Shown here one piece after another: positions 1 to 64,000 of a DNA stretch of 64,000 bases. The notes under the pieces were generated by a model. It was not told where the DNA came from and made no database searches. It was given only the letters and a program-made list of their open reading frames with translations. Each line of letters opens with the position of its first letter. Position 1 is the stretch's first letter. This DNA comes from an uncultured Clostridia bacterium (GTDB taxonomy: Bacteria > Bacillota > Clostridia > Christensenellales > Borkfalkiaceae), in the NCBI GenBank assembly GCA_947624965.1, contig CANQMN010000005.1, positions 36,442-100,441 on the forward strand, written 5' to 3'. Both the position numbers and the translations under genes were made by a program.

Positions 1-1209
1 CTTGCGGTCGGAGAGCGCCTTTATGGGGTGTTCGCGGTTCTGGATGCGGAAATCCTGCCTGTACTGCGCGATCATCTTCTCGATGACCGCGTGCGTCCCG
101 ACGGCGATGGGACTGCCGTTCGTCTTGGCGTTGTAGGAAAAATAGCGGAAGCTGTCCGGGACCTTGTCGAGTTCCTCCCAGCCCTCCTCCACGCCCGTGA
201 GCCGAACCGATTTGAGCACGTCGCGGATATAATCCTTCTGCGGGCGGAATTTGAGAAGTTCGGGGAAATCGCCGCCCTCGGGCAACACCTGCTGCCACAC
301 CTTCCCCTCGTGCGTTTTGAGAAGATCCGCCGCCTCGTGCAGGTGCGCGACTTCCTCCTCGAAGTGCTGTTCCCAAATTTTCTTGATGCGCGCGTCCTTT
401 TCGTCCTCGTAGCACGAGTAGTAGAGATAGCTCTCCGTGTATTCGTTCATGAGGAGGCACTCCCACGGCGTCATGCAGGGGTCTTTGAGACACCCGTACC
501 CCGTTACGTGCTGTTCCTCGATCATGGCGATCTCATTGTACAGCTTTCTGCCGAGGGGAGAGGCGTACAGGTTGGCGACGTTCATGTAGAAGTTCATCGT
601 CTGCTGTTCCGCCGCGGTGATGATGTTCACGTTGAGCTTGGTTTTCAGCCCGTTCAGATATCCGTTGATATAGAAGTTCACGTCGTCGTGCGGGTGGCGG
701 TATTCGGAGACGGTGGGACGCCCCGGCATGATCTCGGTGTATTCCCCCACGAGCCGCTGCGGATCCCCGCCCTTTTCGAGCTCCATGAGGTCGGAATAGC
801 GGTACAGATGGTCGAAATCTTCGAGAAGCGCAAAATCGAGCTGCTTTTTCACATAGGAATTTTTCTCGGTGATGGCGAGATTGGCGGTGAGATCGACGGC
901 GAGCTGTTCGTAACCGATGGTGTGCTCCAAAATGGTCTCGTTCGCGGGTTTCAAACTCGCCACGCGCTTTTGCTGGATCTGTTCGCCGCGGCGCATCACG
1001 GCGAGGCGGCGCCTTATGTCGTTGTTCGCGCAGTGCCGCGTGATCTCGTTGGACAGGCGCACGCTCTCGAACTCCGTGCCCGACATCAGAATGACGCGCA
1101 GGCGGGTGTAGGGGTCCACTTCGTTCTTGTTATACGGCTTGACGAGCACCTTATTCCAATTCGTAAATACTTTGTCCGCCTTCTGCGGCTTCAATTCAAA
1201 CGGATTCAT
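1..1209 (-). CDS. ferritin-like di-iron domain protein (C-terminus runs off window)
   Basis: Absent from ORF track because there is no stop in the window. Reverse-strand ATG at 1209-1207 follows AAGGAGG. Translation MNPFELKPQKADKVF... stays open to position 1. It has ExxH pairs (MIEEQHVTGY, FEEEVAHLHE). The 28..1317 + ORF is its antisense shadow. Confidence 0.6.
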   Translation of the reverse strand, partial: MNPFELKPQKADKVFTNWNKVLVKPYNKNEVDPYTRLRVILMSGTEFESVRLSNEITRHCANNDIRRRLAVMRRGEQIQQKRVASLKPANETILEHTIGYEQLAVDLTANLAITEKNSYVKKQLDFALLEDFDHLYRYSDLMELEKGGDPQRLVGEYTEIMPGRPTVSEYRHPHDDVNFYINGYLNGLKTKLNVNIITAAEQQTMNFYMNVANLYASPLGRKLYNEIAMIEEQHVTGYGCLKDPCMTPWECLLMNEYTESYLYYSCYEDEKDARIKKIWEQHFEEEVAHLHEAADLLKTHEGKVWQQVLPEGGDFPELLKFRPQKDYIRDVLKSVRLTGVEEGWEELDKVPDSFRYFSYNAKTNGSPIAVGTHAVIEKMIAQYRQDFRIQNREHPIKALSDRK

Positions 1210-1313
1210 TTGAACCTCCTTGTGCGGAAATTTTTTCCGCTTTCCGAAAAAAGTATTCCTGCGATTGCGTTTTTGCGAAAATCTTGTTATAATATCCGAA
1301 AAGGAGAAAAATC

Positions 1314-1970
1314 ATGATCGGTTGCGTCATTGCCATGGACAGCGAGGCGGAGATCCTGCTCGGCTCCATGGAGATCGAAAATATCCGCACCGTGTACGGA
1401 AAGACGGTGCACATCGGCAAGGCGTTCGGAAAAGAGATCGCCCTCGCCGTCTGCGGGGTCGGAAAAGTGAACGCCGCGGCGGGAACCTGCGCCGTGCTCG
1501 CCGCGGGCGCGGACGTCGTTTTGAACTTCGGCGTCGCGGGCGGTCTCTCGCCCGCGCGCACCGAAGTCGGCGAAGTGTACCTCATCGAAAAGGTCGTGCA
1601 GTACGATTTCGACTGCACCCAATTAAACGGCGCCGAAATAGGCACCCTCGACGGCGAGACGGAGAACTTTTTGCCCCTTCTCTGCCCGAAGGGGCTCGAC
1701 CTTCCCCGCCGCGCTTTGGGCACGGGCGACAGGTTCAACGATTCCGCCGACGATCACGCGCTTCTTCTCCGCCTCGGGTGCGACATCCGCGAGATGGAGG
1801 CGGGCGCGGTCGCCGAGGTGTGCAAGTATGCGGGCGTGCCCTTCGTCTCGGTGAAGGCGATCTCCGACGTGTACGGCTCCGGCTCGACGACGGAGCAGTT
1901 CAAACAGAACTTGAAGCGCGCCGCCCTGAACTTAATGGCGCATCTCAAAGAGATTTTGGAGCGTTTATGA
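1314..1970 (+). CDS. mtnN: 5'-methylthioadenosine/S-adenosylhomocysteine nucleosidase
   Basis: 218 aa, MIGCVIAMDSEAE..., with GVAGG and REMEAGAVA motifs of the Pfs family. The stop overlaps the luxS ATG (ATGA at 1967-1970). Confidence 0.85.
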   Translation: MIGCVIAMDSEAEILLGSMEIENIRTVYGKTVHIGKAFGKEIALAVCGVGKVNAAAGTCAVLAAGADVVLNFGVAGGLSPARTEVGEVYLIEKVVQYDFDCTQLNGAEIGTLDGETENFLPLLCPKGLDLPRRALGTGDRFNDSADDHALLLRLGCDIREMEAGAVAEVCKYAGVPFVSVKAISDVYGSGSTTEQFKQNLKRAALNLMAHLKEILERL

Positions 1971-2395
1971 AAAAGATCCCCTCCTTTGAAAAGGACCACG
2001 ACGCCCTGCAACCCGGTCTCCACGCGCGCACGGACGCGAACAACATCACGACCTTCGATCTCCGCTTCAAAAAGCCCAACGCGGGCGACTACATCTCCCC
2101 CGCCGCGCTCCACACCATCGAGCACCTGCTCGCGACGACCGTCCGCGACTTGGGCGGGGACGACATCGTCTACTTCGGACCGATGGGCTGCCGCACGGGG
2201 TTCTACCTTCTCACCCTGCGGAAAAGCTACGGCGAGGTGAAAGCGCTCATCAAAGAGGGCATCCTTGCCGCCCTCGCCCTCGAAGAAATTCCCGGCGCGA
2301 CGCGGAAGGAGTGCGGCAACTACCTCGAACACGACCTTGCGGGCGCGAAGGAAGAACTCGAAAAGTACCTGGCTGTCCTCAACGAAATCGGATAA
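1967..2395 (+). CDS. luxS: S-ribosylhomocysteine lyase
   Basis: 142 aa with the HTIEHL metal motif and GPMGCRTGFY. The track ORF 1220..2395 is an over-extended frame; the real start is the ATG at 1967. Confidence 0.9.
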   Translation: MKKIPSFEKDHDALQPGLHARTDANNITTFDLRFKKPNAGDYISPAALHTIEHLLATTVRDLGGDDIVYFGPMGCRTGFYLLTLRKSYGEVKALIKEGILAALALEEIPGATRKECGNYLEHDLAGAKEELEKYLAVLNEIG

Positions 2396-2415
2396 TTTGG
2401 TTTGAAGGAGATTTT

Positions 2416-3417
2416 ATGTCGTTCGATCTGCAATATCTCATCTATCTGCAAGATTTCCGCGAAGCCGTGAACGGCGCATTCAACGACTTCTTTCTCTTTT
2501 TGAGCGAAATTTCTTACGGCGTGTTCATCTGGATGATCGCCTGCGTGCTGTTTTGGGCTGTGGATAAGCGGAGCGGCAGGGCAATGTTCCTCAACCTCGG
2601 CATATCCCGCTTTTTGATGCAGTTTCTGAAACTCACCTTCTGCGCCTACCGCCCGTGGGTGCGCTCCGCCGAGATCAAACCGCTCGAATCCGCCTCGGGC
2701 TACTCTTTCCCGAGCGGGCACAGCGTAACGGCAGCTTCCAACTACGGGACCCTCATCGAGCGCTACCGCAAGCACCGCGCATTCTGCATTTTGATGGCGG
2801 TACTCATCGTACTCACGATGTTCTCCCGCAACTACATCGGCGTCCACACGCCGCAGGACGTCGTCGTGGGCGCGCTTTTGGGTGCGCTCGTCGTCCTCGG
2901 CGGCGCGTTTTTATGGCCGCTCCTCGAAAAGCACCCCAAGTGGGATTGGCTCGTGCCCGCGGTCGGCGCGCTTCTTTCGGCGGCATTCCTCCTCTACATC
3001 AATCTCAAATCCTATCCGACGGACTATGACGCGGCGGGAAAACTCCTCGTCGACCCCCAAAAGATGATGAAGGACGGCTTTAAGGACGTCGGCAGATTTC
3101 TCGGAGTTACCGTTGCGTGGTTCCTCGAAAAGAAGTTCGTGGACTTCTCCACCGAGGTCCCTGCCTCCGCAAAGGTCTCGCGCTGCGTATTCGGCATCCT
3201 CCTTCTTCTCCTGTACGAGCAGATCCTCATGCCCTCCGTAACGGGCGCGATCGCAGACGTTACCGCAAGTTCGTGGGTTAGTTTCTTGTTCACCTTCTTT
3301 GAACTCTTCCTGCTCGTGTTCCTCTACCCGCTCGCTTTCAAGACCTTGGAAAAGCGCTTGGGCAAGAAAAAGCATGGCGAAAATGCAGACCCCTGTCCGC
3401 CTGCCGAAGCCGAATAG
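2416..3417 (+). CDS. PAP2-family membrane phosphatase
   Basis: GAAGGAG RBS precedes the ATG at 2416. It has the three PAP2 motifs KLTFCAYRPW, PSGHS and SRNYIGVHTPQD, plus multiple TM segments. Confidence 0.75.
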   Translation: MSFDLQYLIYLQDFREAVNGAFNDFFLFLSEISYGVFIWMIACVLFWAVDKRSGRAMFLNLGISRFLMQFLKLTFCAYRPWVRSAEIKPLESASGYSFPSGHSVTAASNYGTLIERYRKHRAFCILMAVLIVLTMFSRNYIGVHTPQDVVVGALLGALVVLGGAFLWPLLEKHPKWDWLVPAVGALLSAAFLLYINLKSYPTDYDAAGKLLVDPQKMMKDGFKDVGRFLGVTVAWFLEKKFVDFSTEVPASAKVSRCVFGILLLLLYEQILMPSVTGAIADVTASSWVSFLFTFFELFLLVFLYPLAFKTLEKRLGKKKHGENADPCPPAEAE

Positions 3418-3470
3418 CCCCCTTCGGAAGGGATGGGAACGCCCCCATCAAACCAAAAAGGAGACCCCAT

Positions 3471-4142
3471 ATGATAGATTTAGGCGATTGGAACGAGATC
3501 CTCGCGCCGCTCTTTCAAGACGAGCGGTACAAAAAGATCCGTGAATTTTTGAAGTACGAGTACTCCCACTATGTCGTCTATCCCGACATGTACGATCTTT
3601 ATAACTGTTTCCGCTATACGCCGTTTGCAAACGTGAAGGTCGTGCTTCTCGGGCAGGACCCCTACCACGAGCCCGGTCAGGCGCACGGGCTGTGCTTCTC
3701 GGTAAAGGACGGCGTCCCCAAGCCGCCCTCTCTCGAAAACATGCTCAAAGAGCTCAAAGACGACTTGGGCTTCCCCCCGCCGCGTTCGGGAAACCTCACC
3801 AAGTGGGCGAAGGAGGGCGTGCTCCTTCTCAACACCGCGCTTACCGTGCGCGAACATCAGGCAAACAGCCATGCAAATTGCGGTTGGAGCTGGTTTACCG
3901 ACTCGGTCATCGAACTCCTATCCCGCGAAAAGGAACATCTCGTCTTTCTCCTTTGGGGCGGGAACGCGCGGCGCAAAAAGCCGCTCATCGATACGCAAAA
4001 GCACCTCGTTCTGGAATGCGCGCACCCCTCGCCCCTCTCCGCCTACAACGGATTTTTCGGTTGCCGCCACTACTCCAAGGCGAACGAATATCTCCTCTCC
4101 CACGGCGTTTCGCCCGTCGATTGGGACCTGAACGCCCGTTGA
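3471..4142 (+). CDS. ung: uracil-DNA glycosylase
   Basis: 223 aa with LLGQDPYH, GLCFSV and AHPSPLSA motifs of family-1 UDG. Confidence 0.9.
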   Translation: MIDLGDWNEILAPLFQDERYKKIREFLKYEYSHYVVYPDMYDLYNCFRYTPFANVKVVLLGQDPYHEPGQAHGLCFSVKDGVPKPPSLENMLKELKDDLGFPPPRSGNLTKWAKEGVLLLNTALTVREHQANSHANCGWSWFTDSVIELLSREKEHLVFLLWGGNARRKKPLIDTQKHLVLECAHPSPLSAYNGFFGCRHYSKANEYLLSHGVSPVDWDLNAR

Positions 4143-4167
4143 CCCGAAAAAATACAAGGAGGACCCC

Positions 4168-4794
4168 ATGAAAGTATTGCTGTTTAACGGAAGTCCGAGA
4201 GCGAACGGCTGTACGTATACCGCGCTCACGGAGATCGCAAACGTCCTGAACGAACAGAGCGTCCGGACGGAGATCTTGCAGATCGGAAACAGACCCGTGC
4301 AGGACTGCATCGCCTGCGGCGGTTGCGAAAAGACGGGCAGGTGCGTCTTCGGGGAGGACTGCGCAAACGAATGGATCGGGAAGGCGGCGGAGGCGGACGG
4401 CTTCGTGTTCGGAACGCCCGTCTATTATGCGCACCCCTCGGGGCGGATGCTCTCCGTGATGGACAGAATGTTCTATGCGGGCGGGGAAAATTTCGCGCAC
4501 AAGCCCGCCGCCGTGATCGCCTCCGCCCGCCGCGCGGGAACGACCGCCGCGCTCGACGCGATCGGCAAGCATCTCGGGATCTCCCAGATGCCCGTCGTCT
4601 CCTCCACTTACTGGAACATGGTGCACGGAAACACGCCCGAGGAAGTAAAACAAGACCTCGAAGGCATGCAGACGATGCGGAACATCGGGCGGAACATGGC
4701 TTGGCTTCTCAAATGTATCCAAGCGGGAAAGCGCGAAAAGATCGAGGCGCCCGCGACGGAGCATTCCGCATGGACGAACTTTATCCGCCATTGA
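4168..4794 (+). CDS. iron-sulfur flavoprotein / NADPH-dependent FMN reductase family
   Basis: 208 aa. The flavodoxin-like N-terminus is MKVLLFNGSPR. It has the compact Cys motif CIACGGCEKTGRC (Cx2Cx2Cx5C) typical of Isf proteins. Confidence 0.7.
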   Translation: MKVLLFNGSPRANGCTYTALTEIANVLNEQSVRTEILQIGNRPVQDCIACGGCEKTGRCVFGEDCANEWIGKAAEADGFVFGTPVYYAHPSGRMLSVMDRMFYAGGENFAHKPAAVIASARRAGTTAALDAIGKHLGISQMPVVSSTYWNMVHGNTPEEVKQDLEGMQTMRNIGRNMAWLLKCIQAGKREKIEAPATEHSAWTNFIRH

Positions 4795-4817
4795 GCCCCT
4801 AAAAAAGTGCAAAATAT

Positions 4818-4850
4818 GGGGAGCGGTCCGAAAATTTCGGACCGCTCCCC
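4818..4850. terminator. bidirectional stem-loop between convergent genes
   Basis: GGGGAGCGGTCCG-aaaattt-CGGACCGCTCCCC, with T-rich sequence after it on + and A-rich before it. Confidence 0.6.
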
Positions 4851-4878
4851 TTCCTTTTTGTTCCCGCCGCGCGGGCTT

Positions 4879-7338
4879 TTATTCCTCGCTGAACGTGAGC
4901 TTGCCGTCCTCTTCGTCCACGACGACGGTACTGCCCGCTTTGAACTTGCCCTTCAAAATCTCCTCGGAAAGCCGATCCTCCACGAGCCGCTGTACGGCGC
5001 GCTTCAACGGGCGTGCGCCGTACTCGTCGTTATACCCCTCTTCGACGAGCTTCATGCGGGCGCGGGAGCTCACCTTGATGAAATAGTTCCTCTCCGCGAG
5101 CCGCTTTTGAAGGGAGGAGAGAATTTTGTCGCAGATGGCGACGGCGTCCTCCCGCGTGAGTTTATGGAATACGATGACGTCGTCCAAACGGTTGAGAAAT
5201 TCGGGACGGAAATGCGCGCGGAGCGCCTCGTCGATGTTCTCGCGCATGTTCTCGTACTCGCTCTCCCCGTCCGCCGAGCGGAACCCGAGCGCGGGCTCCT
5301 TCACCGCGTGCGCGCCGATGTTGGACGTGAGGATGAGCACGGTGTTTTTGAAACTGACGACCCTGCCGCGGCTGTCCGTGAGCCGCCCGTCGTCGAGGAT
5401 CTGCAAGAGCAGATTGAATACGTCGGGGTGCGCCTTTTCGATCTCATCGAAGAGCACGACGGCATACGGCTTGCGGCGGATGGGCTCGGTGAGCTGTCCC
5501 CCCTGCATGTCGTCGTACCCGACGTACCCGGGGGGCGCGCCGATGAGCTTGGAGACGGCGTGCTTTTCCATGTATTCGGACATATCCAGCCGCACCATGA
5601 GCCGCTCGTCGCCGAACATGCACTCCGCGAGCGCCTTGCAAAGATCGGTCTTTCCGACGCCCGTGGGACCCACGAAGATGAAGGAGCCGATGGGGCGGTT
5701 GGGGTCCTTCAACCCCGCCCGCGCGCGGCGGATCGCCTTGGCGACGGCGTTCACCGCCTCGTTCTGCCCCACGATGCGCTCGTGGAGCTGTTCTTCGAGG
5801 TGCATGAGCCGCTCGCTCTCCTCCTCCGTGAGTTTGGCGACGGGCACGCCCGTCCAGCCGCTCACGATCTCCGCGATCTCCTCTCTTCCGATCGAGAGAT
5901 GGGTGGCGCTGCGCTTGCGCTTCCACTGCTCGGTAAGTTCGTCTATCTCCGCCGTGAGTTCCGCCATGCGGCGGGAGAGCTCGGAAACGCGCGCCTCGTC
6001 CCGCCATTTCGCCGCCTTCTCGCGCTCGATGCGGAGACGGTTGCGCTTATCCTCCGCCTCGCGCAGTTCCGCGGGACCGTTATACGAATTGAGACGGGCG
6101 CGGGACGCCGCTTCGTCGATGAGGTCGATCGCCTTATCGGGAAGGAACCTGTCCGTGATGTATCTGTCCGAAAGTTTCACCGCCGCCTCGATCGCCTCGT
6201 CCGTTATCACGACGTTGTGGTGCGCCTCGTACTTATCCTTCAAGCCCGTTAAAATGGCGATCGCGTCCTCCACGCTCGGCTGTTCCACCGTAACGGGCGT
6301 GAAACGGCGTTCGAGTGCGGCGTCCTTTTCAATATATTTGCGATATTCGTCCAGCGTCGTCGCCCCAACCGTTTGCAACTCGCCGCGCGCCAGCATGGGT
6401 TTCAAAATATTGGACGCGTCCATGTTGCTCTCCGAGGAGCTCCCCGCGCCGACGATCATGTGGATCTCGTCGATGAAGAGAATGATGTTCTTGTTCGCCG
6501 TGATGCTCTCGACGACCGATTTGAGCCGCTCCTCAAAGTCCCCGCGGTAGCGCGCGCCCGCGAGAAGCCCCGTAAGATTGAGCGAGAACACCGTCTTGCC
6601 GCGCAAAAGATCGGGGACGTTCCCCGCGACGATCTCCTGCGCAAGCCCTTCCACGACCGCGCTCTTCCCCACGCCCGGCTCGCCGACGAGCACGGGGTTG
6701 TTCTTTGTCCGCCGCGAGAGGATCTGAATTACTTTTTCGATCTCTTTGCGGCGTCCGATGACGGGGTCGAGCTTGCCCTCGCGAGCCTTGCGGGTGAGGT
6801 CGAGCCCGTAGTTGAGGAGATTTTCGTCGAGCGCCGCCGCGGGCTCGCCGCCCTCGGCGGTCTCCGGTCCGATGAACCTTCCGAAGTCCTCCCCCTCGTC
6901 GTCGAACGCGGGTATGGCGAACTTCCCCGTGCGGTCGGCGAGCGCGTCCACGTCCACGCCCATGCTTTTGAGGATATACACCGCGATGCAGTCCTCCATG
7001 CCGAGAATGGCAAGCAGAACGTGCTCCGTCCCCACGAGCGCGTGGAGATCGCCGCCCTGCATGGAAAATTCCTTCGCGCGCTCGAACAGCTTCTTGGTGC
7101 GGGGCGTATATCCCTGAACGGTGCCGATCCGCATAATGCCCCGCTTGAATCCTTCGAGATACCGTTTGAGGTCTACGTTCGCCTCGGCGAGCAGCCTCCC
7201 CGCCGTGCTCGACGGAATGCCGAGTAAGCCCAACATGATGTGCTCGCTCCCGATATAGCTCGTCTGGTACCGTTCCGCCGCCTCCTTCGCGAGGGCGAGC
7301 GCCGCTTTGAGATGATCGGAATAGCCCGAATCGTCCAT
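4879..7338 (-). CDS. clpC: ATP-dependent Clp protease ATP-binding subunit ClpC
   Basis: 819 aa with N-terminal Clp repeats, two AAA+ modules ([16 protein letters not shown]) and a UVR-like linker. Confidence 0.9.
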
Positions 7339-7356
7339 CTTCTTTTCTCCTTGTCC

Positions 7357-8427
7357 CTATACGGAAAACCGCATGCCGCGGAGCGCCTTGGAGACGTATT
7401 CCGCGCGATAGATATCCTGTTCCTGCGCCGAGAGCGGCGCGCCGTTCAATTCGTCGATGTTCGCGGGGCGCATTCCGACGATGATGTCCTCCATGCCGTA
7501 CATCAGCTCTTCCGCCGTTCTGTCGGCGTCGTCGTCCCCCTCGTCGTCGAAAAACCCGAGCGCAAGCCCCAGCTTTACGTCCGCCGCCAGCGCCATAAAT
7601 TCGCCGAGACCCAGCGTGGCGCAATGGGTGAGAATGCCGTACGAGCGCAAAAGTTTATCGCGAAGCGAGACGCCCTCCTCCACGCGCATCCTTCTGCGCT
7701 CGGCGATCTCCGCCTTCACGACGGCGGAGACCGTCCGTTCGACTTCCTGCAAGATCTCCCCCTCCGAGTCGCCGAGCGTGTTCTCGTTGCTCACCTGAAA
7801 GAGTTCGCCCTCCGCGCCGCTCCCCTCGCCGAACGCGCCGCGCACGGTGAGCCCCTTTTTGGAGAGGATGGGCATGATGGTGCGGATGACGCCCCGCCGC
7901 GAGAGCGCGGGGAGAAAGAGCATGACGGAGGCGCGCATGCCCGTTCCGAGATTGGTGGGACAGGCGGTGAGGTAGCCGAACTCCTCGTCGTAGGCGAACG
8001 GGGTGCTCGCGCCGATCGCCTCGTCGATGCCCGCGATGCGCTCGTACGCCCGTTGCAGATCGAACCCCTTGGTAAAGTACTGCTCGCGGATATGGTCCTC
8101 CTCGTTCACCATCACGGAGATGCTCTCGTCCCGCGAGACGTATACGGCGGAGATGCGCCGATGGGCGAGAAGGTCGCGGCTGATGAGGTTGCGCTCCTTC
8201 AAAAACGCGGCGGTCCCGTTCGGAATGTCCGCCATCGTGTAGAGGCGGAAGTCCTCGATGCGGTTGAGTTCGTCCCCGATGCGGCGGATCATCTCCGCCG
8301 CCTGCTCCTGTGCGTGCGCGTCCTTTTCGAGACGCCCTGGGAAGGGATATTCCTGAAAGTTCCGCGCGAGGCGGATGCGCGTGGACACGGCGACGCTCTC
8401 ATAGGTCGCCTTCACTTCTCCCGTCAT
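7357..8427 (-). CDS. mcsB: protein arginine kinase McsB
   Basis: The internal ATG at 8427 gives 356 aa. It carries the phosphagen-kinase signature CPTNLGTGMRAS and overlaps the mcsA stop by 4 nt. Confidence 0.85.
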   Translation of the reverse strand: MTGEVKATYESVAVSTRIRLARNFQEYPFPGRLEKDAHAQEQAAEMIRRIGDELNRIEDFRLYTMADIPNGTAAFLKERNLISRDLLAHRRISAVYVSRDESISVMVNEEDHIREQYFTKGFDLQRAYERIAGIDEAIGASTPFAYDEEFGYLTACPTNLGTGMRASVMLFLPALSRRGVIRTIMPILSKKGLTVRGAFGEGSGAEGELFQVSNENTLGDSEGEILQEVERTVSAVVKAEIAERRRMRVEEGVSLRDKLLRSYGILTHCATLGLGEFMALAADVKLGLALGFFDDEGDDDADRTAEELMYGMEDIIVGMRPANIDELNGAPLSAQEQDIYRAEYVSKALRGMRFSV

Positions 8428-8912
8428 TTTACGCCTCCCGATCCGTCGAGAAAACGGTTGAGTTCGATGATCTCCGCCTTCAACGCCTCCGCGCGCGCGG
8501 AATCCCCCGAGCGGACGGCGCGGTCGAACTCCGCCTTCAAACGCTCCCTGCGGAGGGCGGTGTCGTACGCCTCCTCGGCGTTCACCTTGGGCGGCTCGCC
8601 CTTGTAGCGCGTCGCTCCCTGGATATAGTATATGGTGGGCGTGAGCTCCTCGCGAAAGGCGGTATAGCAATACGCGCAGCCGAGAAGCCCCGTGCTCTTA
8701 AATTCTCCCAACGTCGTGTCGCAGACGGGACACTTGCGCTTTCGCTCGCCGCCGATGCCGTTGAGATAGGACGAAAACAAGTCCGCCTCCTCCCGCTTTT
8801 CCGAATAGAGGAGCTCGTAACACGAGGGACAGAGATACAGTTTCAACGTCTTTCCGCCCTTGTTCTTCGTATATTCCGCGGCGGGACGCTTCCCGCAGTT
8901 CGCGCACAGCAT
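8424..8912 (-). CDS. mcsA: McsA (UVR-domain activator of McsB)
   Basis: ATG at 8912 follows GGAGGCAC. It has paired CxxC motifs (CANCG, CPSC, CPVC, CAYC) and a UVR-like C-terminus. Confidence 0.75.
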   Translation of the reverse strand: MLCANCGKRPAAEYTKNKGGKTLKLYLCPSCYELLYSEKREEADLFSSYLNGIGGERKRKCPVCDTTLGEFKSTGLLGCAYCYTAFREELTPTIYYIQGATRYKGEPPKVNAEEAYDTALRRERLKAEFDRAVRSGDSARAEALKAEIIELNRFLDGSGGVK

Positions 8913-8920
8913 AGTGCCTC

Positions 8921-9148
8921 CTAACCTATCAACTCGAAGCGGAACTTCTGCTCCGCGTCCGGATATTTCTCCCTGTCTACCTCGGAGAGGAACATGCCGA
9001 GCGGGCGCATCCACAGCCCGCCCTCGCCGTACAGTTGGCGGTAGACGACGACCGTCCCGCCCGTCTCGCTGTCCCGCGCCGTTCCCTCGACGCGGTACTC
9101 GTTCCCCTTAAAATGGCGGTACACGCCGCCGATCTTCAATTCCCGCAT
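8921..9148 (-). CDS. DUF1653-like small protein
   Basis: 75 aa, MRELKIGGVYRHFKGNEYRV...VVVYRQLYGEG, which is the characteristic DUF1653 pattern. An RBS precedes the ATG at 9148. Confidence 0.6.
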   Translation of the reverse strand: MRELKIGGVYRHFKGNEYRVEGTARDSETGGTVVVYRQLYGEGGLWMRPLGMFLSEVDREKYPDAEQKFRFELIG

Positions 9149-10212
9149 GCTTCCTCCCCGCATTTTTCGGGGAAATTCTCCCTGATGTATTCCGCCGCGC
9201 CCGCGGGGTCGGGAAAGTGATAGGAGCCGTAGGCGCACGTGAAGCGCAGATAGCGCACGCCGTCCTTTTCCGTCTCGCCCGCGCGCTCGATCTCCGACCA
9301 TTTGAGAAAGACGCTGTCCGCTTTCCCGTTTTCGCCCCAGAATACGCCCTCGTCGTAGAAGGCGAGCGTCCCCTTCGCGCGCGCAAAGGAGATCGCCGCG
9401 CGGACTGCCGCGAATGCGCCGAATACCGCGACGATGACGCCGACGGAGACGTTCCACAGCCCCGCGAGAAGCGCGCCTGCGGCGATGGCGACCGCGCCGA
9501 CGCCGAGAAAGAGCGCGGCGCGCTTGCGGCGGGCGGGGTCGGGAAGGGTAAATTTCATCTTGCGCGCGAACTTTCCGCGCGGACGCTTTCCCGCGGGGGG
9601 CGTCTCCCCCAAAAGGGGCTGCCCGAACCGCGCGAGCGTGCGATACAGCCGCTCCTTCGCGTCTGCCTGCACGAGGACGGGCTTGCCGTCGCGCGGCTCC
9701 CTTCCCCGCTTCGCGAGATAGCGCGCGGGGATCTCCAAGACGACGCTCCATACGCCCCGCTCCGCGGGACGGGTGCGCGTGCAGACGGAGAAAAACCGCA
9801 TCTTATCGTAGGGCACGAACACATCCGCATCGCCCTTCGGCGCGCCCTCCGTATGGATGCGCACGCCCTCCTCCGAAAACGTCGCGAGCGTGCCGTCGCC
9901 CACGAAGAAGGAGGTCTCCGAATCGTACGATTCGCGCAGATCGAGCTCCCGCGAATGCGCCCGCTCCCCGCACTTCGCGGCGAGCGCGGCGAGCCCGCCG
10001 CACAGCACGGCGCCGCCCGCGAACGAGCCCGTGAGAATATACAAAAGCGTCGTCTCGGCGGGGGAGTTTCCCCGCACTTCGAGCATGATCACGACGACGA
10101 GCACCCCCGCAAGGAGCAAAAACGCGAAGATCGCCGCCGCGAAGGAGAGTACATTCCACAATTTGTGCGCGCGGCGGTGCGCGCGGATACGAGCTTGCGT
10201 CGGTCCCTTCAT
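9136..10212 (-). CDS. hypothetical membrane protein
   Basis: ATG at 10212 follows GGAGGG. It has TM pairs at both ends and overlaps the next gene by 13 nt. I recognised no family. Confidence 0.5.
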   Translation of the reverse strand: MKGPTQARIRAHRRAHKLWNVLSFAAAIFAFLLLAGVLVVVIMLEVRGNSPAETTLLYILTGSFAGGAVLCGGLAALAAKCGERAHSRELDLRESYDSETSFFVGDGTLATFSEEGVRIHTEGAPKGDADVFVPYDKMRFFSVCTRTRPAERGVWSVVLEIPARYLAKRGREPRDGKPVLVQADAKERLYRTLARFGQPLLGETPPAGKRPRGKFARKMKFTLPDPARRKRAALFLGVGAVAIAAGALLAGLWNVSVGVIVAVFGAFAAVRAAISFARAKGTLAFYDEGVFWGENGKADSVFLKWSEIERAGETEKDGVRYLRFTCAYGSYHFPDPAGAAEYIRENFPEKCGEEACGN

Positions 10213-10228
10213 AGTCCCTCCGTTCCGC

Positions 10229-10843
10229 CTATGTGCGGAAAAAATGCGCGCGCTTCCACCACACAAAGAAGAAGAGCGCCAGCCCTTGGAGCGGCAAGCC
10301 GATGAGGAAGATCAGCCAGAGATTCCCCACTTCCCCCGCAATGACGAACGCCGTCAAAAAGACGCAGGCGAGCGCCGTCCAGATGAGAAGCGAGAGGGAG
10401 AGGATGCGCACGAATTTCCAACGCCATATGCACGAAAACACGAGCACGACGACCGCGCTCACGGGCACGGCGTACACGAACGCGAGCCACGAAGCCGTCC
10501 CCTCGGGCGCGAACAGCCCCATGAGCACGAAACTGACGACCGCCACGAGCCAGCAAAGCCCCACCGAACAAAAGGTGATGATGAGCCGCCGAAGCCCGCG
10601 CGCGGGCTTGGGAATGACCTCCGCCCGCTGTTCGCGCACCAGATCGTCCACCGTAACGTGGAACAGATCGGCGAGACGGAGCAAGATGCGCACGTCCGGA
10701 ATGCCGTTCCCCTGTTCCCATTTGGAGATGGACTTATCCGAATATTGCAGTTTCTCCGCAAGCTCCATCTGCGTCAGATTTGCCATCTTGCGGAGCCGCG
10801 TGAGATTTTTACCGATGATCTCGGCGAGACGATCCTCTTCCAT
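10229..10843 (-). CDS. XRE-family HTH regulator with C-terminal multi-TM domain
   Basis: 204 aa. The N-terminal HTH_3 is LTQMELAEKLQYSDKSISKWEQG, followed by about 4 TM helices. Confidence 0.8.
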   Translation of the reverse strand: MEEDRLAEIIGKNLTRLRKMANLTQMELAEKLQYSDKSISKWEQGNGIPDVRILLRLADLFHVTVDDLVREQRAEVIPKPARGLRRLIITFCSVGLCWLVAVVSFVLMGLFAPEGTASWLAFVYAVPVSAVVVLVFSCIWRWKFVRILSLSLLIWTALACVFLTAFVIAGEVGNLWLIFLIGLPLQGLALFFFVWWKRAHFFRT

Positions 10844-10849
10844 ACCTCT

Positions 10850-10878
10850 ATTATAGCGTACAGCGCGGCGAAAGTCAA
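10850..10878 (-). promoter_or_regulatory. sigma-A-like promoter placed for a leaderless XRE mRNA
   Basis: The reverse strand reads TTGACT-17 nt-TATAAT, then agaggt, then the ATG at 10843. Confidence 0.45.
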
Positions 10879-11288
10879 CAATTCTACTGTGAGTAGAGCC
10901 GTTTTTGCGGATTCTACTCGCGAAGCGCCCGAAAGTAGAGTGAACTTTTCCGCCGGCTTCCCCTCACGGCGGCTTTTTGCGTTCACTGCCTCCTTCGGAT
11001 ATGATAGAGAAAGGTCTGCCGTTTGAGCCCCGTCGCACGGAGCGCTTCGGCGAGCGTGAGTTTCTTCTCGGAAAACAGCCTCGCCGTCTCCGACCATGTC
11101 AGCACGCCGAAGGAATTGATAGAGTTGGCAGAGCCCGTTTTCTATAATTGTACCGTTGCGCTCATCCTGTTCGCCGCCTTCTCTGCGCGCTCTATCAAAA
11201 GAAGCGCGGCGCGGCGTGCACCTTTCCCCTTGCTTACCTTTGGTGGAATTTCTCCCTCTGAATATTTCCTCTGATACGGAAAAATTTT

Positions 11289-11316
11289 GAGGGGCGAGCC
11301 GTTCGGCTCGCCCCTC
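11289..11316. terminator. stem-loop downstream of the rubrerythrin gene
   Basis: GAGGGGCGAGCC-gttc-GGCTCGCCCCTC, flanked by A/T runs on both sides. Confidence 0.6.
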
Positions 11317-11337
11317 TTTTTCTTTTGTAAAAATTCT

Positions 11338-11862
11338 TTACGCGTTAAAATAACGCTTCAAGAGCCCCTTGAACCCCGCGCCGTGACGCGCCTCGTCCTT
11401 CGCCATTTCGTGCACGGTATCGTGAATGGCGTCGTAGCCGAGCTCCTTCGCGCGCTTGGCGAGCATGAGTTTGCCCTCGCACGCGCCCGCTTCCGCCGCC
11501 GCGCGCAGTTCCAAGTTCTTCTTGGTGCTGTCGGTTACGACTTCGCCCAAGAGCTCCGCGAACTTCGCCGCGTGCTCCGCTTCCTCATAGGCGTAACGCT
11601 TGTATGCCTCCGCGATCTCGGGATAGCCCTCGCGTTCCGCAACGCGGGACATCGCAAGGTACATGCCCACCTCGGTGCACTCGCCCGCAAAGTTGGCGTG
11701 GAGCCCGTCCATCACTTCCTTGTCCTCCACCTTGCCGTCGCCGACATGGTGCTCGCAGGCAAACTTCGCCTCTTCCACGGGAACGAACTTCTTCGCGTGG
11801 CAGACGGGGCATTCCTGAACGTCGTCCGCGACGATCTCGCCGCAAATCGCACATCTTTTCAT
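11338..11862 (-). CDS. reverse rubrerythrin (N-terminal rubredoxin-like plus ferritin-like domain)
   Basis: 174 aa. It has CAICG...CPVCH at the N-terminus, then EEAEHAAKF and DEARHGAGF di-iron helices. Confidence 0.8.
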
Positions 11863-11918
11863 AGCAATATCTCCTTGAAAAATTCTTTGCTAAATTATAT
11901 CACACCCGACGCGGAATA

Positions 11919-12581
11919 TCAAGAATTTTTTTTGATTTTTTCCTCGCCGAGCAACATTTTCCGCAGTTCTTCGGGGGAGGCGGCAAATTCCGACGCGCCC
12001 GCCGCCGCGAGCTGTTCGCGGGAGCGGTACCCCCACAGCGCGGCGCAAAACCGCATTCCCGCGGCGCGCGCCGTTGCGGCGTCCGTTTCCCCGTCGCCGA
12101 CGAAAACGCAGTCCCGCGGGGCGACGCGGAGCGAAAGCGCGGCGTAGCGTGTGAGCGCGGGGTCCGGCTTTACGGGGAAATCCCCGCTGTCGCCGCCGAT
12201 GAAATCGAACGTTCCCGCGGGGAATTTTTGCAAAAGGGTGTGTTCCGCCGCCTCCTGCGGCTTGTTCGTGATGACCGCCAGCGCACAGCCCCGCGCTTTG
12301 AGCGCTTCGAGCAGCGCCCCGATCCCCTCGTACGCGCGGGTCTTGCCGTTTTCGCACCGCGCGTAGCGGCGTTTGAACGCGGCGAGGGGCGCCTCGATCT
12401 CGGCGCCCTTCGGGAGCGCGCGTTCCAAAAGTTTGCGCGCGCCGTTGCCGACGTATGCGCGCGTGCGCTCCTCCGAAAGCGTCGGATAGCCGCCCTCCGC
12501 GAGCGTCGCGTTGAGCTCCGCGCAGATATCGGGAACGGTATCGAGGAGGGTGCCGTCGAGGTCGAAAAAGACAGCGCGCAT
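11919..12581 (-). CDS. HAD-family hydrolase (phosphoglycolate phosphatase-like)
   Basis: The internal ATG at 12581 gives MRAVFFDLDGTLLDT (DxDGT motif), ITNK and GDGETD motifs. The start overlaps the argS stop by 1 nt. Confidence 0.75.
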   Translation of the reverse strand: MRAVFFDLDGTLLDTVPDICAELNATLAEGGYPTLSEERTRAYVGNGARKLLERALPKGAEIEAPLAAFKRRYARCENGKTRAYEGIGALLEALKARGCALAVITNKPQEAAEHTLLQKFPAGTFDFIGGDSGDFPVKPDPALTRYAALSLRVAPRDCVFVGDGETDAATARAAGMRFCAALWGYRSREQLAAAGASEFAASPEELRKMLLGEEKIKKNS

Positions 12582-14263
12582 CACATCTTCTCCGGCACGC
12601 CGATGCCGAGCAGGCGGAGCGCGGTCGTCATCACCGTGAGCGCGGCGCGGGTGAGCCGAAGCCGATATGCGCGCGTCTCCTCCGATTCCGCCTGCAAAAT
12701 TTTGCATTCGATATAAAACTTGTTGAACTTCTGCGCGCAGTCCACCGCGAAACGGGCGATCGTGCTCGGCTCGTAATTTTTCGCCGCCGCGAGAACGGCG
12801 TCCGGAAATTCGGCGAGCGATTTGAGAACTTCGAGCTCCTGCGCGTTGGGCGCGCACACCGCGTCGCCGAGGCTCGATCCCCCCGCCTTCGCGAGCACGG
12901 AAGCGGCGCGCGCGCAGGTATACTGCACGTAGACGCTCGTCTCGCCGTCGAAATTGAGCGCCTTATCGTAGGAAAAGACGATATCCTTGATCTTATTGTT
13001 GTACAGCGCGCCGAAAACGACCGCGCCCACGCCGACCTTCTCGGCGACGTCCTCCCTGTTTTCGAGGGCGGGGTTCTTCTCTTCGAGCACCTCTTTCGCC
13101 TTCTCGACGCAGCGGGAGATCACGTCTTCCAGCCAAACGACCTTCCCCTGCCGCGTGGACATCGCGCCGTCTTCCAGCGAGACCATGCCGTAGGCGACGT
13201 GCACCATATCCTTCGCCCAGTCCTTCCCCATGAGTTCGAGCACCTTGAAGAGCTGTTTGAAGTGCAGATTTTGCTGGTATGCGACGACGTAGAGGCATTT
13301 CTCGAAATCGTACGTTTTCTTGCGGTAGACCGCCGCGGCGAGGTCGCGCGTTGCGTACAGCGACGCGCCGTCCGAGCGGAGCACGATGAACGGCGGCATG
13401 CCGTATGCTTCGAGATCGACGACCTGCGCCCCTTGGCTCTCGACGAGGAGCCCCTTCTCTTTGAGCTCGTCGATGACGGGCTGCATCTTGTCGATATAAA
13501 AGCGTTCGCCCGCGTAACTGTCGAAACGGATGTGCAGACGGTCGTAGATCTTGCCGACGTACGCCATCGTGAGCGATTTGAACCATTCAAACAACTCGTT
13601 CGCCTCTTCATCCCCGCTCTCGATGAGGCGGAAATACTCGCGCGCCTCCGCCTCCATTTCGGGCGTCGCCTCGCGGTTGAAGCGGACGTACAGATCGTTG
13701 ACGGCGCGGATGCCGCCCTCCTGCACCGCCTCTTTCACGCCCCAATGCTTGTAGGCGGAGATGAGCTTGCCGAACTGCGTGCCGTAGTCGCCGAGGTGGT
13801 TGATTCCCACCGTGCGGTAGCCGAGAAAGCCGAAAATGCGATACAGCGCGCCCCCCAGCACCGTCGTGGAGAGGTGCCCGATGTGGAAGGGCTTTGCGAT
13901 GTTCACCGAGGAATAATCGATGCACACCGTCTTGCCCGCGCCGACGTCCGAAGCGCCGTACCGCTCCCCCTCCCGCTCGATGCGCGCAAGCGTCTCTTCG
14001 GCGAGCGATCTCCCGTCGATCTTGAAATTGAGATAGCCGTTGACGGCGGAGACGGAGGAGACGACGCCGTCCGCGGGATACCGCTCCGCGAGCTCCTGCG
14101 CGATGAGCGCGGGGGATCTGCGGAGAAGTTTTGCGAATTTGAAGCAGGGCAGGGCGTAGTCGCCGAGCGAAGTATCGGGCGGGACGACGATGCTCTCTGC
14201 GAGCTCTTCCTTGCTCACGCCCTCGACGGACAGCCGCTCTGCGATGTAAGTTTTATAATCCAT
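12581..14263 (-). CDS. argS: arginine--tRNA ligase
   Basis: 560 aa with class-I HIGH-type motif PFHIGHL and the ArgRS N-terminal and anticodon-binding layout. Confidence 0.9.
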   Translation of the reverse strand: MDYKTYIAERLSVEGVSKEELAESIVVPPDTSLGDYALPCFKFAKLLRRSPALIAQELAERYPADGVVSSVSAVNGYLNFKIDGRSLAEETLARIEREGERYGASDVGAGKTVCIDYSSVNIAKPFHIGHLSTTVLGGALYRIFGFLGYRTVGINHLGDYGTQFGKLISAYKHWGVKEAVQEGGIRAVNDLYVRFNREATPEMEAEAREYFRLIESGDEEANELFEWFKSLTMAYVGKIYDRLHIRFDSYAGERFYIDKMQPVIDELKEKGLLVESQGAQVVDLEAYGMPPFIVLRSDGASLYATRDLAAAVYRKKTYDFEKCLYVVAYQQNLHFKQLFKVLELMGKDWAKDMVHVAYGMVSLEDGAMSTRQGKVVWLEDVISRCVEKAKEVLEEKNPALENREDVAEKVGVGAVVFGALYNNKIKDIVFSYDKALNFDGETSVYVQYTCARAASVLAKAGGSSLGDAVCAPNAQELEVLKSLAEFPDAVLAAAKNYEPSTIARFAVDCAQKFNKFYIECKILQAESEETRAYRLRLTRAALTVMTTALRLLGIGVPEKM

Positions 14264-14328
14264 GGGACCTTCCTCGTTTTTTCGTCTGTCATTCTACCAC
14301 ATTTTTGCCGCGAAGGCAACCGAAAGAC

Positions 14329-14357
14329 TTGAAGTTTGGAGAGAAAAGTTATATAAT
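14329..14357 (+). promoter_or_regulatory. candidate sigma-A promoter of ychF
   Basis: TTGAAG-17 nt-TATAAT, ending 27 nt upstream of the ATG. Confidence 0.4.
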
Positions 14358-14383
14358 GAGGAAAACCGAAGAGAGGAATCCCC

Positions 14384-15484
14384 ATGAAATTAGGCGTAGT
14401 CGGTCTCCCCAACGTAGGAAAGTCCACGCTGTTCAACGCGATCACGCATGCGAGCGCGGAGGCGGCGAACTATCCCTTCTGCACCATCGAACCAAACGTC
14501 GGCGTCGTCGCCGTTCCCGACGAACGGCTCGCAAAGCTCGCCGACCTCTACCATTCCAAAAAGGTTACCCCCGCCGTCATCGAATTTGTGGACATCGCGG
14601 GGCTCGTGAAGGGCGCGAGCCGCGGCGAGGGGCTGGGCAATAAATTTCTTTCCCACATCCGCGAAGTGGACGCCGTCGTGCACGTCGTCCGCTGTTTCGA
14701 GGACGAAAACGTCATCCACGTCGAAAACTCGGTGGACCCCGTCCGCGACATCGAAACCATCGAACTCGAACTCATCCTCGCCGATATCGAAGCGGTGGAA
14801 AAGCGGAAGGACCGCATCCGCAACGCGGCGCGCGGCGGCTCCGACAAAAACGCCGCGGCGGAATTCGCCTTTTTAAGCCGCCTCTCCGAGCACCTCGAAA
14901 AGGAACGCCCCGCCTCCTCCCTTCCCCTCACCGAGGAGGAAAAGCCCCTCCTCGACAACCTGTTTCTGCTCTCCGCCAAGCCCGTCATCTACTGCGCGAA
15001 CATCTCCGAGCGGGACATGGGCGCGGGCGAGGACGACCTTCCCTTCGTGAAGGCGGTGCGCGCGTACGCCGAAAAAAGCGGCGCGGGCGTCATCGTCGTC
15101 TGCGCAAAGACGGAGGAGGAGCTCTCCCTGATGGAAGAGGAGGAACGCGCCCTCTTCCTCGAAGAATTCGGGCTCAAAGAGAGCGGGCTCTCCAAGCTCA
15201 TCAAAGCCTCTTACGAACTTTTGGGGCTCATCTCCTACCTCACGGCGGGCGAAAAGGAGACGCGCGCGTGGACCATCGAAAAGGGCACGAAGGCGCCGCA
15301 GGCGGCGGGAAAGATCCACTCCGACTTTGAAAAGGGATTCATCCGCGCCGAAGTCGTGGACTGGGAGACCCTGCTCGAATGCGGCGGGCTCGCGGGCGCG
15401 CGCGAAAAGGGAAAAGTCCGCTCCGAGGGCAAGGACTATGTGATGAAGGACGGCGACGTCGTCCTATTCCGCTTCAACGTTTGA
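14384..15484 (+). CDS. ychF: redox-regulated ribosome-binding ATPase YchF
   Basis: 366 aa, MKLGVVGLPNVGKSTLFNA, with the YchF/OLA1 C-terminal TGS-like domain. Confidence 0.9.
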   Translation: MKLGVVGLPNVGKSTLFNAITHASAEAANYPFCTIEPNVGVVAVPDERLAKLADLYHSKKVTPAVIEFVDIAGLVKGASRGEGLGNKFLSHIREVDAVVHVVRCFEDENVIHVENSVDPVRDIETIELELILADIEAVEKRKDRIRNAARGGSDKNAAAEFAFLSRLSEHLEKERPASSLPLTEEEKPLLDNLFLLSAKPVIYCANISERDMGAGEDDLPFVKAVRAYAEKSGAGVIVVCAKTEEELSLMEEEERALFLEEFGLKESGLSKLIKASYELLGLISYLTAGEKETRAWTIEKGTKAPQAAGKIHSDFEKGFIRAEVVDWETLLECGGLAGAREKGKVRSEGKDYVMKDGDVVLFRFNV

Positions 15485-15496
15485 CCTTCCGAAACG

Positions 15497-15530
15497 AAAA
15501 AAACGCACCCCATTGGTGCGTTTTTTGTTT
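15497..15530 (+). terminator. rho-independent terminator of ychF
   Basis: aaaaaaaCGCACC-ccatt-GGTGCGttttttgttttt. Confidence 0.7.
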
Positions 15531-15559
15531 TTTCGCCGCATTCCGAAAAAAGATGCGGC

Positions 15560-15694
15560 TTACGATTGCCCCGTGGGGGCAATGTCCTCATCGTCGCGCC
15601 TGACCGCGTCCGGCATGATCATGCAGTACCGCGGATTGTGCGCGAAGTTCGTATCGACCTTCTTCTTGCGCTTGTTTTTCGCTTTCTTCGGCAT
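15560..15694 (-). CDS. 44-aa basic small protein (below the track size cutoff)
   Basis: GGAGGAAGG RBS precedes the ATG at 15694. Translation is MPKKAKNKRKKKVDTNFAHNPRYCMIMPDAVRRDDEDIAPTGQS. Third codon positions are GC-rich like real genes here. Confidence 0.35.
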   Translation of the reverse strand: MPKKAKNKRKKKVDTNFAHNPRYCMIMPDAVRRDDEDIAPTGQS

Positions 15695-15733
15695 ACCTTC
15701 CTCCGAAAGGCAGTATGCGCAAAAATTTGCCCG

Positions 15734-15871
15734 TTACTCCTCTTCGGACGGTTCGGGCGCGCTCTGCGACATCTCCGCGATCGCTTCCCGCTCGCGCGCG
15801 ACGCGCTCCGCCTCCCGTGCTTCCGCGTCGAAGTCCACGCGGTCGGGATTTTCGCTCTTCCGTTTCTCCAT
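15734..15871 (-). CDS. 45-aa acidic small protein (below the track size cutoff)
   Basis: GGAGG RBS precedes the ATG at 15871. Translation is MEKRKSENPDRVDFDAEAREAERVAREREAIAEMSQSAPEPSEEE. Confidence 0.3.
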   Translation of the reverse strand: MEKRKSENPDRVDFDAEAREAERVAREREAIAEMSQSAPEPSEEE

Positions 15872-15921
15872 GCTTGACCTCCGCGCACAGTATAACACAA
15901 AACGGGCGCGGCGTCAACCCC

Positions 15922-16215
15922 TCAACAGGCGGAGATCTGTTTGCAGACCTTGGAAAAGGTCTCCGTCTTTTGGTCGAGAAGCATCTTTGCGGCGGGCTGG
16001 ACCTGATAGTACCCGCGGGAGAGCATCTGCTCGAACACGGAGAACTGCGTCTCCGCGTGCGCGGAATAGTGTTTGAGGATCTCCTTGCGGAACGCCTTGC
16101 TGCTCCCCTCCGTGAGCGCGACGGAATAGTAGTTCATGAGCAACTTTTCCGTGTCGAGCAGATCTTGCAATGCGTCCTTTTCGCAGAGCGTGGTGTCCAT
16201 CTTCGACTGTTTCAT
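15922..16215 (-). CDS. Coat F-domain spore coat protein
   Basis: The internal ATG at 16215 follows GGAAGGAGGG. The 97-aa product has the pattern EKDALQDLLDTEKLLMNYYSVALTEGSS typical of CotF. Confidence 0.6.
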   Translation of the reverse strand: MKQSKMDTTLCEKDALQDLLDTEKLLMNYYSVALTEGSSKAFRKEILKHYSAHAETQFSVFEQMLSRGYYQVQPAAKMLLDQKTETFSKVCKQISAC

Positions 16216-16409
16216 TTTTTCCCTCCTTCCAAAATCGCGAACAGCGCGGAGAACCTCTCCGCATGCGCCGCCGCGACGCGCTCCATCTCCTGCGCGAGCG
16301 CGGCGTCCGTGAGCGTGTTGGCGTAGATCTTCGCCTTCTTGCACGCCATTTCCTCTCCCGTGAGAACATGGGACAGCACGTCCAAGTCTTTTGCCGTCAA
16401 ATTCGTCAT
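16212..16409 (-). CDS. small Coat F-like protein
   Basis: 65 aa with a GGAGGAGG RBS. LTAKDLDVLSHVLTGEEMACKKAKIYA matches the CotF N-terminal pattern. It overlaps the next gene by 4 nt. Confidence 0.5.
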   Translation of the reverse strand: MTNLTAKDLDVLSHVLTGEEMACKKAKIYANTLTDAALAQEMERVAAAHAERFSALFAILEGGKK

Positions 16410-16452
16410 AAAAAAACCTCCTCCGTCCTTGTTTTGACGGAGGAGCGTTCTT

Positions 16453-17076
16453 TTATACCTTTTGCGCGAAAAATTCGCACGAGGGCGCGAGCGGACACCG
16501 CCCGCACTCCGGCTTCTGCGAATGGCAGATCTTTCGCCCGTGCCAGATGAGCCAGTGGTGCGCGGCGGACCACTTTTCCCGCGGGATCGCGCGCATCAGC
16601 CCCTCTTCCACCCGCTCGGGCGTGTTCCCCTTCGCGAGTCCCAGACGGTTGGAGACGCGGAACACGTGGGTATCCACCGCGATCGCGTCCCCGTGAAAGG
16701 CGACGGAATAGACGACGTTCGCCGTCTTTCTCCCCACGCCCGCGAGCGTGCGCAGTTCCTCCAACGAGGCGGGCACCTCCCCGCCGTACTTTTCGAGGAT
16801 GTCCCGCGAGGCGGAGAGGATATGCGCCGCCTTGTTGCGGTAAAATCCGCACGAATAGATGTAATGTTCCAGTTCCTCCTGCGAAAGTTCGACCATGCGC
16901 GCGGGCGTGCCGTGTTCGCGGAAGAGCGTCTCCGTCACCTTGTTCACCCGCTCGTCCGTGCACTGCGCCGAGAGAATGACGGCGACGAGCAATTCGTACG
17001 GGGAGCGGTATTGCAGCGCGGGGCGCGCGTCCGGATACATGCGTTCGAGCTCTTGCAAAATTTTTTCGGCGTCCAT
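16453..17076 (-). CDS. nth: endonuclease III
   Basis: It has the HhH-GPD motif LAGVGRKTANVV and the C-terminal 4Fe-4S motif CHSQKPECGRCPLAPSC. I prefer the ATG at 17076 over the TTG at 17112. Confidence 0.85.
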   Translation of the reverse strand: MDAEKILQELERMYPDARPALQYRSPYELLVAVILSAQCTDERVNKVTETLFREHGTPARMVELSQEELEHYIYSCGFYRNKAAHILSASRDILEKYGGEVPASLEELRTLAGVGRKTANVVYSVAFHGDAIAVDTHVFRVSNRLGLAKGNTPERVEEGLMRAIPREKWSAAHHWLIWHGRKICHSQKPECGRCPLAPSCEFFAQKV

Positions 17077-17118
17077 GTCGGTTATTATAGCGCGGAACGC
17101 GGAAAAAAGCAAGCGCGT

Positions 17119-17361
17119 TCATTCATAAACGTAAAAATCTCCCTGCGCCCGCATGAAGCCCGCGAACGCGGAATACTTTCTCGCCGCGAGGAGCGTCCCC
17201 GCGCGGGCGCGAAACCGCCCGTCGAACTTGGCGGAGACGCCGCACCCGACGCCCGCCTCCTTGGGCGTGGAGACCGCCTGAACGGGCACGCCCGCCCCTT
17301 TGAGACGTGCGATAAAATCGAGCGCCTGCGCGCGCGAACGGAATACTGCCAACAGTGTCAT
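17119..17361 (-). CDS. DUF3343-like small protein (putative S/Se carrier-associated)
   Basis: 80 aa, MTLLAVFRSRAQALDFIARLKGAGVPVQAVSTPKE..GCGVS. It is the C-terminal real part of the 512-aa track ORF. Confidence 0.55.
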   Translation of the reverse strand: MTLLAVFRSRAQALDFIARLKGAGVPVQAVSTPKEAGVGCGVSAKFDGRFRARAGTLLAARKYSAFAGFMRAQGDFYVYE

Positions 17362-17415
17362 GAACGTTTCCCTGCCTTCGTATAATAGAATAATTTTTTT
17401 TTCGGGGAGATAACT

Positions 17416-18528
17416 ATGACCTATCTCGACAACGCCGCGACGGGCGGCTTCAAACCCGCCTCCGTCCAAAGCGCGGTGATCGCCGCCATGAAGCAGTGCG
17501 CCAACCCCGGCAGAAGCGGACATTCGCTCTCGCTCGCGCTGGCGGAACGCGTGCTCGCCTGCCGCGACCTTCTCGACGGGCTCTTCGGCGGCTACGGGTT
17601 CGACCGCGTCGTCTTTACGAAGAACTGCACGGAGGCGCTGAATATCGCCCTCCTCGGCACGCTGGAAAAGGGCGACCACGTCGTCGCCACCTGTTTGGAA
17701 CACAACTCCGTTCTGCGCCCGCTCGAATTTTTGCGCGCCGCGGGAAAGATCGACTATTCCGTCGCTCCCGCGGCGGACGGAAAGGTGAGTGCGGAGGCGA
17801 TCGCCGCGCTCGTGCGTCCCGAGACGCGCGTCTGCTGCGTTACGACCGCCTCCAACGTTACGGGCTATGCGCCCGACCTCGCCGCCGTGCGCCGCCTGCT
17901 GCCGCCGCGCGTCCTCCTGTTCGCGGACGGCGCGCAGGGCGCGGGACATCTCGCCATCGACATGAAAAGGACGGGCATAGACGCGCTCGCGCTGGCGGGA
18001 CACAAGGGGTTGTTTGCCATTCAGGGCGCGGGCGCGCTGCTCTTTTCCGAGCGCATCTCCCCCCGTCCCCTCCTCTTCGGCGGCACGGGGAGCGACAGCC
18101 ACCGTTTGGAAATGCCCGAGTTTTACCCCGACCGCCTCGAAAGCGGCACGCTCTCCTATCCCGCGATCGTCTCCCTCTACGAGGGCGCGCTCATCGTGAA
18201 AAGCCGCCGCGAGGAACACGCGAAGCGGTTGCGCCTTCTCACCGAACAGGTCTGCGCCGCGCTCGCCCGCCGCCCTCAATACGCCCTGTATTCGGAGCCG
18301 AACGACTGCGGCATCGTCTCGTTTGCGCATGCGGGCATTCCTTCGGAGCGGCTCGCGGGGCTCCTTTCGGAGCGGTTCCGCATCGCCGTCCGCGGCGGAC
18401 TGCACTGCGCGCCCCTCGCGCACAAGGCGCTGGGGACCTTCCCCGACGGGCTCGTGCGCGTCTCCTTCTCCCCCATGCAGGGCGAGCGGGACGCGGAGAC
18501 CTTGCTCCGCGCGCTCACATGTTTTTGA
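17416..18528 (+). CDS. class-V aminotransferase / cysteine desulfurase family
   Basis: 370 aa with MTYLDNAATG, the PLP-lysine context LALAGHKGL, and GGLHCAP near the C-terminus. Confidence 0.8.
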   Translation: MTYLDNAATGGFKPASVQSAVIAAMKQCANPGRSGHSLSLALAERVLACRDLLDGLFGGYGFDRVVFTKNCTEALNIALLGTLEKGDHVVATCLEHNSVLRPLEFLRAAGKIDYSVAPAADGKVSAEAIAALVRPETRVCCVTTASNVTGYAPDLAAVRRLLPPRVLLFADGAQGAGHLAIDMKRTGIDALALAGHKGLFAIQGAGALLFSERISPRPLLFGGTGSDSHRLEMPEFYPDRLESGTLSYPAIVSLYEGALIVKSRREEHAKRLRLLTEQVCAALARRPQYALYSEPNDCGIVSFAHAGIPSERLAGLLSERFRIAVRGGLHCAPLAHKALGTFPDGLVRVSFSPMQGERDAETLLRALTCF

Positions 18529-18778
18529 GCCGTTCCACGATCCTTGCGAGCTTTTTGCGCTTTGCGCCGTCGAGCATGGGCGAAAAGCGCGCATAGAACG
18601 CGTCGATCTGCTCGTTGGTGAGCGTGCCGTTGCGCTTTCCCTCCACCGCGCGGGCATAGATATCGCGCAAGAGCTCGTTTTCGCCCTTGCCCGCGTATCC
18701 GTCCGCGAATTTGCGCGCCTCGTCCAGCCATTCCTCCCGCGTGCCGTCCGGTCCCGTATAGCTTGCGAAATCTTTCAC
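18515..18778 (-). CDS. hypothetical small protein
   Basis: GTG at 18778 follows AGAGGTGA. The 87-aa product has GC3-rich codons. I recognised no family. Confidence 0.35.
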   Translation of the reverse strand: MKDFASYTGPDGTREEWLDEARKFADGYAGKGENELLRDIYARAVEGKRNGTLTNEQIDAFYARFSPMLDGAKRKKLARIVERLKNM

Positions 18779-18842
18779 GTTTTCACCTCTTGTATATCCT
18801 ATGACGGGAACGGGATTTTTGCCAGCGGCATACCATGGGCGT

Positions 18843-19106
18843 ATGGAACTTCTCGTTTTGCTCCTGCTCATCGCCATGACGAACGGCAACCGCGATTTCA
18901 AGCATACGCTCGACGACCTCGTCTCCTTCTACCGAGAAAACAGGGAACTCATCTCCCTGCTCGCGGGGAGCGTCCGCCAGACGGCTCCGCCGCCGCCCGC
19001 GGAGCGCGCGCCCGAAGCCCCCGCCGCGGCGGACGAAAAAAGCCGACCCCGAAGCGAGGCCGGCAAGGATATCCTCGAAAATTTTCTCAAAAACCGCGTC
19101 GGTTAG
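18843..19106 (+). CDS. hypothetical small protein with N-terminal hydrophobic helix
   Basis: Translation starts MELLVLLLLIAMTNGNRDFKH... The frame has a strong GC3 codon bias, but the RBS is weak. Confidence 0.3.
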   Translation: MELLVLLLLIAMTNGNRDFKHTLDDLVSFYRENRELISLLAGSVRQTAPPPPAERAPEAPAAADEKSRPRSEAGKDILENFLKNRVG

Positions 19107-20413
19107 GAGATCGCGTCCAGCGCCGCCTGCAACATGGGGTCGGCGCCCGCCCGCCACAGAAGGGGCGCGGCGACGCTCTGTGCGCCGGATGCCGCCGTGA
19201 GCTTATCGAACTGCACGCAGCGGTCGGAGAGCGGCCAGTGGACGGTCGCCACCGTGAGTTTCATCACGTTCCCGTCCCCGTCGCGGAAGTGGGATTGCAT
19301 GATGCCCTTCCCGTACGTCGCGGGGACGTCCGTTCCGTTGTCGCGCAGAAGGATGTCCGAGAACGAGACCGTACCGTAATCGACGAGCGCGCCGATGAGC
19401 GCCTCCGAGGCGGAGGCGGTATGCTCGTCCGCGAGCACGGTAAAGCGCGCGTCCGCGGGAAAGTAGGCGGCAAAATCGGAGCGCTCCGCCACATAGCGCT
19501 CCGTCTTTCCCGAACGGAACTTCGCCGTGAGCACGAGGGGATGGCTCTCGGGCGCGTTGCGCATGAGGCGAGAGGCGATGGCGACCATGTCGTCGAGGTA
19601 TCCGCCGCCGTTACAGCGGAGATCGAGGATGAGGTTTTCCCGTCCCCGCGCGCGCATGAGGTCGAGCATCCCGAACACCTCCCGCACGACGTTTCCGTCG
19701 AATTCGTCGATGCGAAGATAGGCGGTCTTGCCGTCCGCTCCCGCGAGCGCGCCCTCCGTCTCGGTGAGGACAAGTTCGTCCTTCCCGCGGAACACGAACT
19801 GCGCCCCGCTGTCGCGGTAGAGCGTATAGGAAGCGAGGTAGTCCCCGCACGTAATGTAGCGCGTCTCCGCGTCCGAGCCGTCCGCCTCGAAGCCGCAGCG
19901 CAGATAATACCCGTCCGCGTGCGCGCTCTGGAAGCTCGTCCATTGCGACGCGGTCCCGCTTTGGAGCGCATCCTCCGTCTCGCCGAAGGAGAACACCGTC
20001 ATGCCCCGCTCCACCCCCGCAAGGCAGGCGGGAGAATTTCCCACGACGGAATAGACGAGCGGAAGCCCGCCCTGCACGGACGTGAGCGAGATCCCGCTGC
20101 CCGTGTTGTTCCCCTCGCTCTCCCGCAAGACCTTGCCGTATTCCGCCTTGGAGTAGTAGCGGGAATAGGCGTCCGGACGGAGAGCGTCGAAAAGGGCGTC
20201 GTAGATCGCATCCTCGTCGAGCTCGGTGTAGAATTGTTCCTCGGTCGTATCCACTGCCCACATGAGATCGCGCATGCGCCCGTCGATGGCGTAGTACCTT
20301 CCGTACCATCCCGCCGTAAAGGCGCCCGCCGCCAAGGCGAGCGCGCCGAACACGCAGGCGGCGCAAAACGCCGCGCGCCTGCCGCGCGATCCTTCTTTCT
20401 TATCCTGTTTCAC
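19103..20413 (-). CDS. S41-family C-terminal processing peptidase
   Basis: 436 aa with an N-terminal TM, a PDZ-like segment, and LRCNGGGY, TASASE and TYGKG catalytic-region motifs. Confidence 0.8.
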   Translation of the reverse strand: MKQDKKEGSRGRRAAFCAACVFGALALAAGAFTAGWYGRYYAIDGRMRDLMWAVDTTEEQFYTELDEDAIYDALFDALRPDAYSRYYSKAEYGKVLRESEGNNTGSGISLTSVQGGLPLVYSVVGNSPACLAGVERGMTVFSFGETEDALQSGTASQWTSFQSAHADGYYLRCGFEADGSDAETRYITCGDYLASYTLYRDSGAQFVFRGKDELVLTETEGALAGADGKTAYLRIDEFDGNVVREVFGMLDLMRARGRENLILDLRCNGGGYLDDMVAIASRLMRNAPESHPLVLTAKFRSGKTERYVAERSDFAAYFPADARFTVLADEHTASASEALIGALVDYGTVSFSDILLRDNGTDVPATYGKGIMQSHFRDGDGNVMKLTVATVHWPLSDRCVQFDKLTAASGAQSVAAPLLWRAGADPMLQAALDAIS

Positions 20414-20422
20414 GGTGCCTCC

Positions 20423-21385
20423 TTACAGATGCAAGAGTTTGTAGAGTATGGTGATGACGCGGAAGGTGACCGCGTCCGAAAACTTTCTGATGTTCAGCCC
20501 CGTTACGCGCTCGATCTTATCGAGACGGTACATGAGCGTGTTGCGGTGCATGAACAGTTTGCGCGACGTCTCGGAGATATTCAGGCTGCTCTCCAAAAAT
20601 TCTTCCGCGGTGTTCGTCATGTCCTCGTCCTCGAAGATCTCCGCCGCGTCGCCGATACGGAACTGTTCCATATAATCTTTCAGGCGCGCCTCGGGAACGT
20701 CTTCGAGCATGCGCACGAGCAGATATTCGCGGTAGGAGTGGACCTCCCCCTCCGAATGAAAGATGCCGCTCATGCGGACCGCCGTCGCCGCCTGATGGTA
20801 GGAGAGCGCGATCTCCGAAAAGGACTTCATTTCACAGCCGACGCCCACGCTCGCGCGCACGCCGATCTCCTCGTACAGCGTCTGCGCGAGAAACTGTCCG
20901 AACTCGTTCGGAGACTGCCCCTCCTCCGCGAATTTCACGACGGCGATGCGGGTGTCGTCCATCTTGGCGACGAGGTCCGCGCCGTCTTCGAGGCACCGCT
21001 CCACGTGCGCATAGGACTGTTCCACGTTCCTGTCCGGAACGAGGTCCAGCGCGTAACAGGGCGCGTCCGCGACGTTGTACTTCGTCATGAAGCGGAAGGC
21101 GTACCACTGCCCTCCCTCGCCGAGCAGAATGCTTTTGAGATATTCCCTCTTTTCGGGGAAAAAGCGGCGGGCTTCCGCCCCCGCGAAAAAGTATGCGATG
21201 AGGCTCGCCTGCCTGCGCGCGGCGTCCCCCGTCCCCGAAACGTACGCCTCCGTTTTATTGCCGAAATAATCGAGCGTAAAACGTGTTTCTTCCCCTCCGC
21301 GGGAATTGAGGTATGCCTCCGTTCCCGTGTGAAGGGCGATGTCTTTGAGGATCTTTTCGATCTCGACCGCAATATTCGGATCCAT
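20423..21385 (-). CDS. PucR/CdaR-family transcriptional regulator
   Basis: ATG at 21385 follows GGAGGCG. The C-terminal HTH is TSRKLFMHRNTLMYRLDKIERVTGLN. Confidence 0.75.
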   Translation of the reverse strand: MDPNIAVEIEKILKDIALHTGTEAYLNSRGGEETRFTLDYFGNKTEAYVSGTGDAARRQASLIAYFFAGAEARRFFPEKREYLKSILLGEGGQWYAFRFMTKYNVADAPCYALDLVPDRNVEQSYAHVERCLEDGADLVAKMDDTRIAVVKFAEEGQSPNEFGQFLAQTLYEEIGVRASVGVGCEMKSFSEIALSYHQAATAVRMSGIFHSEGEVHSYREYLLVRMLEDVPEARLKDYMEQFRIGDAAEIFEDEDMTNTAEEFLESSLNISETSRKLFMHRNTLMYRLDKIERVTGLNIRKFSDAVTFRVITILYKLLHL

Positions 21386-21622
21386 AGAGCGCGCCTCCGC
21401 GTGAAAAATTTTTAGGCAGATTGCACGAAAATCGCCTTCCACGCGAAAAGATTATACCATGTCCGCGGTAAAATAGCAAGTAATTTCTCTTTTTTCCTGT
21501 TTTTTCCCGCGGGAATTGCACAAAATATCGGTAAAATCGGCTCGGATACGGGCATCGCTGCGGGCAAAATTGTGCAAAATGCCAGAAAAAAAGACGAATC
21601 GCGGATTTTTTTACGGATAAAG

Positions 21623-21651
21623 TTGACACCCCGTATTTTCAATGCTATAAT
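21623..21651 (+). promoter_or_regulatory. consensus sigma-A promoter for the 565-aa membrane protein gene
   Basis: TTGACA-17 nt-TGcTATAAT. Confidence 0.5.
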
Positions 21652-21711
21652 AGTGTGGCATAGAAAGGAAAAAATGCCCTTTTCGGGTCAAAATAAAATT
21701 CATTTGGAGCG

Positions 21712-23409
21712 ATGATCATGAAAAAACGGAACGTTGCGGAACCCTCCGCAGCACCTGCCGAATCCAATTCAAACGCGAACATGGTACCCCCCAAGAGCGC
21801 GGCGACGGGTTATAAGGTCCTCTCCGTGCTCATCTTTGTCCTCGCGACGGGCGGGCTGTTCCTCGGATTGCTCGGAGAGGTCGTGTATGCCTTTATGGGC
21901 ACGCCTCTCGGAGGGCTCTCTCCGGATGCGCCCCTCTACGGCTCCTCGATGGGAAATATCATCGGGATCTTCCAAGCGCTCTTCTCGGGCGGGTCGGTTG
22001 CCGCGCCCGCGCTTACCTTTGCAGGCGGCGCCGCGGGTCTTGCGTATTTCTTGGAATATTACCTGCATTTTGTTCTCATCGTCGCGGTCCTTCTTTCCCT
22101 CGTCCTCGGGATCTTGTCCCTCTGCCTTTCCAAAATTTCCAAGCCCTGCGCCTATGTGAGCGCGTATGTCGTAATGCTCACGTACGGCGCGATCTTCGCC
22201 TGTGAATTTTTCGTCGCATCCGCAGGATTCTCTCAACTCCTCGGAGTTCCCGTAGAGATCCTCGACCTCATCGATCTGCCCGCTCTCCTCATCTCGCTCG
22301 TTGCGGCGGCGGCGATCTGCGTCGCGGCGTTTGCCCGCAGAAAGGCTGCGGCTCTGCCCAACGTCATCCTCTTTTTGCTCTCGCTCGTCGCGCCCTTTGC
22401 GCTCTTCTATCCCAACACTGCGGGCGAGGCGGGCAACAGCGTCCTCTGCTTTAACGACGCTCTTTCGACCGCCTCAACGTTGGATCTTGCGACGCGCATC
22501 TTCATCATCATTGCCGGGATCATGCTCATTCTCAACGCCGTGATCTCCTCTTTCAGGATCTCCGCGAAGAGGGCTTACGCGCTCGACCTTGTGCGCTTTG
22601 CGGTCCAGTTCGCCGTTCTCATCGCGCTCACATGCGTCTATATATTCAGCCCGTTGGACGAAGCGTCGATCTCGGACGCCGCGGCGAACGTATTTACGCA
22701 GATCTCCTACATCGTCGTGCTGGCGGCTTCTCTTGCGGAACTCTTCTTCGGAATTTTGCTCACCGCGATCGCCACGGCAAAGAGCAACCGCGAAAAGGAA
22801 GACAAGGCGCTCGATGCGCTTGCGGAGGGCGTGCTCATCGCCCGCGCGGCGGGACAGCCTGCCGCGGCAATGCCGTCGCCCCTTGCACCCACGCCCGTGC
22901 CCGCCTACGTGCCCGCTTTCGTGCCTGCGTACGCGCCCGCACCCATGTATGCGCCCGCCCCTGCTTCTATCGCGCCTACGCCTACGCCTGCGCCTGCTCC
23001 TGCACCCGCGCCCGCGCCCGCGGAGACGCCCATGAGCGAGTTTGAAAAGTCGATGGAAGCGCTCGCGAAGGGCGAACAGCCCGAGCCCGCGCCCGAAGCG
23101 CAAGCGGACTTCCGCATGCCTTCCTATCCCTCGATCACGCCCGCGGCGCAGCCCTCCTCTCCCGCGTACGACCCGACGCAGTACACCTACGATCCCTTCA
23201 TCAACGGGCTCTCGCCCAAGGAGAAGAACGAGTTCGGCGATCTGTTCATCGCGGGAAAAGCGGGAAAACTGCAAAATTTGCCCACCTACGTCATCGGCGG
23301 GGACAACACCGAATTTTTCCGCAAGGTGTTCATCTATTTGGGGCGTTACCGCAAGAACATCTCCGCGGAACTTCTCGATAAGCTCTACGTGTACGTCTCC
23401 AAAAATTAA
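21712..23409 (+). CDS. multi-pass membrane protein with Pro/Ala-rich linker
   Basis: 565 aa; the ATG at 21718 has better RBS spacing. It has about 10 TM helices and a low-complexity PAPMYAPAPASIAPTPTPAPAPAPAPAPA stretch, followed by a conserved-looking C-terminal domain. Confidence 0.6.
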   Translation: MIMKKRNVAEPSAAPAESNSNANMVPPKSAATGYKVLSVLIFVLATGGLFLGLLGEVVYAFMGTPLGGLSPDAPLYGSSMGNIIGIFQALFSGGSVAAPALTFAGGAAGLAYFLEYYLHFVLIVAVLLSLVLGILSLCLSKISKPCAYVSAYVVMLTYGAIFACEFFVASAGFSQLLGVPVEILDLIDLPALLISLVAAAAICVAAFARRKAAALPNVILFLLSLVAPFALFYPNTAGEAGNSVLCFNDALSTASTLDLATRIFIIIAGIMLILNAVISSFRISAKRAYALDLVRFAVQFAVLIALTCVYIFSPLDEASISDAAANVFTQISYIVVLAASLAELFFGILLTAIATAKSNREKEDKALDALAEGVLIARAAGQPAAAMPSPLAPTPVPAYVPAFVPAYAPAPMYAPAPASIAPTPTPAPAPAPAPAPAETPMSEFEKSMEALAKGEQPEPAPEAQADFRMPSYPSITPAAQPSSPAYDPTQYTYDPFINGLSPKEKNEFGDLFIAGKAGKLQNLPTYVIGGDNTEFFRKVFIYLGRYRKNISAELLDKLYVYVSKN

Positions 23410-23421
23410 AAACCGAAAACA

Positions 23422-23448
23422 AAGAGCCGCCCGAGAAGGGCGGCTCTT
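23422..23448. terminator. stem-loop between convergent genes
   Basis: AAGAGCCGCCC-gagaa-GGGCGGCTCTT followed by TTCTT. Confidence 0.6.
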
Positions 23449-23489
23449 TTCTTATCGTTCGCCTTTTGCTCCCGCCTCTGCGGGGCGTT

Positions 23490-23771
23490 TTAAGCGAGAA
23501 GAATGCGGTCGAGCGCGGCGCGGAGGTTTTGCTTGCAGTCCTCGTACCTCTCCGAGGGATGCGCCTCGTACAGCTTTTCTCCGCCGTAAAACAGCGAAGG
23601 CACATAATAGTAATCGTATTTTTCGGAGATCTCGGGATGCCTCGTCTCCTCGATCCATTCGACAAAGATCTCCCCGTATTCGCGCCGCTCGGCTTTGAGC
23701 TCGCGGAGCGCGCGCTCCGCATAGCGGCAATACGGGCACCCGTCCATGCAGAACAAAATGCACTTTTTCAT
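23490..23771 (-). CDS. glutaredoxin/thioredoxin-fold protein
   Basis: 93 aa, MKKCILFCMDGCPYCRYAE, with the CPYC active site. Confidence 0.6.
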   Translation of the reverse strand: MKKCILFCMDGCPYCRYAERALRELKAERREYGEIFVEWIEETRHPEISEKYDYYYVPSLFYGGEKLYEAHPSERYEDCKQNLRAALDRILLA

Positions 23772-23786
23772 ACCCCATTCCCCCGT

Positions 23787-24152
23787 TTATCGCTTCTCGA
23801 ACACGACGATCACGCTGATGCCGTCCCGCTCGCTGAACGTTCTTCCGTCGCCGAGCGCGTCGATGAGATAGAGCCCTCTCCCCCGCTCCTCGTCCACGGC
23901 GGAGCAAAAACTCTCCGCGGGCGGACAAAAGTTGTTTTCGCTCTTCACGCTGATGCGGATCTCCCCGCCCGCGACGACGGCGCGCATGCGCGCCCTTCCG
24001 CCGCCATGGACAAGGGCGTTGGAAAGCAGCTCGTTCGCGATGAGCCGACTGTCGAAGACCTTCTCCTCGGGCACGTTTTCCCGGAAGAGGGCCTCGCACA
24101 TGCGATGAAGCGCCGACCGCAGCGCGTTGAAATCGTCGATCTCGTAATCCAT
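23787..24152 (-). CDS. anti-sigma factor / HATPase_c-like serine kinase (RsbW-type)
   Basis: 121 aa with N-box ELLSNALVHG and a GRGLYLI box. The start overlaps the sigma stop (ATGA). Confidence 0.65.
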   Translation of the reverse strand: MDYEIDDFNALRSALHRMCEALFRENVPEEKVFDSRLIANELLSNALVHGGGRARMRAVVAGGEIRISVKSENNFCPPAESFCSAVDEERGRGLYLIDALGDGRTFSERDGISVIVVFEKR

Positions 24153-24877
24153 CAGTCCGCCATGCTCTTTTTCAGTTCGTCTTTGAGTTTGTCCAAAACC
24201 TTGCGTTCCATGCGCGAAACGTACATTTGCGACACGTTCATGCGCTTTGCGGTCTCCGTTTGGGAGAGTTCCTTCCCGAAGCGGAGCCGCACGAGCTCGC
24301 GTTCCCGCTCCGAAAGGGTGGAACAGGCGGCGAGCACCGCGTCGCGGTTTTCAAACCGCTCGAAATCGTCCCTCTCGGCGGGAATGGTCTCGTAGAGGGC
24401 GGGACCCTCCGCGCCGTCCGCGGGCTTATCGAGCGAGACGACGCCGCCCGCCTCCGCCGCGTTGACGACGTCTTCCTCCGAGACCCCCAGCATCGCCGCG
24501 AGTTCGCGCGCGGAGGGAAGCCTGCCGTTCTCCGCAAAGAATTTTTCGGCGCTCTGTTTGAGCGCGCCGCGCAGTTCAAACACCTTGCGCGGAAGATGCA
24601 CGAGACGGGAGCGGTCGCGGAAATAATTTTTGATCTCCCCCGTGATGGTGGGCGTGATGAAGGTGGAAAAGCGCAGACCCTTCGTTTCGTCGAAGCGGTC
24701 TATTCCCTTGACAAGCGCAAGCGAGGCGACCTGATACAGGTCGTCGTATTCCACGCCGCGCCCCACGAACTTCTTCGCGAGAATGGAGGCGATGTACAGA
24801 TATTTTGCGACGATCTCGTCCCGAAGGTGCCTATCCCCCGTCGCGCGATATCTTGCAAACAGCTCGGTCTCGTCCAT
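24152..24877 (-). CDS. SigB/F/G-group RNA polymerase sigma factor
   Basis: 241 aa. Region 2 reads DLYQVASLALVKGIDRFD and FSTFITPTITGEIKNYFRD. The region 4 HTH reads SQTETAKRMNVSQMYVSRMERK. Confidence 0.85.
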   Translation of the reverse strand: MDETELFARYRATGDRHLRDEIVAKYLYIASILAKKFVGRGVEYDDLYQVASLALVKGIDRFDETKGLRFSTFITPTITGEIKNYFRDRSRLVHLPRKVFELRGALKQSAEKFFAENGRLPSARELAAMLGVSEEDVVNAAEAGGVVSLDKPADGAEGPALYETIPAERDDFERFENRDAVLAACSTLSERERELVRLRFGKELSQTETAKRMNVSQMYVSRMERKVLDKLKDELKKSMAD

Positions 24878-25236
24878 TACTTTTTTCCGAATGTGAATTT
24901 GACGGAGGAAAGCGCGCCGTCCGCGCGTTCAAACTCCACGTCCGCGAGCGCGCTCAACAGCGCGTAAGAGATCTCGTCCTCGGAGGAGGGCGCGGCGCTC
25001 CCCCGCGATTCGCCGAGGATCTCCACGCGCAGCCCGCCGTCGTCCGAAAAGCGCATGCGCGCGCCGCGGTAGCCGCTGTGTCCCAGAAGGAGCAGGCTCT
25101 CCGTAACGCATACTTTGCAGTCCTCGCTGGCGTCGAGGTCGAGACCCGCGCGCGAACAGACGCCGCCCGTGGCGAGACGCACCGTCGTCATCATGTCGCT
25201 CCCGAGCGGGAAGCGCAATTCGAGATATTCTTTCAT
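24877..25236 (-). CDS. degenerate RsbW/SpoIIAB-like protein (probable pseudokinase)
   Basis: The internal ATG at 25236 gives 119 aa. LELRFPLGSDMMTTVRLATGGVCSRAGLDLDASEDCKVCVTES aligns by eye with the RsbW N-terminus, but the N-box Asn and G-box glycines are missing. Confidence 0.5.
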   Translation of the reverse strand: MKEYLELRFPLGSDMMTTVRLATGGVCSRAGLDLDASEDCKVCVTESLLLLGHSGYRGARMRFSDDGGLRVEILGESRGSAAPSSEDEISYALLSALADVEFERADGALSSVKFTFGKK

Positions 25237-25541
25237 CCTTCTATCTCCATCACGGTGTCCAGCGCGCAGATCGTGAACAGCTTTTTCAGCCGAGGGCGCA
25301 GAGAGACGAGTTTGGTCTTCTTGCCGTCCGCCTTCGCCTTTTTCATGATCTTCACGAAGGTGCCGAGCGTCGTGGAATCGATAAATTCGAGCCCTGCGCA
25401 ATCGAACACGATGTCGCGGGGCGCGTCTCCGTACGCGCGGACGGTCTCCTCGTAAAATTCGTCGGCATTGCGGGAATCGATCTCCCCCGCAAGCGCGATT
25501 TCCAGCGCGGGTTCCGTGCTCTTGATGGCTACTTCCTGCAT
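25233..25541 (-). CDS. STAS-domain anti-anti-sigma factor (RsbV/SpoIIAA-like)
   Basis: 102 aa with a GGAGG RBS. The motif DCAGLEFIDSTTLGTFV contains the conserved phospho-Ser context. Confidence 0.8.
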   Translation of the reverse strand: MQEVAIKSTEPALEIALAGEIDSRNADEFYEETVRAYGDAPRDIVFDCAGLEFIDSTTLGTFVKIMKKAKADGKKTKLVSLRPRLKKLFTICALDTVMEIEG

Positions 25542-25604
25542 AATGACCTCCTGCCGTTCACGGTATTCATACCGCAAAACCGCTGATTTCAAACGATTTT
25601 CTCC

Positions 25605-25633
25605 ATTATAAACGAAAAACGGGGAAATGTCAA
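25605..25633 (-). promoter_or_regulatory. consensus sigma-A promoter of the STAS-sigma operon
   Basis: The reverse strand reads TTGACA-17 nt-TATAAT. The -35 overlaps the stop of the upstream HAD gene. Confidence 0.5.
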
Positions 25634-26424
25634 TCCCCGTCGAAGAGCGCGTTGAGGTCGGGCAGCGTGAGATCCGGCTTATCCGGGAAATCGCGCGCGG
25701 ACTGCTGCGTCGTCTCGCCCGAGAGCACGAGGAGCCCCGCGATGCCGTTGGCGTTGGCGAAGCGGATATCGGTATACATCCTGTCGCCCGCCATGCACAT
25801 CTTGCCGCGGGGAACGCCGTATTCCCGTTCGAGCATCTCCGCCATGGGCGCATACGGTTTGCCGATGATCTTTTCGGGAACTCTGCCGGAAGACTTTTCG
25901 AGCAAAGCGAGAAAACTGCCCGCGTCCGGCATGGAGCCGTCCTCCGTGGGGCAAACGACGTCCGCATGCGTGGCGATGAACGTCGCGCCCCGCCGCAAAA
26001 AGCGGTCGAACGCGCGCAGTTTCGCGAAGGTGAGCTCGGTGTCGTAGGCGAGCACGCACACCTCGGGCGAATGCTCGTCGAGCGGCACGCCGAACGCCGC
26101 GAACTCCGCTTTGAGCGCCGCCGTTCCGAGCAGATACACCCGCTTGCCGCCGTAAAACGCGTTCAGATAGCGCGCCGTCGCCATGCCGGAGGTGAACACG
26201 CCGTCTCCCTCGCCGAGCAAGCCGATGCGCGCGAGCTTTTCGCGGTATTCCCGTTCCGTGCGGGAGGAATTGTTCGTGAGGAACACGAGTTTCTTCCCCA
26301 TCGCGCGGAGGCGTGCGAGCGTGCGCTTCATGTCCCCGATGGGCGTCTCGCCGAGGTAGACCGTGCCGTCCAAATCGAGCAGAAACAGCTCCGTATTGTT
26401 CAAGATGTCTTCTTTCGTCATCAT
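25630..26424 (-). CDS. HAD-IIA sugar phosphatase (NagD/AraL-like)
   Basis: The internal ATG at 26424 gives 264 aa with LLDLDGTVY, FLTNNSS, GKP and GDRMYTDI motifs. Confidence 0.8.
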   Translation of the reverse strand: MMTKEDILNNTELFLLDLDGTVYLGETPIGDMKRTLARLRAMGKKLVFLTNNSSRTEREYREKLARIGLLGEGDGVFTSGMATARYLNAFYGGKRVYLLGTAALKAEFAAFGVPLDEHSPEVCVLAYDTELTFAKLRAFDRFLRRGATFIATHADVVCPTEDGSMPDAGSFLALLEKSSGRVPEKIIGKPYAPMAEMLEREYGVPRGKMCMAGDRMYTDIRFANANGIAGLLVLSGETTQQSARDFPDKPDLTLPDLNALFDGD

Positions 26425-27464
26425 AGCTCCAACGATCCGAAATCGCGCAGGAGGGCGCACAGCCCGTCCGCGCACAGCTCGGGCAGGCGGACGAGCCGCG
26501 CCGCGGAGAGCGGTCTCTCCTCCCCGCCGAACTGCGTAAACGCGCGCCGCAGCGCCCCTTTCTCCGCATAGATGCGCTCCGCTTCCCGCGCAAGCTCTCC
26601 CCGCGCGCGCTCCAACGCGACCGCGCGGGAGACGTATTCCGCTACCGTGGGAATGCGGATATCGCGATACTCCACGCCCGCCGCAGCCGCGCGGCGTGCG
26701 TAGTCGGGAATGAAATATCGGCGGGGCTTTCCGTAGCGGAAGAACGCCGCATACAGCGCGGAAAGCAGGCAAAACGCACCCCATTCCCCTATTTTTCCCG
26801 CTTCGGCGGACGCCGAACGCGCAAGCACGACCCCTTCGCCGACGGGCAGCCCCTCCCGCTCCGCCTTCCGCAACGCGAGGTTGCGCGAATAAATTTGTTC
26901 GGCGTTCAGATCCGCTATCCCTTCGGTGAGCGGGAGCGCGGCTTGGTGCGGCGCGTACGCCCGCCCGTTCAACGCGGCGAGCGCGCGCGCTTCAAAGAGC
27001 GCGAGACGGGCGAGACAGAGCCGCGCAAACGCCGCGGGCAGGGAGGAACGGAGCAGTTCCCCGTCGCAGAAGAGTTCCCCCTCGGCGAGCGGAACGCGCC
27101 GAAGTTCCCCGCCCAACCGCAGTTGCGCCGTCCGCTCGAACACGCCGTCGAACGTTCCGTCCGCGGGGACGAGAAAGCAGGGCGTCCGCCTTATTTCGGC
27201 GAAACAGCGCGCCGCGCGCATCGCGGCGGGACCGCCCACGGCGACCACGCGCGAAACGTCGTCCGGCGCGGAAAAGAGCGGCAACACCTCGTCGCCTTCG
27301 AGGACCACCGTAAACGCGCGGAAGGCGGGCGGCAACAGCGCGGAGAGCGCGTTCCCGTCCGAGACAAGGAGCGCGCGCCCCGCAAACGGCTGTTTCCAGA
27401 CCTCGCCCGCGGCGCGGAAAACGCGCCCCTCCCCTTCGTACCCCGTTCCGCCCGGCGGCGTCAT
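26421..27464 (-). CDS. dehydroquinate-synthase-fold protein (AraM / glycerol-1-phosphate dehydrogenase-like, degenerate)
   Basis: VVAVGGPAAMRAARCFAEIRRTPCFLVPADGTFDG resembles the GGGxxxD...PT..s.dg core. The start is uncertain: ATG at 27464 or an upstream TTG/GTG. Confidence 0.45.
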   Translation of the reverse strand: MTPPGGTGYEGEGRVFRAAGEVWKQPFAGRALLVSDGNALSALLPPAFRAFTVVLEGDEVLPLFSAPDDVSRVVAVGGPAAMRAARCFAEIRRTPCFLVPADGTFDGVFERTAQLRLGGELRRVPLAEGELFCDGELLRSSLPAAFARLCLARLALFEARALAALNGRAYAPHQAALPLTEGIADLNAEQIYSRNLALRKAEREGLPVGEGVVLARSASAEAGKIGEWGAFCLLSALYAAFFRYGKPRRYFIPDYARRAAAAGVEYRDIRIPTVAEYVSRAVALERARGELAREAERIYAEKGALRRAFTQFGGEERPLSAARLVRLPELCADGLCALLRDFGSLEL

Positions 27465-27599
27465 CTTCGGTACGAAATTTTCGGCGGGTCCCAACCTTTC
27501 ACCTCGCAATAAAATTTTAACGAAAAAGCCCCGCGATCGCCCCGTCAGGGCGCGCGACGGGCGGGCGTCTCCCCGCACACGTCCCGCCCCGAAAAGCCG

Positions 27600-28592
27600 T
27601 TACAGGGGCAATACGAGCGCGACCGCGTTCACCGCGTAACCGACGGCGGCGCCGAACGCCGCCATGCCGAGCATGATGAGAACGGCGCGCGCGGAGGCGC
27701 GAAGCCTGCGCAGAAGCACGAAATATCCGAGCCCCGCGCCCGCGACGAGCCCGCCGAGACAGCTCCCGAAGGCGATGCCGCCCATCGCGTACGTCTCGGC
27801 AAGAATGACGGAGGAAGCGCAGTTCGGCACGAGCCCGACGAGCGCGCACACGAGCGGCTGGACCCAGTACACGCCGTCCGCTTGGAGAAAGGCGACGACG
27901 TTTTCCTCGCCGAGCCCCCAAAAGAGGAAGCCGAACACGAGATTTACGAGCAGGACGAACGCCGCCACTTCCAGCGCATGGACGAGCGGCGACAGGAGAT
28001 AGAGGCGGAGCGTGCTCTCCTTTTTGTGCTCGCAGACGGAGAGCTCGTCGCACGCGCAGTCGCCGTGTTCGTGATCCTCGTGCTCGTGTTCATGTTCGGG
28101 TTCGGGTTCGGGTTCGGGCTCATGCTCGTGCTCATGTTCTTGCTCATGTTCGTGTTCGTGATGAACGGGCATGGGCGCGAGCGGATGCTTTCGCAGAAGA
28201 AAATCGAACAGATACCCCACCGCGACGCCGAGCGCGAACTTGATACCGATCATCGCCGCAAGGGAGATGCCCTTCTCCGCCCAGCCCATGTTTTCGGAGA
28301 GGAGCAGAACGATGAACGCCTCGTCGCTCGTGGCGACGAACACGGCGAGAAGCGTCCCCAGCGTGATGTGGCGATGTTCGTAGAGCTTCGCCGCCATCAC
28401 GGAAAAGCCGCACAGCGGAACGAGCCCCGTCGCCGCCCCCACGAGCGGCGCTGCCTTGCCCGAGAGCGCGCGGAACGGCTTCCCCACCCTCGTGTTGTGC
28501 TCCATGAGCTCGATGAGGATATAGAGAAGAAGCAGGAACGGAAAGAGCTTTAACGTATCGTAGAGCGCATCCAATATGACATCCCACCACAT
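27600..28592 (-). CDS. 10-TM putative metal permease (ArsP_2-like) with His/Glu/Pro-rich loop
   Basis: 330 aa. The N-terminus is WDVILDALYDTLKLFPFLLLLYILIELMEH and the central loop is HHEHEHEQEHEHEHEPEPEPEPEHEHEHEDHEH. Confidence 0.6.
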   Translation of the reverse strand: MWWDVILDALYDTLKLFPFLLLLYILIELMEHNTRVGKPFRALSGKAAPLVGAATGLVPLCGFSVMAAKLYEHRHITLGTLLAVFVATSDEAFIVLLLSENMGWAEKGISLAAMIGIKFALGVAVGYLFDFLLRKHPLAPMPVHHEHEHEQEHEHEHEPEPEPEPEHEHEHEDHEHGDCACDELSVCEHKKESTLRLYLLSPLVHALEVAAFVLLVNLVFGFLFWGLGEENVVAFLQADGVYWVQPLVCALVGLVPNCASSVILAETYAMGGIAFGSCLGGLVAGAGLGYFVLLRRLRASARAVLIMLGMAAFGAAVGYAVNAVALVLPL

Positions 28593-28624
28593 ATTCCGTT
28601 CCTCCCGAAGATAATTTCCGTATT

Positions 28625-28653
28625 ATCATAGCGATTTTTTTTCGCTTTGTCAA
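28625..28653 (-). promoter_or_regulatory. candidate sigma-A promoter of the permease gene
   Basis: The reverse strand reads TTGACA-17 nt-TATGAT. Confidence 0.4.
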
Positions 28654-28717
28654 CGGATTTGCGGAAAAAGAGCGTTTCCCTTTGCGGGAAACGCTCTTTT
28701 GTAGTCAGCGGAAGGAA

Positions 28718-30148
28718 TTATTCCTGTTTTTCTTCGGGCGTCTCCGCGGGAGTTTCGCTCTCTTCCGCGGCGGGAGCCTCGGGCTCCTCCGCAGGGGTCT
28801 CTGCGGGAGCTTCGGCACCTTCCTGCGCCTTGCGCTTCGCTTCCATCTTCGCGTCGCGCTTCATCTGCTTCTTCATTTCCTTGGTAACGACGCGCGCCGC
28901 ATCGATCTGCGCCTTCATCTCCTGCGGCGTAGGAGGCACGAACGCCGCGCCCTCCGCGTTTTCGGGGATCACGTCGTAGTGCTCGTCGCGCTCCAAAAGG
29001 GTGGCTTCCGTGTAGCCGTCGAACAGGTGGATGTGCTTCGCGTCGAAGGCAAGCTCGACGATCTCGCCGAGATTGACGACCGCACGGGAAGAGATCTTCG
29101 CAATCATCTGCGCCGCGTTGTCGACGACGGAGTTCTTATCGCTCTCGTAATCGAGGTCGCAGTAGATCTGCGTCTCCGCGCCGAGTTTTTCGATAACGTC
29201 GATGCGCGCCTTCACGAGCGTCTCGGGAGAGGTGGAGATGAACGCCTGATCTTCGTGAATGTCCTCGGGACGGACGCCGAGCGTAACTTCCTTGCCCGTG
29301 TTGAGGTATTCGTCGATGTTCTTGATCTTCGCGACCATCGTCTTGGGAAGGACGATCTTGTTGCCGCCGATGAAGTTCACGCTCACCTTGCCGTTCTCTT
29401 CGGTGAGGGTGGAGTTCTTGAAGAAGTTCATCTGGGGCGTTCCGATGAAGCCCGCGACGAACAGGTTGATGGGATAATCGTAGAGGTTCTGGGGCGTATC
29501 GACCTGCTGCATGAAGCCGTCCTTCATGACGACGATACGGGTGCCCATCGTCATCGCTTCGATCTGATCGTGCGTGACGTAGATGAACGTCGTCGCGAGA
29601 CGGACGTGCAGTTTGGAAATTTCGGTACGCATCTGCGCACGGAGCTTCGCATCGAGGTTGGACAGAGGCTCGTCGAGCAGGAACACTTTGGGCTCGCGGA
29701 CGATCGTTCTGCCGAGCGCGACACGCTGGCGCTGACCACCGGAAAGAGCCTTGGGCTTACGGGAAAGGTAATCGGTGATGCCGAGGATCTCCGCGGCGGC
29801 TTTCACTTTCTCATCGATGACTTCCTTGGGCACCTTGCGGAGCTTCAAGCCGAACGCCATATTGTCGTAGACGGACATATGAGGATAGAGCGCGTAGTTC
29901 TGGAAAACCATTGCGATATCTCTGTCCTTGGGAACGACGTCGTTGACGAGCTTGCCGTCGATGTACAGTTCGCCCGAGGAGATCTCTTCGAGGCCCGCGA
30001 TCATGCGGAGCGTCGTAGACTTACCGCAGCCGGAGGGACCGACGAAGACGATGAATTCCTTGTCGCGGATATCGAGGCAGAAGTTGAACACCGCCTGGTT
30101 TCCGCCGGGATAAATTTTGTTGATGCCTTTGAGTAACAGACCGGACAT
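28718..30148 (-). CDS. MalK/MsmK-type sugar ABC transporter ATPase with about 100-aa charged C-terminal extension
   Basis: 476 aa with Walker A GPSGCGKST, signature LSGGQRQR and Walker B FLLDEPLS, plus a TOBE-like domain and a Lys/Glu/Ala/Pro-rich tail. No permease genes are adjacent. Confidence 0.85.
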   Translation of the reverse strand: MSGLLLKGINKIYPGGNQAVFNFCLDIRDKEFIVFVGPSGCGKSTTLRMIAGLEEISSGELYIDGKLVNDVVPKDRDIAMVFQNYALYPHMSVYDNMAFGLKLRKVPKEVIDEKVKAAAEILGITDYLSRKPKALSGGQRQRVALGRTIVREPKVFLLDEPLSNLDAKLRAQMRTEISKLHVRLATTFIYVTHDQIEAMTMGTRIVVMKDGFMQQVDTPQNLYDYPINLFVAGFIGTPQMNFFKNSTLTEENGKVSVNFIGGNKIVLPKTMVAKIKNIDEYLNTGKEVTLGVRPEDIHEDQAFISTSPETLVKARIDVIEKLGAETQIYCDLDYESDKNSVVDNAAQMIAKISSRAVVNLGEIVELAFDAKHIHLFDGYTEATLLERDEHYDVIPENAEGAAFVPPTPQEMKAQIDAARVVTKEMKKQMKRDAKMEAKRKAQEGAEAPAETPAEEPEAPAAEESETPAETPEEKQE

Positions 30149-30186
30149 AATTTTCCTCCCACAGAAAAGTAGATTTTTATGCTATT

Positions 30187-30215
30187 ATTTTACACGATAT
30201 GAAGGAAAATTTCAA
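30187..30215 (-). promoter_or_regulatory. candidate sigma-A promoter of the ABC ATPase gene
   Basis: The reverse strand reads TTGAAA-17 nt-TGtAAAAT. Confidence 0.4.
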
Positions 30216-30310
30216 GAGAAAATGATAACAAAGATTGACGGGCATTTTGTACAGTTTGCACAAAAAAAGAGGAAAAGCGCCTATTCCTTTTGTGCGGAAT
30301 GCGCGATATT

Positions 30311-31848
30311 CCCCCCCGCGCTCCGCGCGGGGGAGAAGAAGGAAAAGCGCGGGGGTACCAACAACTTACCTCCCCCTTGAAAGGGGGAGGGTTGGGTGGG
30401 GGTTGACGGGAAGGACGAAGGGTGGGGAGAAGAAGCCACTCCCCCTCCCCTATCGCCCGCACGTATTGTGCCGCCGAAGGGCGACACGAGGAGCGGAGCG
30501 ACGAAGTACCCCTCCCCCCCACCCTACCCTCCCCCTCACATCGTGAGGGGGAGGTAAAAACGAGGATGAGGGTAACAAGAACAACAAAGCGCAGGGGGAA
30601 AGTGAAACCACTCCCCCCCTCCTCTCCCCCGCGCGAAGCGCGGGGGAGTGCCAACAACTTACCTCCCCCTTTCAAGGGGGAGGGTTGGGTGGGGGTTGAC
30701 AGGAAGGACGAGAGGCGGGGAGAAGAAGCCACTCCCCCTACCCTATCGCCCGCACGTATTGTGCCGCCGAAGGGCGACACGAGGAGCGAAGCGACGAAGT
30801 ACCCGTCCCCCTCCCCAACCCCTCCCCCTCAATGAGGGGGAGGGTAAATAAGTAGTAATACGCGCGGGGGGAAAGAAGGAAAAGCGAGGGGGTACCAACT
30901 TACCTCCCCCTTGAAAGGGGGAGGGTTGGGTGGGGGTTGACGGGAAGGACGAAAGGTGAGGAGAAGAAACCACTCCCCCTACCCTACCCTCCCCCTCGCA
31001 AAGCGAGGGGGAGGGTAAAAGAAAGAAAAAAGGCGGGGAAATAGAGACCCCCCGCGCTCCGCGCGGGGGGTGAAGAAGGAAAAGCGCGGGGGTACCAACT
31101 TACCTCCCCCCCACTTGAAAGGGAAGGATCTGCCAACTCACCTCCCCCTTGAAAGGGGGAGGGTTGGGTGGGGGTTGAGATCTGCCGCGGCGCTCCTTTG
31201 TCTGCTCTCCCTCCCCAACCCCTGGGTGCGGCGGCAGGTACCGCCGCACCCCCCGTCGCGCTTGCCTGCGCTCCCGTCGCGGCGCGCTACTTCGTGCCGC
31301 GCTTAGTAGACAATAGTGCGCGCGGGGCACAGTCCACTGGACTGTTGAGCAGAACGCGCCGCTCCCCCCCCGCGCGAAGCGCGGGGGGGTTGACGGGAAG
31401 GACGAAAGGTGAGGAGAAGAAACCACTCCCCCTCCCCAACCCCTCCCCCTCGCAAGGCGAGGGGGAGGGTAAAAGAAAGAAAAGCGCGGGGGAGGGTAAA
31501 GAAAGAAAAGCGCGGGAAGGAAAAGACCTCCCCCGCGCGAAGCGCGGGGGTACCAACTTACCTCCCCCTTGAAAGGGGGAGGGTTGGGTGGGGGTTGACG
31601 GGAAGGACGAAAGGTGGGGAGAAGAAACCCCTCCCCCTACCCTACCCTCCCCCCTCACATCGTGAGGGGGGAGGTAAAAAAGACGAACGCGGGGGAGGGT
31701 AAAGAGGGATAGCGCGGGAAGAAAAAGAACTCCCCCGCGCGGAGCGCGGGGGAGGTTTGGTTCGTTATGGATACCGAAAGGTCGGTTGCGTATCCAATGT
31801 GGAGGGGGCTCCCCCTCCCCTACCCCTCCCCCTCAATGAGGGGGAGGG
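30311..31848. repeat. mosaic array of GC-rich palindromic units (left flank of giant lipoprotein gene)
   Basis: It contains recurrent hairpin units CCCCCGCGC-nnn-GCGCGGGGG, CCTCCCCC-TTGAAA-GGGGGAGG with a conserved tail, and CCCTCCCCCTC-loop-GAGGGGGAGGG. Details are in the findings. Confidence 0.85.
31257..31369 (+). repeat. 113-bp direct repeat, copy 1
   Basis: CGCGCTTGCCTGCGCTCCCGTCGCGGCGCGCTACTTCGTGCCGCGCTTAGTAGACAATAGTGCGCGCGGGGCACAGTCCACTGGACTGTTGAGCAGAACGCGCCGCTCCCCCC recurs at 36607-36719 with a single mismatch. Confidence 0.9.
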
Positions 31849-31884
31849 TGGGTTAAGCGTTAACGCCTAATCGGTCGAGAAGTG

Positions 31885-34800
31885 TTACTCTTGGGGCGTA
31901 AGCGTATTGCTGTAACAGAACGAGAGGTTATCGAGCCACCAGGTATTGCCAAGTTGCAATCTGAAAGTGAGCGCTTCCGTCGTAAAGTCATGCAAAACGA
32001 TCTTGTGCTCCCAAACAGATTCGTTCTGGCTGTGCAAACTGATGAGCACCGTGAACTTACTGCCGATCCTGTAAACCGTTACCTCGTAATCCCCGATAAC
32101 TTCCTCATCGCCCTCAACTTCCTCAGCAGGCTGCTGGGGTTTGGTTCCTTGGGTCGTCTCGTTGGTTTCGATTTTGTCATTAGTCAGGTCGCCCCAGATG
32201 TTACCATCGACAACATTGTAGTCGAAGTACTGATTGGCTGCATTAAAGAACTCGACAAAGCCGCAGTTGAAATACTTGCCGGCATCGCGTGTATTCGACC
32301 AAGATATTACCGCTACAAAGTCGCCCGCGGCAACTTGAACCTCGCTCGACGCGTCGCCGCCTTGTCCCCCGATAGCATTCGTATCGGCGTTATAGAAGGC
32401 ATAATTTCTCTCTGCCGTTGCGTTATACGTCGTATCGCTTTCCGTGATGGTGAGTTTCCGCGCGCCGCAGATGGAGCAGACGTTCTCCTCCCACTGGTGG
32501 TCGGCTTCCACTGCGGGAACGCTCTGCGCATTGCCGCTCCTCGTGACCGTGCCCGTGAACTGTACGCCCGCTTCGTCGCCGGCGATCCCGAGCCAATACT
32601 TATCCGCAAGTTTTTGATGCTTGTCGTATGCAGTATAGGTCATCACGTTCTGATAGTGCTTATCGCTCGCGGAGAACGTCGTGGTAACGACGATCTTCGT
32701 CGAATCCGAAAAGTCTACTACGATCTGGAAGTCGGACAAGGAGACCCCCACAAAGCTCGCTTGGAAGGTTTCACGCGAAGAAGCCACGTCGTCTATCGTC
32801 GAGTTAGACGTATAGGCGAGCATCGTATCGACGTTTACCGCACTGTTGCCCTTTGCGTTGTCGTTTACAAGAATGTTGTTGGCTTCGTAAACAGAGAATG
32901 CGATATTCACACTGTCCCCGTCATTCGGCGCCAATACGGCGACAACGGAGTCCCAAGCGTGAGTGAACTGCGTAGACCCTGCGTACGTAACCGTCTGCCC
33001 ATACCCGATGGACATGGAGAGCCATTCGGGCTGGAACCAACCCGTGCCGGTATAAGGCGTTTCGGTGTAGTTTACGCTGTTGAGGTCGTAAACCGCTTCG
33101 AGCGTGATACTGCCGCTCAGCGAAGAGAACTGCGAATCCGCCGTATAGGTCGAATTGTCGTTCGTCCCTTTCCAATAGCGGAAGGTACCCTTCGTGGACG
33201 TGGGATCCTCGTATCCTTCGACGAGGTCGGAAAGTTTGCCGTTCGACGTGCTCGTGAGCCCTGTCTGCTTCTTATACTCCGAACCGTCGTTCATGAGCGT
33301 GATGGTGAAGTCCTCCTTGAACACCGCAACAAACTCGATGTCGTCCATCTCGTCCGTCAGCGTAAGTTCGGAGATCGCCGTGGTATCGCCACTGCCGTCC
33401 GCGGAGTAGGTCGTGCCGTCATACTTCCAGCCGACGAGCGCGTGATCCGTCCACGTAGGGCCGTCCTCGGGAAGGGTGATCGCCTCGCCCGACTTCTTCG
33501 TTTGGGTCTGAACGTCCCACGAATCGCCATCGTAGTCTCCGTCCGTCGTGAAGGTTATGGTGTGCGCCTTCTCCCAAACCGCAACGAACTCGATGTTCGC
33601 AGTGATCGGGGTCTCATACTTTTCGCCGTCGTGCGTGTAGAGGCGCTCGCCCGAAACGTCGGTGGAGAGCTTCCAACCCTTGAAGGTCAGCTTGCCGTCC
33701 GTCGCCGTGGGATCTTCGGGCCACTGATCGGTGAGCGTCGTGTTCTTATCTACATAGAAGGACGTAGAGCCGTTGCCCTTCTCATCCGTGAAGGTAACTT
33801 GCGGGCGCTCTTCCCAAACCGCCGTGAAGGTGGTATCGGCAGTGATCGTCCCGGCGTAGGGGCTCGCCTTGGTGTACTTGGTATCGTCCCCGCCGTTCTT
33901 CGTCCAGCCGAGGAACTTGAAGCCCTCGGGCGCCGTGGGATCGTTGGGCCACTGATCGCCGATCGTCGCGTTTTGGTCTACATAGAAGGACGTAGAACCG
34001 ATGTTCTTGTCATCCGTGAAGGTGATATGCCACTGCCGTTCCCACTGCGCGTTGAACGTCGTCGCGTCAATGATCGCTTCGGAATAGGGGTTCGACTTGG
34101 TGTACTTTTCGCCGTCGTTGCCGTCCTTCGTCCAACCGAGGAACTTCCAGCCCGTTACGACGGGATCTTCGGGCCAAGAGCCCGCGGGGATCGTTTCGCC
34201 CTTTACGACGGAGAGCGTCTTGCCGCTTCCGCCCTTGTTATCCGTAAAGGTAACTTCCCACACTTGGTCTGCGCTCGGCTGGGTGTAAACCGCATACGTC
34301 GCGGGTTCGCCGCCGTAGATGCCGATGCTCTCATCGAGGTAGTGCAGGAACCAATATTCGAGATCTTCGTCTCCCGAAGCAAAGCCGACGTAGCCGTAAC
34401 CGCCGAGCCACATGATCGCGCCCGTCTTGGCGCCCATCGACAGGCTGCCCTCTTCGATGATAACGGTCTCGTGCTCCGCCGCCATCCACGTGCCTTCCAC
34501 GTCCGAGGGTGCGAGACCGATCGGGTTCTTCGTTGCATTCGCAGAGCCGATGACGATGTGGTCCGTATCATACGTGAAGGAAAGGAGGCCGCTGTACTCG
34601 GTGGTATACGTGCCGTCTGCATAGTTGACCGCTACGAGACGCGCGGACTGGGTATCGCCCGCCGTCCAGATGAGCGCATTCGCAACGTGCGTGCCCTCTA
34701 CATCCGCGGGAACGGTGATGAGAATGGTGTCGTTCCCGTTCGCATACTGCCCTTCGATCTCCAATTCCCAAACTGCGGCATACTCGTATGTCTCGCCGCC

Positions 34801-36183
34801 TTCGAGTTCCGTGATCGTCTCGCCGGGAGCTTTAATTGTCATCGAGCCGACGCCGTGGCCGCCCCCTTCATTGACGCCCCAACCCTTGAAGGCGTAGCAA
34901 CCGAGCGACGCCGTAAATCCGAGCGCAGAAGGCTGGGGAAGGGTGAGCGAGAAGGTATCCGAAGTTTCCGTAAGGCAAGCGCGCACCTTGTTGTTTGCCT
35001 TGCCGATCGAGCCGCCCTCACCGCTGCCCGCGTTGAACACAACTTCGGGACGGATGGCGACTTTTTCGCCGTAGAGCGTGATATCTGCCGTCGGAACGTA
35101 GGTATAGTCCACAAGGGTGGTCGCATCGTGCGTCGTCTCGTCCGTATACCAATACATTTCCTGCGTCCAAACATCGTTTTCGAGCGCTTCGTCATCGACG
35201 TCGCTGAACGCCCACTCGTCGCCGATGGGCTCGCCCTTCGCGACTTCGATCGTCGCGGTGAGCGGCGCCCCCTCCACAGAGAAGGAGACCGTCCACTTGT
35301 CCTCGGCGAGAATATCGCCGTTCTCGTACATCGTGCAGCTGTCGCCGCCCAGAACGTTGACGCCGCCCGTCGTCTTTTCCACGATGTAGTAGTCGTCGTC
35401 GGCGCACGTAAGGACCGCCCACTTGCCGAGATAAATTACGGTGTAGCCGTCGCCGTCAAGGGTCGCCATGCCGCCCGTCTTGATTTCGAGACGGGACGTC
35501 TCATGATGATAGACGCCGACAAATTCGGGCGTTGCGGGAAGCGCGGCATGCTCGGTGAGTTGGAGCGTATCCATATCGCCGTACTTAAACGTGAGCGTTC
35601 CTTCCGCATAGGAGAGGATCGCATCCTCGGCGGGAAGCGCATTCCCCTGGATGCTTTTCAGCGTATACGCGCCGTCCTCTTCGTCAACTTGGAGAAGTAT
35701 CGTAAAACAGTGCGAGCTCGACGAATCGTCGCGGGCAACCATCACGAGGTCGTAATCGTAGCCTGCCAACGTGCCCGCGGCTTGAATGCCGATCTCCATG
35801 GTCATCGTAACGCCGGGCCCCTCCGAATCCGTGATGGTCCAGAGACCCGGGATGCCGTCGGGAACGTTTTCCTGCCACTGCGCGGTGAACGTTACGTTCT
35901 TCTTGGGCATCGTATATTCCGCCTTGGCGGCGTACGTCTTCGTGCCGTCGCTCCAACCCGTGAACGTATGATTCTCATACGAATAGGTGCTTTCCGCAAG
36001 CTGGAACTTTTCCCCCTCTGCGTGCGTTTCGCTTTCAGGCGTCGTTCCCGTTACCGCCGTGTTGCCCGGCGCGTACGTTACGGTGTACTTGTCCCCCTCC
36101 GTCTCCGTACACGCGGCAATGCCGCACGCCAGAAGCGATACGAGAAGAACGGAGCCGAACACTTTGCACAAAAGTTTCTTCAT
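31885..36183 (-). CDS. 1432-aa surface lipoprotein with InlB B-repeat (Listeria-Bacteroides repeat) domains
   Basis: It has signal peptide plus lipobox MKKLLCKVFGSVLLVSLLACGIAAC. There are at least 6 repeats ending in F.GW...(A/T)(V/Q)W (e.g. FLGWTKDG...FNAQW, FKGWKL...FVAVW). The C-terminus has beta-sandwich-like domains. An AGGAGG RBS is present. Confidence 0.8.
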   Translation of the reverse strand: MKKLLCKVFGSVLLVSLLACGIAACTETEGDKYTVTYAPGNTAVTGTTPESETHAEGEKFQLAESTYSYENHTFTGWSDGTKTYAAKAEYTMPKKNVTFTAQWQENVPDGIPGLWTITDSEGPGVTMTMEIGIQAAGTLAGYDYDLVMVARDDSSSSHCFTILLQVDEEDGAYTLKSIQGNALPAEDAILSYAEGTLTFKYGDMDTLQLTEHAALPATPEFVGVYHHETSRLEIKTGGMATLDGDGYTVIYLGKWAVLTCADDDYYIVEKTTGGVNVLGGDSCTMYENGDILAEDKWTVSFSVEGAPLTATIEVAKGEPIGDEWAFSDVDDEALENDVWTQEMYWYTDETTHDATTLVDYTYVPTADITLYGEKVAIRPEVVFNAGSGEGGSIGKANNKVRACLTETSDTFSLTLPQPSALGFTASLGCYAFKGWGVNEGGGHGVGSMTIKAPGETITELEGGETYEYAAVWELEIEGQYANGNDTILITVPADVEGTHVANALIWTAGDTQSARLVAVNYADGTYTTEYSGLLSFTYDTDHIVIGSANATKNPIGLAPSDVEGTWMAAEHETVIIEEGSLSMGAKTGAIMWLGGYGYVGFASGDEDLEYWFLHYLDESIGIYGGEPATYAVYTQPSADQVWEVTFTDNKGGSGKTLSVVKGETIPAGSWPEDPVVTGWKFLGWTKDGNDGEKYTKSNPYSEAIIDATTFNAQWERQWHITFTDDKNIGSTSFYVDQNATIGDQWPNDPTAPEGFKFLGWTKNGGDDTKYTKASPYAGTITADTTFTAVWEERPQVTFTDEKGNGSTSFYVDKNTTLTDQWPEDPTATDGKLTFKGWKLSTDVSGERLYTHDGEKYETPITANIEFVAVWEKAHTITFTTDGDYDGDSWDVQTQTKKSGEAITLPEDGPTWTDHALVGWKYDGTTYSADGSGDTTAISELTLTDEMDDIEFVAVFKEDFTITLMNDGSEYKKQTGLTSTSNGKLSDLVEGYEDPTSTKGTFRYWKGTNDNSTYTADSQFSSLSGSITLEAVYDLNSVNYTETPYTGTGWFQPEWLSMSIGYGQTVTYAGSTQFTHAWDSVVAVLAPNDGDSVNIAFSVYEANNILVNDNAKGNSAVNVDTMLAYTSNSTIDDVASSRETFQASFVGVSLSDFQIVVDFSDSTKIVVTTTFSASDKHYQNVMTYTAYDKHQKLADKYWLGIAGDEAGVQFTGTVTRSGNAQSVPAVEADHQWEENVCSICGARKLTITESDTTYNATAERNYAFYNADTNAIGGQGGDASSEVQVAAGDFVAVISWSNTRDAGKYFNCGFVEFFNAANQYFDYNVVDGNIWGDLTNDKIETNETTQGTKPQQPAEEVEGDEEVIGDYEVTVYRIGSKFTVLISLHSQNESVWEHKIVLHDFTTEALTFRLQLGNTWWLDNLSFCYSNTLTPQE

Positions 36184-36325
36184 TCTGGTCCTCCTGATAT
36201 TATTTTTGCTCTATGTCCAACGGTTATGCATCTCTCCCGAGAACCCCCATTGCCGGGAGAAAAGCATCGCCACCTGTGCCGATTTCCTCGGTTTTTTTGA
36301 CAATAAAAACCAATTATGTGGGTAT

Positions 36326-36355
36326 AGTATACCATTACCCCCCCCCGAATGTCAA
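36326..36355 (-). promoter_or_regulatory. promoter of the giant lipoprotein gene with a G9 tract in the spacer
   Basis: The reverse strand reads TTGACA ttcGGGGGGGGGtaatgg TATACT. The spacer is 18 nt with a TGg extended -10. The C9 run lies at 36338-36346 on +. Confidence 0.55.
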
Positions 36356-36390
36356 CCGTTTTGTGAAAATTTATTTTTTATTATAAGGTC

Positions 36391-37477
36391 TGCGCGCCCG
36401 CGCGTGAGAAACCACGCCCTTCGGCGCACTTTTCCACCCCCACCCCTTATGAGGGGGAAAGAGAGTGTTCTCCCCACGTTGAGGGGGGGAACGAAGCCAC
36501 TCCCCCCACCCTACCCCTCGGGTGCGGCGGCAGGTACCGCCGCACCCCCCGTACTTCGGCGCAATGCGCCTCGTGCCGCGCTTAGTAGACAATCGTGCGC
36601 GCGGGGCGCGCTTGCCTGCGCTCCCGTCGCGGCGCGCTACTTCGTGCCGCGCTTAGTAGGCAATAGTGCGCGCGGGGCACAGTCCACTGGACTGTTGAGC
36701 AGAACGCGCCGCTCCCCCCTCGCTTGCGAGGGGGGAGGTAAAGAGAACCGACGAGAGGGATATATAGCTACCTTCCCCCTCGCTTGCGAGGGGGAAGGTA
36801 AAAAGGAAAACGCGGGGAGAGAATATATCCACCTCCCCCCTTCCAAGAGGGAGCAAAATCTATCTACCTCCCCCTTCCAAGGGGAAACAAAATATATCCA
36901 CCTCCCCCTTTCCAAGGGGGAGGGTTGGGTGGGGGTTGATTTCCTCACTCGCCTTTCCCCTCTCCTTTCCTCCCCCTCATTGAAAGGAGAGAAAAATAGA
37001 GTGTTCTCCCCTCAACGAGGAGAGAACGAAGCCACTCCCCCTACCCTGCCCTTCCCCCTCGCAACGCGAGGGGGAAGGTAAAGAGAACCGACGCGGGGAA
37101 ACAAAATCTATCTACCTCCCCCTTCCAAGGGGAAACAAAATATATCCACCTCCCCCTTCCCAAGGGGAAACAAAATATATCCACCTCCCCCTTTCCAAGG
37201 GGGAGGGTTGGGTGGGGGTTGATTTCCTCACTCGCCTTTCCCCTCTCCTTCCCCCCCTCATTGAAAGGAGAAAAAATAGAGTGGTCTCCCCTCGTTGAGG
37301 GGAGACCGAAACCACTCCCCCTACCCTACCCTCGGGTGCGGCGGCAGGTACCGCCGCACCCCCCGTACTTCGGCGCAATGCGCCTCGTGCCGCGCTTGGT
37401 CAATAATAGTGCGCGCGGGGCGCGCTTGCCTGCGCTCCCCCTACCCTGCCCTCCCCCCTCGTGAACGAGGGGGGAGG
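36391..37477. repeat. mosaic array of GC-rich palindromic units (right flank / upstream of giant lipoprotein gene)
   Basis: It uses the same unit families as the left array. It also has about 34-bp mini-units (caaaatatatccaCCTCCCCCttccaaGGGGG) and a duplicated compound unit (36854-37046 and 37102-37329). Confidence 0.85.
36607..36719 (+). repeat. 113-bp direct repeat, copy 2
   Basis: It matches 31257-31369 with one A/G mismatch. Confidence 0.9.
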
Positions 37478-37539
37478 TAAGAGGGAACCGACGCGGGAGG
37501 AGGGAAAAACGGCGTGGGAGGAGAGAGCGGCATAAAAAA

Positions 37540-37567
37540 TCCGCGCGGACAGATCTGTCCGCGCGGA
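37540..37567 (-). terminator. rho-independent terminator of clpX
   Basis: The palindrome is TCCGCGCGGACAGATCTGTCCGCGCGGA, followed on the reverse strand by ATTTTTTATG. Confidence 0.7.
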
Positions 37568-37587
37568 ACGGTTTCCCTATTCTTCCG

Positions 37588-38817
<1,230 letters not shown>

Positions 38818-38827
38818 ATTCACTCCG

Positions 38828-39421
38828 TTATTTTTTCTCTACCACGCCGTCGATGAGACCGTATTCCTTCGCCTCGTCGGCGGAGAGATAATTGTCCCGA
38901 TCGGTATCGCGCGCGATCTCTTCAAACGTTTTTCCCGTGTTTTCGGCGAGGATGCGCGTCATCTTCTCCTTGATGCGGAGGATGTGCTCCGCCTGGATCT
39001 GGATGTCGCTCGCCTGCCCCTGCGCGCCGCCGAGGGGCTGGTGGATCATGATCTCGCTGTTTTTGAGGGCGAAACGCTTGCCCTTCGTCCCCGCCGCGAG
39101 AAGAAATGCGCCCATGCTCGCCGCAAGCCCCACGCAGATCGTGGAAACGTCGCAGCGGATGTAATTCATCGTATCGTAGATCGCCATGCCCGCGGAGACG
39201 GAGCCGCCCGGGCTGTTGATGTACAGGCTCACGTCCTTCGTCGGGTCCTTCCCTTCGAGATAGATGAGCTGCGCCACGACGGTGTTCGCCGTTGCGTCGT
39301 CGATCTCTCCGGAGAGAAAGACGATGCGGTCCTCCAAGAGGCGGGAATAGAGGTCGTAGCTCCGCTCGCCGCCCGAGGTGCGCTCCACAACATAGGGAAT
39401 GAGCACGTTCTTTTCCTTCAT
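38828..39421 (-). CDS. clpP: ATP-dependent Clp protease proteolytic subunit
   Basis: 197 aa with INSPGGSV, the [11 protein letters not shown] catalytic Ser context, and IMIHQPLGG. Confidence 0.92.
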
Positions 39422-40786
39422 TTACTTCTCCTCCGTCCCGTTCGCGTCTGCCGCGGGTTTGTTTTCCGCGGGCGCTTCGCTTGCCGCGGGCTCCTCGGTG
39501 TACAACTCGTTGTTCTTCTGCAAGAAGTCGAAGAGTTTGCTGATGATGATGTCGTTCTCGATATATTCGATCTGGCGGGGATCCATCGTCTTTCTGTATT
39601 CTTCCGCTTCCTTGCCCACGCTCTTCGCCTGCTCGGCGACTTTTTCGGAGATCTCCGTCTCTTCCGCCGTGATGTTCTCCGTCTTTATGATCTTCTCGAT
39701 GATGAGCTGGTGCAGGATCTCCTTCCTCGCCTCCGCCTCGAAGTTCTTTTTATACTCCTCGCGCGTCGTTCCGATGTAATTGAGATAGTCGTCCATGCGG
39801 ATGCCCTGTTGCAGGAAATTAGGCTCCATCCTCTTCAAGATGCTTTCCTCCTGACGGTCGAGCATGGCGTCGGGGATCTCCGCGGTCGCGCTCTCCGCGA
39901 TCGCTTCGAGAATGGAATTTTCCGTCTCGTTGACGGAGCGGGAAGCCGCGCGGCGTTCCAACCGCCCGCGCACCTTGGCGCGGTACGCCTCCACGTTCTC
40001 CGCCTGCATCTTCGCCGCGAACGCATCGTCGAGCGGGGGGATGTTTTTCGCCGTGATCTTGTGCAGCGTTACGGTGAACACGGCGGGCTTGCCTTTGAGC
40101 GCCTCCGCCTGATAGTTTTCGGGGAACACGACGTCGATGTCGCGCGTTTCGCCGATGGTCATGCCGACGAGATTCTCCTCGAACCCGGGGATGAACTGCC
40201 CCGAGCCGAGCGTGAGGTCGTACCCCTTCGCCGAACCGCCCTCGAACTCCTTCCCGTCCGTCTTGCCGACGAAATCGATGTTCACGGTGTCCTTCATCTG
40301 CGCGGGACGGTCGGAGACCTCCGCGCTCACGGCGTGGCTCTCGCGGGCGGCGTCGATCGCCTCTTCCACTTCGGCGTCCGTAACAGTATACTCATACTTC
40401 TTGATTTTTATACCCGTGTATTTGCCGATCGTAACGTCGGGCTTTACGGGCGTCGTCGCGACGAGCACGATGTTTTCCTCCGAGAAATCCTCCCCCAGCG
40501 CGACGGAGGGATCGCCGACCGCCGTAAAGGTCTCCTGTTCCTTTTCGAGCACGTCGCCGTAATTCTCCGAGAAGAGGATATTGAGCGCGTCCTCGAAGAA
40601 CAGCGCCCTGCCGTAGTACATTTCGAGCACGTGCTTGGGCGCCTTGCCCTTGCGGAATCCGTTTACGGTATACTTGTTCCTGTTCTCGCGGTACGCCTTT
40701 TCGTTCGCCGCCTTCCACTCCTCGGGGGTAAAGTGCAGCGTGAGCTTTACGGTGCTCTTTTCGGCGTTTGCAACTTCGTAATTCAT
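39422..40786 (-). CDS. tig: trigger factor
   Basis: 454 aa with the N-terminal ribosome-binding motif GFRKGKAP, an FKBP-like middle domain, and an acidic C-terminal tail. Confidence 0.85.
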   Translation of the reverse strand: MNYEVANAEKSTVKLTLHFTPEEWKAANEKAYRENRNKYTVNGFRKGKAPKHVLEMYYGRALFFEDALNILFSENYGDVLEKEQETFTAVGDPSVALGEDFSEENIVLVATTPVKPDVTIGKYTGIKIKKYEYTVTDAEVEEAIDAARESHAVSAEVSDRPAQMKDTVNIDFVGKTDGKEFEGGSAKGYDLTLGSGQFIPGFEENLVGMTIGETRDIDVVFPENYQAEALKGKPAVFTVTLHKITAKNIPPLDDAFAAKMQAENVEAYRAKVRGRLERRAASRSVNETENSILEAIAESATAEIPDAMLDRQEESILKRMEPNFLQQGIRMDDYLNYIGTTREEYKKNFEAEARKEILHQLIIEKIIKTENITAEETEISEKVAEQAKSVGKEAEEYRKTMDPRQIEYIENDIIISKLFDFLQKNNELYTEEPAASEAPAENKPAADANGTEEK

Positions 40787-40932
40787 AGTTCACTCCTAAC
40801 GTTAAGATTTGTAATTTCGCAAGCTATATTTTAGCATAACGGACTCCAAAAGAAAAGCGTTTTTATTTACAAATTTCTTTTTTTCGGTTATAATGGAGAA
40901 GATTTCCGTTTCGGCTTTGCCGTGGAGAACGT

Positions 40933-42555
40933 ATGCCGCAGGACGCTTTTACCCTTCGCCTCGTCGCCAAAGAACTCAACGAAGAGCTCACGGGCGGGCG
41001 CGTCAACAAAATCAACCAACCGGACCGCGAGGAGGTCTCCCTTGTTATATACACGGGAAAACGCACCGTTAAACTCGTCGTCAACGCAAATGCCTCCGAT
41101 TGCGGCGTTTATTTTTGCGACGACGACAGGGAAAACCCCCTCAACGCCCCCAACTTCTGCATGCTCCTGCGCAAACACTTGCAGGGCGCGCAGATCCTCG
41201 GCGTCTCCATGGTCGGCTTCGAGCGCATCTTGAAGATCCGCTTTCTCTGCCTCTCCGATTTCTCCTCGTGCGAGCGGGAACTCTGCGTGGAGGTGATGGG
41301 CAAGTACTCCAACGTCCTCCTCCTCGAACGGGATATTATCCTCGGCGCGATGAAGACGACTTCTCTCGACGAAAACCGCCGCCGCGTCATCCTCGCGGGC
41401 GCAAAGTATACGCTCCCCGCCCCGCAGGACAAAGTGGACCCGCGCGACTTCGCCGCGCTCTCCCGCGTGCTTTCCGCCGCCGAGGGGGACAGGGCGCGCT
41501 ATCTCTTCACGCGCGTCGCGGGGCTCGCCCCCGTAACGGCGGAACAGATCGCCGCGGGCGATACGGGCGGGGACTTCGCGCGGTACGTTTACGACTACAT
41601 CTTTTCCGACGAGATCTCCCCCTGCGCGACGGAGAGCGACTTCTTCGCGCGAACCGTGGCGGGCGCGGTCCCCTACCCCACCCTCTCCGCCGCCCAGACG
41701 GCGTTCTATCGGGCGAAGCGGGCGAAAAAAGCGGAGGACGGGCTGAAAAGGCGGCTCCTCTCCGCCATTTCCGCCGCGCTGAAAAAGCACGAAAAGCGGC
41801 TCGCGCAGGAAGAGGAAAAGCGCAGGGACTGCGCGCTCGCGGAGGAAAACCGCAAAAAGGGAGAACTTCTCACCGCCAATCTCTGGCGGCTTCCGCGCGG
41901 GGAGAAGAGCTGTGAACTGACCGACTATACGGACGGTTCCGCCGTGAAAATTTCCCTCGACGCGCGCCTCTCCCCCGCCGAAAACGCGCAGGCATACTTC
42001 AAAAAATACCGCAAACAAAAGCGCGCGTTGGAAATCCTCGATGCGCAGGAAGAAGAGACGCGCGCGGAGATCGGGTCGCTGTGCGCGCTCCGCGCCGCCG
42101 TCGTAAGCGCGGACGGCACGGAGGACCTTCTCTGCGCGGAAGAAGAGCTTCTGCTCGCCGGGCTGTTGAAGTCGCCCGAACGGGACGGTCGGCGCAAAAA
42201 GACGGCGGAATATCCCTTCCGCGTCTATGAAAAGGACGGCTTCACCGTGCGCGCGGGCAGAAACAATTTGCAGAACGAAAGGCTGGTGCGGCTCTCCGCG
42301 CCCGAGGACATCTGGTTCCACGCACAGCGGTACCATTCCTGCCACGTCGTCGTCAGGACAGAGGGACGCGAAGTTCCCCGCGCCGTGCTGCAATTCGCCG
42401 CGGACGTATGCGCAAAGTATTCGGACGGGGGCGGAGACCGCGTCGCCGTGGACTACTGTCCCGTCCGCCGCGTAAAAAAGCCCGCGGGCGCAAAGGCGGG
42501 CTTTGTTACCTATACCGACCATGAGACGCTCCTCGGCGATCCCGAACACGTGTGA
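40933..42555 (+). CDS. rqcH: ribosome quality control factor RqcH (NFACT / FbpA family)
   Basis: 540 aa. The NFACT-N start is MPQDAFTLRLVAKELNEEL.GGRVNKINQP, followed by a coiled-coil middle and an NFACT-R/DUF814 region (WFHAQRYHSCHVVV). Confidence 0.8.
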   Translation: MPQDAFTLRLVAKELNEELTGGRVNKINQPDREEVSLVIYTGKRTVKLVVNANASDCGVYFCDDDRENPLNAPNFCMLLRKHLQGAQILGVSMVGFERILKIRFLCLSDFSSCERELCVEVMGKYSNVLLLERDIILGAMKTTSLDENRRRVILAGAKYTLPAPQDKVDPRDFAALSRVLSAAEGDRARYLFTRVAGLAPVTAEQIAAGDTGGDFARYVYDYIFSDEISPCATESDFFARTVAGAVPYPTLSAAQTAFYRAKRAKKAEDGLKRRLLSAISAALKKHEKRLAQEEEKRRDCALAEENRKKGELLTANLWRLPRGEKSCELTDYTDGSAVKISLDARLSPAENAQAYFKKYRKQKRALEILDAQEEETRAEIGSLCALRAAVVSADGTEDLLCAEEELLLAGLLKSPERDGRRKKTAEYPFRVYEKDGFTVRAGRNNLQNERLVRLSAPEDIWFHAQRYHSCHVVVRTEGREVPRAVLQFAADVCAKYSDGGGDRVAVDYCPVRRVKKPAGAKAGFVTYTDHETLLGDPEHV

Positions 42556-42702
42556 GCGTTCCGAAAAGGCGCCGCCGTGGACTACTGCCCCGTCCGCCAC
42601 GTAAAAAAGCCCGCGGGCGCAAAGGCGGGCTTCGTTACTTACACCGACTATGAGACGCTCCTCGGCGATCCCGAACACGTGTGAGCGTTCCGAAAAGGCG
42701 CC
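42445..42702 (+). repeat. 129-bp tandem duplication covering the rqcH 3' end and stop
   Basis: Copy 1 spans 42445-42573 and copy 2 spans 42574-42702, with 6 mismatches. Confidence 0.9.
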
Positions 42703-42731
42703 GCCGCCCCCGAACACGGGGCGGCGGCGCC
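42697..42731. terminator. stem-loop between convergent rqcH and metH
   Basis: GGCGCCGCCGCCCC-cgaacac-GGGGCGGCGGCGCC followed by TTATTA. Confidence 0.65.
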
Positions 42732-42743
42732 TTATTACCCTTA

Positions 42744-45077
42744 TTACAGCGATCCCAATTTCTTTACGAATTCGAGCGCGTTCTTCGTATAGTAGTCCGC
42801 GCCGATGCGCGCCGCCGTCTCCGCGTTGAGCACCGCGCCCCCCACGAAGATCTTCGCCCTGCATCCCGCCGCGCGGAGCTTTTCCACCGTCTCCGCCATG
42901 CTCTTCACCGTCGTCGTCATGAGAGCGGAGAGTCCCACCGCGATGGGTCGGTGCCGCTTCTCCGCCGCGACGACTTCCTCGGCGGGGACGTCCTTCCCGA
43001 GATCCACGACGCGGTAGCCGTACGATTCGGCGACCACCTTCACGATGTTTTTCCCGATGTCGTGCACGTCGCCGCGCACCGTCGCAAGGACGACCGTCCC
43101 CTTCTTTTCGCCGCTGCTCTCCGCAAAGAACGCGGACAGCGCGGAAAACGCCTCCTTCGCCGCCTCCGCCGAGGCGACGAGCTGGGGCAGGTAGCGCACG
43201 CCCCGCTCGTATTCCGCGCCCACCTTTTCTAACGTCGCGGCGAGAAGATCGGAAATTTCGAGGGGGGAACGGCGCGCTGTCTCCTCGCGGACGAGCGCGG
43301 CGGACGCCTCTTTCAGACCCCGCTTCACGCAGTCCGCGAGCGTGCGCGCGGGCTCCGCCGCGGAAGGAGGCGGGGAAGCCGTCCCGCCGCCTTGAAGGCG
43401 GATATAGTTCTCCGCGCCGCCGTCCTCGCCCGAGAGCACGGCGAATGCCCGCACCGTCTCCGTCATCCCCCCGTCGAGCGGGTCCATGATGGGCATGTCC
43501 AGCCCCGCGGCGAGCGCGGCGGCGAGAAAGGTGCGGTTGAGGAGCGGACGATCCGGCAAACCGTACGAGACGTTGGAGACGCCCAGCGCGATCTTTACGC
43601 CGAGCGATTTCACGAGGCGCACCGCCTCCAACGTCTCCCGCACGAGGGACTGTTCCGCGGACGCGGTGAGCGTGAGCGTATCGATCATCACGTTGCGGCG
43701 GGGAATGCCGAATTTTTCCGCCGTCTGTACGATCTTCTCCGCGATGGCGACCCGTTCGCGCGCCGTCGCGGGGACGCCGCGCCCGTCCATCGTGAGCCCG
43801 AGCACGACCGCGCCGTATTTCGCGGCGACGGGAAAGACGCGCTCCATCGTCTCGCGCTCCCCGTTCACGGAGTTGATGAGCGGCACGCCGCAGCAATAGC
43901 GCGCGCCCGCCTCCACCGCGCGGAGGTCGGAGCTGTCTATCTGCACGGGCGCATCCGAATATTCCTGTACCGCCGCGATCGCGCGGCGCATGGTCTCCGC
44001 CTCGTCGATCCCGGGGACGCCGACGTTGACGTCGAGCACCTGCGCCCCCGCCTCCGTCTCCTTCATCGCGACGTCGGCGAGATAGCCGAAGTCGCCCGCA
44101 AGGAGCGCCTCCCGCAATCTCTTCTTTCCCGTGGGATTGAGCCGCTCCCCGCAGACGACGACGCGGTCCATCTTCACGAACATGCGCGCCGAACAGACGG
44201 AGGTCTCCTCGGGGACCGTCCGCGCGGCGACGGGACGCCCGCTGAGGTCGGCGATGCGGCGGATGCAGGCGGGCGTCGTCCCGCAACAGCCGCCCAGCAC
44301 GGCGACGCCGTCGGCGGCATAGCCGCGCATCGCGCGCTCGAACGCCTCTTCGGAGAGCGGGTAGCGCGTTCCCCCCGCCTCCGCGACGGGCACGCCGCGG
44401 TTGGGCTGGACGATGACGGGACCGTGTGCGCATGCGAGCATGCGGGAGACGACGGGGCGGAGCTCCTCGGGTCCCGAAGAGCAGTTCACGCCCACCGCGT
44501 CCGCTCCCAGCCCTTCGAGCGTCCGCACGACGATCTCGGGCGAGGAGCCCGTGAGCGTCCGCCCGTTCGCGTCGAACGTCATCGTTGCAAAGACGGGAAG
44601 CGCGCTGTTCTCCTTCACGGCGAGCAGCGCGGCTTTTATTTCGTACAGATCGGAAAACGTTTCGAGGATATACCCGTCCGCGAGCTCCCGCGAGGCGAGC
44701 ACGACTTCGCGGAACGCGTCGTACGCCTCGTCGAAGGAGAGCGTGCCGAGCGGCGCGAGCAACGCGCCCGTGGGTCCGATGTCGAAGAATACCCTCTTCC
44801 CCGCCTCCCGCGCAAGGCGGACCGCCTGTGCGGCGACGTCCGCGATGCGGTATTTTCCGCGGTACTTTATGCGGTTGAGCCCGAATGTGTTCGTCGTAAT
44901 TACGTCCGCGCAGGCGTAGGAACGGTGGATGCGCGCAACGAGCTCGGGGCGGTCGAGATTGAGGTCCTCGGGCACGGGCGCAAGGATGCCCGCGCGCTCC
45001 AATTCGCTCCCCATCCCGCCGTCGAAGATCAGGATCTCTTTTCCGGGGCGAAACACGTTGTTCCCTCCTCTTTCCAT
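42744..45077 (-). CDS. metH: methionine synthase (Hcy-binding, pterin-binding and B12-binding modules, no activation domain)
   Basis: ATG at 45077 follows AAGGAG. It has LIFDGGMGSELE, GGCCGTTP, a pterin-binding region, and the B12 motif DVHDIGKN. The first 168 aa of the 945-aa track ORF are spurious. Confidence 0.85.
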   Translation of the reverse strand: MERGGNNVFRPGKEILIFDGGMGSELERAGILAPVPEDLNLDRPELVARIHRSYACADVITTNTFGLNRIKYRGKYRIADVAAQAVRLAREAGKRVFFDIGPTGALLAPLGTLSFDEAYDAFREVVLASRELADGYILETFSDLYEIKAALLAVKENSALPVFATMTFDANGRTLTGSSPEIVVRTLEGLGADAVGVNCSSGPEELRPVVSRMLACAHGPVIVQPNRGVPVAEAGGTRYPLSEEAFERAMRGYAADGVAVLGGCCGTTPACIRRIADLSGRPVAARTVPEETSVCSARMFVKMDRVVVCGERLNPTGKKRLREALLAGDFGYLADVAMKETEAGAQVLDVNVGVPGIDEAETMRRAIAAVQEYSDAPVQIDSSDLRAVEAGARYCCGVPLINSVNGERETMERVFPVAAKYGAVVLGLTMDGRGVPATARERVAIAEKIVQTAEKFGIPRRNVMIDTLTLTASAEQSLVRETLEAVRLVKSLGVKIALGVSNVSYGLPDRPLLNRTFLAAALAAGLDMPIMDPLDGGMTETVRAFAVLSGEDGGAENYIRLQGGGTASPPPSAAEPARTLADCVKRGLKEASAALVREETARRSPLEISDLLAATLEKVGAEYERGVRYLPQLVASAEAAKEAFSALSAFFAESSGEKKGTVVLATVRGDVHDIGKNIVKVVAESYGYRVVDLGKDVPAEEVVAAEKRHRPIAVGLSALMTTTVKSMAETVEKLRAAGCRAKIFVGGAVLNAETAARIGADYYTKNALEFVKKLGSL

Positions 45078-45649
45078 GTGCAATGCTCCTTTGCGGCGCA
45101 GTCCCCGCACCGCCTTTCCGCCCTCCTCCCGATGCCGACGATCCCCGCCATCGACTTTTGCGGGACCATGAGCCCCGAGGGAAGCAGCGCGATGCCCGTC
45201 TCCTTTTCGGGACGGAGCAACGCGAAAATTTCGCGCACGTCCTCCGAAGGACTGCCGCCGTAGCCCGGGCAGAACCGATCGGTGCGCGCCGCGCCGAACC
45301 TCTCCTCGTATTCGTCGCTCATCGCTTCGAGCAGCGCGCTCGCGGCGGCGTCGAGCACGACGGCGCGGGCAGGATCGCTGCGCATGAGGCGGCGGATGCG
45401 AAGGTCGATCTCCGCGCCGAGCGTCATCGCGCACAGCGCGACGCGCGGACACCCCGCGAAGTACTCCGCATAGGGGCTCTTCCGCAAAAAGGCGGGCGTC
45501 TCGTCGAAGATGCGGCTGACATAGCGGAACCGCTGGACCGCGCGCGCCTCGGCGAGGCACGCTTCGACGAGTTCCCCGCACGCGGGGGGAACTTCTCCGC
45601 GGGCTCCGAGATAGCGGTTCGTCCGCGCGGCGAGGTCAGAAAAATTCAT
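45029..45649 (-). CDS. stand-alone methionine synthase activation (SAM-binding) domain-like protein
   Basis: 206 aa starting at the ATG at 45649, with the PGYGGSP.. pattern. It overlaps the metF stop by 14 nt and the metH start by 49 nt. Confidence 0.65.
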   Translation of the reverse strand: MNFSDLAARTNRYLGARGEVPPACGELVEACLAEARAVQRFRYVSRIFDETPAFLRKSPYAEYFAGCPRVALCAMTLGAEIDLRIRRLMRSDPARAVVLDAAASALLEAMSDEYEERFGAARTDRFCPGYGGSPSEDVREIFALLRPEKETGIALLPSGLMVPQKSMAGIVGIGRRAERRCGDCAAKEHCTWKEEGTTCFAPEKRS

Positions 45650-46505
45650 GGATAATATTGCGGAGCCGCGCAAAGATCTCCCGCGCGACGGAGACGTTGT
45701 TCATCACGTAGAGGTGCACGCCGGGCGCGCCCTTCGCGATGAGGTCGGTGATCTGGTACACGGCGTAATTGAGCCCCAACTCCCGCATGACGGCGGGACG
45801 GGAGGAATAGATCTCCAACATATTGCGGAAGTCCAGCGGCAGTGCGGCGCCGCACATGTTCTTGATCCGCGGGATGTTCTTCGCGCTTACGAGCGGCATG
45901 ACGCCGGGCAGAATGGGCGAACGGACGCCGATCTTTCTCGCCTCGTGCACGAGGCGGTAATAATAGGCGTTGTCGTAAAAGAGCTGGGTGATGAAAAACT
46001 TCGCGCCGCACTCCTCTTTCAGTTTCATGTAGCAGAGGTCGGCGTACAGCGATTCGCACTCGGTATGCCCCTCGGGATAGCACGCCGCGCCGAGGGTGAA
46101 TCCGCGGGGAGAAAGGCGGCGCATGAGGTCGGTCGCATGGGGGAAGTCCTTCCCGAACGCTAGCGTCCCCTCCTCGGGCTTGTCCCCGCGCAGGGCGAGC
46201 ACGTTCTGCACGCCGTGCCGAAGGAGCTCGTCCGCCAACGCGTCCACCTTTTCGGAGGAAGAGGTCCCGCCGGTTATGTGCGCGAGCGCGGGAATGCCGA
46301 GGCGCTCGATGTAAGCCGCGACCTCCGCCGTGCGCCCCGCTTCGGAGCCGCCCGCCCCGTAAGTAACGCTGATAAAGTCGGGCGAGAGCGCGGCAAGCTC
46401 CTTTACCGTCGCAAAAATTTTTTCCGCGTCCGCGTCCTCCCGCTTGGGGGGAAATACCTCAAAGGACAGCGTGCGCTTGCTCTGTAAAATTTCGTCGATC
46501 CGCAT
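45636..46505 (-). CDS. metF: methylenetetrahydrofolate reductase
   Basis: 289 aa with LSFEVFPPK, ISVTYGAGGS and LALRGD motifs. Confidence 0.85.
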   Translation of the reverse strand: MRIDEILQSKRTLSFEVFPPKREDADAEKIFATVKELAALSPDFISVTYGAGGSEAGRTAEVAAYIERLGIPALAHITGGTSSSEKVDALADELLRHGVQNVLALRGDKPEEGTLAFGKDFPHATDLMRRLSPRGFTLGAACYPEGHTECESLYADLCYMKLKEECGAKFFITQLFYDNAYYYRLVHEARKIGVRSPILPGVMPLVSAKNIPRIKNMCGAALPLDFRNMLEIYSSRPAVMRELGLNYAVYQITDLIAKGAPGVHLYVMNNVSVAREIFARLRNIIHEFF

Positions 46506-46566
46506 AACGTCAACCTCGTTTGCCCCATTGTACTACAAAACGCGCGCAAAGTCAAGCGCGGCGCGC

Positions 46567-47481
46567 TCACGGAAGATCCCCGCGGGAAAGATATCGCTCG
46601 CCGCCGTCGGGAAGGAGAACGACGATGCGCTTCCCCGCCGCCCGTTCCGCCGCCTTTACCGCCGCCGCAAGCGCGGCGCCCGAGGAGATCCCCGCAAAGA
46701 TGCCCTCACAGTAGCAGAGCTCCCGCGCGGTCTCGGCGGCTTCCGCGTCCCCGACCGCGACGATCTCGTCTATGATCCCGAGATCGAGGGTCGCGGGGAT
46801 AAATCCCGCGCCGATGCCCTCGATGCCGTGCGCGCCCGCCTTCCCGCCCGAGAGCACCGCGGAGGCGGCGGGCTCCGCCGCGACGACGCGCACGGAAGGA
46901 CGGCGCCGTTTGAGATATCTGCCGACGCCCGTGAGCGTTCCGCCCGTCCCGACGCCCGCGACGAAAACATCGACGCCGCCCGCCGTCTGCCGCCAGATCT
47001 CCGGTCCCGTCGTGCGATCGTGCGCGCGGGGATTGGCGGGATCGGAAAATTGGTCGAGAAGCACGCCGCCGCGCGCCCGCGCGAGCTCCTCCGCCCGTGC
47101 GATCGCCCCCTTCATCCCCTGTCCGCCCGCGGTGAGCGTGACCTCCGCGCCGTACGCCGCGAGAAGTTTCCGCCGCTCCGCGCTCATCGTCTCGGGCATG
47201 GCGACGAGAACGCGATAGCCGCGCGCCGCGCCGACGGCGGCGAGCGCGATCCCCGTATTGCCCGAGGTCGCGGCGACGACGAGCCCGCCCGCTTTCAGCT
47301 CGCCCCGCCGTTCGGAGGCGCACAGCATGGAGAGCGCGACCCTGTCCTTGCACGACCCGGAGAGATTTTTCTGCTCCGTCTTTGCAAAAAGGGGCGTTTT
47401 GAGCCCCCTTCGGGCGGAAAATTTTTCAAGCCGCACGAGCGGCGTATTCCCGATGAGCCGTTCAAAGCCGCGCACCCCCAT
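46567..47481 (-). CDS. cysK: cysteine synthase (O-acetylserine sulfhydrylase)
   Basis: 304 aa with IGNTPLVRL, PLP-lysine context SCKDR, TSGNTG and GVGTGGTLTG. The GTG at 47475 has better RBS spacing. Confidence 0.85.
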   Translation of the reverse strand: MGVRGFERLIGNTPLVRLEKFSARRGLKTPLFAKTEQKNLSGSCKDRVALSMLCASERRGELKAGGLVVAATSGNTGIALAAVGAARGYRVLVAMPETMSAERRKLLAAYGAEVTLTAGGQGMKGAIARAEELARARGGVLLDQFSDPANPRAHDRTTGPEIWRQTAGGVDVFVAGVGTGGTLTGVGRYLKRRRPSVRVVAAEPAASAVLSGGKAGAHGIEGIGAGFIPATLDLGIIDEIVAVGDAEAAETARELCYCEGIFAGISSGAALAAAVKAAERAAGKRIVVLLPDGGERYLSRGDLP

Positions 47482-47501
47482 TCCTCCTTTTCGGCAAAGA
47501 A

Positions 47502-47524
47502 AAGCCGACGAAAGTCGTCGGCTT
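47502..47524 (-). terminator. stem-loop between the upstream hypothetical gene and cysK
   Basis: AAGCCGACG-aaag-TCGTCGGCTT, followed on the reverse strand by TTCTTTG. Confidence 0.5.
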
Positions 47525-47572
47525 AAAGACGGTAAGACCCGATTTCCGTAGAGTTTTTTGTCCCGAAGGACG

Positions 47573-48226
47573 TTACTTTTTACTGCAAGCTCTTCCCTGC
47601 GGGTAGAGCGGGAGCTCGAAGAATCCCGAGCAGACTTCCTGCGAATATTCCTGTGCGGGCGGAATGGCGCAGTAGCCGTAGCTGGGCACGAGCAGTTCCA
47701 CCTGCATGGAGACTTTGAGAATGCAGGTAAGGCATGCGCTGATGGAGAACGTCCCCGTCGCCGCGTCGAACGTGCCCTCGGGCGAGACGCAAGAGGCGAC
47801 CGCCGTAACCGTGAACGGCATCACCGATGCGGGCGGAACGTACATGATGACGTCCTCTTGCAGCGTGATGGAGCTCGTTGCCTTCCCCTCCACGCCCGCG
47901 GCGTCCACATAGACGATCTCGATGGGAACGGTTACCGTCGCCTGTACGCGCGCGCATTCGCTGTCTGCCTGACGCTCCACCGTGAGATTGCTCACCGTGC
48001 CCGTCGCGGAGAGCGAGCGCGCGCTGATGAACGTGAGCGGATATGTAGGGTTGGCGGGCGTGGGATCGACGGGCGCGACGGTGTAATTTTCAAGGCGCGT
48101 CTGGATGATGCCCGCGTCGAAGATCTTTTCCGCCTGAATGCACACCTTTTCGCACAGACCGTTCAACGGATTGCCCGAGATGGTGCCGGGGCAGTGATCC
48201 GAAGAAAAATTGGAAAAAAATGACAT
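47573..48226 (-). CDS. hypothetical Cys-containing protein (possibly spore-envelope associated)
   Basis: 217 aa, MSFFSNFSSDHCPGTISGNPLNGLCEKVCIQAEKIFD... It looks beta-rich and has no signal peptide. I recognised no family. Confidence 0.5.
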   Translation of the reverse strand: MSFFSNFSSDHCPGTISGNPLNGLCEKVCIQAEKIFDAGIIQTRLENYTVAPVDPTPANPTYPLTFISARSLSATGTVSNLTVERQADSECARVQATVTVPIEIVYVDAAGVEGKATSSITLQEDVIMYVPPASVMPFTVTAVASCVSPEGTFDAATGTFSISACLTCILKVSMQVELLVPSYGYCAIPPAQEYSQEVCSGFFELPLYPQGRACSKK

Positions 48227-48290
48227 TTGTTACCTCCGTATAAGAACAGTAAGTTCTGTTATCATTGTATGCGCAAAGCGCGCGCGCCGT

Positions 48291-48602
48291 TCATCCGAGA
48301 TAGACGGTCTGCCCGACGTAAAAGCAATCCGTCCCGTTGAGGAGGCGGAACCGCTCGGGCGAGCCGCAGAGCAGTGTCTTGCTCTCCCCGCCCCGCACGC
48401 GGTAGGCGTTCCCCGCGGCGGGAGGAATGCACAGCGCCTGCCCCGCGGACAGCTCCTTTACCCCGCCGTTGCGGGCGGAAAGGACGGCGGGCGGCACGCC
48501 GAACGCACGGGCGACGTCCTGCAACGTCTGTCCCTTTTTCACGCGGTACAGCCGCGCTTCGCATGCGGAAAGTTTCACACGGCATGATATGCGCCCGCTC
48601 AT
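48291..48602 (-). CDS. LysM-domain protein
   Basis: YRVKKGQTLQDVARAFGVPPAVLSARNG is a LysM motif, and a second degenerate copy is present. The start is uncertain (ATG at 48602, no clear RBS). Confidence 0.5.
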   Translation of the reverse strand: MSGRISCRVKLSACEARLYRVKKGQTLQDVARAFGVPPAVLSARNGGVKELSAGQALCIPPAAGNAYRVRGGESKTLLCGSPERFRLLNGTDCFYVGQTVYLG

Positions 48603-48633
48603 AAAAAGGTTTCCGCGCCGAATAAAATACTCT

Positions 48634-50166
48634 ATGAACTTGTACCGTACCGCCGCCGCCGTAACCGTATTTTCCGCGCTCGAACACTGCCTCGGGTTTT
48701 TATATCGCATCGTCCTCTCGCGCACGCTGGGTCCCGAAGGGCTCGGCGTGTACCAGATCTCCTACACCGTATTCGCCGTCTTTCTCACCATCTCGTCGAG
48801 CGGGCTCCCCATCACCCTTTCGCGCGTGATCTCCAAGCACCGCGCGGAGAAAAACCCGCGCGCGGAACACGCCGCCACGACCGCGGCGATGGCGATCTCC
48901 CTCTCGTTCAGCGTGCCGCTCACCGCTTTGCTGTTCGCACTGCGCGCGCCCTTTTCCCGCATCTTTTCCGACCCGCGCTGCGCCGACCTCTTCTATATCC
49001 TGCTCTTTTCGCTCTCGTTCACCTCGCTCTACTCCATCATCCGCGGAAGTTTTTGGGGAAGAAAGCGGTTCTTCGCCTACTCCTTCATCGAGCTCGCGGA
49101 GGAAATTGTAAAGATCCTCGCGGGCGTCGTGCTCCTTCTCCTCGTGCAGACGTCCTTGCCCGACGTCAACCGCGCCGCCGTCGCCCTGCTCATCGCCTAT
49201 CTCTTCTCCTTTGCGCTCGCCGCCTTCTGGTTCTTCGTAACGGGCGGGAAGCTCCGCTCCCCGCGCGGAGAGTTTCTCCCCCTCATCCGTTCCTCCGCGC
49301 CCGTAACGGCGATGCGCGCTTCCTCCTCCCTCGTGAGTTCCCTCGTCTCCGTGCTCTTCCCCATCCGGATGATGGCGGCGGGCGCCTCGTCCGCCCGCGC
49401 GCTCGCGGAGTACGGGGTCGTCTACGGCATGGTCGCGCCCGTCATCTTCGTGCCGAATACCTTTCTCTCCTCCATCGCGCTCGTGCTCGTGCCCGAGCTC
49501 TCCGAGAGCTACTACCGCAAGCAGACGGAAAAGGTCTCCGCCCTCGTGCGCAAGGCGCTCTCCTCCGCCCTGCTCATCACGGGCGCGCTCATCCCCTTCT
49601 TCGTCGCCTGCGGCGAGGACGTGGGCGTCCTCCTCTTCGCGAGCGCGGAGAGCGGCAAGATGATCGCGGGATGCGCCCTCATGCTCGTGCCCATGGGCGT
49701 CGCGATGATCTCAACGAGCATGCTCAACTCGATGAACTGCGAAAAGCACACGCTCCTCTTCTTTCTCCTCGGCTCGGCGGCGATGCTCCTGTGCGTATGG
49801 TTTTTGCCGCCCTACCTCGGGAGCGGCGCGCTCCTTGCGGGCATGGCGGCAGACTACGCCGTTACCGCCGTGTGCTCCCTCGCGCTCCTGCGCAAAAAGG
49901 CGGGGAAGCTCGCCCTCGGAAAGCACTGCCTCAAACTTGCCGCGGCGATCCTCCCGACGACGCTGCTCGCGGCGGGACTGCACACCCTTCTCGTCCGCTG
50001 TTTGAGCTACGTGCCCGCGCTCGTTCTCACGTTTTTGTTCGTCGCGCTGTGCGAGGGCGTCCTCTTCTCGCTTTTGAAACTGTTCGACTTCCGCGCGTTT
50101 GCGAAAAAGTTCCTCCCGTCGCGAAAAAAACGGGCGGCGCGGCATTTTTTTCGCTCCCGCGCTTGA
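48634..50166 (+). CDS. MOP-superfamily flippase (SpoVB / MurJ-like)
   Basis: The ATG at 48634 gives 510 aa with about 14 TM segments and the N-terminal pattern FLYRIVLSRTLGPEGLGVYQ. Confidence 0.75.
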   Translation: MNLYRTAAAVTVFSALEHCLGFLYRIVLSRTLGPEGLGVYQISYTVFAVFLTISSSGLPITLSRVISKHRAEKNPRAEHAATTAAMAISLSFSVPLTALLFALRAPFSRIFSDPRCADLFYILLFSLSFTSLYSIIRGSFWGRKRFFAYSFIELAEEIVKILAGVVLLLLVQTSLPDVNRAAVALLIAYLFSFALAAFWFFVTGGKLRSPRGEFLPLIRSSAPVTAMRASSSLVSSLVSVLFPIRMMAAGASSARALAEYGVVYGMVAPVIFVPNTFLSSIALVLVPELSESYYRKQTEKVSALVRKALSSALLITGALIPFFVACGEDVGVLLFASAESGKMIAGCALMLVPMGVAMISTSMLNSMNCEKHTLLFFLLGSAAMLLCVWFLPPYLGSGALLAGMAADYAVTAVCSLALLRKKAGKLALGKHCLKLAAAILPTTLLAAGLHTLLVRCLSYVPALVLTFLFVALCEGVLFSLLKLFDFRAFAKKFLPSRKKRAARHFFRSRA

Positions 50167-50223
50167 TAATGGCGCGGAAGTGTGCTATAATTTTCTGCGA
50201 GAAATTTCTCGGAGGAAAAAGAA

Positions 50224-51651
50224 ATGAAGCTGACCGAAGAACAGCGCAAAAAGATGCGCATCACGGTGGACTACACCAACATGACCGATAAGTATCTCGG
50301 GGACAAGGGCATCTCGCAAAAGACGCTCGCCGCGCACAAGCCGCTCGCGAAAGCGGCGCACGCGTACGTCGCCGAAAACCGCGGCAAGGACGAGCTCTTC
50401 ATGGGCTGGACGGAGCTCCCCTACAACCAGGACGAGATCGTCGCCGACATCCTCGCGACCGCGAAGGACATCCGCAAGAAGTTCGACTGCTTCGTCGTGC
50501 TCGGCATCGGCGGTTCGGCGCTCGGTCCCTCGATGGCGTTCTCCGCGCTCTGCCATCTGCACTATAACGACCTGCCCAAGTCCAAGCGCAAGGGTCCCAA
50601 GTTCTATGTGGAGGACAACGTGGACCCCGTCCGCATGAAGGAACTTTTGGACGTCATCGACGTGAAAAAGACGTGCTTCAACGTCATCTCCAAGTCGGGC
50701 GCGACGAGCGAGACGATGACCCAGTACCTCATCATCGCCGACCTCCTCGAAAAGGCGGGCGAAAACGTGAAGGACCACGTCGTGTTCACGACGGACGCCT
50801 CCCGCGGCAACCTCGTGAAAATTTCCAAGGAACTGGGCGGCGTGAAGTCCTTCGTGCTCGGCGACGGCGTGGGCGGAAGATTTTCCGAGCTCTCCCCCGT
50901 CGGGCTCCTGCCCGCGGCGGTGCTCGGCATCGACATCAAGCTCCTCTTGAAGGGCGCGGCGTACATGGATAAGCTGTGCAAGACGCCCGACCTCAAAAAG
51001 AACCCCGCCCTCCTCTCCGCGACCCTGCAATTCATCGCGATGAACAGCGGCAAGAATATCGGCGTCATGATGCCCTATTCGGACAATTTGCGCTACGTCT
51101 CCGATTGGTACGCCCAGCTGTGGGCGGAGAGCCTCGGCAAGAACACGAAACTTTCGGGCGAACCGTGCGCCGTCGGACAGACGCCCGTAAAAGCCCTCGG
51201 CGTGACCGACCAGCACTCGCAGGTCCAGCTCTACACCGAAGGTCCCTACGACAAGGTGGTGACCTTCCTCTCCGTGGGAAGCTACAAGGAAAAGACGCCC
51301 ATTCCGCACGGCTGCGAGAACATTCCCGACGTGGGATTTTTGGGCGGACATACGATGGAAGAGCTCATTCAGGCGGAGAACAAGGCGACGGCGTACGCCC
51401 TCACCAAGGCGGGGCGGCTCAATTACACCGTTACCCTTCCCGAGATCAACGAATTTACCCTCGGACAGCTCCTCTTCTACTTCGAGTTGCAGACGGCTTA
51501 CGCGGGCGCGATGTTCGACATCAACACCTTCAACCAGCCCGGCGTGGAGGCGGGAAAGAAGGCGACGTTCGCGCTCCTCGGTAAGCCCGGCTACGAGGAA
51601 CAGCGCAAGGCGCTCGACGGCGCCGCGCCCGACCCCGCCTATATCGTATAA
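50224..51651 (+). CDS. pgi: glucose-6-phosphate isomerase
   Basis: 475 aa with VVLGIGGSALGP and ISKSGATSET motifs. Confidence 0.9.
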   Translation: MKLTEEQRKKMRITVDYTNMTDKYLGDKGISQKTLAAHKPLAKAAHAYVAENRGKDELFMGWTELPYNQDEIVADILATAKDIRKKFDCFVVLGIGGSALGPSMAFSALCHLHYNDLPKSKRKGPKFYVEDNVDPVRMKELLDVIDVKKTCFNVISKSGATSETMTQYLIIADLLEKAGENVKDHVVFTTDASRGNLVKISKELGGVKSFVLGDGVGGRFSELSPVGLLPAAVLGIDIKLLLKGAAYMDKLCKTPDLKKNPALLSATLQFIAMNSGKNIGVMMPYSDNLRYVSDWYAQLWAESLGKNTKLSGEPCAVGQTPVKALGVTDQHSQVQLYTEGPYDKVVTFLSVGSYKEKTPIPHGCENIPDVGFLGGHTMEELIQAENKATAYALTKAGRLNYTVTLPEINEFTLGQLLFYFELQTAYAGAMFDINTFNQPGVEAGKKATFALLGKPGYEEQRKALDGAAPDPAYIV

Positions 51652-51665
51652 CTTACAACGAAAAA

Positions 51666-51693
51666 GCCCGCCGCGGCAATTGCCGCGGCGGGC
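51666..51693. terminator. bidirectional terminator
   Basis: The perfect palindrome GCCCGCCGCGGCAATTGCCGCGGCGGGC is flanked by A5 and T5 runs. Confidence 0.7.
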
Positions 51694-51706
51694 TTTTTCT
51701 ACCCCA

Positions 51707-54337
51707 TTATGCGTTCTTCGTCCAAGTATAGAAGTCCGTCAACGCCGCCGCAACTGCGGCAGGATCGGAAAAGTCGGGCGTAACGTCTTCATCAAAGTAG
51801 TTCTTCGCCGTCCAACCCGTCGCATCGGCGAACGTCGCCCCCGTCAGACCGCATCCGGAAAACGCGTCCCCGCCGAGCTCTGCGACGCTCGCCGGAATGA
51901 TAACGCTCGTAAGGTCATAGTTGGAAGCAAACGCGCTTGCGCCGATATGCCGCACCTTTTCTCCGAGCGTGAGTTCGGTGATGCCGCAGTACTCGAACGC
52001 ATGGTCCCCGATGAACGTAACGTTCCCCGAAACGGTAACGCTTGTAAGATCATAGTTGGAAGCAAACGCCGCCTCCCCGATCGTCTCCGTATTCGCGCCG
52101 AGTCGGAGCCCCGTAATGCCGCAAGAGTCGAATGCGTGCGCGCCGATCTCCTTCACGTCCGAGCCGATCGCGACCTCGTCATAGATCGCCTTACCCGAGA
52201 AGGCATAGTCGCCGATCTTCCGAACGCCGTCCACGGTGAGCGCGCCGTATCCGCTCACAATGCCGATGACGAGGGTATCCGTCGCCTTTTCCACGACGCC
52301 GCACGTCCTCACCTCATAGAAGGAATTGCCCGCCGCCACCTCGATCTCGGTGAGGTTACTGTTATCGGCGAACGCCGTGGAGGCGATCTTCTCCACGCTC
52401 GCGGGCAAATGGAGCGCCGTCGTCGAGATATTCCAAAACGCGTACGGCTTGATCTCCTTCACGCCCTCGGGAATGGTGAGCGTTGTCCCGTAGTCGTTGA
52501 TCACCGTCTCTACGCCGCCCGCGGTCGAGGCATAGATAGTCGCACTCTCCCAAACCAAGGGGTTCGCGCCGTCGTCCGCAAAGTCGATCTCGCACCACTT
52601 CGCAAGGTCTTTGATGTGGAAGACGGTGTCCTCGCCGAACGGCGTGCAGGAGGAGAACGCCCATTCGCCGACCCGCTTCAACCCCGTGCCGATGGTGAGA
52701 TCGGTGATCGTTCCGCAGTTATAGAACGCCCGTTCGCCGATCTCCTCCACGCTGTCGGGAATGACGAACGTCGGCGAGAGCGCCGTCTGCTCGAACGTAT
52801 GGGCGGGAACGATCTTTATGCCGCTCGGAATTTGCGAATTACAGCATCCGAGCACGACGGACATCGTCGCCCTGTCATAGATGCAGTTGGTCTCCGACCC
52901 GTACGCGGCATTGCCCGCGGCAACGGAGAGCGACGTGATATCCGCACAGCCTTGCAGAACGCCGAAGCCGATCTTCTCGACGTCCTTCCCGACCGTGAAG
53001 GAGGTAAGCTCCGCACAGCCCGCAAAGGTAAAGGCGTTGATCTCGGTCACGCCGTCGGGAATGACGACTTCGGTAACCTTCTGCCCGTCCGCATAGAGCA
53101 AGGCGTTCCCGCCGTTGAGCGGGTTCGCGGAGGCGTCGGGAGAGTCCTCATCATAGACGAATTCGATTTCAAGCCACTGTGCGAGGGAGGGAATGTTCAC
53201 CGTCTGAATGGCGTCGCACATGGAAAACGCCGATCCCTCGATTTTTTTCAGCCCGCTGCCGAAGGAGACCGATCGCAGCGCGTCGCAGAGCATAAACGCG
53301 CCGTTCCCGATCTTGCGCAAGCTGTCGGGGAGTTCGATCTCCTCCAACAAACTGCAAAAGGAGAATGCGCTCGAACCGATGGATCTCACATTTTCCCCGA
53401 AAGTCACGTTCGCGAGGTTGGAACAACCGTCGAACACATTGTCCATGATGACCGCCGTCTCTGCCGCGATCGTAACCTCGGTGATCCCCTCGATGCTCTC
53501 GGGGTCTGCGATCGCGACGAGGACCAATTTCGGATGCTCCGCGTTGCCGAGATAGTTGTATCCCCCCTCCTCATGATAGGTGAGCGCGTCGCACTCCTCG
53601 AAGGCGCCGTAACCGATCTCCGCGATACTGTCGCCGAGGGACAGGGTTTCGAGCGCGGAACACCCGAAAAAGGCGTAGGCCGCAATTTCCGACACGCTGT
53701 CGGGAAGAACGATGGTCTCGATCTTATCGCAATAGCCGAAGGCGCAGTAGCCGATGCTCTTGATATTGTTGCCGAATACGACCTCTTCGAGCACTTTCCC
53801 GACGTCTTTTGCGTCCGCGCGGAACGCATGTGCTGCGATCGCCGTCACAGGCTTTTCGTTATGCGTATCGGGAATGACGATCTTTGTGAGGGTGTCGTTC
53901 GTCGTCCCCGTCACAGTGTAACCGCCGTCCTCGTTTTCGAGGAACCCGAGCGAAGTCGTGCCGTCCGCATGCCAATGGCAGACGGAACACTCGTAGTCGT
54001 TGATAAAGGTATGCTCCGCCTCGCCGTCACGCGCGCCGCAGCGCGTGCACGCGTAGTAATGACCGTTTTCATCCGCCGAATAGGTCGTCTCGAAGTCATG
54101 CCCGAGTTTGGTTATGGCTTGCGTTTCAATGTCGTCGCACGTCGTGCATTCGCGCTGCCGTTCGCCGTCCGCCGTGCAGGTCGCGTCCCTCGTCGTATGC
54201 CATTCGCCATAGGCATGGGTATGGGGCTCAATACCCCCCCCCGGATTTTCGCTGTCGCTTCCGCAGGCGCAGAGCGCCGACATCGAACCCGTCGCAAGAA
54301 ACACAGCCGCCAAGATCGTCGCAATTTTCCGTCTCAT
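51707..54337 (-). CDS. BspA-type leucine-rich-repeat surface lipoprotein
   Basis: 876 aa with signal plus lipobox MRRKIATILAAVFLATGSMSALCAC, a Cys/His-rich N-terminal module, and many LRR_5-type units (IPDSV..IG..AF..C..L..). Confidence 0.8.
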   Translation of the reverse strand: MRRKIATILAAVFLATGSMSALCACGSDSENPGGGIEPHTHAYGEWHTTRDATCTADGERQRECTTCDDIETQAITKLGHDFETTYSADENGHYYACTRCGARDGEAEHTFINDYECSVCHWHADGTTSLGFLENEDGGYTVTGTTNDTLTKIVIPDTHNEKPVTAIAAHAFRADAKDVGKVLEEVVFGNNIKSIGYCAFGYCDKIETIVLPDSVSEIAAYAFFGCSALETLSLGDSIAEIGYGAFEECDALTYHEEGGYNYLGNAEHPKLVLVAIADPESIEGITEVTIAAETAVIMDNVFDGCSNLANVTFGENVRSIGSSAFSFCSLLEEIELPDSLRKIGNGAFMLCDALRSVSFGSGLKKIEGSAFSMCDAIQTVNIPSLAQWLEIEFVYDEDSPDASANPLNGGNALLYADGQKVTEVVIPDGVTEINAFTFAGCAELTSFTVGKDVEKIGFGVLQGCADITSLSVAAGNAAYGSETNCIYDRATMSVVLGCCNSQIPSGIKIVPAHTFEQTALSPTFVIPDSVEEIGERAFYNCGTITDLTIGTGLKRVGEWAFSSCTPFGEDTVFHIKDLAKWCEIDFADDGANPLVWESATIYASTAGGVETVINDYGTTLTIPEGVKEIKPYAFWNISTTALHLPASVEKIASTAFADNSNLTEIEVAAGNSFYEVRTCGVVEKATDTLVIGIVSGYGALTVDGVRKIGDYAFSGKAIYDEVAIGSDVKEIGAHAFDSCGITGLRLGANTETIGEAAFASNYDLTSVTVSGNVTFIGDHAFEYCGITELTLGEKVRHIGASAFASNYDLTSVIIPASVAELGGDAFSGCGLTGATFADATGWTAKNYFDEDVTPDFSDPAAVAAALTDFYTWTKNA

Positions 54338-54381
54338 ATTTTCTCCTTCTTCCGAATGAAGCGCTCCCGCTTCGTATTACA

Positions 54382-54410
54382 ATTATACCATAACCCCGCC
54401 GCATTTGCAA
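54382..54410 (-). promoter_or_regulatory. candidate promoter of the LRR lipoprotein gene
   Basis: The reverse strand reads TTGCAA-17 nt-TGgTATAAT. Confidence 0.5.
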
Positions 54411-54478
54411 TCGTTTTTCGGGAAAGAGCCCGCACGAAGCGCCGAATTTCGTGCAACGGGTGTCGGTTTTTACAAAAC

Positions 54479-54512
54479 CTGCGCCGCCGCGGCTGATGCC
54501 GCGGCGGCGCAG
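54479..54512 (-). terminator. stem-loop after the 458-aa membrane protein gene
   Basis: CTGCGCCGCCGCGG-ctgatg-CCGCGGCGGCGCAG, followed on the reverse strand by GTTTTGT. Confidence 0.55.
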
Positions 54513-54515
54513 GCG

Positions 54516-55892
54516 TCAAGTTACTTTCAAAGTTGCATAGTAATCAAAAAGGCTGTCCGTCCATTTGAGATAGTATGTTCCCGGTCCTTTGATACTTGTG
54601 GAATGATAACGACCCGGATCGGAAAACACTTCTATATAACCCAAACGGGCGCGCACATAATTGGACGAATATTCTGCCGTATAAGTAAACGCCGTCGCTG
54701 CAAAGTATTCATAGGAGACGCTTGCGGGAGAAAGCGTCGCTTCGGCGGTGTGCTTTTTACCCGAAGTGTCCGTCATCCCGCTATTAAGCATTTCGGCGCG
54801 TGTTACCGTGGAATTTGCGTCGAACAGCACGCGAATGACGCGATACCGCATACCTTTCGCCTCTTCGGCGAGCGCAGCGATCTCGCCGTCGATCGCTTCG
54901 ATACGCCTCTCGTCCCCTTTTATGAGCGCCGCTTCGAGCTCGCGGTCAAGCTCATTTTGCTTTCGCATGAGCGAAACGGCATTGTCGGAATAATAGTACC
55001 ATTCTCCCGTTGACTCGACGTCCGCTCTGCCGAGAATGTCCGCCACGCGAGACTGCGACGCGCCTATATCGATCTCGTAAAATTTGGATTCCAAGAAAAT
55101 ATTCGAGCTGACTGCTGTGCCGATCACGATCGTGATGACGAGAATGACCGACGTGGCTACCGTAAGAAAACCCGCCCACATGCGGCGCACACGGGGAAAG
55201 GATGGCGTGCGTGCGATCTCTCTTTTTAACAGCGCGGTATTTTCCGCATAATCGGTAATCTCCGTCATCTGTGCGGGAAGCTGTTTGCAAGCAACGGCGC
55301 ATGTGCACGAACTGACGGAAAGAAGAAAGTAACCCAAAGCAAACAAAGGATAAATCGCAATATTGACCCAATTTTCAATATAATTGCTCTCACTGATTTG
55401 ACCGAGTTGCAACGCGAGGCTATCCAAACCTTCTCCCTCTGCGGAAAACATCGGAGACGATCCAAATACAAATACAGATCCAAATACAAGATAAGCGACT
55501 GCAAAGAAGGAATACGCTACGGCGCACGCAATCATGCTTGCCCTGTTCTTCCGCAAGTATTTCAAAGGCGCTCGGGACACCTTTTCTCCGATTATTTGCT
55601 TTTTCTTTACAAGAAATATAAGCCCGACAATAATAAGAGCAACCCCGAAAAATCGGGGAAAATCCAATATGAGATTGCCAATATACCTCATTCCCACTAC
55701 TACAACACCTGCACCACCGCACACCAACCACGGGCAAGCCCATTTGAGCCGCAGAACGGAGCGGACACGACCAAGCAATTTATTTTTGCCGTCGTCTGCA
55801 TTTGTTTTCGTCTTCGGCGTGGCATACCTCTCTCTCCATTCGGTGCGGAGCGCCCGCTCTTCCTCCGGGAAGGCGGGGTATTTTTTCCGCAA
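54516..55892 (-). CDS. hypothetical membrane protein
   Basis: 458 aa with about 6 TM segments and a soluble C-terminal domain. The sequence is AT-richer than its surroundings by eye. I recognised no family. Confidence 0.5.
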   Translation of the reverse strand: MRKKYPAFPEEERALRTEWRERYATPKTKTNADDGKNKLLGRVRSVLRLKWACPWLVCGGAGVVVVGMRYIGNLILDFPRFFGVALIIVGLIFLVKKKQIIGEKVSRAPLKYLRKNRASMIACAVAYSFFAVAYLVFGSVFVFGSSPMFSAEGEGLDSLALQLGQISESNYIENWVNIAIYPLFALGYFLLSVSSCTCAVACKQLPAQMTEITDYAENTALLKREIARTPSFPRVRRMWAGFLTVATSVILVITIVIGTAVSSNIFLESKFYEIDIGASQSRVADILGRADVESTGEWYYYSDNAVSLMRKQNELDRELEAALIKGDERRIEAIDGEIAALAEEAKGMRYRVIRVLFDANSTVTRAEMLNSGMTDTSGKKHTAEATLSPASVSYEYFAATAFTYTAEYSSNYVRARLGYIEVFSDPGRYHSTSIKGPGTYYLKWTDSLFDYYATLKVT

Positions 55893-56643
55893 GAAATTTT
55901 TTTCTCCAACTCTGTATTCCCGCCGCGAGCAATCCGAACAAGACGGAAAATACGATGATGAGAATGGGACCCGCGCCTACGGAAATCGCACCGCTGCCGT
56001 CCATCTCTTGTACTTCTGCGCAGATGACGCAGGCGGACACGAATGCGCCGATCCAAACGGCTTGGAACAGCCACGAAATCGGCTCGTATAGCGGAATGTC
56101 CGACCTCGGGATCTCGTGCCACGCGAGCCGTTTCACGAAAAGAAACAGCCATCCGACAAGGGCAACCGCAAGTCCAATCGCGGCGAATGCCAAAACGGCG
56201 GACGAGGACGCGTCCGAAAGATCGTAAACGGAGCCGAGGCTTTGGCTACCCGTGCCGAATAGGATGTCCTTCACCTCGGCGGCGGGCGCAAAACAGAACA
56301 TGAATGTGAGGAAGGAAAACAGCCCGCACAGCGCAAGAGGCAAGACCGCAGAAATTTTATAAATAGATCTCAGCCTGTCTTCGGTAAAAAACGGTGCGGA
56401 GACGCGCACATGGCTTACGGGCACGTGCGGCTCCTCTGCATACGCGGATACATATTCCTCGGGCGCGGTCGCTTTCTCCGCGGGCACACAGCCATCGGCG
56501 GGAAGTCCGCATTCGGAACAAAATTTTGCCGACGGAGCAAGCGGAGTTCCGCACCCGCGGCAAGTGCGTTCTTCACGCTTTGTGCCGCACTCGGGGCAGA
56601 AGTTTCCTTCAAATTCCGTGCCGCAGTTTTTGCATTGGTACAT
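55780..56643 (-). CDS. double zinc-ribbon membrane protein
   Basis: 287 aa. The N-terminus is CKNCG..CPECG...CRGCG..CSECG, followed by about 5 TM segments. The 3' end overlaps the next ORF by 113 nt. Confidence 0.6.
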   Translation of the reverse strand: MYQCKNCGTEFEGNFCPECGTKREERTCRGCGTPLAPSAKFCSECGLPADGCVPAEKATAPEEYVSAYAEEPHVPVSHVRVSAPFFTEDRLRSIYKISAVLPLALCGLFSFLTFMFCFAPAAEVKDILFGTGSQSLGSVYDLSDASSSAVLAFAAIGLAVALVGWLFLFVKRLAWHEIPRSDIPLYEPISWLFQAVWIGAFVSACVICAEVQEMDGSGAISVGAGPILIIVFSVLFGLLAAGIQSWRKKFLAEKIPRLPGGRAGAPHRMEREVCHAEDENKCRRRQK

Positions 56644-56875
56644 CTTTTTTCTCCTTGTTATTCATTTGCGGGCAAAAAAATAAGGACGTTCCAATACGGA
56701 ACGCCCGCAGAGAGTATCCCGCATTGTTGCGACACAAATGAATCTGCGGCGTGGCAGAAAAAGGATACACCTATGCCAGGTTGTACCACGCTGCAAAATC
56801 ATATTCATTTGTGTCGCAAAAGATATTATACCACAAATGCACGCGGAATACAATCATTTTGCCGAAAAAAAGAAA

Positions 56876-56904
56876 GCCGCCGCGGCATCAGCCGCGGCGG
56901 CGCA
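56876..56904 (-). terminator. rho-independent terminator of the GH2 gene
   Basis: GCCGCCGCGG-catca-GCCGCGGCGGC, followed on the reverse strand by TTTCTTTTTTT. Confidence 0.6.
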
Positions 56905-56912
56905 GTTATTTT

Positions 56913-59786
<2,874 letters not shown>

Positions 59787-59925
59787 TCAAACAGATTATA
59801 CCATAAAATGCGCGGGAGCTCAACTGCTTTTCCAAAAAATCGAGCGTTGCGCATATGTGCGGACGGGAAGATAGAATTTGCGCCCGCGCGGCGTTGCCGC
59901 GCGGGCGCACTTTTGCTTTTGAGCG

Positions 59926-60171
59926 TTACGCCTCTTCGGGGCGTTCCTTGATCTCCACGATATACTTTTTGGAATCCTTGGGCGTCGCCGCGCGCACGAG
60001 GGTGCGAAGCGCCTTCGCGATCTTGCCCTGCTTGCCGATGACCTTTCCCATGTCCGAATCGGCGAGAAGAACGGTAACTGTAATGGTTTCCTCCGTCTCC
60101 TCCACCAGATAGTCTACATGCGCCTTGTCCTCGGCGAACTGTTCGACGATGTATTTGATGAGTTCCAACAT
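59926..60171 (-). CDS. khpA: KH-domain RNA-binding protein KhpA
   Basis: 81 aa with the GKVIGKQGKIAKALRTL GxxG KH motif. Confidence 0.8.
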   Translation of the reverse strand: MLELIKYIVEQFAEDKAHVDYLVEETEETITVTVLLADSDMGKVIGKQGKIAKALRTLVRAATPKDSKKYIVEIKERPEEA

Positions 60172-60218
60172 TTCGGTTTCCTCCGTAAACGGTTACCGCG
60201 GCGCGGGACCGCGGACGC

Positions 60219-60512
60219 TTATTTCTTCGACTTCTTGCCCTTCGTCTTGGCGGGAGAGAGCTTTTCGGACTTCTCCATCGCGCCCGCACGAACGAGCAGG
60301 CTCTTCACCGTCTCGGTGGGCTGAACGCCCTTGGCGAGCCAGTCCTTCGCCTTCTCCACGTTCACGTCGAGCGTTACGGGCGTAGACTTTGGATCGTAAA
60401 ATCCGACCTTGTCGATGTACTCGCCCGTGGCGGCTTTGCGCGCATCCACCACGACGATGCGGTAGACGGGAGACTTCTTGTCGCCCATTCTCACCAATCT
60501 CATTTTTACCAT
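60219..60512 (-). CDS. rpsP: 30S ribosomal protein S16
   Basis: ATG at 60512 follows GGAGGA. The start MVKMRLVRMGDKKSPVYRIVV is followed by a Lys-rich tail. Confidence 0.9.
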   Translation of the reverse strand: MVKMRLVRMGDKKSPVYRIVVVDARKAATGEYIDKVGFYDPKSTPVTLDVNVEKAKDWLAKGVQPTETVKSLLVRAGAMEKSEKLSPAKTKGKKSKK

Positions 60513-60561
60513 TTTTGTATCCTCCAAATAATTTTTTTCTTTCAGAATTTATTCCGCGGTC

Positions 60562-61881
60562 TTAAAACGGCAGCCGCATCTTGCCTTTTCCGCCGCGCAT
60601 CCGCTTCATCAGTTCCTTCGTCTGCTCGAATTGTTTGAGGAGCTGGTTGATATCCTGCACCGTCGTGCCAGAGCCCAGCGCGATCCTGCGCTTGCGGGAG
60701 GAGTTGATGATCTGCGGATTGTCGCGCTCCTTCGGGGTCATCGAGAGAATGATCGCGCGGATCCGCTCGATGCGCTTCTCGTCCACATCGCCCTCTTTGA
60801 GCCGCAATTTTCCCGCGCCGGGGAGCATGTTCACGAGCGCGCCCGCGCCGCCCATCCTTTTGAGCGTCTCGAACTGGGTGAGATAATCGGACAGCGTAAA
60901 GGAATTTTCGCGCATCTTGCGCTCCATCTCCTTCGCCTGCTGTTCGGACACCGCCTCCTGCGCCTTCTCGATGAGGGAGAGAACGTCGCCCATGCCCAAG
61001 ATCCTCGACGCCATGCGGTCGGGATAGAAGGGCTCCAAGTCGGTGATCTTTTCGCCCACGCCGATAAATTTGATGGGCTTGCCCGTAACCGCCTTGATGG
61101 AGAGACATGCGCCGCCGCGCGTATCGCCGTCGAGTTTGGTGAGGATGACGCCCGTAACGGAGAGCCGCGCGTTGAACGTCTCGGCGACGTTGACGGCGTC
61201 CTGCCCCGTCATCGCGTCCACGGTGAGAAGGATCTCGGTAACGTCCACTTCCCGCTTGATCTCTTCCAGCTCCTCCATGAGCTTCTCGTCGATATGAAGG
61301 CGACCCGCCGTGTCGATGACGACGGTATCGAACCCCATCTTGCGCGCGTATTCCACCGCCTGTTTCGCCGTCTTGGCGGGGTTTTGCGTGCCCTTTTCAA
61401 AGACTTCCGCCCCCGCCTTTCCGCCGACGATTTTCAGTTGGTCGATGGCGGCGGGACGGTAGATGTCGCACGCGACGAGGAGCGGCCGCTTCCCCTGCTT
61501 TTTGAGCTGGACGGCGAGCTTTGCGCACATCGTCGTCTTGCCCGCGCCTTGGAGCCCGCACATCATGATGACCGTGGGAGGCTTGGGATTCACTTCGAGC
61601 TTGGCGTTCGCGGGTCCCATCAGGGCGATGAGCTCGTCGTTGACGATCTTGATGACCTGTTGGGCGGGATTGAGACTTTGGAGCACTTGCTGTCCCACCG
61701 CCTTTTCGGAAACTTCCGCGATGAACTCTTTGGCGACTTTCAGGTTAACGTCCGCCTCCAAGAGCGCGATACGCACCTCGCGCATCGCCCCCCGAATTTC
61801 GAGCTCGGTGAGCTTCCCGCGCTTGGTGAGCTTGGAAAAGATATGGTTGAGCCGCTCCGAAAGCGAAGCAAAAAGCGCCAT
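60562..61881 (-). CDS. ffh: signal recognition particle protein
   Basis: 439 aa with an NG domain (GLQGAGKTT, DTAGR) and a Met-rich M domain. Confidence 0.92.
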   Translation of the reverse strand: MALFASLSERLNHIFSKLTKRGKLTELEIRGAMREVRIALLEADVNLKVAKEFIAEVSEKAVGQQVLQSLNPAQQVIKIVNDELIALMGPANAKLEVNPKPPTVIMMCGLQGAGKTTMCAKLAVQLKKQGKRPLLVACDIYRPAAIDQLKIVGGKAGAEVFEKGTQNPAKTAKQAVEYARKMGFDTVVIDTAGRLHIDEKLMEELEEIKREVDVTEILLTVDAMTGQDAVNVAETFNARLSVTGVILTKLDGDTRGGACLSIKAVTGKPIKFIGVGEKITDLEPFYPDRMASRILGMGDVLSLIEKAQEAVSEQQAKEMERKMRENSFTLSDYLTQFETLKRMGGAGALVNMLPGAGKLRLKEGDVDEKRIERIRAIILSMTPKERDNPQIINSSRKRRIALGSGTTVQDINQLLKQFEQTKELMKRMRGGKGKMRLPF

Positions 61882-62181
61882 CTATTCCTCCTTTCCGCCC
61901 GAAGCGGATACAAGTTCCGCGATCTCCCCCGCAAGTTCGGGATGACGCGCCGCAATTCTTTGCAAAATTCCCGAAAACCCGAGCCGCTCTTCATAGGAGA
62001 GAAGCTGCCCGCGCGTTTTCTTGATACAGTCCGACACCGCCTGTTTGGTGATGCCCTTCTCCTCGGCGATCTCCGAAAGGGAGAGGTCGCACAGGTAGTA
62101 GAGCGCGCAGATCTCGCGGCGGCTCTTTGTGAGGAGCGAGCCGTAGAGATCGAAAAGCTGTACGTCCCCGAGATCTTTCAT
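61882..62181 (-). CDS. ylxM: YlxM (UPF0122, sigma-70 region-4-like HTH)
   Basis: 99 aa with LLTKSRREICALYYLCDLSLSEIAEEKGITKQAV. It lies immediately upstream of ffh. Confidence 0.8.
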   Translation of the reverse strand: MKDLGDVQLFDLYGSLLTKSRREICALYYLCDLSLSEIAEEKGITKQAVSDCIKKTRGQLLSYEERLGFSGILQRIAARHPELAGEIAELVSASGGKEE

Positions 62182-62201
62182 GTTACGCTCCTTATATCGC
62201 C

Positions 62202-62230
62202 ATTATACCAAAGAAAAAACCGCCCGTCAA
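62202..62230 (-). promoter_or_regulatory. candidate promoter of ylxM-ffh
   Basis: The reverse strand reads TTGACG-17 nt-TGgTATAAT. The -35 is embedded in the upstream terminator hairpin. Confidence 0.45.
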
Positions 62231-62251
62231 GCATTTTTACTTGACGGGGCG
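62220..62251 (-). terminator. terminator of the inserted two-gene unit
   Basis: The reverse strand reads CGCCCCGTCAAG-taaaaatg-CTTGACGGGCGG followed by TTTTTTCTTT. Confidence 0.6.
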
Positions 62252-62268
62252 AAAATTTTTGCAACGCA

Positions 62269-62655
62269 CTACAAAGTGATTTCGTCGGAGACCAAACTCA
62301 ATACGCGGCGCAGAAGCGTAGAACCTTGTTCGAGTTCAAAGACGCCGCGAAAGACGAAATATCCGCCCCAATCGCTCTTTTCAAATACTGCTCTCCTTCG
62401 CACCTCGAGCCCCAAATCGATATTGTCCGGATAGGGTCGCCCGCCCACATATTCTTCGATAATTTTGCCGTTTTGCATCGTATTTCTCCAGCCCGCACGG
62501 ACGACGCCGTCCAATCTCGGCATCCAAAGCATTTCTCCGACGCGCAACAGTATGTAAGATTTCATCCAAACCTTATAGTGCTTGCCGAGCAAGGTATTTA
62601 AGAGTTCCGCATTTGTTTTGGCGTAAATGGTTTCGCCCGCTTTGATTGTTTTCAT
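62269..62655 (-). CDS. hypothetical 128-aa protein (AT-rich insertion)
   Basis: AAGGAG RBS is present. The sequence runs MKTIKAGETIYAKTNAELLN...GGYFVFRGVFELEQ. I recognised no family. The start overlaps the stop of the upstream gene (ATGA). Confidence 0.5.
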   Translation of the reverse strand: MKTIKAGETIYAKTNAELLNTLLGKHYKVWMKSYILLRVGEMLWMPRLDGVVRAGWRNTMQNGKIIEEYVGGRPYPDNIDLGLEVRRRAVFEKSDWGGYFVFRGVFELEQGSTLLRRVLSLVSDEITL

Positions 62656-63398
62656 TTTATTTCTCCTTTTTCATTTTCTATTTCGTCCAATAAAATTTTT
62701 GCCCGCCCGATGACTTCTTCCGAAAAAACGTCGCCGAACTTCTCGATGATGTAGTGCAATGCGCACTCTGTCAGCCCCAAATCGACAATTTTTTTCGCGG
62801 CGGTGAGGCGCACAAGCCGCTCGGGGAAATAGTGGTCGGACACGGTAATATCGGGAATGGGAAGCCGTTTGAGTTGCGGATAGTATTCGATGAAAAACTG
62901 CATACCGCACTCTTCGAGCAGCGTTTTGCAAGTGGCAATATCCTGTTCGGCTTTTTGTTTTCGGGCCTCTTCTGCTTCACGTCTTTTTCGGGCTTCGTCC
63001 GACTTTGCTATGGCTCTTTGCCGTTCTTCTTCATACTTGCCCGTGCGGTCGAACACGACGACTTCCTCGGAGGCGTCCTGCTCGGCTTTAGGGAGGCAAG
63101 GCTTCGCCTCATGTCGCTTCTCTTCCTCTTCGGTTTTCAGTCTCAAAATTTTTTCTATATCCACAATCGCTCTGATTAAAAAAAGTCCCGCGAGGATTAT
63201 AAAAAGTATTCCACCAAAGATAAAGCCCCAAGAATCTTCTTCCGGAACAGTGGAAGTCCCTGTAAACATGACGATCCCCGCAATTAAGAAAAATGTGCCT
63301 ATAATTGCCGCTATTACAGAACGGGCGGTAAGTTCCTTTTTATTTTCGCTTTTCCTGAACCACCAAATAAATATGTAGAAAAAAATTACTTGCAACAT
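62652..63398 (-). CDS. hypothetical membrane protein with charged coiled-coil and C-terminal globular domain
   Basis: ATG at 63398 follows GGAGGAGG. It has 3 TM segments, an EEEEKRHEAK...RKRREAEEARKQKAEQD helix, and then an unknown domain. Confidence 0.5.
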   Translation of the reverse strand: MLQVIFFYIFIWWFRKSENKKELTARSVIAAIIGTFFLIAGIVMFTGTSTVPEEDSWGFIFGGILFIILAGLFLIRAIVDIEKILRLKTEEEEKRHEAKPCLPKAEQDASEEVVVFDRTGKYEEERQRAIAKSDEARKRREAEEARKQKAEQDIATCKTLLEECGMQFFIEYYPQLKRLPIPDITVSDHYFPERLVRLTAAKKIVDLGLTECALHYIIEKFGDVFSEEVIGRAKILLDEIENEKGEIK

Positions 63399-63474
63399 AA
63401 CTTTTTCCTCCTCCAAAGTAAAAAAAGTGCGCCGACCGAAGCCGACGCGCTACAAAACGCAAACTCCGATCGTC

Positions 63475-63615
63475 GCCAAACAATCATGATGAAGCACGGA
63501 ATATCATCCTACCCTCGTCATTGGAATTTGCAGTCCTGCCAAATTCGCACAAGGGTAGTATGTGTCATGCAAATAAAAAGCCCGCGCTCCCGACATGGGC
63601 TCATGATTGTTTGGC
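63475..63615. repeat. perfect 15-bp inverted repeat enclosing a nested hairpin
   Basis: GCCAAACAATCATGA (63475-63489) pairs with TCATGATTGTTTGGC (63601-63615). The inner stem is CTACCCT..GAATTTG-cagtcctgc-CAAATTC..AGGGTAG (about 63509-63558). Confidence 0.7.
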
Positions 63616-63752
63616 ATATTCAGTATAGCACAGTTCAGGCGGCAATGTCAAGCCGAATTTTTTCCGGAAAACCTTGCAAAAACATGTATATTTCAAATAT
63701 CTATTATGCGTGAAACCCGACCGTCGCCAAACGATCGCCGAAACACGAAAAA

Positions 63753-63776
63753 AGAGCGGGGATATTTCCCTGCTCT
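63753..63776 (-). terminator. terminator of ftsY
   Basis: AGAGCGGGG-atattt-CCCTGCTCT, flanked by A6 and T6 runs. Confidence 0.55.
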
Positions 63777-63804
63777 TTTTTATTTAGCCGCTGATATGCG
63801 GTTT

Positions 63805-64000
63805 TTAGATGAATCCCTCGACAAACTGCTCGGCGTCGAAGAGTTCGATATCGTCGATCTTCTCGCCGACGCCCGCAAAGACGACGGGCACTTTGAGTTC
63901 GCCGCACAGGGAAAACACAAACCCGCCCTTTGCCGTACCGTCCAACTTCGTCAAGACGATGCCGTCGAGGTCCACCGCTTCCTTGAACACTTTCGCCTGC
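63805..64000 (-). CDS. ftsY: signal recognition particle receptor FtsY (C-terminal fragment, N-terminus beyond window)
   Basis: GIVLTKLDGTAKGG...PVVFAGVGEKIDDIELFDAEQFVEGFI is the conserved SRP-GTPase C-terminus. The frame is open to the window edge. Confidence 0.8.
   Translation of the reverse strand, partial: QAKVFKEAVDLDGIVLTKLDGTAKGGFVFSLCGELKVPVVFAGVGEKIDDIELFDAEQFVEGFI

What the first reader, a model, noticed from the sequence alone, without database searches (positions are those of the whole stretch)
36326..36355. G9 homopolymer inside the -35/-10 spacer of the giant lipoprotein promoter (candidate phase-variation switch)
The best sigma-A-like promoter upstream of the 1432-aa lipoprotein gene reads, on the reverse strand, TTGACA ttcGGGGGGGGGtaatgg TATACT with a TGg extended -10. 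The spacer is 18 nt, and half of it is an uninterrupted G9 run (C9 at 36338-36346 on +). Gaining or losing one G by slipped-strand mispairing would give a 17-nt (optimal) or 19-nt spacer. That is the classic transcriptional ON/OFF or volume switch of contingency loci in Neisseria, Haemophilus and Mycoplasma. A second G9 run sits in the 5' coding region of the other large surface lipoprotein in this window (54234-54242), so chance seems unlikely.
Basis: partly seen in the sequence, partly recalled or inferred. Interest (0 to 1): 0.75.

Follow-up and report, generated by a model that had tools for sequence, protein, structure and literature searches.

The report
Poly-G tract inside a lipoprotein promoter
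A run of nine Gs sits between the two recognition boxes of the promoter of a giant surface lipoprotein gene in an uncultured Clostridia bacterium, and the same arrangement recurs in a distant relative, so it is probably a slippage-prone expression switch of a long-known type, though no change in its length has yet been seen.

Summary
On the minus strand the sequence reads TTGACA-ttcG9taatgg-TATACT: an 18-nt spacer with a TGn extended -10, 143 nt upstream of the 1432-aa lipoprotein gene. A second G9 lies in codons 32-35 of the window's only other lipoprotein, which is BspA/LRR_5-like.

Counting G/C runs in the window does not exclude chance (0.3-1.6 runs of 9 or more expected, 2 seen). Comparative data do. 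A different species (GCA_947589555.1; ClpX 89% aa, clpX 80% DNA) has the same layout downstream of clpX: hairpin-repeat array, AT-rich block, TTGACA-atG9tgggc-TATACT (16-nt spacer) and a large Flg_new lipoprotein. Its LRR orthologue also carries an in-frame G9 in the same linker. Relatives without these tracts show no G/C run of 7 or more in about 20 kb of homologous DNA.

Strong promoters in this organism almost always have 17-nt spacers. Both tract promoters are therefore one slip from that spacing.

Length variation itself is not shown. All five assemblies carrying the promoter read G9, but they are one strain from one study.

Verdict: a well-supported candidate for a classical homopolymer promoter-spacer switch (porA and tp0126 type). 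It is a new member of a known kind.

The parts
36350..36355 (-). -35 hexamer TTGACA
   Evidence: perfect consensus
36338..36346 (-). G9 homopolymer (C9 on +) occupying half of the 18-nt spacer; the proposed slippage site
   Evidence: same length in 5 contigs of the same strain
36326..36334 (-). Extended -10 element: TGg (36334-36332) plus TATACT (36331-36326)
   Evidence: TG_before_second = yes
36356..36392 (-). AT-rich block directly upstream of -35 (ccttataataaaaaataaattttcacaaaacgg), UP-element-like in a 59% GC region. It also holds a TATAAT at 36385-36380 with a poor -35 at 19 nt, a possible weak second promoter.
   Evidence: UP-element function is inferred
36184..36319 (-). Predicted 5' leader (TSS inferred near 36319). 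It contains the hairpin UCUCCCGG...CUCGGGAGA and the RBS AGGAGG at 36195-36190. No Rfam family matches.
   Evidence: (MFE -38.6, z -2.0)
31885..36183 (-). 1432-aa lipoprotein gene (signal peptide and lipobox, about 8 Flg_new/InlB-B repeats, orphan N- and C-terminal regions); the gene under the promoter
   Evidence: (no full-length homologue among 5.8e9 proteins)
36370..37535 (.). Upstream array of modular GC-rich hairpin repeats between the clpX terminator (about 37565-37535) and the promoter
30190..31884 (.). Downstream array of the same kind of hairpin repeats between the lipoprotein stop and the ugpC/msmX promoter. The whole 30190-37587 block is absent from relatives that have clpX directly followed by ugpC.
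54234..54242 (-). Second G9, in frame (CCG GGG GGG GGT = PGGG) in the linker after the lipobox of the LRR_5 lipoprotein. G7, G8, G10 and G11 give stops after 35-75 residues.
51707..54337 (-). 876-aa BspA-type LRR_5 lipoprotein gene carrying the second tract
54382..54410 (-). Promoter of the LRR gene: TTGCAA-17 nt (atgcggcggggttatgg)-TATAAT with TGn. It has a G-rich but interrupted spacer of canonical length, for comparison.

Best explanation
The G9 run is a selected simple-sequence repeat placed in the spacer of the sigma-A-type promoter of a large, fast-evolving surface lipoprotein gene. Slipped-strand mispairing during replication would add or remove a G and change the -35/-10 spacing among 17 nt (G8, the organism's canonical spacing and probably the highest activity), 18 nt (G9, the state in all assemblies, probably reduced activity) and 19 nt (G10, probably weak). 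This would give heritable, reversible cell-to-cell differences in how much lipoprotein is made. Because a TGn extended -10 lies downstream of the tract, the effect is more likely a graded volume control than a complete ON/OFF switch. The in-frame G9 in the neighbouring LRR lipoprotein would be a translational ON/OFF partner. Together they would form a small 'phasome' of surface proteins in this lineage.

Shown: the anatomy, the 17-nt norm, the recurrence in a second species, and the frameshift consequences. Inferred: the TSS, tract mutability and the effect on expression.
For: (1) Anatomy: a perfect -35, TGn plus TATACT and an 18-nt spacer half-filled by G9. It is the only promoter-like site between clpX and the gene.
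(2) Of the 20 promoter-like sites in the window with at least 10 of 12 matches (spacers of 15-19 nt allowed), 19 are intergenic and 16 of those have a 17-nt spacer. This promoter is one of two with 18 nt. The 17-nt spacer also dominates in relatives.
(3) Recurrence: in GCA_947589555.1 (ClpX 88.8% aa, clpX 80% DNA) the region after clpX has a terminator, a hairpin array, an AT-rich block, TTGACA-at-G9-tgggc-TATACT (16-nt spacer, 11 of 12 matches), an 80-nt leader and a 1021-aa Flg_new lipoprotein. The flanking spacer bases, the leader and the mature protein are not alignable, yet the G9 is there. The chance of such a run in a given spacer is about 3e-4.
(4) The same two genomes both carry an in-frame xxG GGG GGG GGT in the LRR linker. 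Given the PGGG peptide, codon usage predicts this about 2% of the time (my arithmetic: CCG 0.276 x GGG 0.264 x GGG 0.264, frequencies). Orthologues in L145 and L146 and in about 6 strains of another species have no tract.
(5) Long G/C runs are otherwise avoided. Outside the repeat arrays the counts are 6:17, 7:0, 8:0, 9:2, and there is no run of 7 or more in 20 kb of L149-L158.
(6) The targets are the only two lipoproteins in the window, the typical class of contingency genes.
(7) Precedents: a poly-G between -35 and -10 with an optimum at 17 nt in T. pallidum tp0126 and N. meningitidis porA, and the tprL tract, which varies from G7 to G11 in vivo (PMC7864442). G/C runs of 7 or more are used as a phase-variation cut-off (PMC6321876). 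BspA-like proteins are SSR-switched in Ca. Mycoplasma girerdii (PMC5476646).
Against: No length polymorphism was seen. Five contigs carrying the promoter tract and three contigs (covering four samples) carrying the LRR tract all read G9. They are one strain at about 6x coverage, and these are consensus assemblies, so this evidence is weak. All four tracts in the two species are exactly G9, which could also mean a stable element. The TGn extended -10 lessens dependence on -35 spacing, and an 18-nt spacer is functional in many sigma-A promoters, so the present state need not be 'low'. The number of G9 runs in the window is within Markov expectation. A G9 also occurs in a convergent 3' intergenic region in L146, so not every tract in this family is at a 5' end. 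The TSS is unmapped, and a TATAAT 55 nt upstream could be an alternative promoter. The mismatch-repair status of the organism is unknown.
Confidence: 0.55

Rival explanations
1. Static promoter element: the G-run is conserved because poly(dG)-poly(dC) in the spacer has a fixed role, such as a binding site for a regulator or a rigid, under-twisted spacer that sets basal strength. Length changes would be too rare to matter biologically.
For: All four tracts in the two species are exactly 9. Five assemblies show no variation. The LRR gene's promoter has a similar G-rich but interrupted spacer, gcggcgggg, followed by tTATGGTATAAT, which hints at a shared G-rich spacer style.
Against: The two promoters have different total spacers (18 and 16 nt) and different positions of the run relative to both hexamers, which fits poorly with a positioned binding site. 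The same run length also occurs inside a coding region, where only its repetitiveness is a shared property. Uninterrupted runs are avoided elsewhere in the sampled DNA.
Confidence: 0.17
2. Neutral by-product: the intergenic DNA around this gene is packed with G/C-rich hairpin repeats that carry G5-G8 runs. The G9 would be a chance or decayed piece of that material, or a recent slippage expansion with no selected function.
For: All eight G/C runs of 7-8 in the window lie in the flanking arrays. Markov expectation for runs of 9 or more is 0.3-1.6. L146 has a G9 in a non-regulatory 3' intergenic site.
Against: The run lies outside the arrays, in an AT-rich promoter block. It forms no hairpin with neighbouring sequence and does not match the repeat units. 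A neutral run would not reappear precisely between TTGACA and TATACT in a species whose neutral sites are saturated (clpX 80% DNA identity; promoter flanks unalignable). The probability is about 3e-4 per spacer.
Confidence: 0.15
3. The predicted promoter is not the one used. The lipoprotein gene would be transcribed from elsewhere (for example the TATAAT at 36385-36380, read-through from clpX, or an alternative sigma factor), so the tract would lie outside any spacer that matters.
For: The TSS has not been mapped. The leader from the -10 to the ATG is unusually long for this organism, 143 nt against 7-61 nt for most other predicted promoters that lie just upstream of a gene start. The window encodes an alternative sigma factor with its anti-sigma partner, at 23787-24877.
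Against: This is the best match in the 1.4-kb intergenic region (11 of 12, with TGn and AT-rich upstream DNA). clpX ends in a strong terminator followed by about 1.2 kb of hairpins. An equivalent TTGACA/TATACT pair is the best site in the second species as well.
Confidence: 0.08
4. Sequencing or assembly artefact: the homopolymer length was miscalled.
For: Homopolymers are error-prone, and coverage is only about 6x (contig names).
Against: The same G9 is found in three ENA assemblies and two independent Logan assemblies. Tracts of the same kind occur in an unrelated MAG project. The coding G9 keeps an 876-aa frame open.
Confidence: 0.03

Closest known systems
Neisseria meningitidis porA promoter (poly-G between -35 and -10)
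   Same: In both, a homopolymeric G tract of about 9-11 lies in the spacer of a sigma-70-type promoter of a surface protein gene. Tract length sets the spacing, and expression falls away from 17 nt (as summarised in PMC7864442).
   Different: porA is in a Gram-negative pathogen with experimentally shown variation and expression levels. Here the host is an uncultured high-GC Clostridia lineage, a TGn extended -10 is present, the target is a lipoprotein rather than a porin, and no variation has been shown.
Treponema pallidum tp0126 (and tprE/G/J, tprL) poly-G promoters
   Same: tp0126 has a poly-G between -35 and -10, with best transcription when the spacing is 17 nt. The tprL tract is mostly G9 with G7-G11 minorities in vivo (PMC7864442). 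As here, several surface-protein genes in one genome carry poly-G tracts.
   Different: The host is a spirochaete and the tracts are shared by paralogous gene families. Variation and reporter effects were measured there; neither was measured here.
Mycoplasma hyorhinis vlp variable lipoprotein promoters (poly-A in the -35/-10 spacer)
   Different: The vlp case uses a poly-A tract of about 17 nt in an AT-rich genome and a multigene vlp family with size-variable repeats. Here the tract is poly-G in a 60% GC genome at a single locus.
SSR-switched BspA-like surface proteins of Candidatus Mycoplasma girerdii; poly-G coding tracts of Campylobacter
   Same: For the second tract: a repeat in the 5' coding part of BspA/LRR surface proteins gives frameshift ON/OFF states. 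This was shown from metagenomic reads (PMC5476646). Poly-G/C runs of 7 or more are the main SSR type in Campylobacter (PMC6321876).
   Different: Ca. M. girerdii uses CA dinucleotide repeats and has 28 BspA-like copies. Here a single G9 sits in one syntenic LRR gene, currently in frame.

Membership tests
SSR-mediated transcriptional phase variation (homopolymer in the promoter spacer) | Uninterrupted homopolymer long enough to be hypermutable (G/C of 7-8 or more) | tested here: met
   G9 at 36338-36346; cut-off of 7 or more from PMC6321876
SSR-mediated transcriptional phase variation (homopolymer in the promoter spacer) | The tract lies between the -35 and -10 elements of the promoter that drives the gene | tested here: inconclusive
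   Met at sequence level: the best and only sigma-70-like site, 11 of 12 with TGn, and the same layout in L147. The TSS is not mapped.
SSR-mediated transcriptional phase variation (homopolymer in the promoter spacer) | Tract length differs within populations or between strains | tested here: inconclusive
   Five contigs all read G9, but they are at least 99.98% identical and so one strain. No other strain is in the collections. The second species also has G9, in a 16-nt spacer.
SSR-mediated transcriptional phase variation (homopolymer in the promoter spacer) | Expression changes with tract length | not testable with these tools
   Only indirect evidence: 17 nt is the norm (16 of the 19 intergenic strong sites). 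G8, G9 and G10 give 17, 18 and 19 nt.
SSR-mediated transcriptional phase variation (homopolymer in the promoter spacer) | The target is a surface-exposed or otherwise contingency-type gene | tested here: met
   Lipobox signal peptide, Flg_new repeats, and an orphan, fast-diverging sequence
SSR-mediated translational phase variation (second tract, LRR gene) | A repeat inside the reading frame near the 5' end, with +/-1 changes giving early stops | tested here: met
   G7, G8, G10 and G11 give stops at 35-75 aa; G9 gives the 876-aa protein
SSR-mediated translational phase variation (second tract, LRR gene) | Observed ON and OFF alleles | tested here: inconclusive
   Only the ON form (G9) was seen, in all three contigs (four samples) that carry the tract. 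The 90% cluster has a single member, so no truncated variants are on record. The orthologue in L144 is also in frame.
Invertible-promoter (site-specific recombination) phase variation | Inverted repeats flanking the promoter, with both orientations found | tested here: not met
   No inverted-repeat pair brackets 36300-36400. All five contigs have the same orientation.
Riboswitch or other known cis-regulatory RNA in the leader | Match to an Rfam family | tested here: not met
   No match at gathering score. At E up to 1 there are only hairpin noise hits in the arrays.

The most novel reading that the evidence does not exclude
The site downstream of clpX may be a conserved 'expression site' in some uncultured Clostridia. 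A slippage-tunable promoter (TTGACA-G9-TATACT) and a lipoprotein signal peptide would stay in place while the mature part of a giant Flg_new lipoprotein is replaced or diversifies beyond recognition. The whole unit is insulated by, and perhaps exchanged through, kilobase arrays of modular hairpin repeats. It would be paired with a frameshift-switched BspA-type adhesin, giving a two-gene phasome that has arisen or been kept in non-sister lineages.
Probability: 0.2. Interest if true: 0.65.

Novelty: new member of a known kind. Interest (0 to 1): 0.45.

Why it matters
Known phase variation in Clostridia and gut commensals is dominated by invertible DNA switches. Homopolymer promoter-spacer switches are textbook for Neisseria, Haemophilus, Treponema and Mycoplasma. 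If the switch here is confirmed, uncultured, high-GC Clostridia would be using the same slipped-strand strategy to vary large surface lipoproteins and a BspA-type adhesin. That would matter in three ways: for reading MAG 'frameshifts' and promoter indels as biology rather than error, for predicting which surface antigens or phage receptors are heterogeneous in a population, and for mining metagenomic reads for contingency loci. The test is cheap: count tract lengths in existing reads.

Tried and rejected
1. Genome-contig scan with the array 20-mer GGGGGAGGGTTGGGTGGGGG, intended to pull in more of this genome.
2. Metagenome-contig scan with TTGACATTC-N5-14-TAATGGTATACT. It returned 12 unrelated promoters, none with poly-G and none homologous.
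3. Homologue search with the 1432-aa protein. It found only itself; other hits share Flg_new repeats only, so no strain comparison through the gene was possible.
4. Relatives found through the UgpC cluster (L008-L010), the ClpX cluster (L148) and the ClpP cluster (L149-L158) lack the lipoprotein block. They served as negative controls only.
5. Extending the window with end genes failed or added nothing.
6. Rfam at gathering and permissive thresholds found nothing relevant, and no tRNA genes were found.
7. An invertible-promoter reading was rejected: no flanking inverted repeats and a single orientation.
8. A hairpin or terminator role for the G-run was rejected: there is no complementary C-run nearby.
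9. Global and MAFFT alignments of the two species' promoter regions showed no alignable homology beyond the consensus boxes, RBS and signal peptide.
10. Function of the lipoprotein: there were no PDB or NCBIfam hits for the 1432-aa protein; the L147 protein gave only the List_Bact_rpt/Flg_new repeat.
11. Cluster look-ups for an organism name returned only 'Clostridia bacterium' or 'Firmicutes bacterium'.

Full report
**1. The observation**

Reading the minus strand of 36100-36700 gives aacgg TTGACA ttc GGGGGGGGG taatgg TATACT atacccaca.
- The -35 hexamer is at 36355-36350, the G9 at 36346-36338 and the -10 hexamer at 36331-36326.
- The spacer is 18 nt, and TG at 36334-36333 makes a TGnTATACT extended -10.
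- The consensus scan of 35900-37200 returns this as the only sigma-70-like site: 11 of 12 matches with TG present, against 0.5 expected in shuffles.
- Directly upstream is an AT-rich block of about 37 nt in otherwise 59% GC DNA.
- Downstream are a leader of about 135 nt with one strong hairpin, AGGAGG (36195-36190) and the ATG at 36183.
- The ORF encodes 1432 aa and starts MKKLLCKVFGSVLLVSLLAC|G.
- Pfam sees Flg_new/InlB-B repeats only.
- The second G9 (54234-54242) reads CCG GGG GGG GGT = PGGG, 7-10 residues after the lipobox Cys of an 876-aa BspA-type LRR_5 lipoprotein.
- Any +/-1 or +/-2 change in that tract ends the protein after 35-75 residues.

Every factual element of the finding is therefore correct.

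**2. Is it more than chance?**

Counting alone does not say so.
- The window has exactly two G/C runs of 9 or more.
- Markov models of order 1-7 fitted to the window expect 0.6-1.6, and leave-out versions expect 0.3-0.9.

Three other facts point away from chance.
- All eight runs of 7-8 lie in the hairpin-repeat arrays that flank the lipoprotein gene. Outside the arrays the distribution is 6:17, 7:0, 8:0, 9:2.
- A simple gene map shows only two lipoproteins among about 44 genes, and each carries one tract at its 5' end.
- The comparative result in section 4 is the strongest.

**3. Promoter norm in this organism**

I scanned the window for sites with at least 10 of 12 matches, allowing spacers of 15-19 nt.
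- There are 20 such sites and 19 are intergenic, most of them a short distance upstream of a gene start.
- Sixteen of the 19 intergenic sites have a 17-nt spacer.
- The lipoprotein promoter is one of two with 18 nt.
- The same 17-nt dominance holds in relatives.
- It also holds among the unrelated metagenomic promoters that share this promoter's flanks.

Losing one G would restore the canonical spacing, and gaining one would give 19 nt.

**4. Related sequences**

*No other strains are available.*
- The lipoprotein is an orphan. Among 5.8 billion proteins only itself is found, and other hits share Flg_new repeats only.
- Housekeeping proteins of the window are singletons at 90% identity, so this is a rare, unnamed Clostridia lineage.
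- Five public contigs carry the exact protein, and all read G9.
- They are at least 99.98% identical to the window and come from one study.
- This is therefore one strain, and the invariance is weak evidence.

*The block is lineage-specific.*
- Relatives reached through the UgpC, ClpX and ClpP clusters have tig-clpP-clpX followed directly by ugpC or by other genes.
- The 7.4-kb block at 30190-37587 (array, lipoprotein gene, array) is therefore absent from them.

*The key result came from the orthologues of the LRR lipoprotein* (53-54% identity, syntenic ffh-rpsP-khpA-LRR-pgi). Contig CANQAZ010000030.1 of GCA_947589555.1 (loci L144 and L147) holds two G/C runs of 7 or more in 16.9 kb, and both are G9.
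- One lies in the LRR orthologue's linker (CAG GGG GGG GGT, in frame).
- The other lies about 580 nt downstream of clpX in TTGACA-at-GGGGGGGGG-tgggc-TATACT. This has a 16-nt spacer, scores 11 of 12 and is the best site in that intergenic region.
- The second tract is preceded by a terminator, a hairpin-repeat array and an AT-rich block.
- It is followed by an 80-nt leader and a 1021-aa lipoprotein (MKKHFLRLFAALAVACLGFGVLAAC|G) with Flg_new repeats, and then by more hairpin repeats.

*How far apart the two organisms are.*
- ClpX is 88.8% identical, clpX DNA 80%, PGI 85% and Tig 71%.
- They are not each other's closest relatives among the genomes sampled.
- Their lipoproteins share only the Flg_new repeats and the style of signal peptide.
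- Their promoter flanks and leaders do not align.

*What this implies.*
- A G/C run of 9 or more is expected in a given 16-18-nt spacer about 3e-4 of the time.
- An unselected run would not survive this much divergence.
- The tract has therefore either been kept by selection or arisen twice at the same functional position. Both possibilities argue for function.

*Controls.*
- L145 and L146 have CCGGGCGGA and TCGGGCGGA at the LRR linker.
- About six strains of the ClpP-P0156 species have an unrelated linker, a 17-nt promoter without a run, and no G/C run of 7 or more in 20 kb.
- One counter-example exists: a G9 in a convergent 3' intergenic region of L146.

**5. How it most likely works**

The simplest property shared by a run in a promoter spacer and a run in a reading frame is slippage.
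- I therefore favour (0.55) a classical contingency design. Replication slippage would change the promoter run among G8, G9 and G10, giving 17, 18 and 19 nt in the window organism. The corresponding G10, G9 and G8 would give 17, 16 and 15 nt in the second species. Promoter strength would change heritably and reversibly.
- The LRR gene would flip ON and OFF by frameshift.
- Both assembled promoters are one step from 17 nt, in opposite directions, which is what a population sitting in a non-maximal state would look like.
- In the window organism the TGn motif lies downstream of the tract and is unaffected by its length. Because extended -10 promoters tolerate poor -35 contacts (established knowledge), I expect graded rather than absolute control there. 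The second species lacks TGn.

Shown: the anatomy, the spacing norm, the recurrence and the frameshift outcomes. Inferred: the TSS, the mutability and the effect on expression.

**6. Rivals**

- A static G-rich spacer element (0.17). It fits the identical length of nine in all four tracts and the absence of variation seen. It does not fit the different spacer totals and positions, or the coding-region twin.
- A neutral by-product of the G-rich arrays (0.15). It fits the Markov counts and the L146 counter-example. It does not fit the recurrence.
- A different real promoter (0.08).
- An artefact (0.03). Independent assemblies and the open 876-aa frame argue against it.
- An invertible switch and a known leader RNA were tested and not found.

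**7. Comparison with known systems**

- The design matches N. meningitidis porA and T. pallidum tp0126. In both, a poly-G between -35 and -10 has an optimum at 17 nt (PMC7864442).
- It resembles the M. hyorhinis vlp poly-A lipoprotein promoters (my own knowledge).
- The coding tract matches Campylobacter-type poly-G switches (PMC6321876) and the SSR-switched BspA-like proteins of Ca. Mycoplasma girerdii (PMC5476646).
- Membership is met for tract length, position (at sequence level) and target class. It is undecided for length polymorphism and untestable here for the expression effect.

**8. Verdict**

It is a new member of a known kind in a lineage where such switches are not documented. Interest is moderate (0.45). 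The decisive test, counting tract lengths in the existing reads, is simple.

Noticed in passing
window 30190-31884 and 36370-37535; L147 11290-11790 and 14985-15278; L149-L152 10592-11480: Kilobase arrays of modular GC-rich hairpin repeats (for example CCTCCCCCTTGAAAGGGGGAGG plus a GGGTTGGGTGGGGG tail, and CCCCCGCGCGAAGCGCGGGGG) flank the lipoprotein gene on both sides. Similar arrays flank the analogous gene in a second species. They also fill the clpP-clpX spacer of a third species, where modules are present or absent between strains. Assemblies tend to break in them. Their function is unknown; insulation by terminators or a role as recombination substrates are possibilities.
   Followed up: partly
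This suggests a widespread or convergent G-rich hairpin-tail motif.
   Followed up: no
window 30190-37587: The whole block (array, 1432-aa lipoprotein gene with its promoter, array) sits between clpX and ugpC/msmX. In several relatives those two genes are adjacent (about 200 nt apart), so the block is a lineage-specific insertion or a remnant of a variable site.
   Followed up: yes
window 28625-28660 (-) and 17394-17402 (+): An A8 run lies in the 17-nt spacer of the TTGACA/TATGAT promoter of the ArsP_2 permease gene; relatives have no run there. A T9 run lies in the short leader between a TATAAT and the ATG at 17416. Both are shorter than usual poly-A/T phase-variation cut-offs.
   Followed up: no
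L144 1-200: At least eight tandem copies of a 22-nt unit (GAGAGACTTCGGAAAAACCGAT-like) lie directly upstream of, and run into the called start of, the LRR orthologue in GCA_947589555.1, at the contig end. This is a second kind of repeat at the 5' end of the same gene.
   Followed up: no
L146 16683-16691: A G9 run lies in a convergent 3' intergenic region between a 280-aa gene and pgi. It shows that long G runs in this family are not confined to 5' ends.
   Followed up: partly
window 36278-36292 (+): A terminator-like hairpin followed by a T7 run on the plus strand lies inside the lipoprotein leader. It would stop antisense transcripts leaving the gene. On the sense strand it has no U-tail.
   Followed up: no
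window 42440-42706: A near-perfect tandem duplication (129 nt x 2.1, 94% identity) lies at the 3' end of the NFACT-family gene and in the adjacent intergenic DNA.
   Followed up: no
window 12581-14263 (ArgS); protein P0169: A variant of ArgS at 90% identity or more exists on a 38,017-nt ENA contig. It probably comes from a second strain of this rare lineage and might include the promoter region.
   Followed up: no
window 54382-54410 (-): The LRR gene's promoter (TTGCAA-atgcggcggggttatgg-TATAAT) resembles the lipoprotein promoter in its 3' spacer and -10 (tTATGGTATAAT against tAATGGTATACT). Its G-rich stretch is interrupted and the spacer has the canonical 17 nt.
   Followed up: partly

Follow-up and report, generated by a model that had tools for sequence, protein, structure and literature searches.

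Triplex-motif repeats between clpX and a giant lipoprotein gene: candidate recombination substrates at a variable chromosomal slot

Upstream of the gene for a giant lipoprotein (1432 aa) in an uncultured Clostridia genome lies a 1.15-kb non-coding stretch of hairpin repeats, bordered on its far side by clpX. What are these repeats, and do they serve the gene beside which they lie? A preliminary description, based on the letters of the same 64,000-nucleotide piece of contig CANQMN010000005.1 (the window), had offered an insulator, a recombination substrate or an upstream regulatory region. Here we describe the motif architecture of the repeats, their dispersal through the genome, their confinement to terminator-distal gaps, and both their bracketing of and their co-occurrence with a DUF559 nuclease gene. 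In our reading, to which we give somewhat better than even odds (about 0.55), the array consists of structure-prone, selfish interspersed repeats that are linked to DUF559 and act as recombination substrates at a gene-swapping slot, not as regulators.

Make-up of the array and the triplex rule

As the preliminary description had it, the array is placed between the intrinsic terminator of clpX, its distal border, and the lipoprotein gene promoter, which forms the proximal border and lies outside the array (Table 1). All features named in that description were found, at or within 1-3 bp of where it had put them. These include the D-type hairpins, the G hairpin with a further copy at 31224-31251, the tandem mini-units (delimited by TRF at 36814-36922, period 34, 3.2 copies, and at 37095-37202, period 35, 3.1 copies), and the unit families and orientation held in common with the left array on the other gene flank (direct families D1, D2, D5, D7, D9, D11, D13 and D16). 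Some details required correction. The compound unit occurs twice (36867-37050 and 37149-37333, ∼92% identical), but the proposed period of 248 bp holds at the left edge only; beyond it, an additional 35-bp mini-unit in the second copy lengthens the period to 283 bp. Furthermore, the four D-type hairpins are not of one kind: full triplex motifs occur at 37050 and 37450, but plain hairpins, with no adjoining third block, at 36712 and 36771.

Table 1. Features of the array and of its two borders (positions in the window)
Feature	Position	Strand	Remarks
Lipoprotein gene promoter	36326..36355	-	TTGACA, 18 nt with poly-G run, TATACT
GC-rich short palindromes and degenerate C/G-tract hairpin	36391..36466	.	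promoter-proximal
E hairpin, copy 1	36467..36492	+	GTTCTCCCC...GGGGGGGAAC
C-rich tract CCACTCCCCCCACCCTACCCCTC	36493..36519	+	third-block-type module, parted from its hairpin by the G hairpin
G hairpin	36520..36547	+	GGGTGCGGCGG-CAGGTA-CCGCCGCACCC; -16.2 kcal/mol, z = -4.85
GC-rich composite element, body	36548..36711	+	conserved 36-nt core twice: 36573-36607, 36644-36678
Two plain homopurine/homopyrimidine hairpins	36712..36831	+	60-bp tandem repeat; D-type hairpins 36712-36738, 36771-36797
Two 34/35-bp mini-units	36832..36900	+	truncated weak hairpins; exact units 36832-66, 36867-900
Triplex motif	36901..36939	+	CCTCCCCCTTT-CC-AAGGGGGAGGG-TT-GGGTGGGGGTT; 11/11 valid triads; canonical G4 motif 36915-36939
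Inner spacer, compound unit A	36940..37027	+	pyrimidine-rich hairpin ∼36960-36991; E hairpin copy 2, 37003-37027
Mirror-image triplex motif	37028..37080	-	Pu GAGGGGGAAGG, loop GCAG, third block GGTAGGGGGAG; 11/11 triads; on + strand, C-tract and D hairpin 37050-37077
Two 34/35-bp mini-units of compound unit B	37115..37183	+	exact units 37115-48, 37149-83
Triplex motif, copy 2	37184..37222	+	identical to 36901-36939; canonical G4 motif 37198-37222
Inner spacer, unit B	37223..37333	+	E hairpin copy 3, 37283-37307 (compensated stem changes, loop inverted); C-rich tract 37308-37333
GC-rich composite element, short form	37334..37434	+	G hairpin 37334-37361; 36-nt core 37387-37421; between two CTCCCCCTACCCT(A/G)CCCT copies
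Triplex motif	37435..37477	-	10/11 triads; on + strand, C-tract and D hairpin 37450-37477
Purine-rich tail	37478..37539	.	last unit to terminator
clpX intrinsic terminator	37540..37567	-	12-bp stem, then TTTTTT

The core of the array is two copies of one compound element, each made up of a homopurine/homopyrimidine hairpin with a G-rich third block, a spacer of ∼90 nt with two small hairpins, and a mirror-image motif on the opposite strand; truncated hairpin mini-units and the GC-rich composite element surround and interrupt these two copies. The array hairpins fold far better than shuffled sequence (z = -3.2 to -4.9), the 34/35-bp mini-units being only weak hairpins (-4 kcal/mol, z = -0.6). 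None of the ORFs of 61-103 aa within the array repeats passed our codon-usage model, and an Rfam scan of positions 30000-38500 returned only sub-threshold miRNA-like hairpins (best 31 bits, cut-off 72). We regard the array as a non-coding spacer that is probably largely untranscribed.

In the general definition of class II intrastrand triplex motifs (ITxF class II), pyrimidine, purine and third blocks are consecutive, stems measure 6-15 nt and loops 1-6 nt, no more than a single mismatch is allowed, and the third block runs antiparallel to the purine arm in G.G-C, A.A-T or T.A-T triads (PMC4666352). Judged by sequence pattern, the array repeats fit this definition: the four triplex motifs of the array have 10-11 of 11 valid triads and make up two inverted pairs. 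A scan with 9-nt stems yielded 151 such motifs for the genome, whereas five block-shuffled genomes gave 0 each. The third block also matched its own hairpin more closely, with 0.97 mismatches, than it matched permuted hairpins, with 1.42 ± 0.04. Reverse-read control patterns had no matches among the 61 genomes of the genus.

The motif varies between species in a manner that follows the same rule. The CCTCCCCC/GGGGGAGG/GGTGGGGG variant has 54 copies here; of 60 other species, 4 have it, with no more than 8 copies. The CCCCCTCC/GGAGGGGG/GGGGGTGG variant has 0 copies here and 1-205 in 26 of the 60. Read as predicted triads, the two differ by a three-way compensated change, and we found no chimeras of them on inspecting this genome, G055 and the loci of three relatives. 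Motif copy number ranges from 0 to 205 among the 61 genomes, and this range, together with the compensated variants, points to active turnover and constraint on the motif. We also considered the G-quadruplex (G4) motif as the conserved feature, since the genome holds 250 such motifs (172 intergenic), but this property holds in the variant of this genome and fails in the dominant genus variant, GGAGGGGGG-TA-GGGGGGTGG, which obeys the triad rule but does not have four separate G3 runs. G4 potential is therefore not the conserved property. The exact 25-mer AGGGGGAGGGTTGGGTGGGGGTTGA recurs in a Planctomycetota MAG and, in single copy, in three other MAGs from two further phyla; viral_contigs gave no match to it.

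Variation at the clpX-ABC slot and the DUF559 gene

Of the preliminary reading, the role as a recombination substrate is the best-supported part, and the support is circumstantial: a 248-bp loss, a direct repeat on both gene flanks, a variable slot and lower synteny. Independent assemblies were reached by exact-protein look-ups with ClpP, the giant protein and the ABC ATPase; look-ups with ClpX and DUF559 returned no matches, nor did locus-specific patterns in metagenome_contigs. One assembly of the same strain (L054) lacks exactly one 248-bp compound unit (36854..37101), with a breakpoint that can be placed anywhere inside 57 nt of perfect identity. The difference represents either real copy-number variation or an assembly artifact: a typical k being 55, an identity of 57 nt may have let a de Bruijn loop collapse. 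A 117-bp direct repeat, 98% identical, lies in this array (36607-36723) and in the left array (31257-31373). Among four samples, no deletion that would remove the lipoprotein gene and join clpX directly to the ABC gene was detected.

Across the genus, the clpX-ABC interval is clearly a variable slot as judged from the assembled genomes: it is empty in two of them (G012, G041), holds repeats only in two others (G011, G008), and contains different genes, of 1291-1783 aa, in G018, G014 and G043. In G018 and G014, triplex-motif mosaics lie on both flanks of the slot gene, and in G043 the scanner found 0 motifs. Repeat-bearing gaps are also somewhat less syntenic than control gaps, although the effect is modest. 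With genes called by our own crude caller, flanking-gene adjacency was kept in G055 for 11 of 47 repeat gaps, compared to 172 of 446 controls (p = 0.056) or, when controls were restricted to gaps of 200 bp and longer, 84 of 200 (p = 0.02). Of the 11 gaps that kept synteny, most are shorter in motif-free G055, by about the repeat length. We propose that the array would grow and shrink by replication slippage or by unequal crossing-over between the 34-35-bp and 248/283-bp repeats, and that the two arrays, as direct repeats flanking a species-specific lipoprotein gene, would be recombination substrates which help make the clpX-ABC gap a hotspot of gain, loss and replacement.

The only intact DUF559 gene of the genome (G000:C19:1772-2116) is bracketed by inverted motifs at C19 1727-1760 (+) and 2166-2200 (-), the same + and - pair that bounds the compound unit. 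Its 115-aa product matches PDB 3HRL, a nuclease fold, with E = 2e-17 and is predicted to be a small PD-(D/E)XK, Vsr-like nuclease; DUF559 is not, to our knowledge, a known transposase. DUF559 is carried by 22 of 27 motif-positive and 8 of 34 motif-negative genomes (odds ratio 14, p = 8e-6, for 61 genomes of the genus and with statistics that ignore phylogeny). Exceptions are G018 with 191 motifs and G015 with 63, both lacking DUF559. In relatives, a motif lies within 250 bp at 16 of 24 DUF559 loci, whereas the background in G055 is 3 per Mb. No DUF559 gene remnants were found inside the arrays or short copies. PF04480 had no match in the E. coli control genome, even though the literature places BoxC-type repeats there (PMC4666352).

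These findings suggest that the compound units may be gene-less copies, or target sites, of a DUF559 cassette and that units are copied into DNA where insertion would be harmless. A more specific version, which we offer only tentatively, is that the triplex-motif pairs are non-autonomous copies or homing targets of this cassette and that the kilobase arrays might be landing pads at which recombination drives the exchange of giant surface-lipoprotein genes at fixed chromosomal slots. If the cassette reading is true, it gives the long-orphan BoxC/PIT/TMECO class a partner enzyme, and the 25-mer would be a conserved recognition sequence or the 5′-UTR of the cassette. The genus provides a natural experiment, with sister species that hold 0 to 205 copies, two compensated variants and, in the present genome, one DUF559 gene with the same ends as the gene-less units; this set-up makes third-block selection and DUF559 as the partner enzyme testable at the bench.

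Genomic distribution and the alternatives

The genome (1.8 Mb, 98.7% complete) contains 78 repeat clusters, which together span 20 kb and are 96% intergenic, and the array is one of about 57 intergenic ones. Repeats lie downstream of genes and in convergent gaps as often as upstream, clusters were found in 0 of 116 divergent gene gaps but in 48 of 511 other gaps (p = 6e-5), and a terminator-like hairpin is present in 55 of 67 stop-to-cluster gaps. The suggestion that the array is an upstream regulatory region gains no support from this distribution, and the promoter has an A/T-rich upstream tract of its own, the array beginning 36 bp upstream of the -35 box. The implied link to surface proteins held in part. 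Genes of at least 1000 aa are enriched beside clusters (12/41, compared to 81/1211), but large housekeeping-type genes are among those that adjoin them, and clusters lie about equally upstream (6) and downstream (7) of such large genes, so the link is weaker than had been implied.

The same distribution would also be expected if real but inert repeats passively fill long, unconstrained spacers, for example beside recently acquired genes. The repeats would then not be a cause of slot variability, and the DUF559 link would mean only that both occupy the same tolerant sites. The confinement of clusters to presumably non-transcribed, terminator-distal gaps is consistent with this account, as are the weak synteny effect, the existence of motif-rich genomes lacking DUF559, and the lack of a known function for the E. 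coli motifs (PMC4666352). We consider it rather unlikely, as an inverted motif pair precisely brackets DUF559 here and at most of the 24 loci of relatives, and the compensated variants and the spread from 0 to 205 copies in one genus imply turnover and constraint.

Insulation, in which the array would be a polar hairpin barrier or supercoil buffer that shields the lipoprotein promoter from clpX-clpP-tig read-through, would suit a location between terminator and promoter. Positions 30000-38500 contain 23 terminator-like sites, compared to 10.3 ± 3.3 in shuffles, most of them on the gene-sense strand and 6 within this array, and 16 of 18 oriented units in co-directional gaps have one orientation relative to genes. 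The genes themselves are strongly co-oriented, however, so that this bias could equally reflect replication direction. A strong terminator is already present at clpX, the additional hairpins either are weak or have their T-tracts out of place, convergent gaps hold the same repeats with no promoter to shield, and PIT/TMECO motifs display neither terminator nor promoter activity in E. coli (PMC4666352). Insulation thus appears improbable.

We give very little credence to a regulatory or phase-variation element, in which G-quadruplex or triplex formation or array copy number would tune the lipoprotein gene as at Neisseria pilE: the two canonical G4 motifs, the candidate copy-number variation of L054 and the neighboring surface-protein gene with its poly-G promoter spacer speak for it, but the same units are found at about 57 sites, including the 6 upstream and 7 downstream of large genes, divergent promoter regions are free of clusters, the main genus variant is without the four G3 runs, and ∼550 bp separate the -35 box from the nearest full motif. 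An invertible promoter was dropped as an idea because no convincing inverted repeats of that type were found around the lipoprotein promoter.

We therefore return to selfish, recombinogenic repeats as our preferred reading, under which the arrays would not regulate the lipoprotein gene. The array shows hairpin repeats accumulating and varying at a gene-swapping hotspot, where they frame a chromosomal slot at which gut Firmicutes exchange giant surface lipoproteins. Such repeats bear on strain-level variation within gut communities and on where the assembly of metagenome-assembled genomes breaks.

Comparison with known repeat systems

Intrastrand triplex repeats of the BoxC type have been known since 1992. 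Three other systems also bear a likeness to the array. In common with the REP/BIME elements of enterobacteria and pseudomonads, it is a mosaic of intergenic palindromes in clusters with fixed relative orientations, enriched at gene 3′ ends and in convergent gaps. REP/BIME units lie inside transcripts, from stop codon to terminator or between cistrons; here, in contrast, the clusters lie beyond predicted terminators and the units carry a third block. The genome, 98.7% complete as it is, yielded 0 matches to the RAYT transposase (Y1_Tnp, PF01797), and in the 16 of 60 relatives where PF01797 is present it is unrelated to the 36-nt core element or the motifs. We rejected REP/BIME with RAYT because Y1_Tnp is absent here, its presence elsewhere in the genus shows no correlation with the repeats, and the clusters are placed after predicted terminators.

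With MITEs, the repeats share inverted ends of the compound unit that are of the same kind as those of the DUF559 cassette, one gene-carrying copy set against many gene-less ones, and behavior as clean insertions in syntenic comparisons. They differ in that DUF559 has a nuclease fold and is not a recognised transposase, and in that the short copies hold no gene remnants. Consistent target-site duplications were not seen; an 18-bp repeat around 37334-37434 may be part of the element. The Neisseria pilE G4 likewise has four runs of G on one strand, is placed upstream of a gene for a variable surface protein, and presumably has the core GGGTTGGGTGGG in common with the motif here. Unlike at pilE, the motif is dispersed at dozens of unrelated sites with no silent donor cassettes, and in the genus it is the triplex rule, not the G4 property, that is conserved.

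The closest likeness is to the E. coli BoxC repeats, which are the PIT elements and the TMECO motifs (Holder et al. 2015, PMC4666352). Both have a pyrimidine arm, loop, purine arm, short loop and a G/T third block mirroring the purine arm. Rich in G/C and strictly intergenic, both occur in many near-identical copies, frequently as inverted pairs on opposite strands; copy number is wildly unequal between close relatives, and both appear to be tied to variable loci. Triplex-motif loci in E. coli are more variable than control loci, and triplex formation by the E. coli motif was not detected in double-stranded DNA in vivo (PMC4666352). The strict TMECO/BoxC pattern, CCCTCNCCC N3-6 GGGNGAGGG N3 GGGNGAGGG, is known from proteobacterial hosts (PMC4666352). 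It had 0 matches on both strands of this genome, and with a non-proteobacterial host as well we rejected strict TMECO/BoxC identity. The stem here is CCTCCCCC(T), not CCCTCNCCC, a G.G-C triad takes the place of one A.A-T triad, and the second loop measures 2-4 nt. There are 151 motifs in 1.8 Mb here compared to 23 in 4.6 Mb there; the units build kilobase mosaics with tandem mini-units and a second element; the clusters avoid the promoter side, whereas TMECO motifs are more often upstream of ORFs; and here a DUF559 gene has the same motif ends. The host genome encodes Spo0A and so belongs to the spore-forming Firmicutes, not the proteobacteria. From their sequence, then, we classify the repeats as being of the BoxC/PIT/TMECO kind, set apart by two aspects: a spore-forming Firmicute host and a different, three-way compensated sequence.

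The repeat array and its units

The window spans C5:36442-100441 of the source genome (G000; 1.79 Mb, ~60% G+C, 98.7% complete, 34 contigs), which encodes Spo0A, and the host is therefore a spore-forming Firmicutes. The array fills the entire gap (36184-37587) between two minus-strand genes, clpX and a 1432-aa lipoprotein-type gene, whose product has a lipoprotein-type signal at its N-terminus (MKKLLCKVFGSVLLVSLLACGIAAC) and a single Flg_new (Listeria-Bacteroides repeat) domain. The preliminary description had placed the array between the clpX terminator and the lipoprotein-gene promoter, and this position was borne out. In the left array, at the gene's other flank, a minus-strand ORF of 196 aa (window 30190-30780) has no Pfam hit, fails the codon-usage model, and is probably not a gene.

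Features of the array and its borders (window coordinates)
Feature	Position	Strand	Remarks
1432-aa lipoprotein-type gene	31885-36183	-	gene start faces array
Lipoprotein-gene promoter, strong	36355..36326	-	TTGACA, 18 nt, TATACT; TG just upstream of -10 hexamer
E hairpins, three copies	36467-36492, 37003-37027, 37283-37307		
36-nt core CGTGCCGCGCTTAGTAGACAATAGTGCGCGCGGGGC	36573-36607, 36644-36678, 37387-37421		ten copies in G000
Triplex motif	36901-36939	+	CCTCCCCCTTT-CC-AAGGGGGAGGG-TT-GGGTGGGGGTT; 11/11 triads
Triplex motif	37028-37080	-	11/11 triads
Triplex motif	37184-37222	+	identical copy of 36901-36939
Triplex motif	37435-37477	-	10/11 triads
clpX terminator	37567..37540	-	distal side of array
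clpX	37588-38823	-	stop faces array; clpP and tig upstream of clpX

The D-type hairpins, G hairpins, and four 34/35-bp mini-units reported earlier were all found in the sequence, as were the unit families common to both arrays in direct orientation and the compound unit in two copies (36867-37050 and 37149-37333, ~92% identical). The period of 248 bp proposed for the compound unit holds at first but becomes 283 bp afterwards, because unit B carries one additional mini-unit, and the D-type hairpins at 36712 and 36771, although present, are without an adjacent third block. Folding gave -17 kcal/mol for the D hairpins (z = -3.9 to -4.9), -16.2 kcal/mol for the G hairpin (z = -4.85), and -6.7 kcal/mol for the E hairpin (z = -3.2); the mini-units form weak hairpins only (-4 kcal/mol, z = -0.6), and the 57-nt unit showed no significant structure. 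Compensated stem changes (GTTCTC/GAGAAC versus GGTCTC/GAGACC) distinguish the E-hairpin copies, as does inversion of the loop (CAACG versus CGTTG), a hallmark of hairpin flipping or template switching.

A composite element that is GC-rich and 190-245 nt long, made up of a C-tract, the G hairpin, one or two units that carry the 36-nt core, and a terminal hairpin, recurs at 92-98% identity at no fewer than five loci. Because it is present in both arrays, the lipoprotein gene is bracketed by a 117-bp direct repeat (98% identical, 31257-31373 and 36607-36723). The core is identical across several species, occurring in 10 of 61 genomes at up to 22 copies per genome; its 15-nt loop is conserved, and its stem shows a few compensated changes. 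It matches no known family, and no link to a RAYT-type transposase was found in G000 or the genus genomes.

At 36901-36939, a homopyrimidine arm is followed by its homopurine complement and then by a G/T block that is an exact mirror of the purine arm, with T opposite A and G opposite G. An ITxF-like custom scan (stem length 9 nt; no more than one Watson-Crick and one triad mismatch) detected 151 such motifs in G000 and none in five block-shuffled genomes. Third blocks fitted their own hairpins with 0.97 mismatches, compared to 1.42 +/- 0.04 when permuted, a control weakened by copies of common descent.

The G-rich block in G000 doubles as a canonical G-quadruplex (G4) motif. Two sequence variants speak to what is conserved. 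The variant CCTCCCCC..GGGGGAGG..GGTGGGGG has 54 copies in G000 and at most eight in 4 of 60 other species; the variant CCCCCTCC..GGAGGGGG..GGGGGTGG is absent from G000 and present in 1-205 copies in 26 of the 60. Between them the A/T interruption is shifted jointly in all three blocks, and the second variant is without four separate G3 runs, which argues that the mirror (triad) relation, not G4 potential, is the conserved property. No chimeras of the two were found in G000 or in the relatives' retrieved loci.

An exact 25-mer, AGGGGGAGGGTTGGGTGGGGGTTGA, has 24 copies in G000 and was also found in other genomes (hits L031-L053; e.g. CAYQTE010000015.1): at 19 loci of a Planctomycetota MAG (uncultured Tepidisphaeraceae), where it lies within a conserved element of >200 nt, and in single copies in MAGs of Betaproteobacteria, Planctomycetaceae, and Ignavibacteriota. 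It is mostly preceded by a pyrimidine hairpin arm and followed by a mirror-image C-type unit.

Genomic distribution and strain variation

Iterated blastn with both arrays as query, with genes called by a codon-bias model, yielded 78 clusters in G000 totaling 20.4 kb, 96% of it outside called genes, in 48 gene-to-gene gaps and about nine contig ends. Among gaps of at least 50 bp, clusters were found in 0/116 divergent gaps versus 48/511 others (Fisher p = 5.7e-5), and convergent gaps were the richest (21/103). A terminator-like hairpin lies between stop codon and cluster in 55 of 67 cases, and the median distances are 104 bp between stop and cluster and 110 bp between cluster and next start. 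The terminator-array-promoter layout is therefore a general rule and nothing particular to the lipoprotein gene. Large genes (1000 aa or more) are over-represented beside clusters (12/41 versus 81/1211, odds ratio 5.8), with clusters upstream of 6 and downstream of 7, non-secreted products among them. Given this layout and this balance, a dedicated upstream regulatory role for the lipoprotein gene, one of the functions first suggested for the array, is not favored.

The contig ends that stop in clusters are both ends of C3, the ends of C5, C13, and C27, and the starts of C6, C17, C23, and C28; in other assemblies of the strain, too, contigs stop within both arrays. The repeats thus limit assembly, and the counts given for them are too low.

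Exact-protein look-ups retrieved independent assemblies of this strain (four ENA samples, two Logan runs). One contig spanning the locus (L054, ERZ27249481) differs from the window by 1 mismatch in 8340 nt and by the absence of 248 bp (36854-37101), exactly one compound unit, with its junction within 57 nt of perfect identity. Two others (L055 and L058) match the two-unit form, and the remaining contigs break inside the arrays. The 248-bp difference may be genuine, from unequal crossing-over or slippage, or may stem from loop collapse by a k=55 assembler.

The clpX slot and rearranged sites

With clpX as anchor, we compared the interval between clpX and an ABC ATPase gene in 20 relatives. The ATPase gene directly follows clpX in G012 and G041; a 570-885-bp gap with a repeat block follows it in G011 and G008, with triplex motifs in G011 and none detected in G008; and different, co-oriented genes follow it in G014 (1783 aa), G043 (1671 aa), and G018 (1291 aa). 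Both gene flanks in G018 and G014 are 1-1.8-kb mosaics of the respective species' own motif variant; scanning of the G043 interval detected no triplex motifs. The motif was absent from conserved flanks of 6-13 kb at 15 of 15 scanned loci. No full-length orthologue of the 1432-aa gene was found in 40 genus genomes, and comparison with empty sites bounded the insertion in G000 at ~30270-37540, in the order array, promoter, gene, array.

Upstream of the unrelated 1783-aa gene of G014 (L013:2190-2230) lies a promoter, TTGACG-cgggggggggtgattgtag-TATAAT, whose poly-G spacer resembles that at window 36326-36355. In G020 (L011), the closest ClpX relative, gene order past clpX is wholly different, with genes on the opposite strand and the ABC ATPase gene missing from the 6 kb downstream of clpX, and the slot has been a rearrangement breakpoint too.

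We also compared gene adjacency between G000 and the whole genome of a motif-free relative (G055). Flanking genes were still adjacent for 11/47 repeat-bearing gaps versus 172/446 controls (p = 0.056), or 84/200 when controls were at least 200 bp (p = 0.02). Where adjacency was kept, the G055 gap was mostly shorter by about the repeat length (e.g. 433 versus 52 bp and 663 versus 83 bp), so the repeats at those gaps behave as clean insertions. Repeats and rearranged sites are thus modestly associated.

A candidate partner gene and the repeat class

G000 has one intact PF04480 (DUF559) gene (C19:1772-2116, 115 aa, 110 bits), missed by the codon-bias gene caller, with 41% G+C in a 60% genome; among solved structures, its product is closest to PDB 3HRL (deposited under the name "endonuclease-like protein"). 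Located outside the window, the gene lies inside a repeat cluster beside a 2144-aa lipoprotein gene, bracketed by a plus-strand motif (1727-1760) and a minus-strand motif (2166-2200), an arrangement equal to the array's compound unit with the gene replacing the ~90-nt spacer. Among 61 genomes of the genus, DUF559 occurs in 22/27 motif-positive versus 8/34 motif-negative ones (odds ratio 14, p = 8e-6, Spearman 0.56; statistics that ignore phylogeny), with exceptions such as G018 (191 motifs, DUF559 absent). At the relatives' DUF559 loci, a relaxed scanner (background 3 per Mb in G055) placed a motif within 250 bp at 16/24, and on both sides at 10. In "motif-negative" genomes, the DUF559 loci (L181-L192) have at the gene's flanks a long-loop version of the triplex motif in which a mini-hairpin of 16-20 nt in loop 2 separates purine arm and third block (CCTCCCTTGTGTAAAGGGAGG-TGACACGCGGAGCGTGAC-GGAGGGATTG in G001); the G hairpin of the array may be the equivalent of this insert. 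These data make DUF559 a candidate partner gene of the motifs; our literature search found no paper tying it to such repeats.

Taken together, the evidence favors a model in which the repeats would spread selfishly into harmless terminator-distal DNA, local slippage or recombination would act alongside, and recombinogenic side effects would arise at the gene-exchange slot. The array's internal duplications are local amplifications of the motif-pair element. Its units have the architecture of class II purine-motif intrastrand triplex repeats, known in E. coli as BoxC, PIT elements, and TMECO (Holder et al. 2015, PMC4666352); triplex formation in duplex DNA in vivo was not detected for the E. 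coli motif (PMC4666352). The strict TMECO pattern has 0 matches in G000, and the units therefore belong to the general class and not to TMECO itself. The array is real, a non-coding accumulation of repeats of this known structured class, and what is new here is the lineage and the sequence variant.
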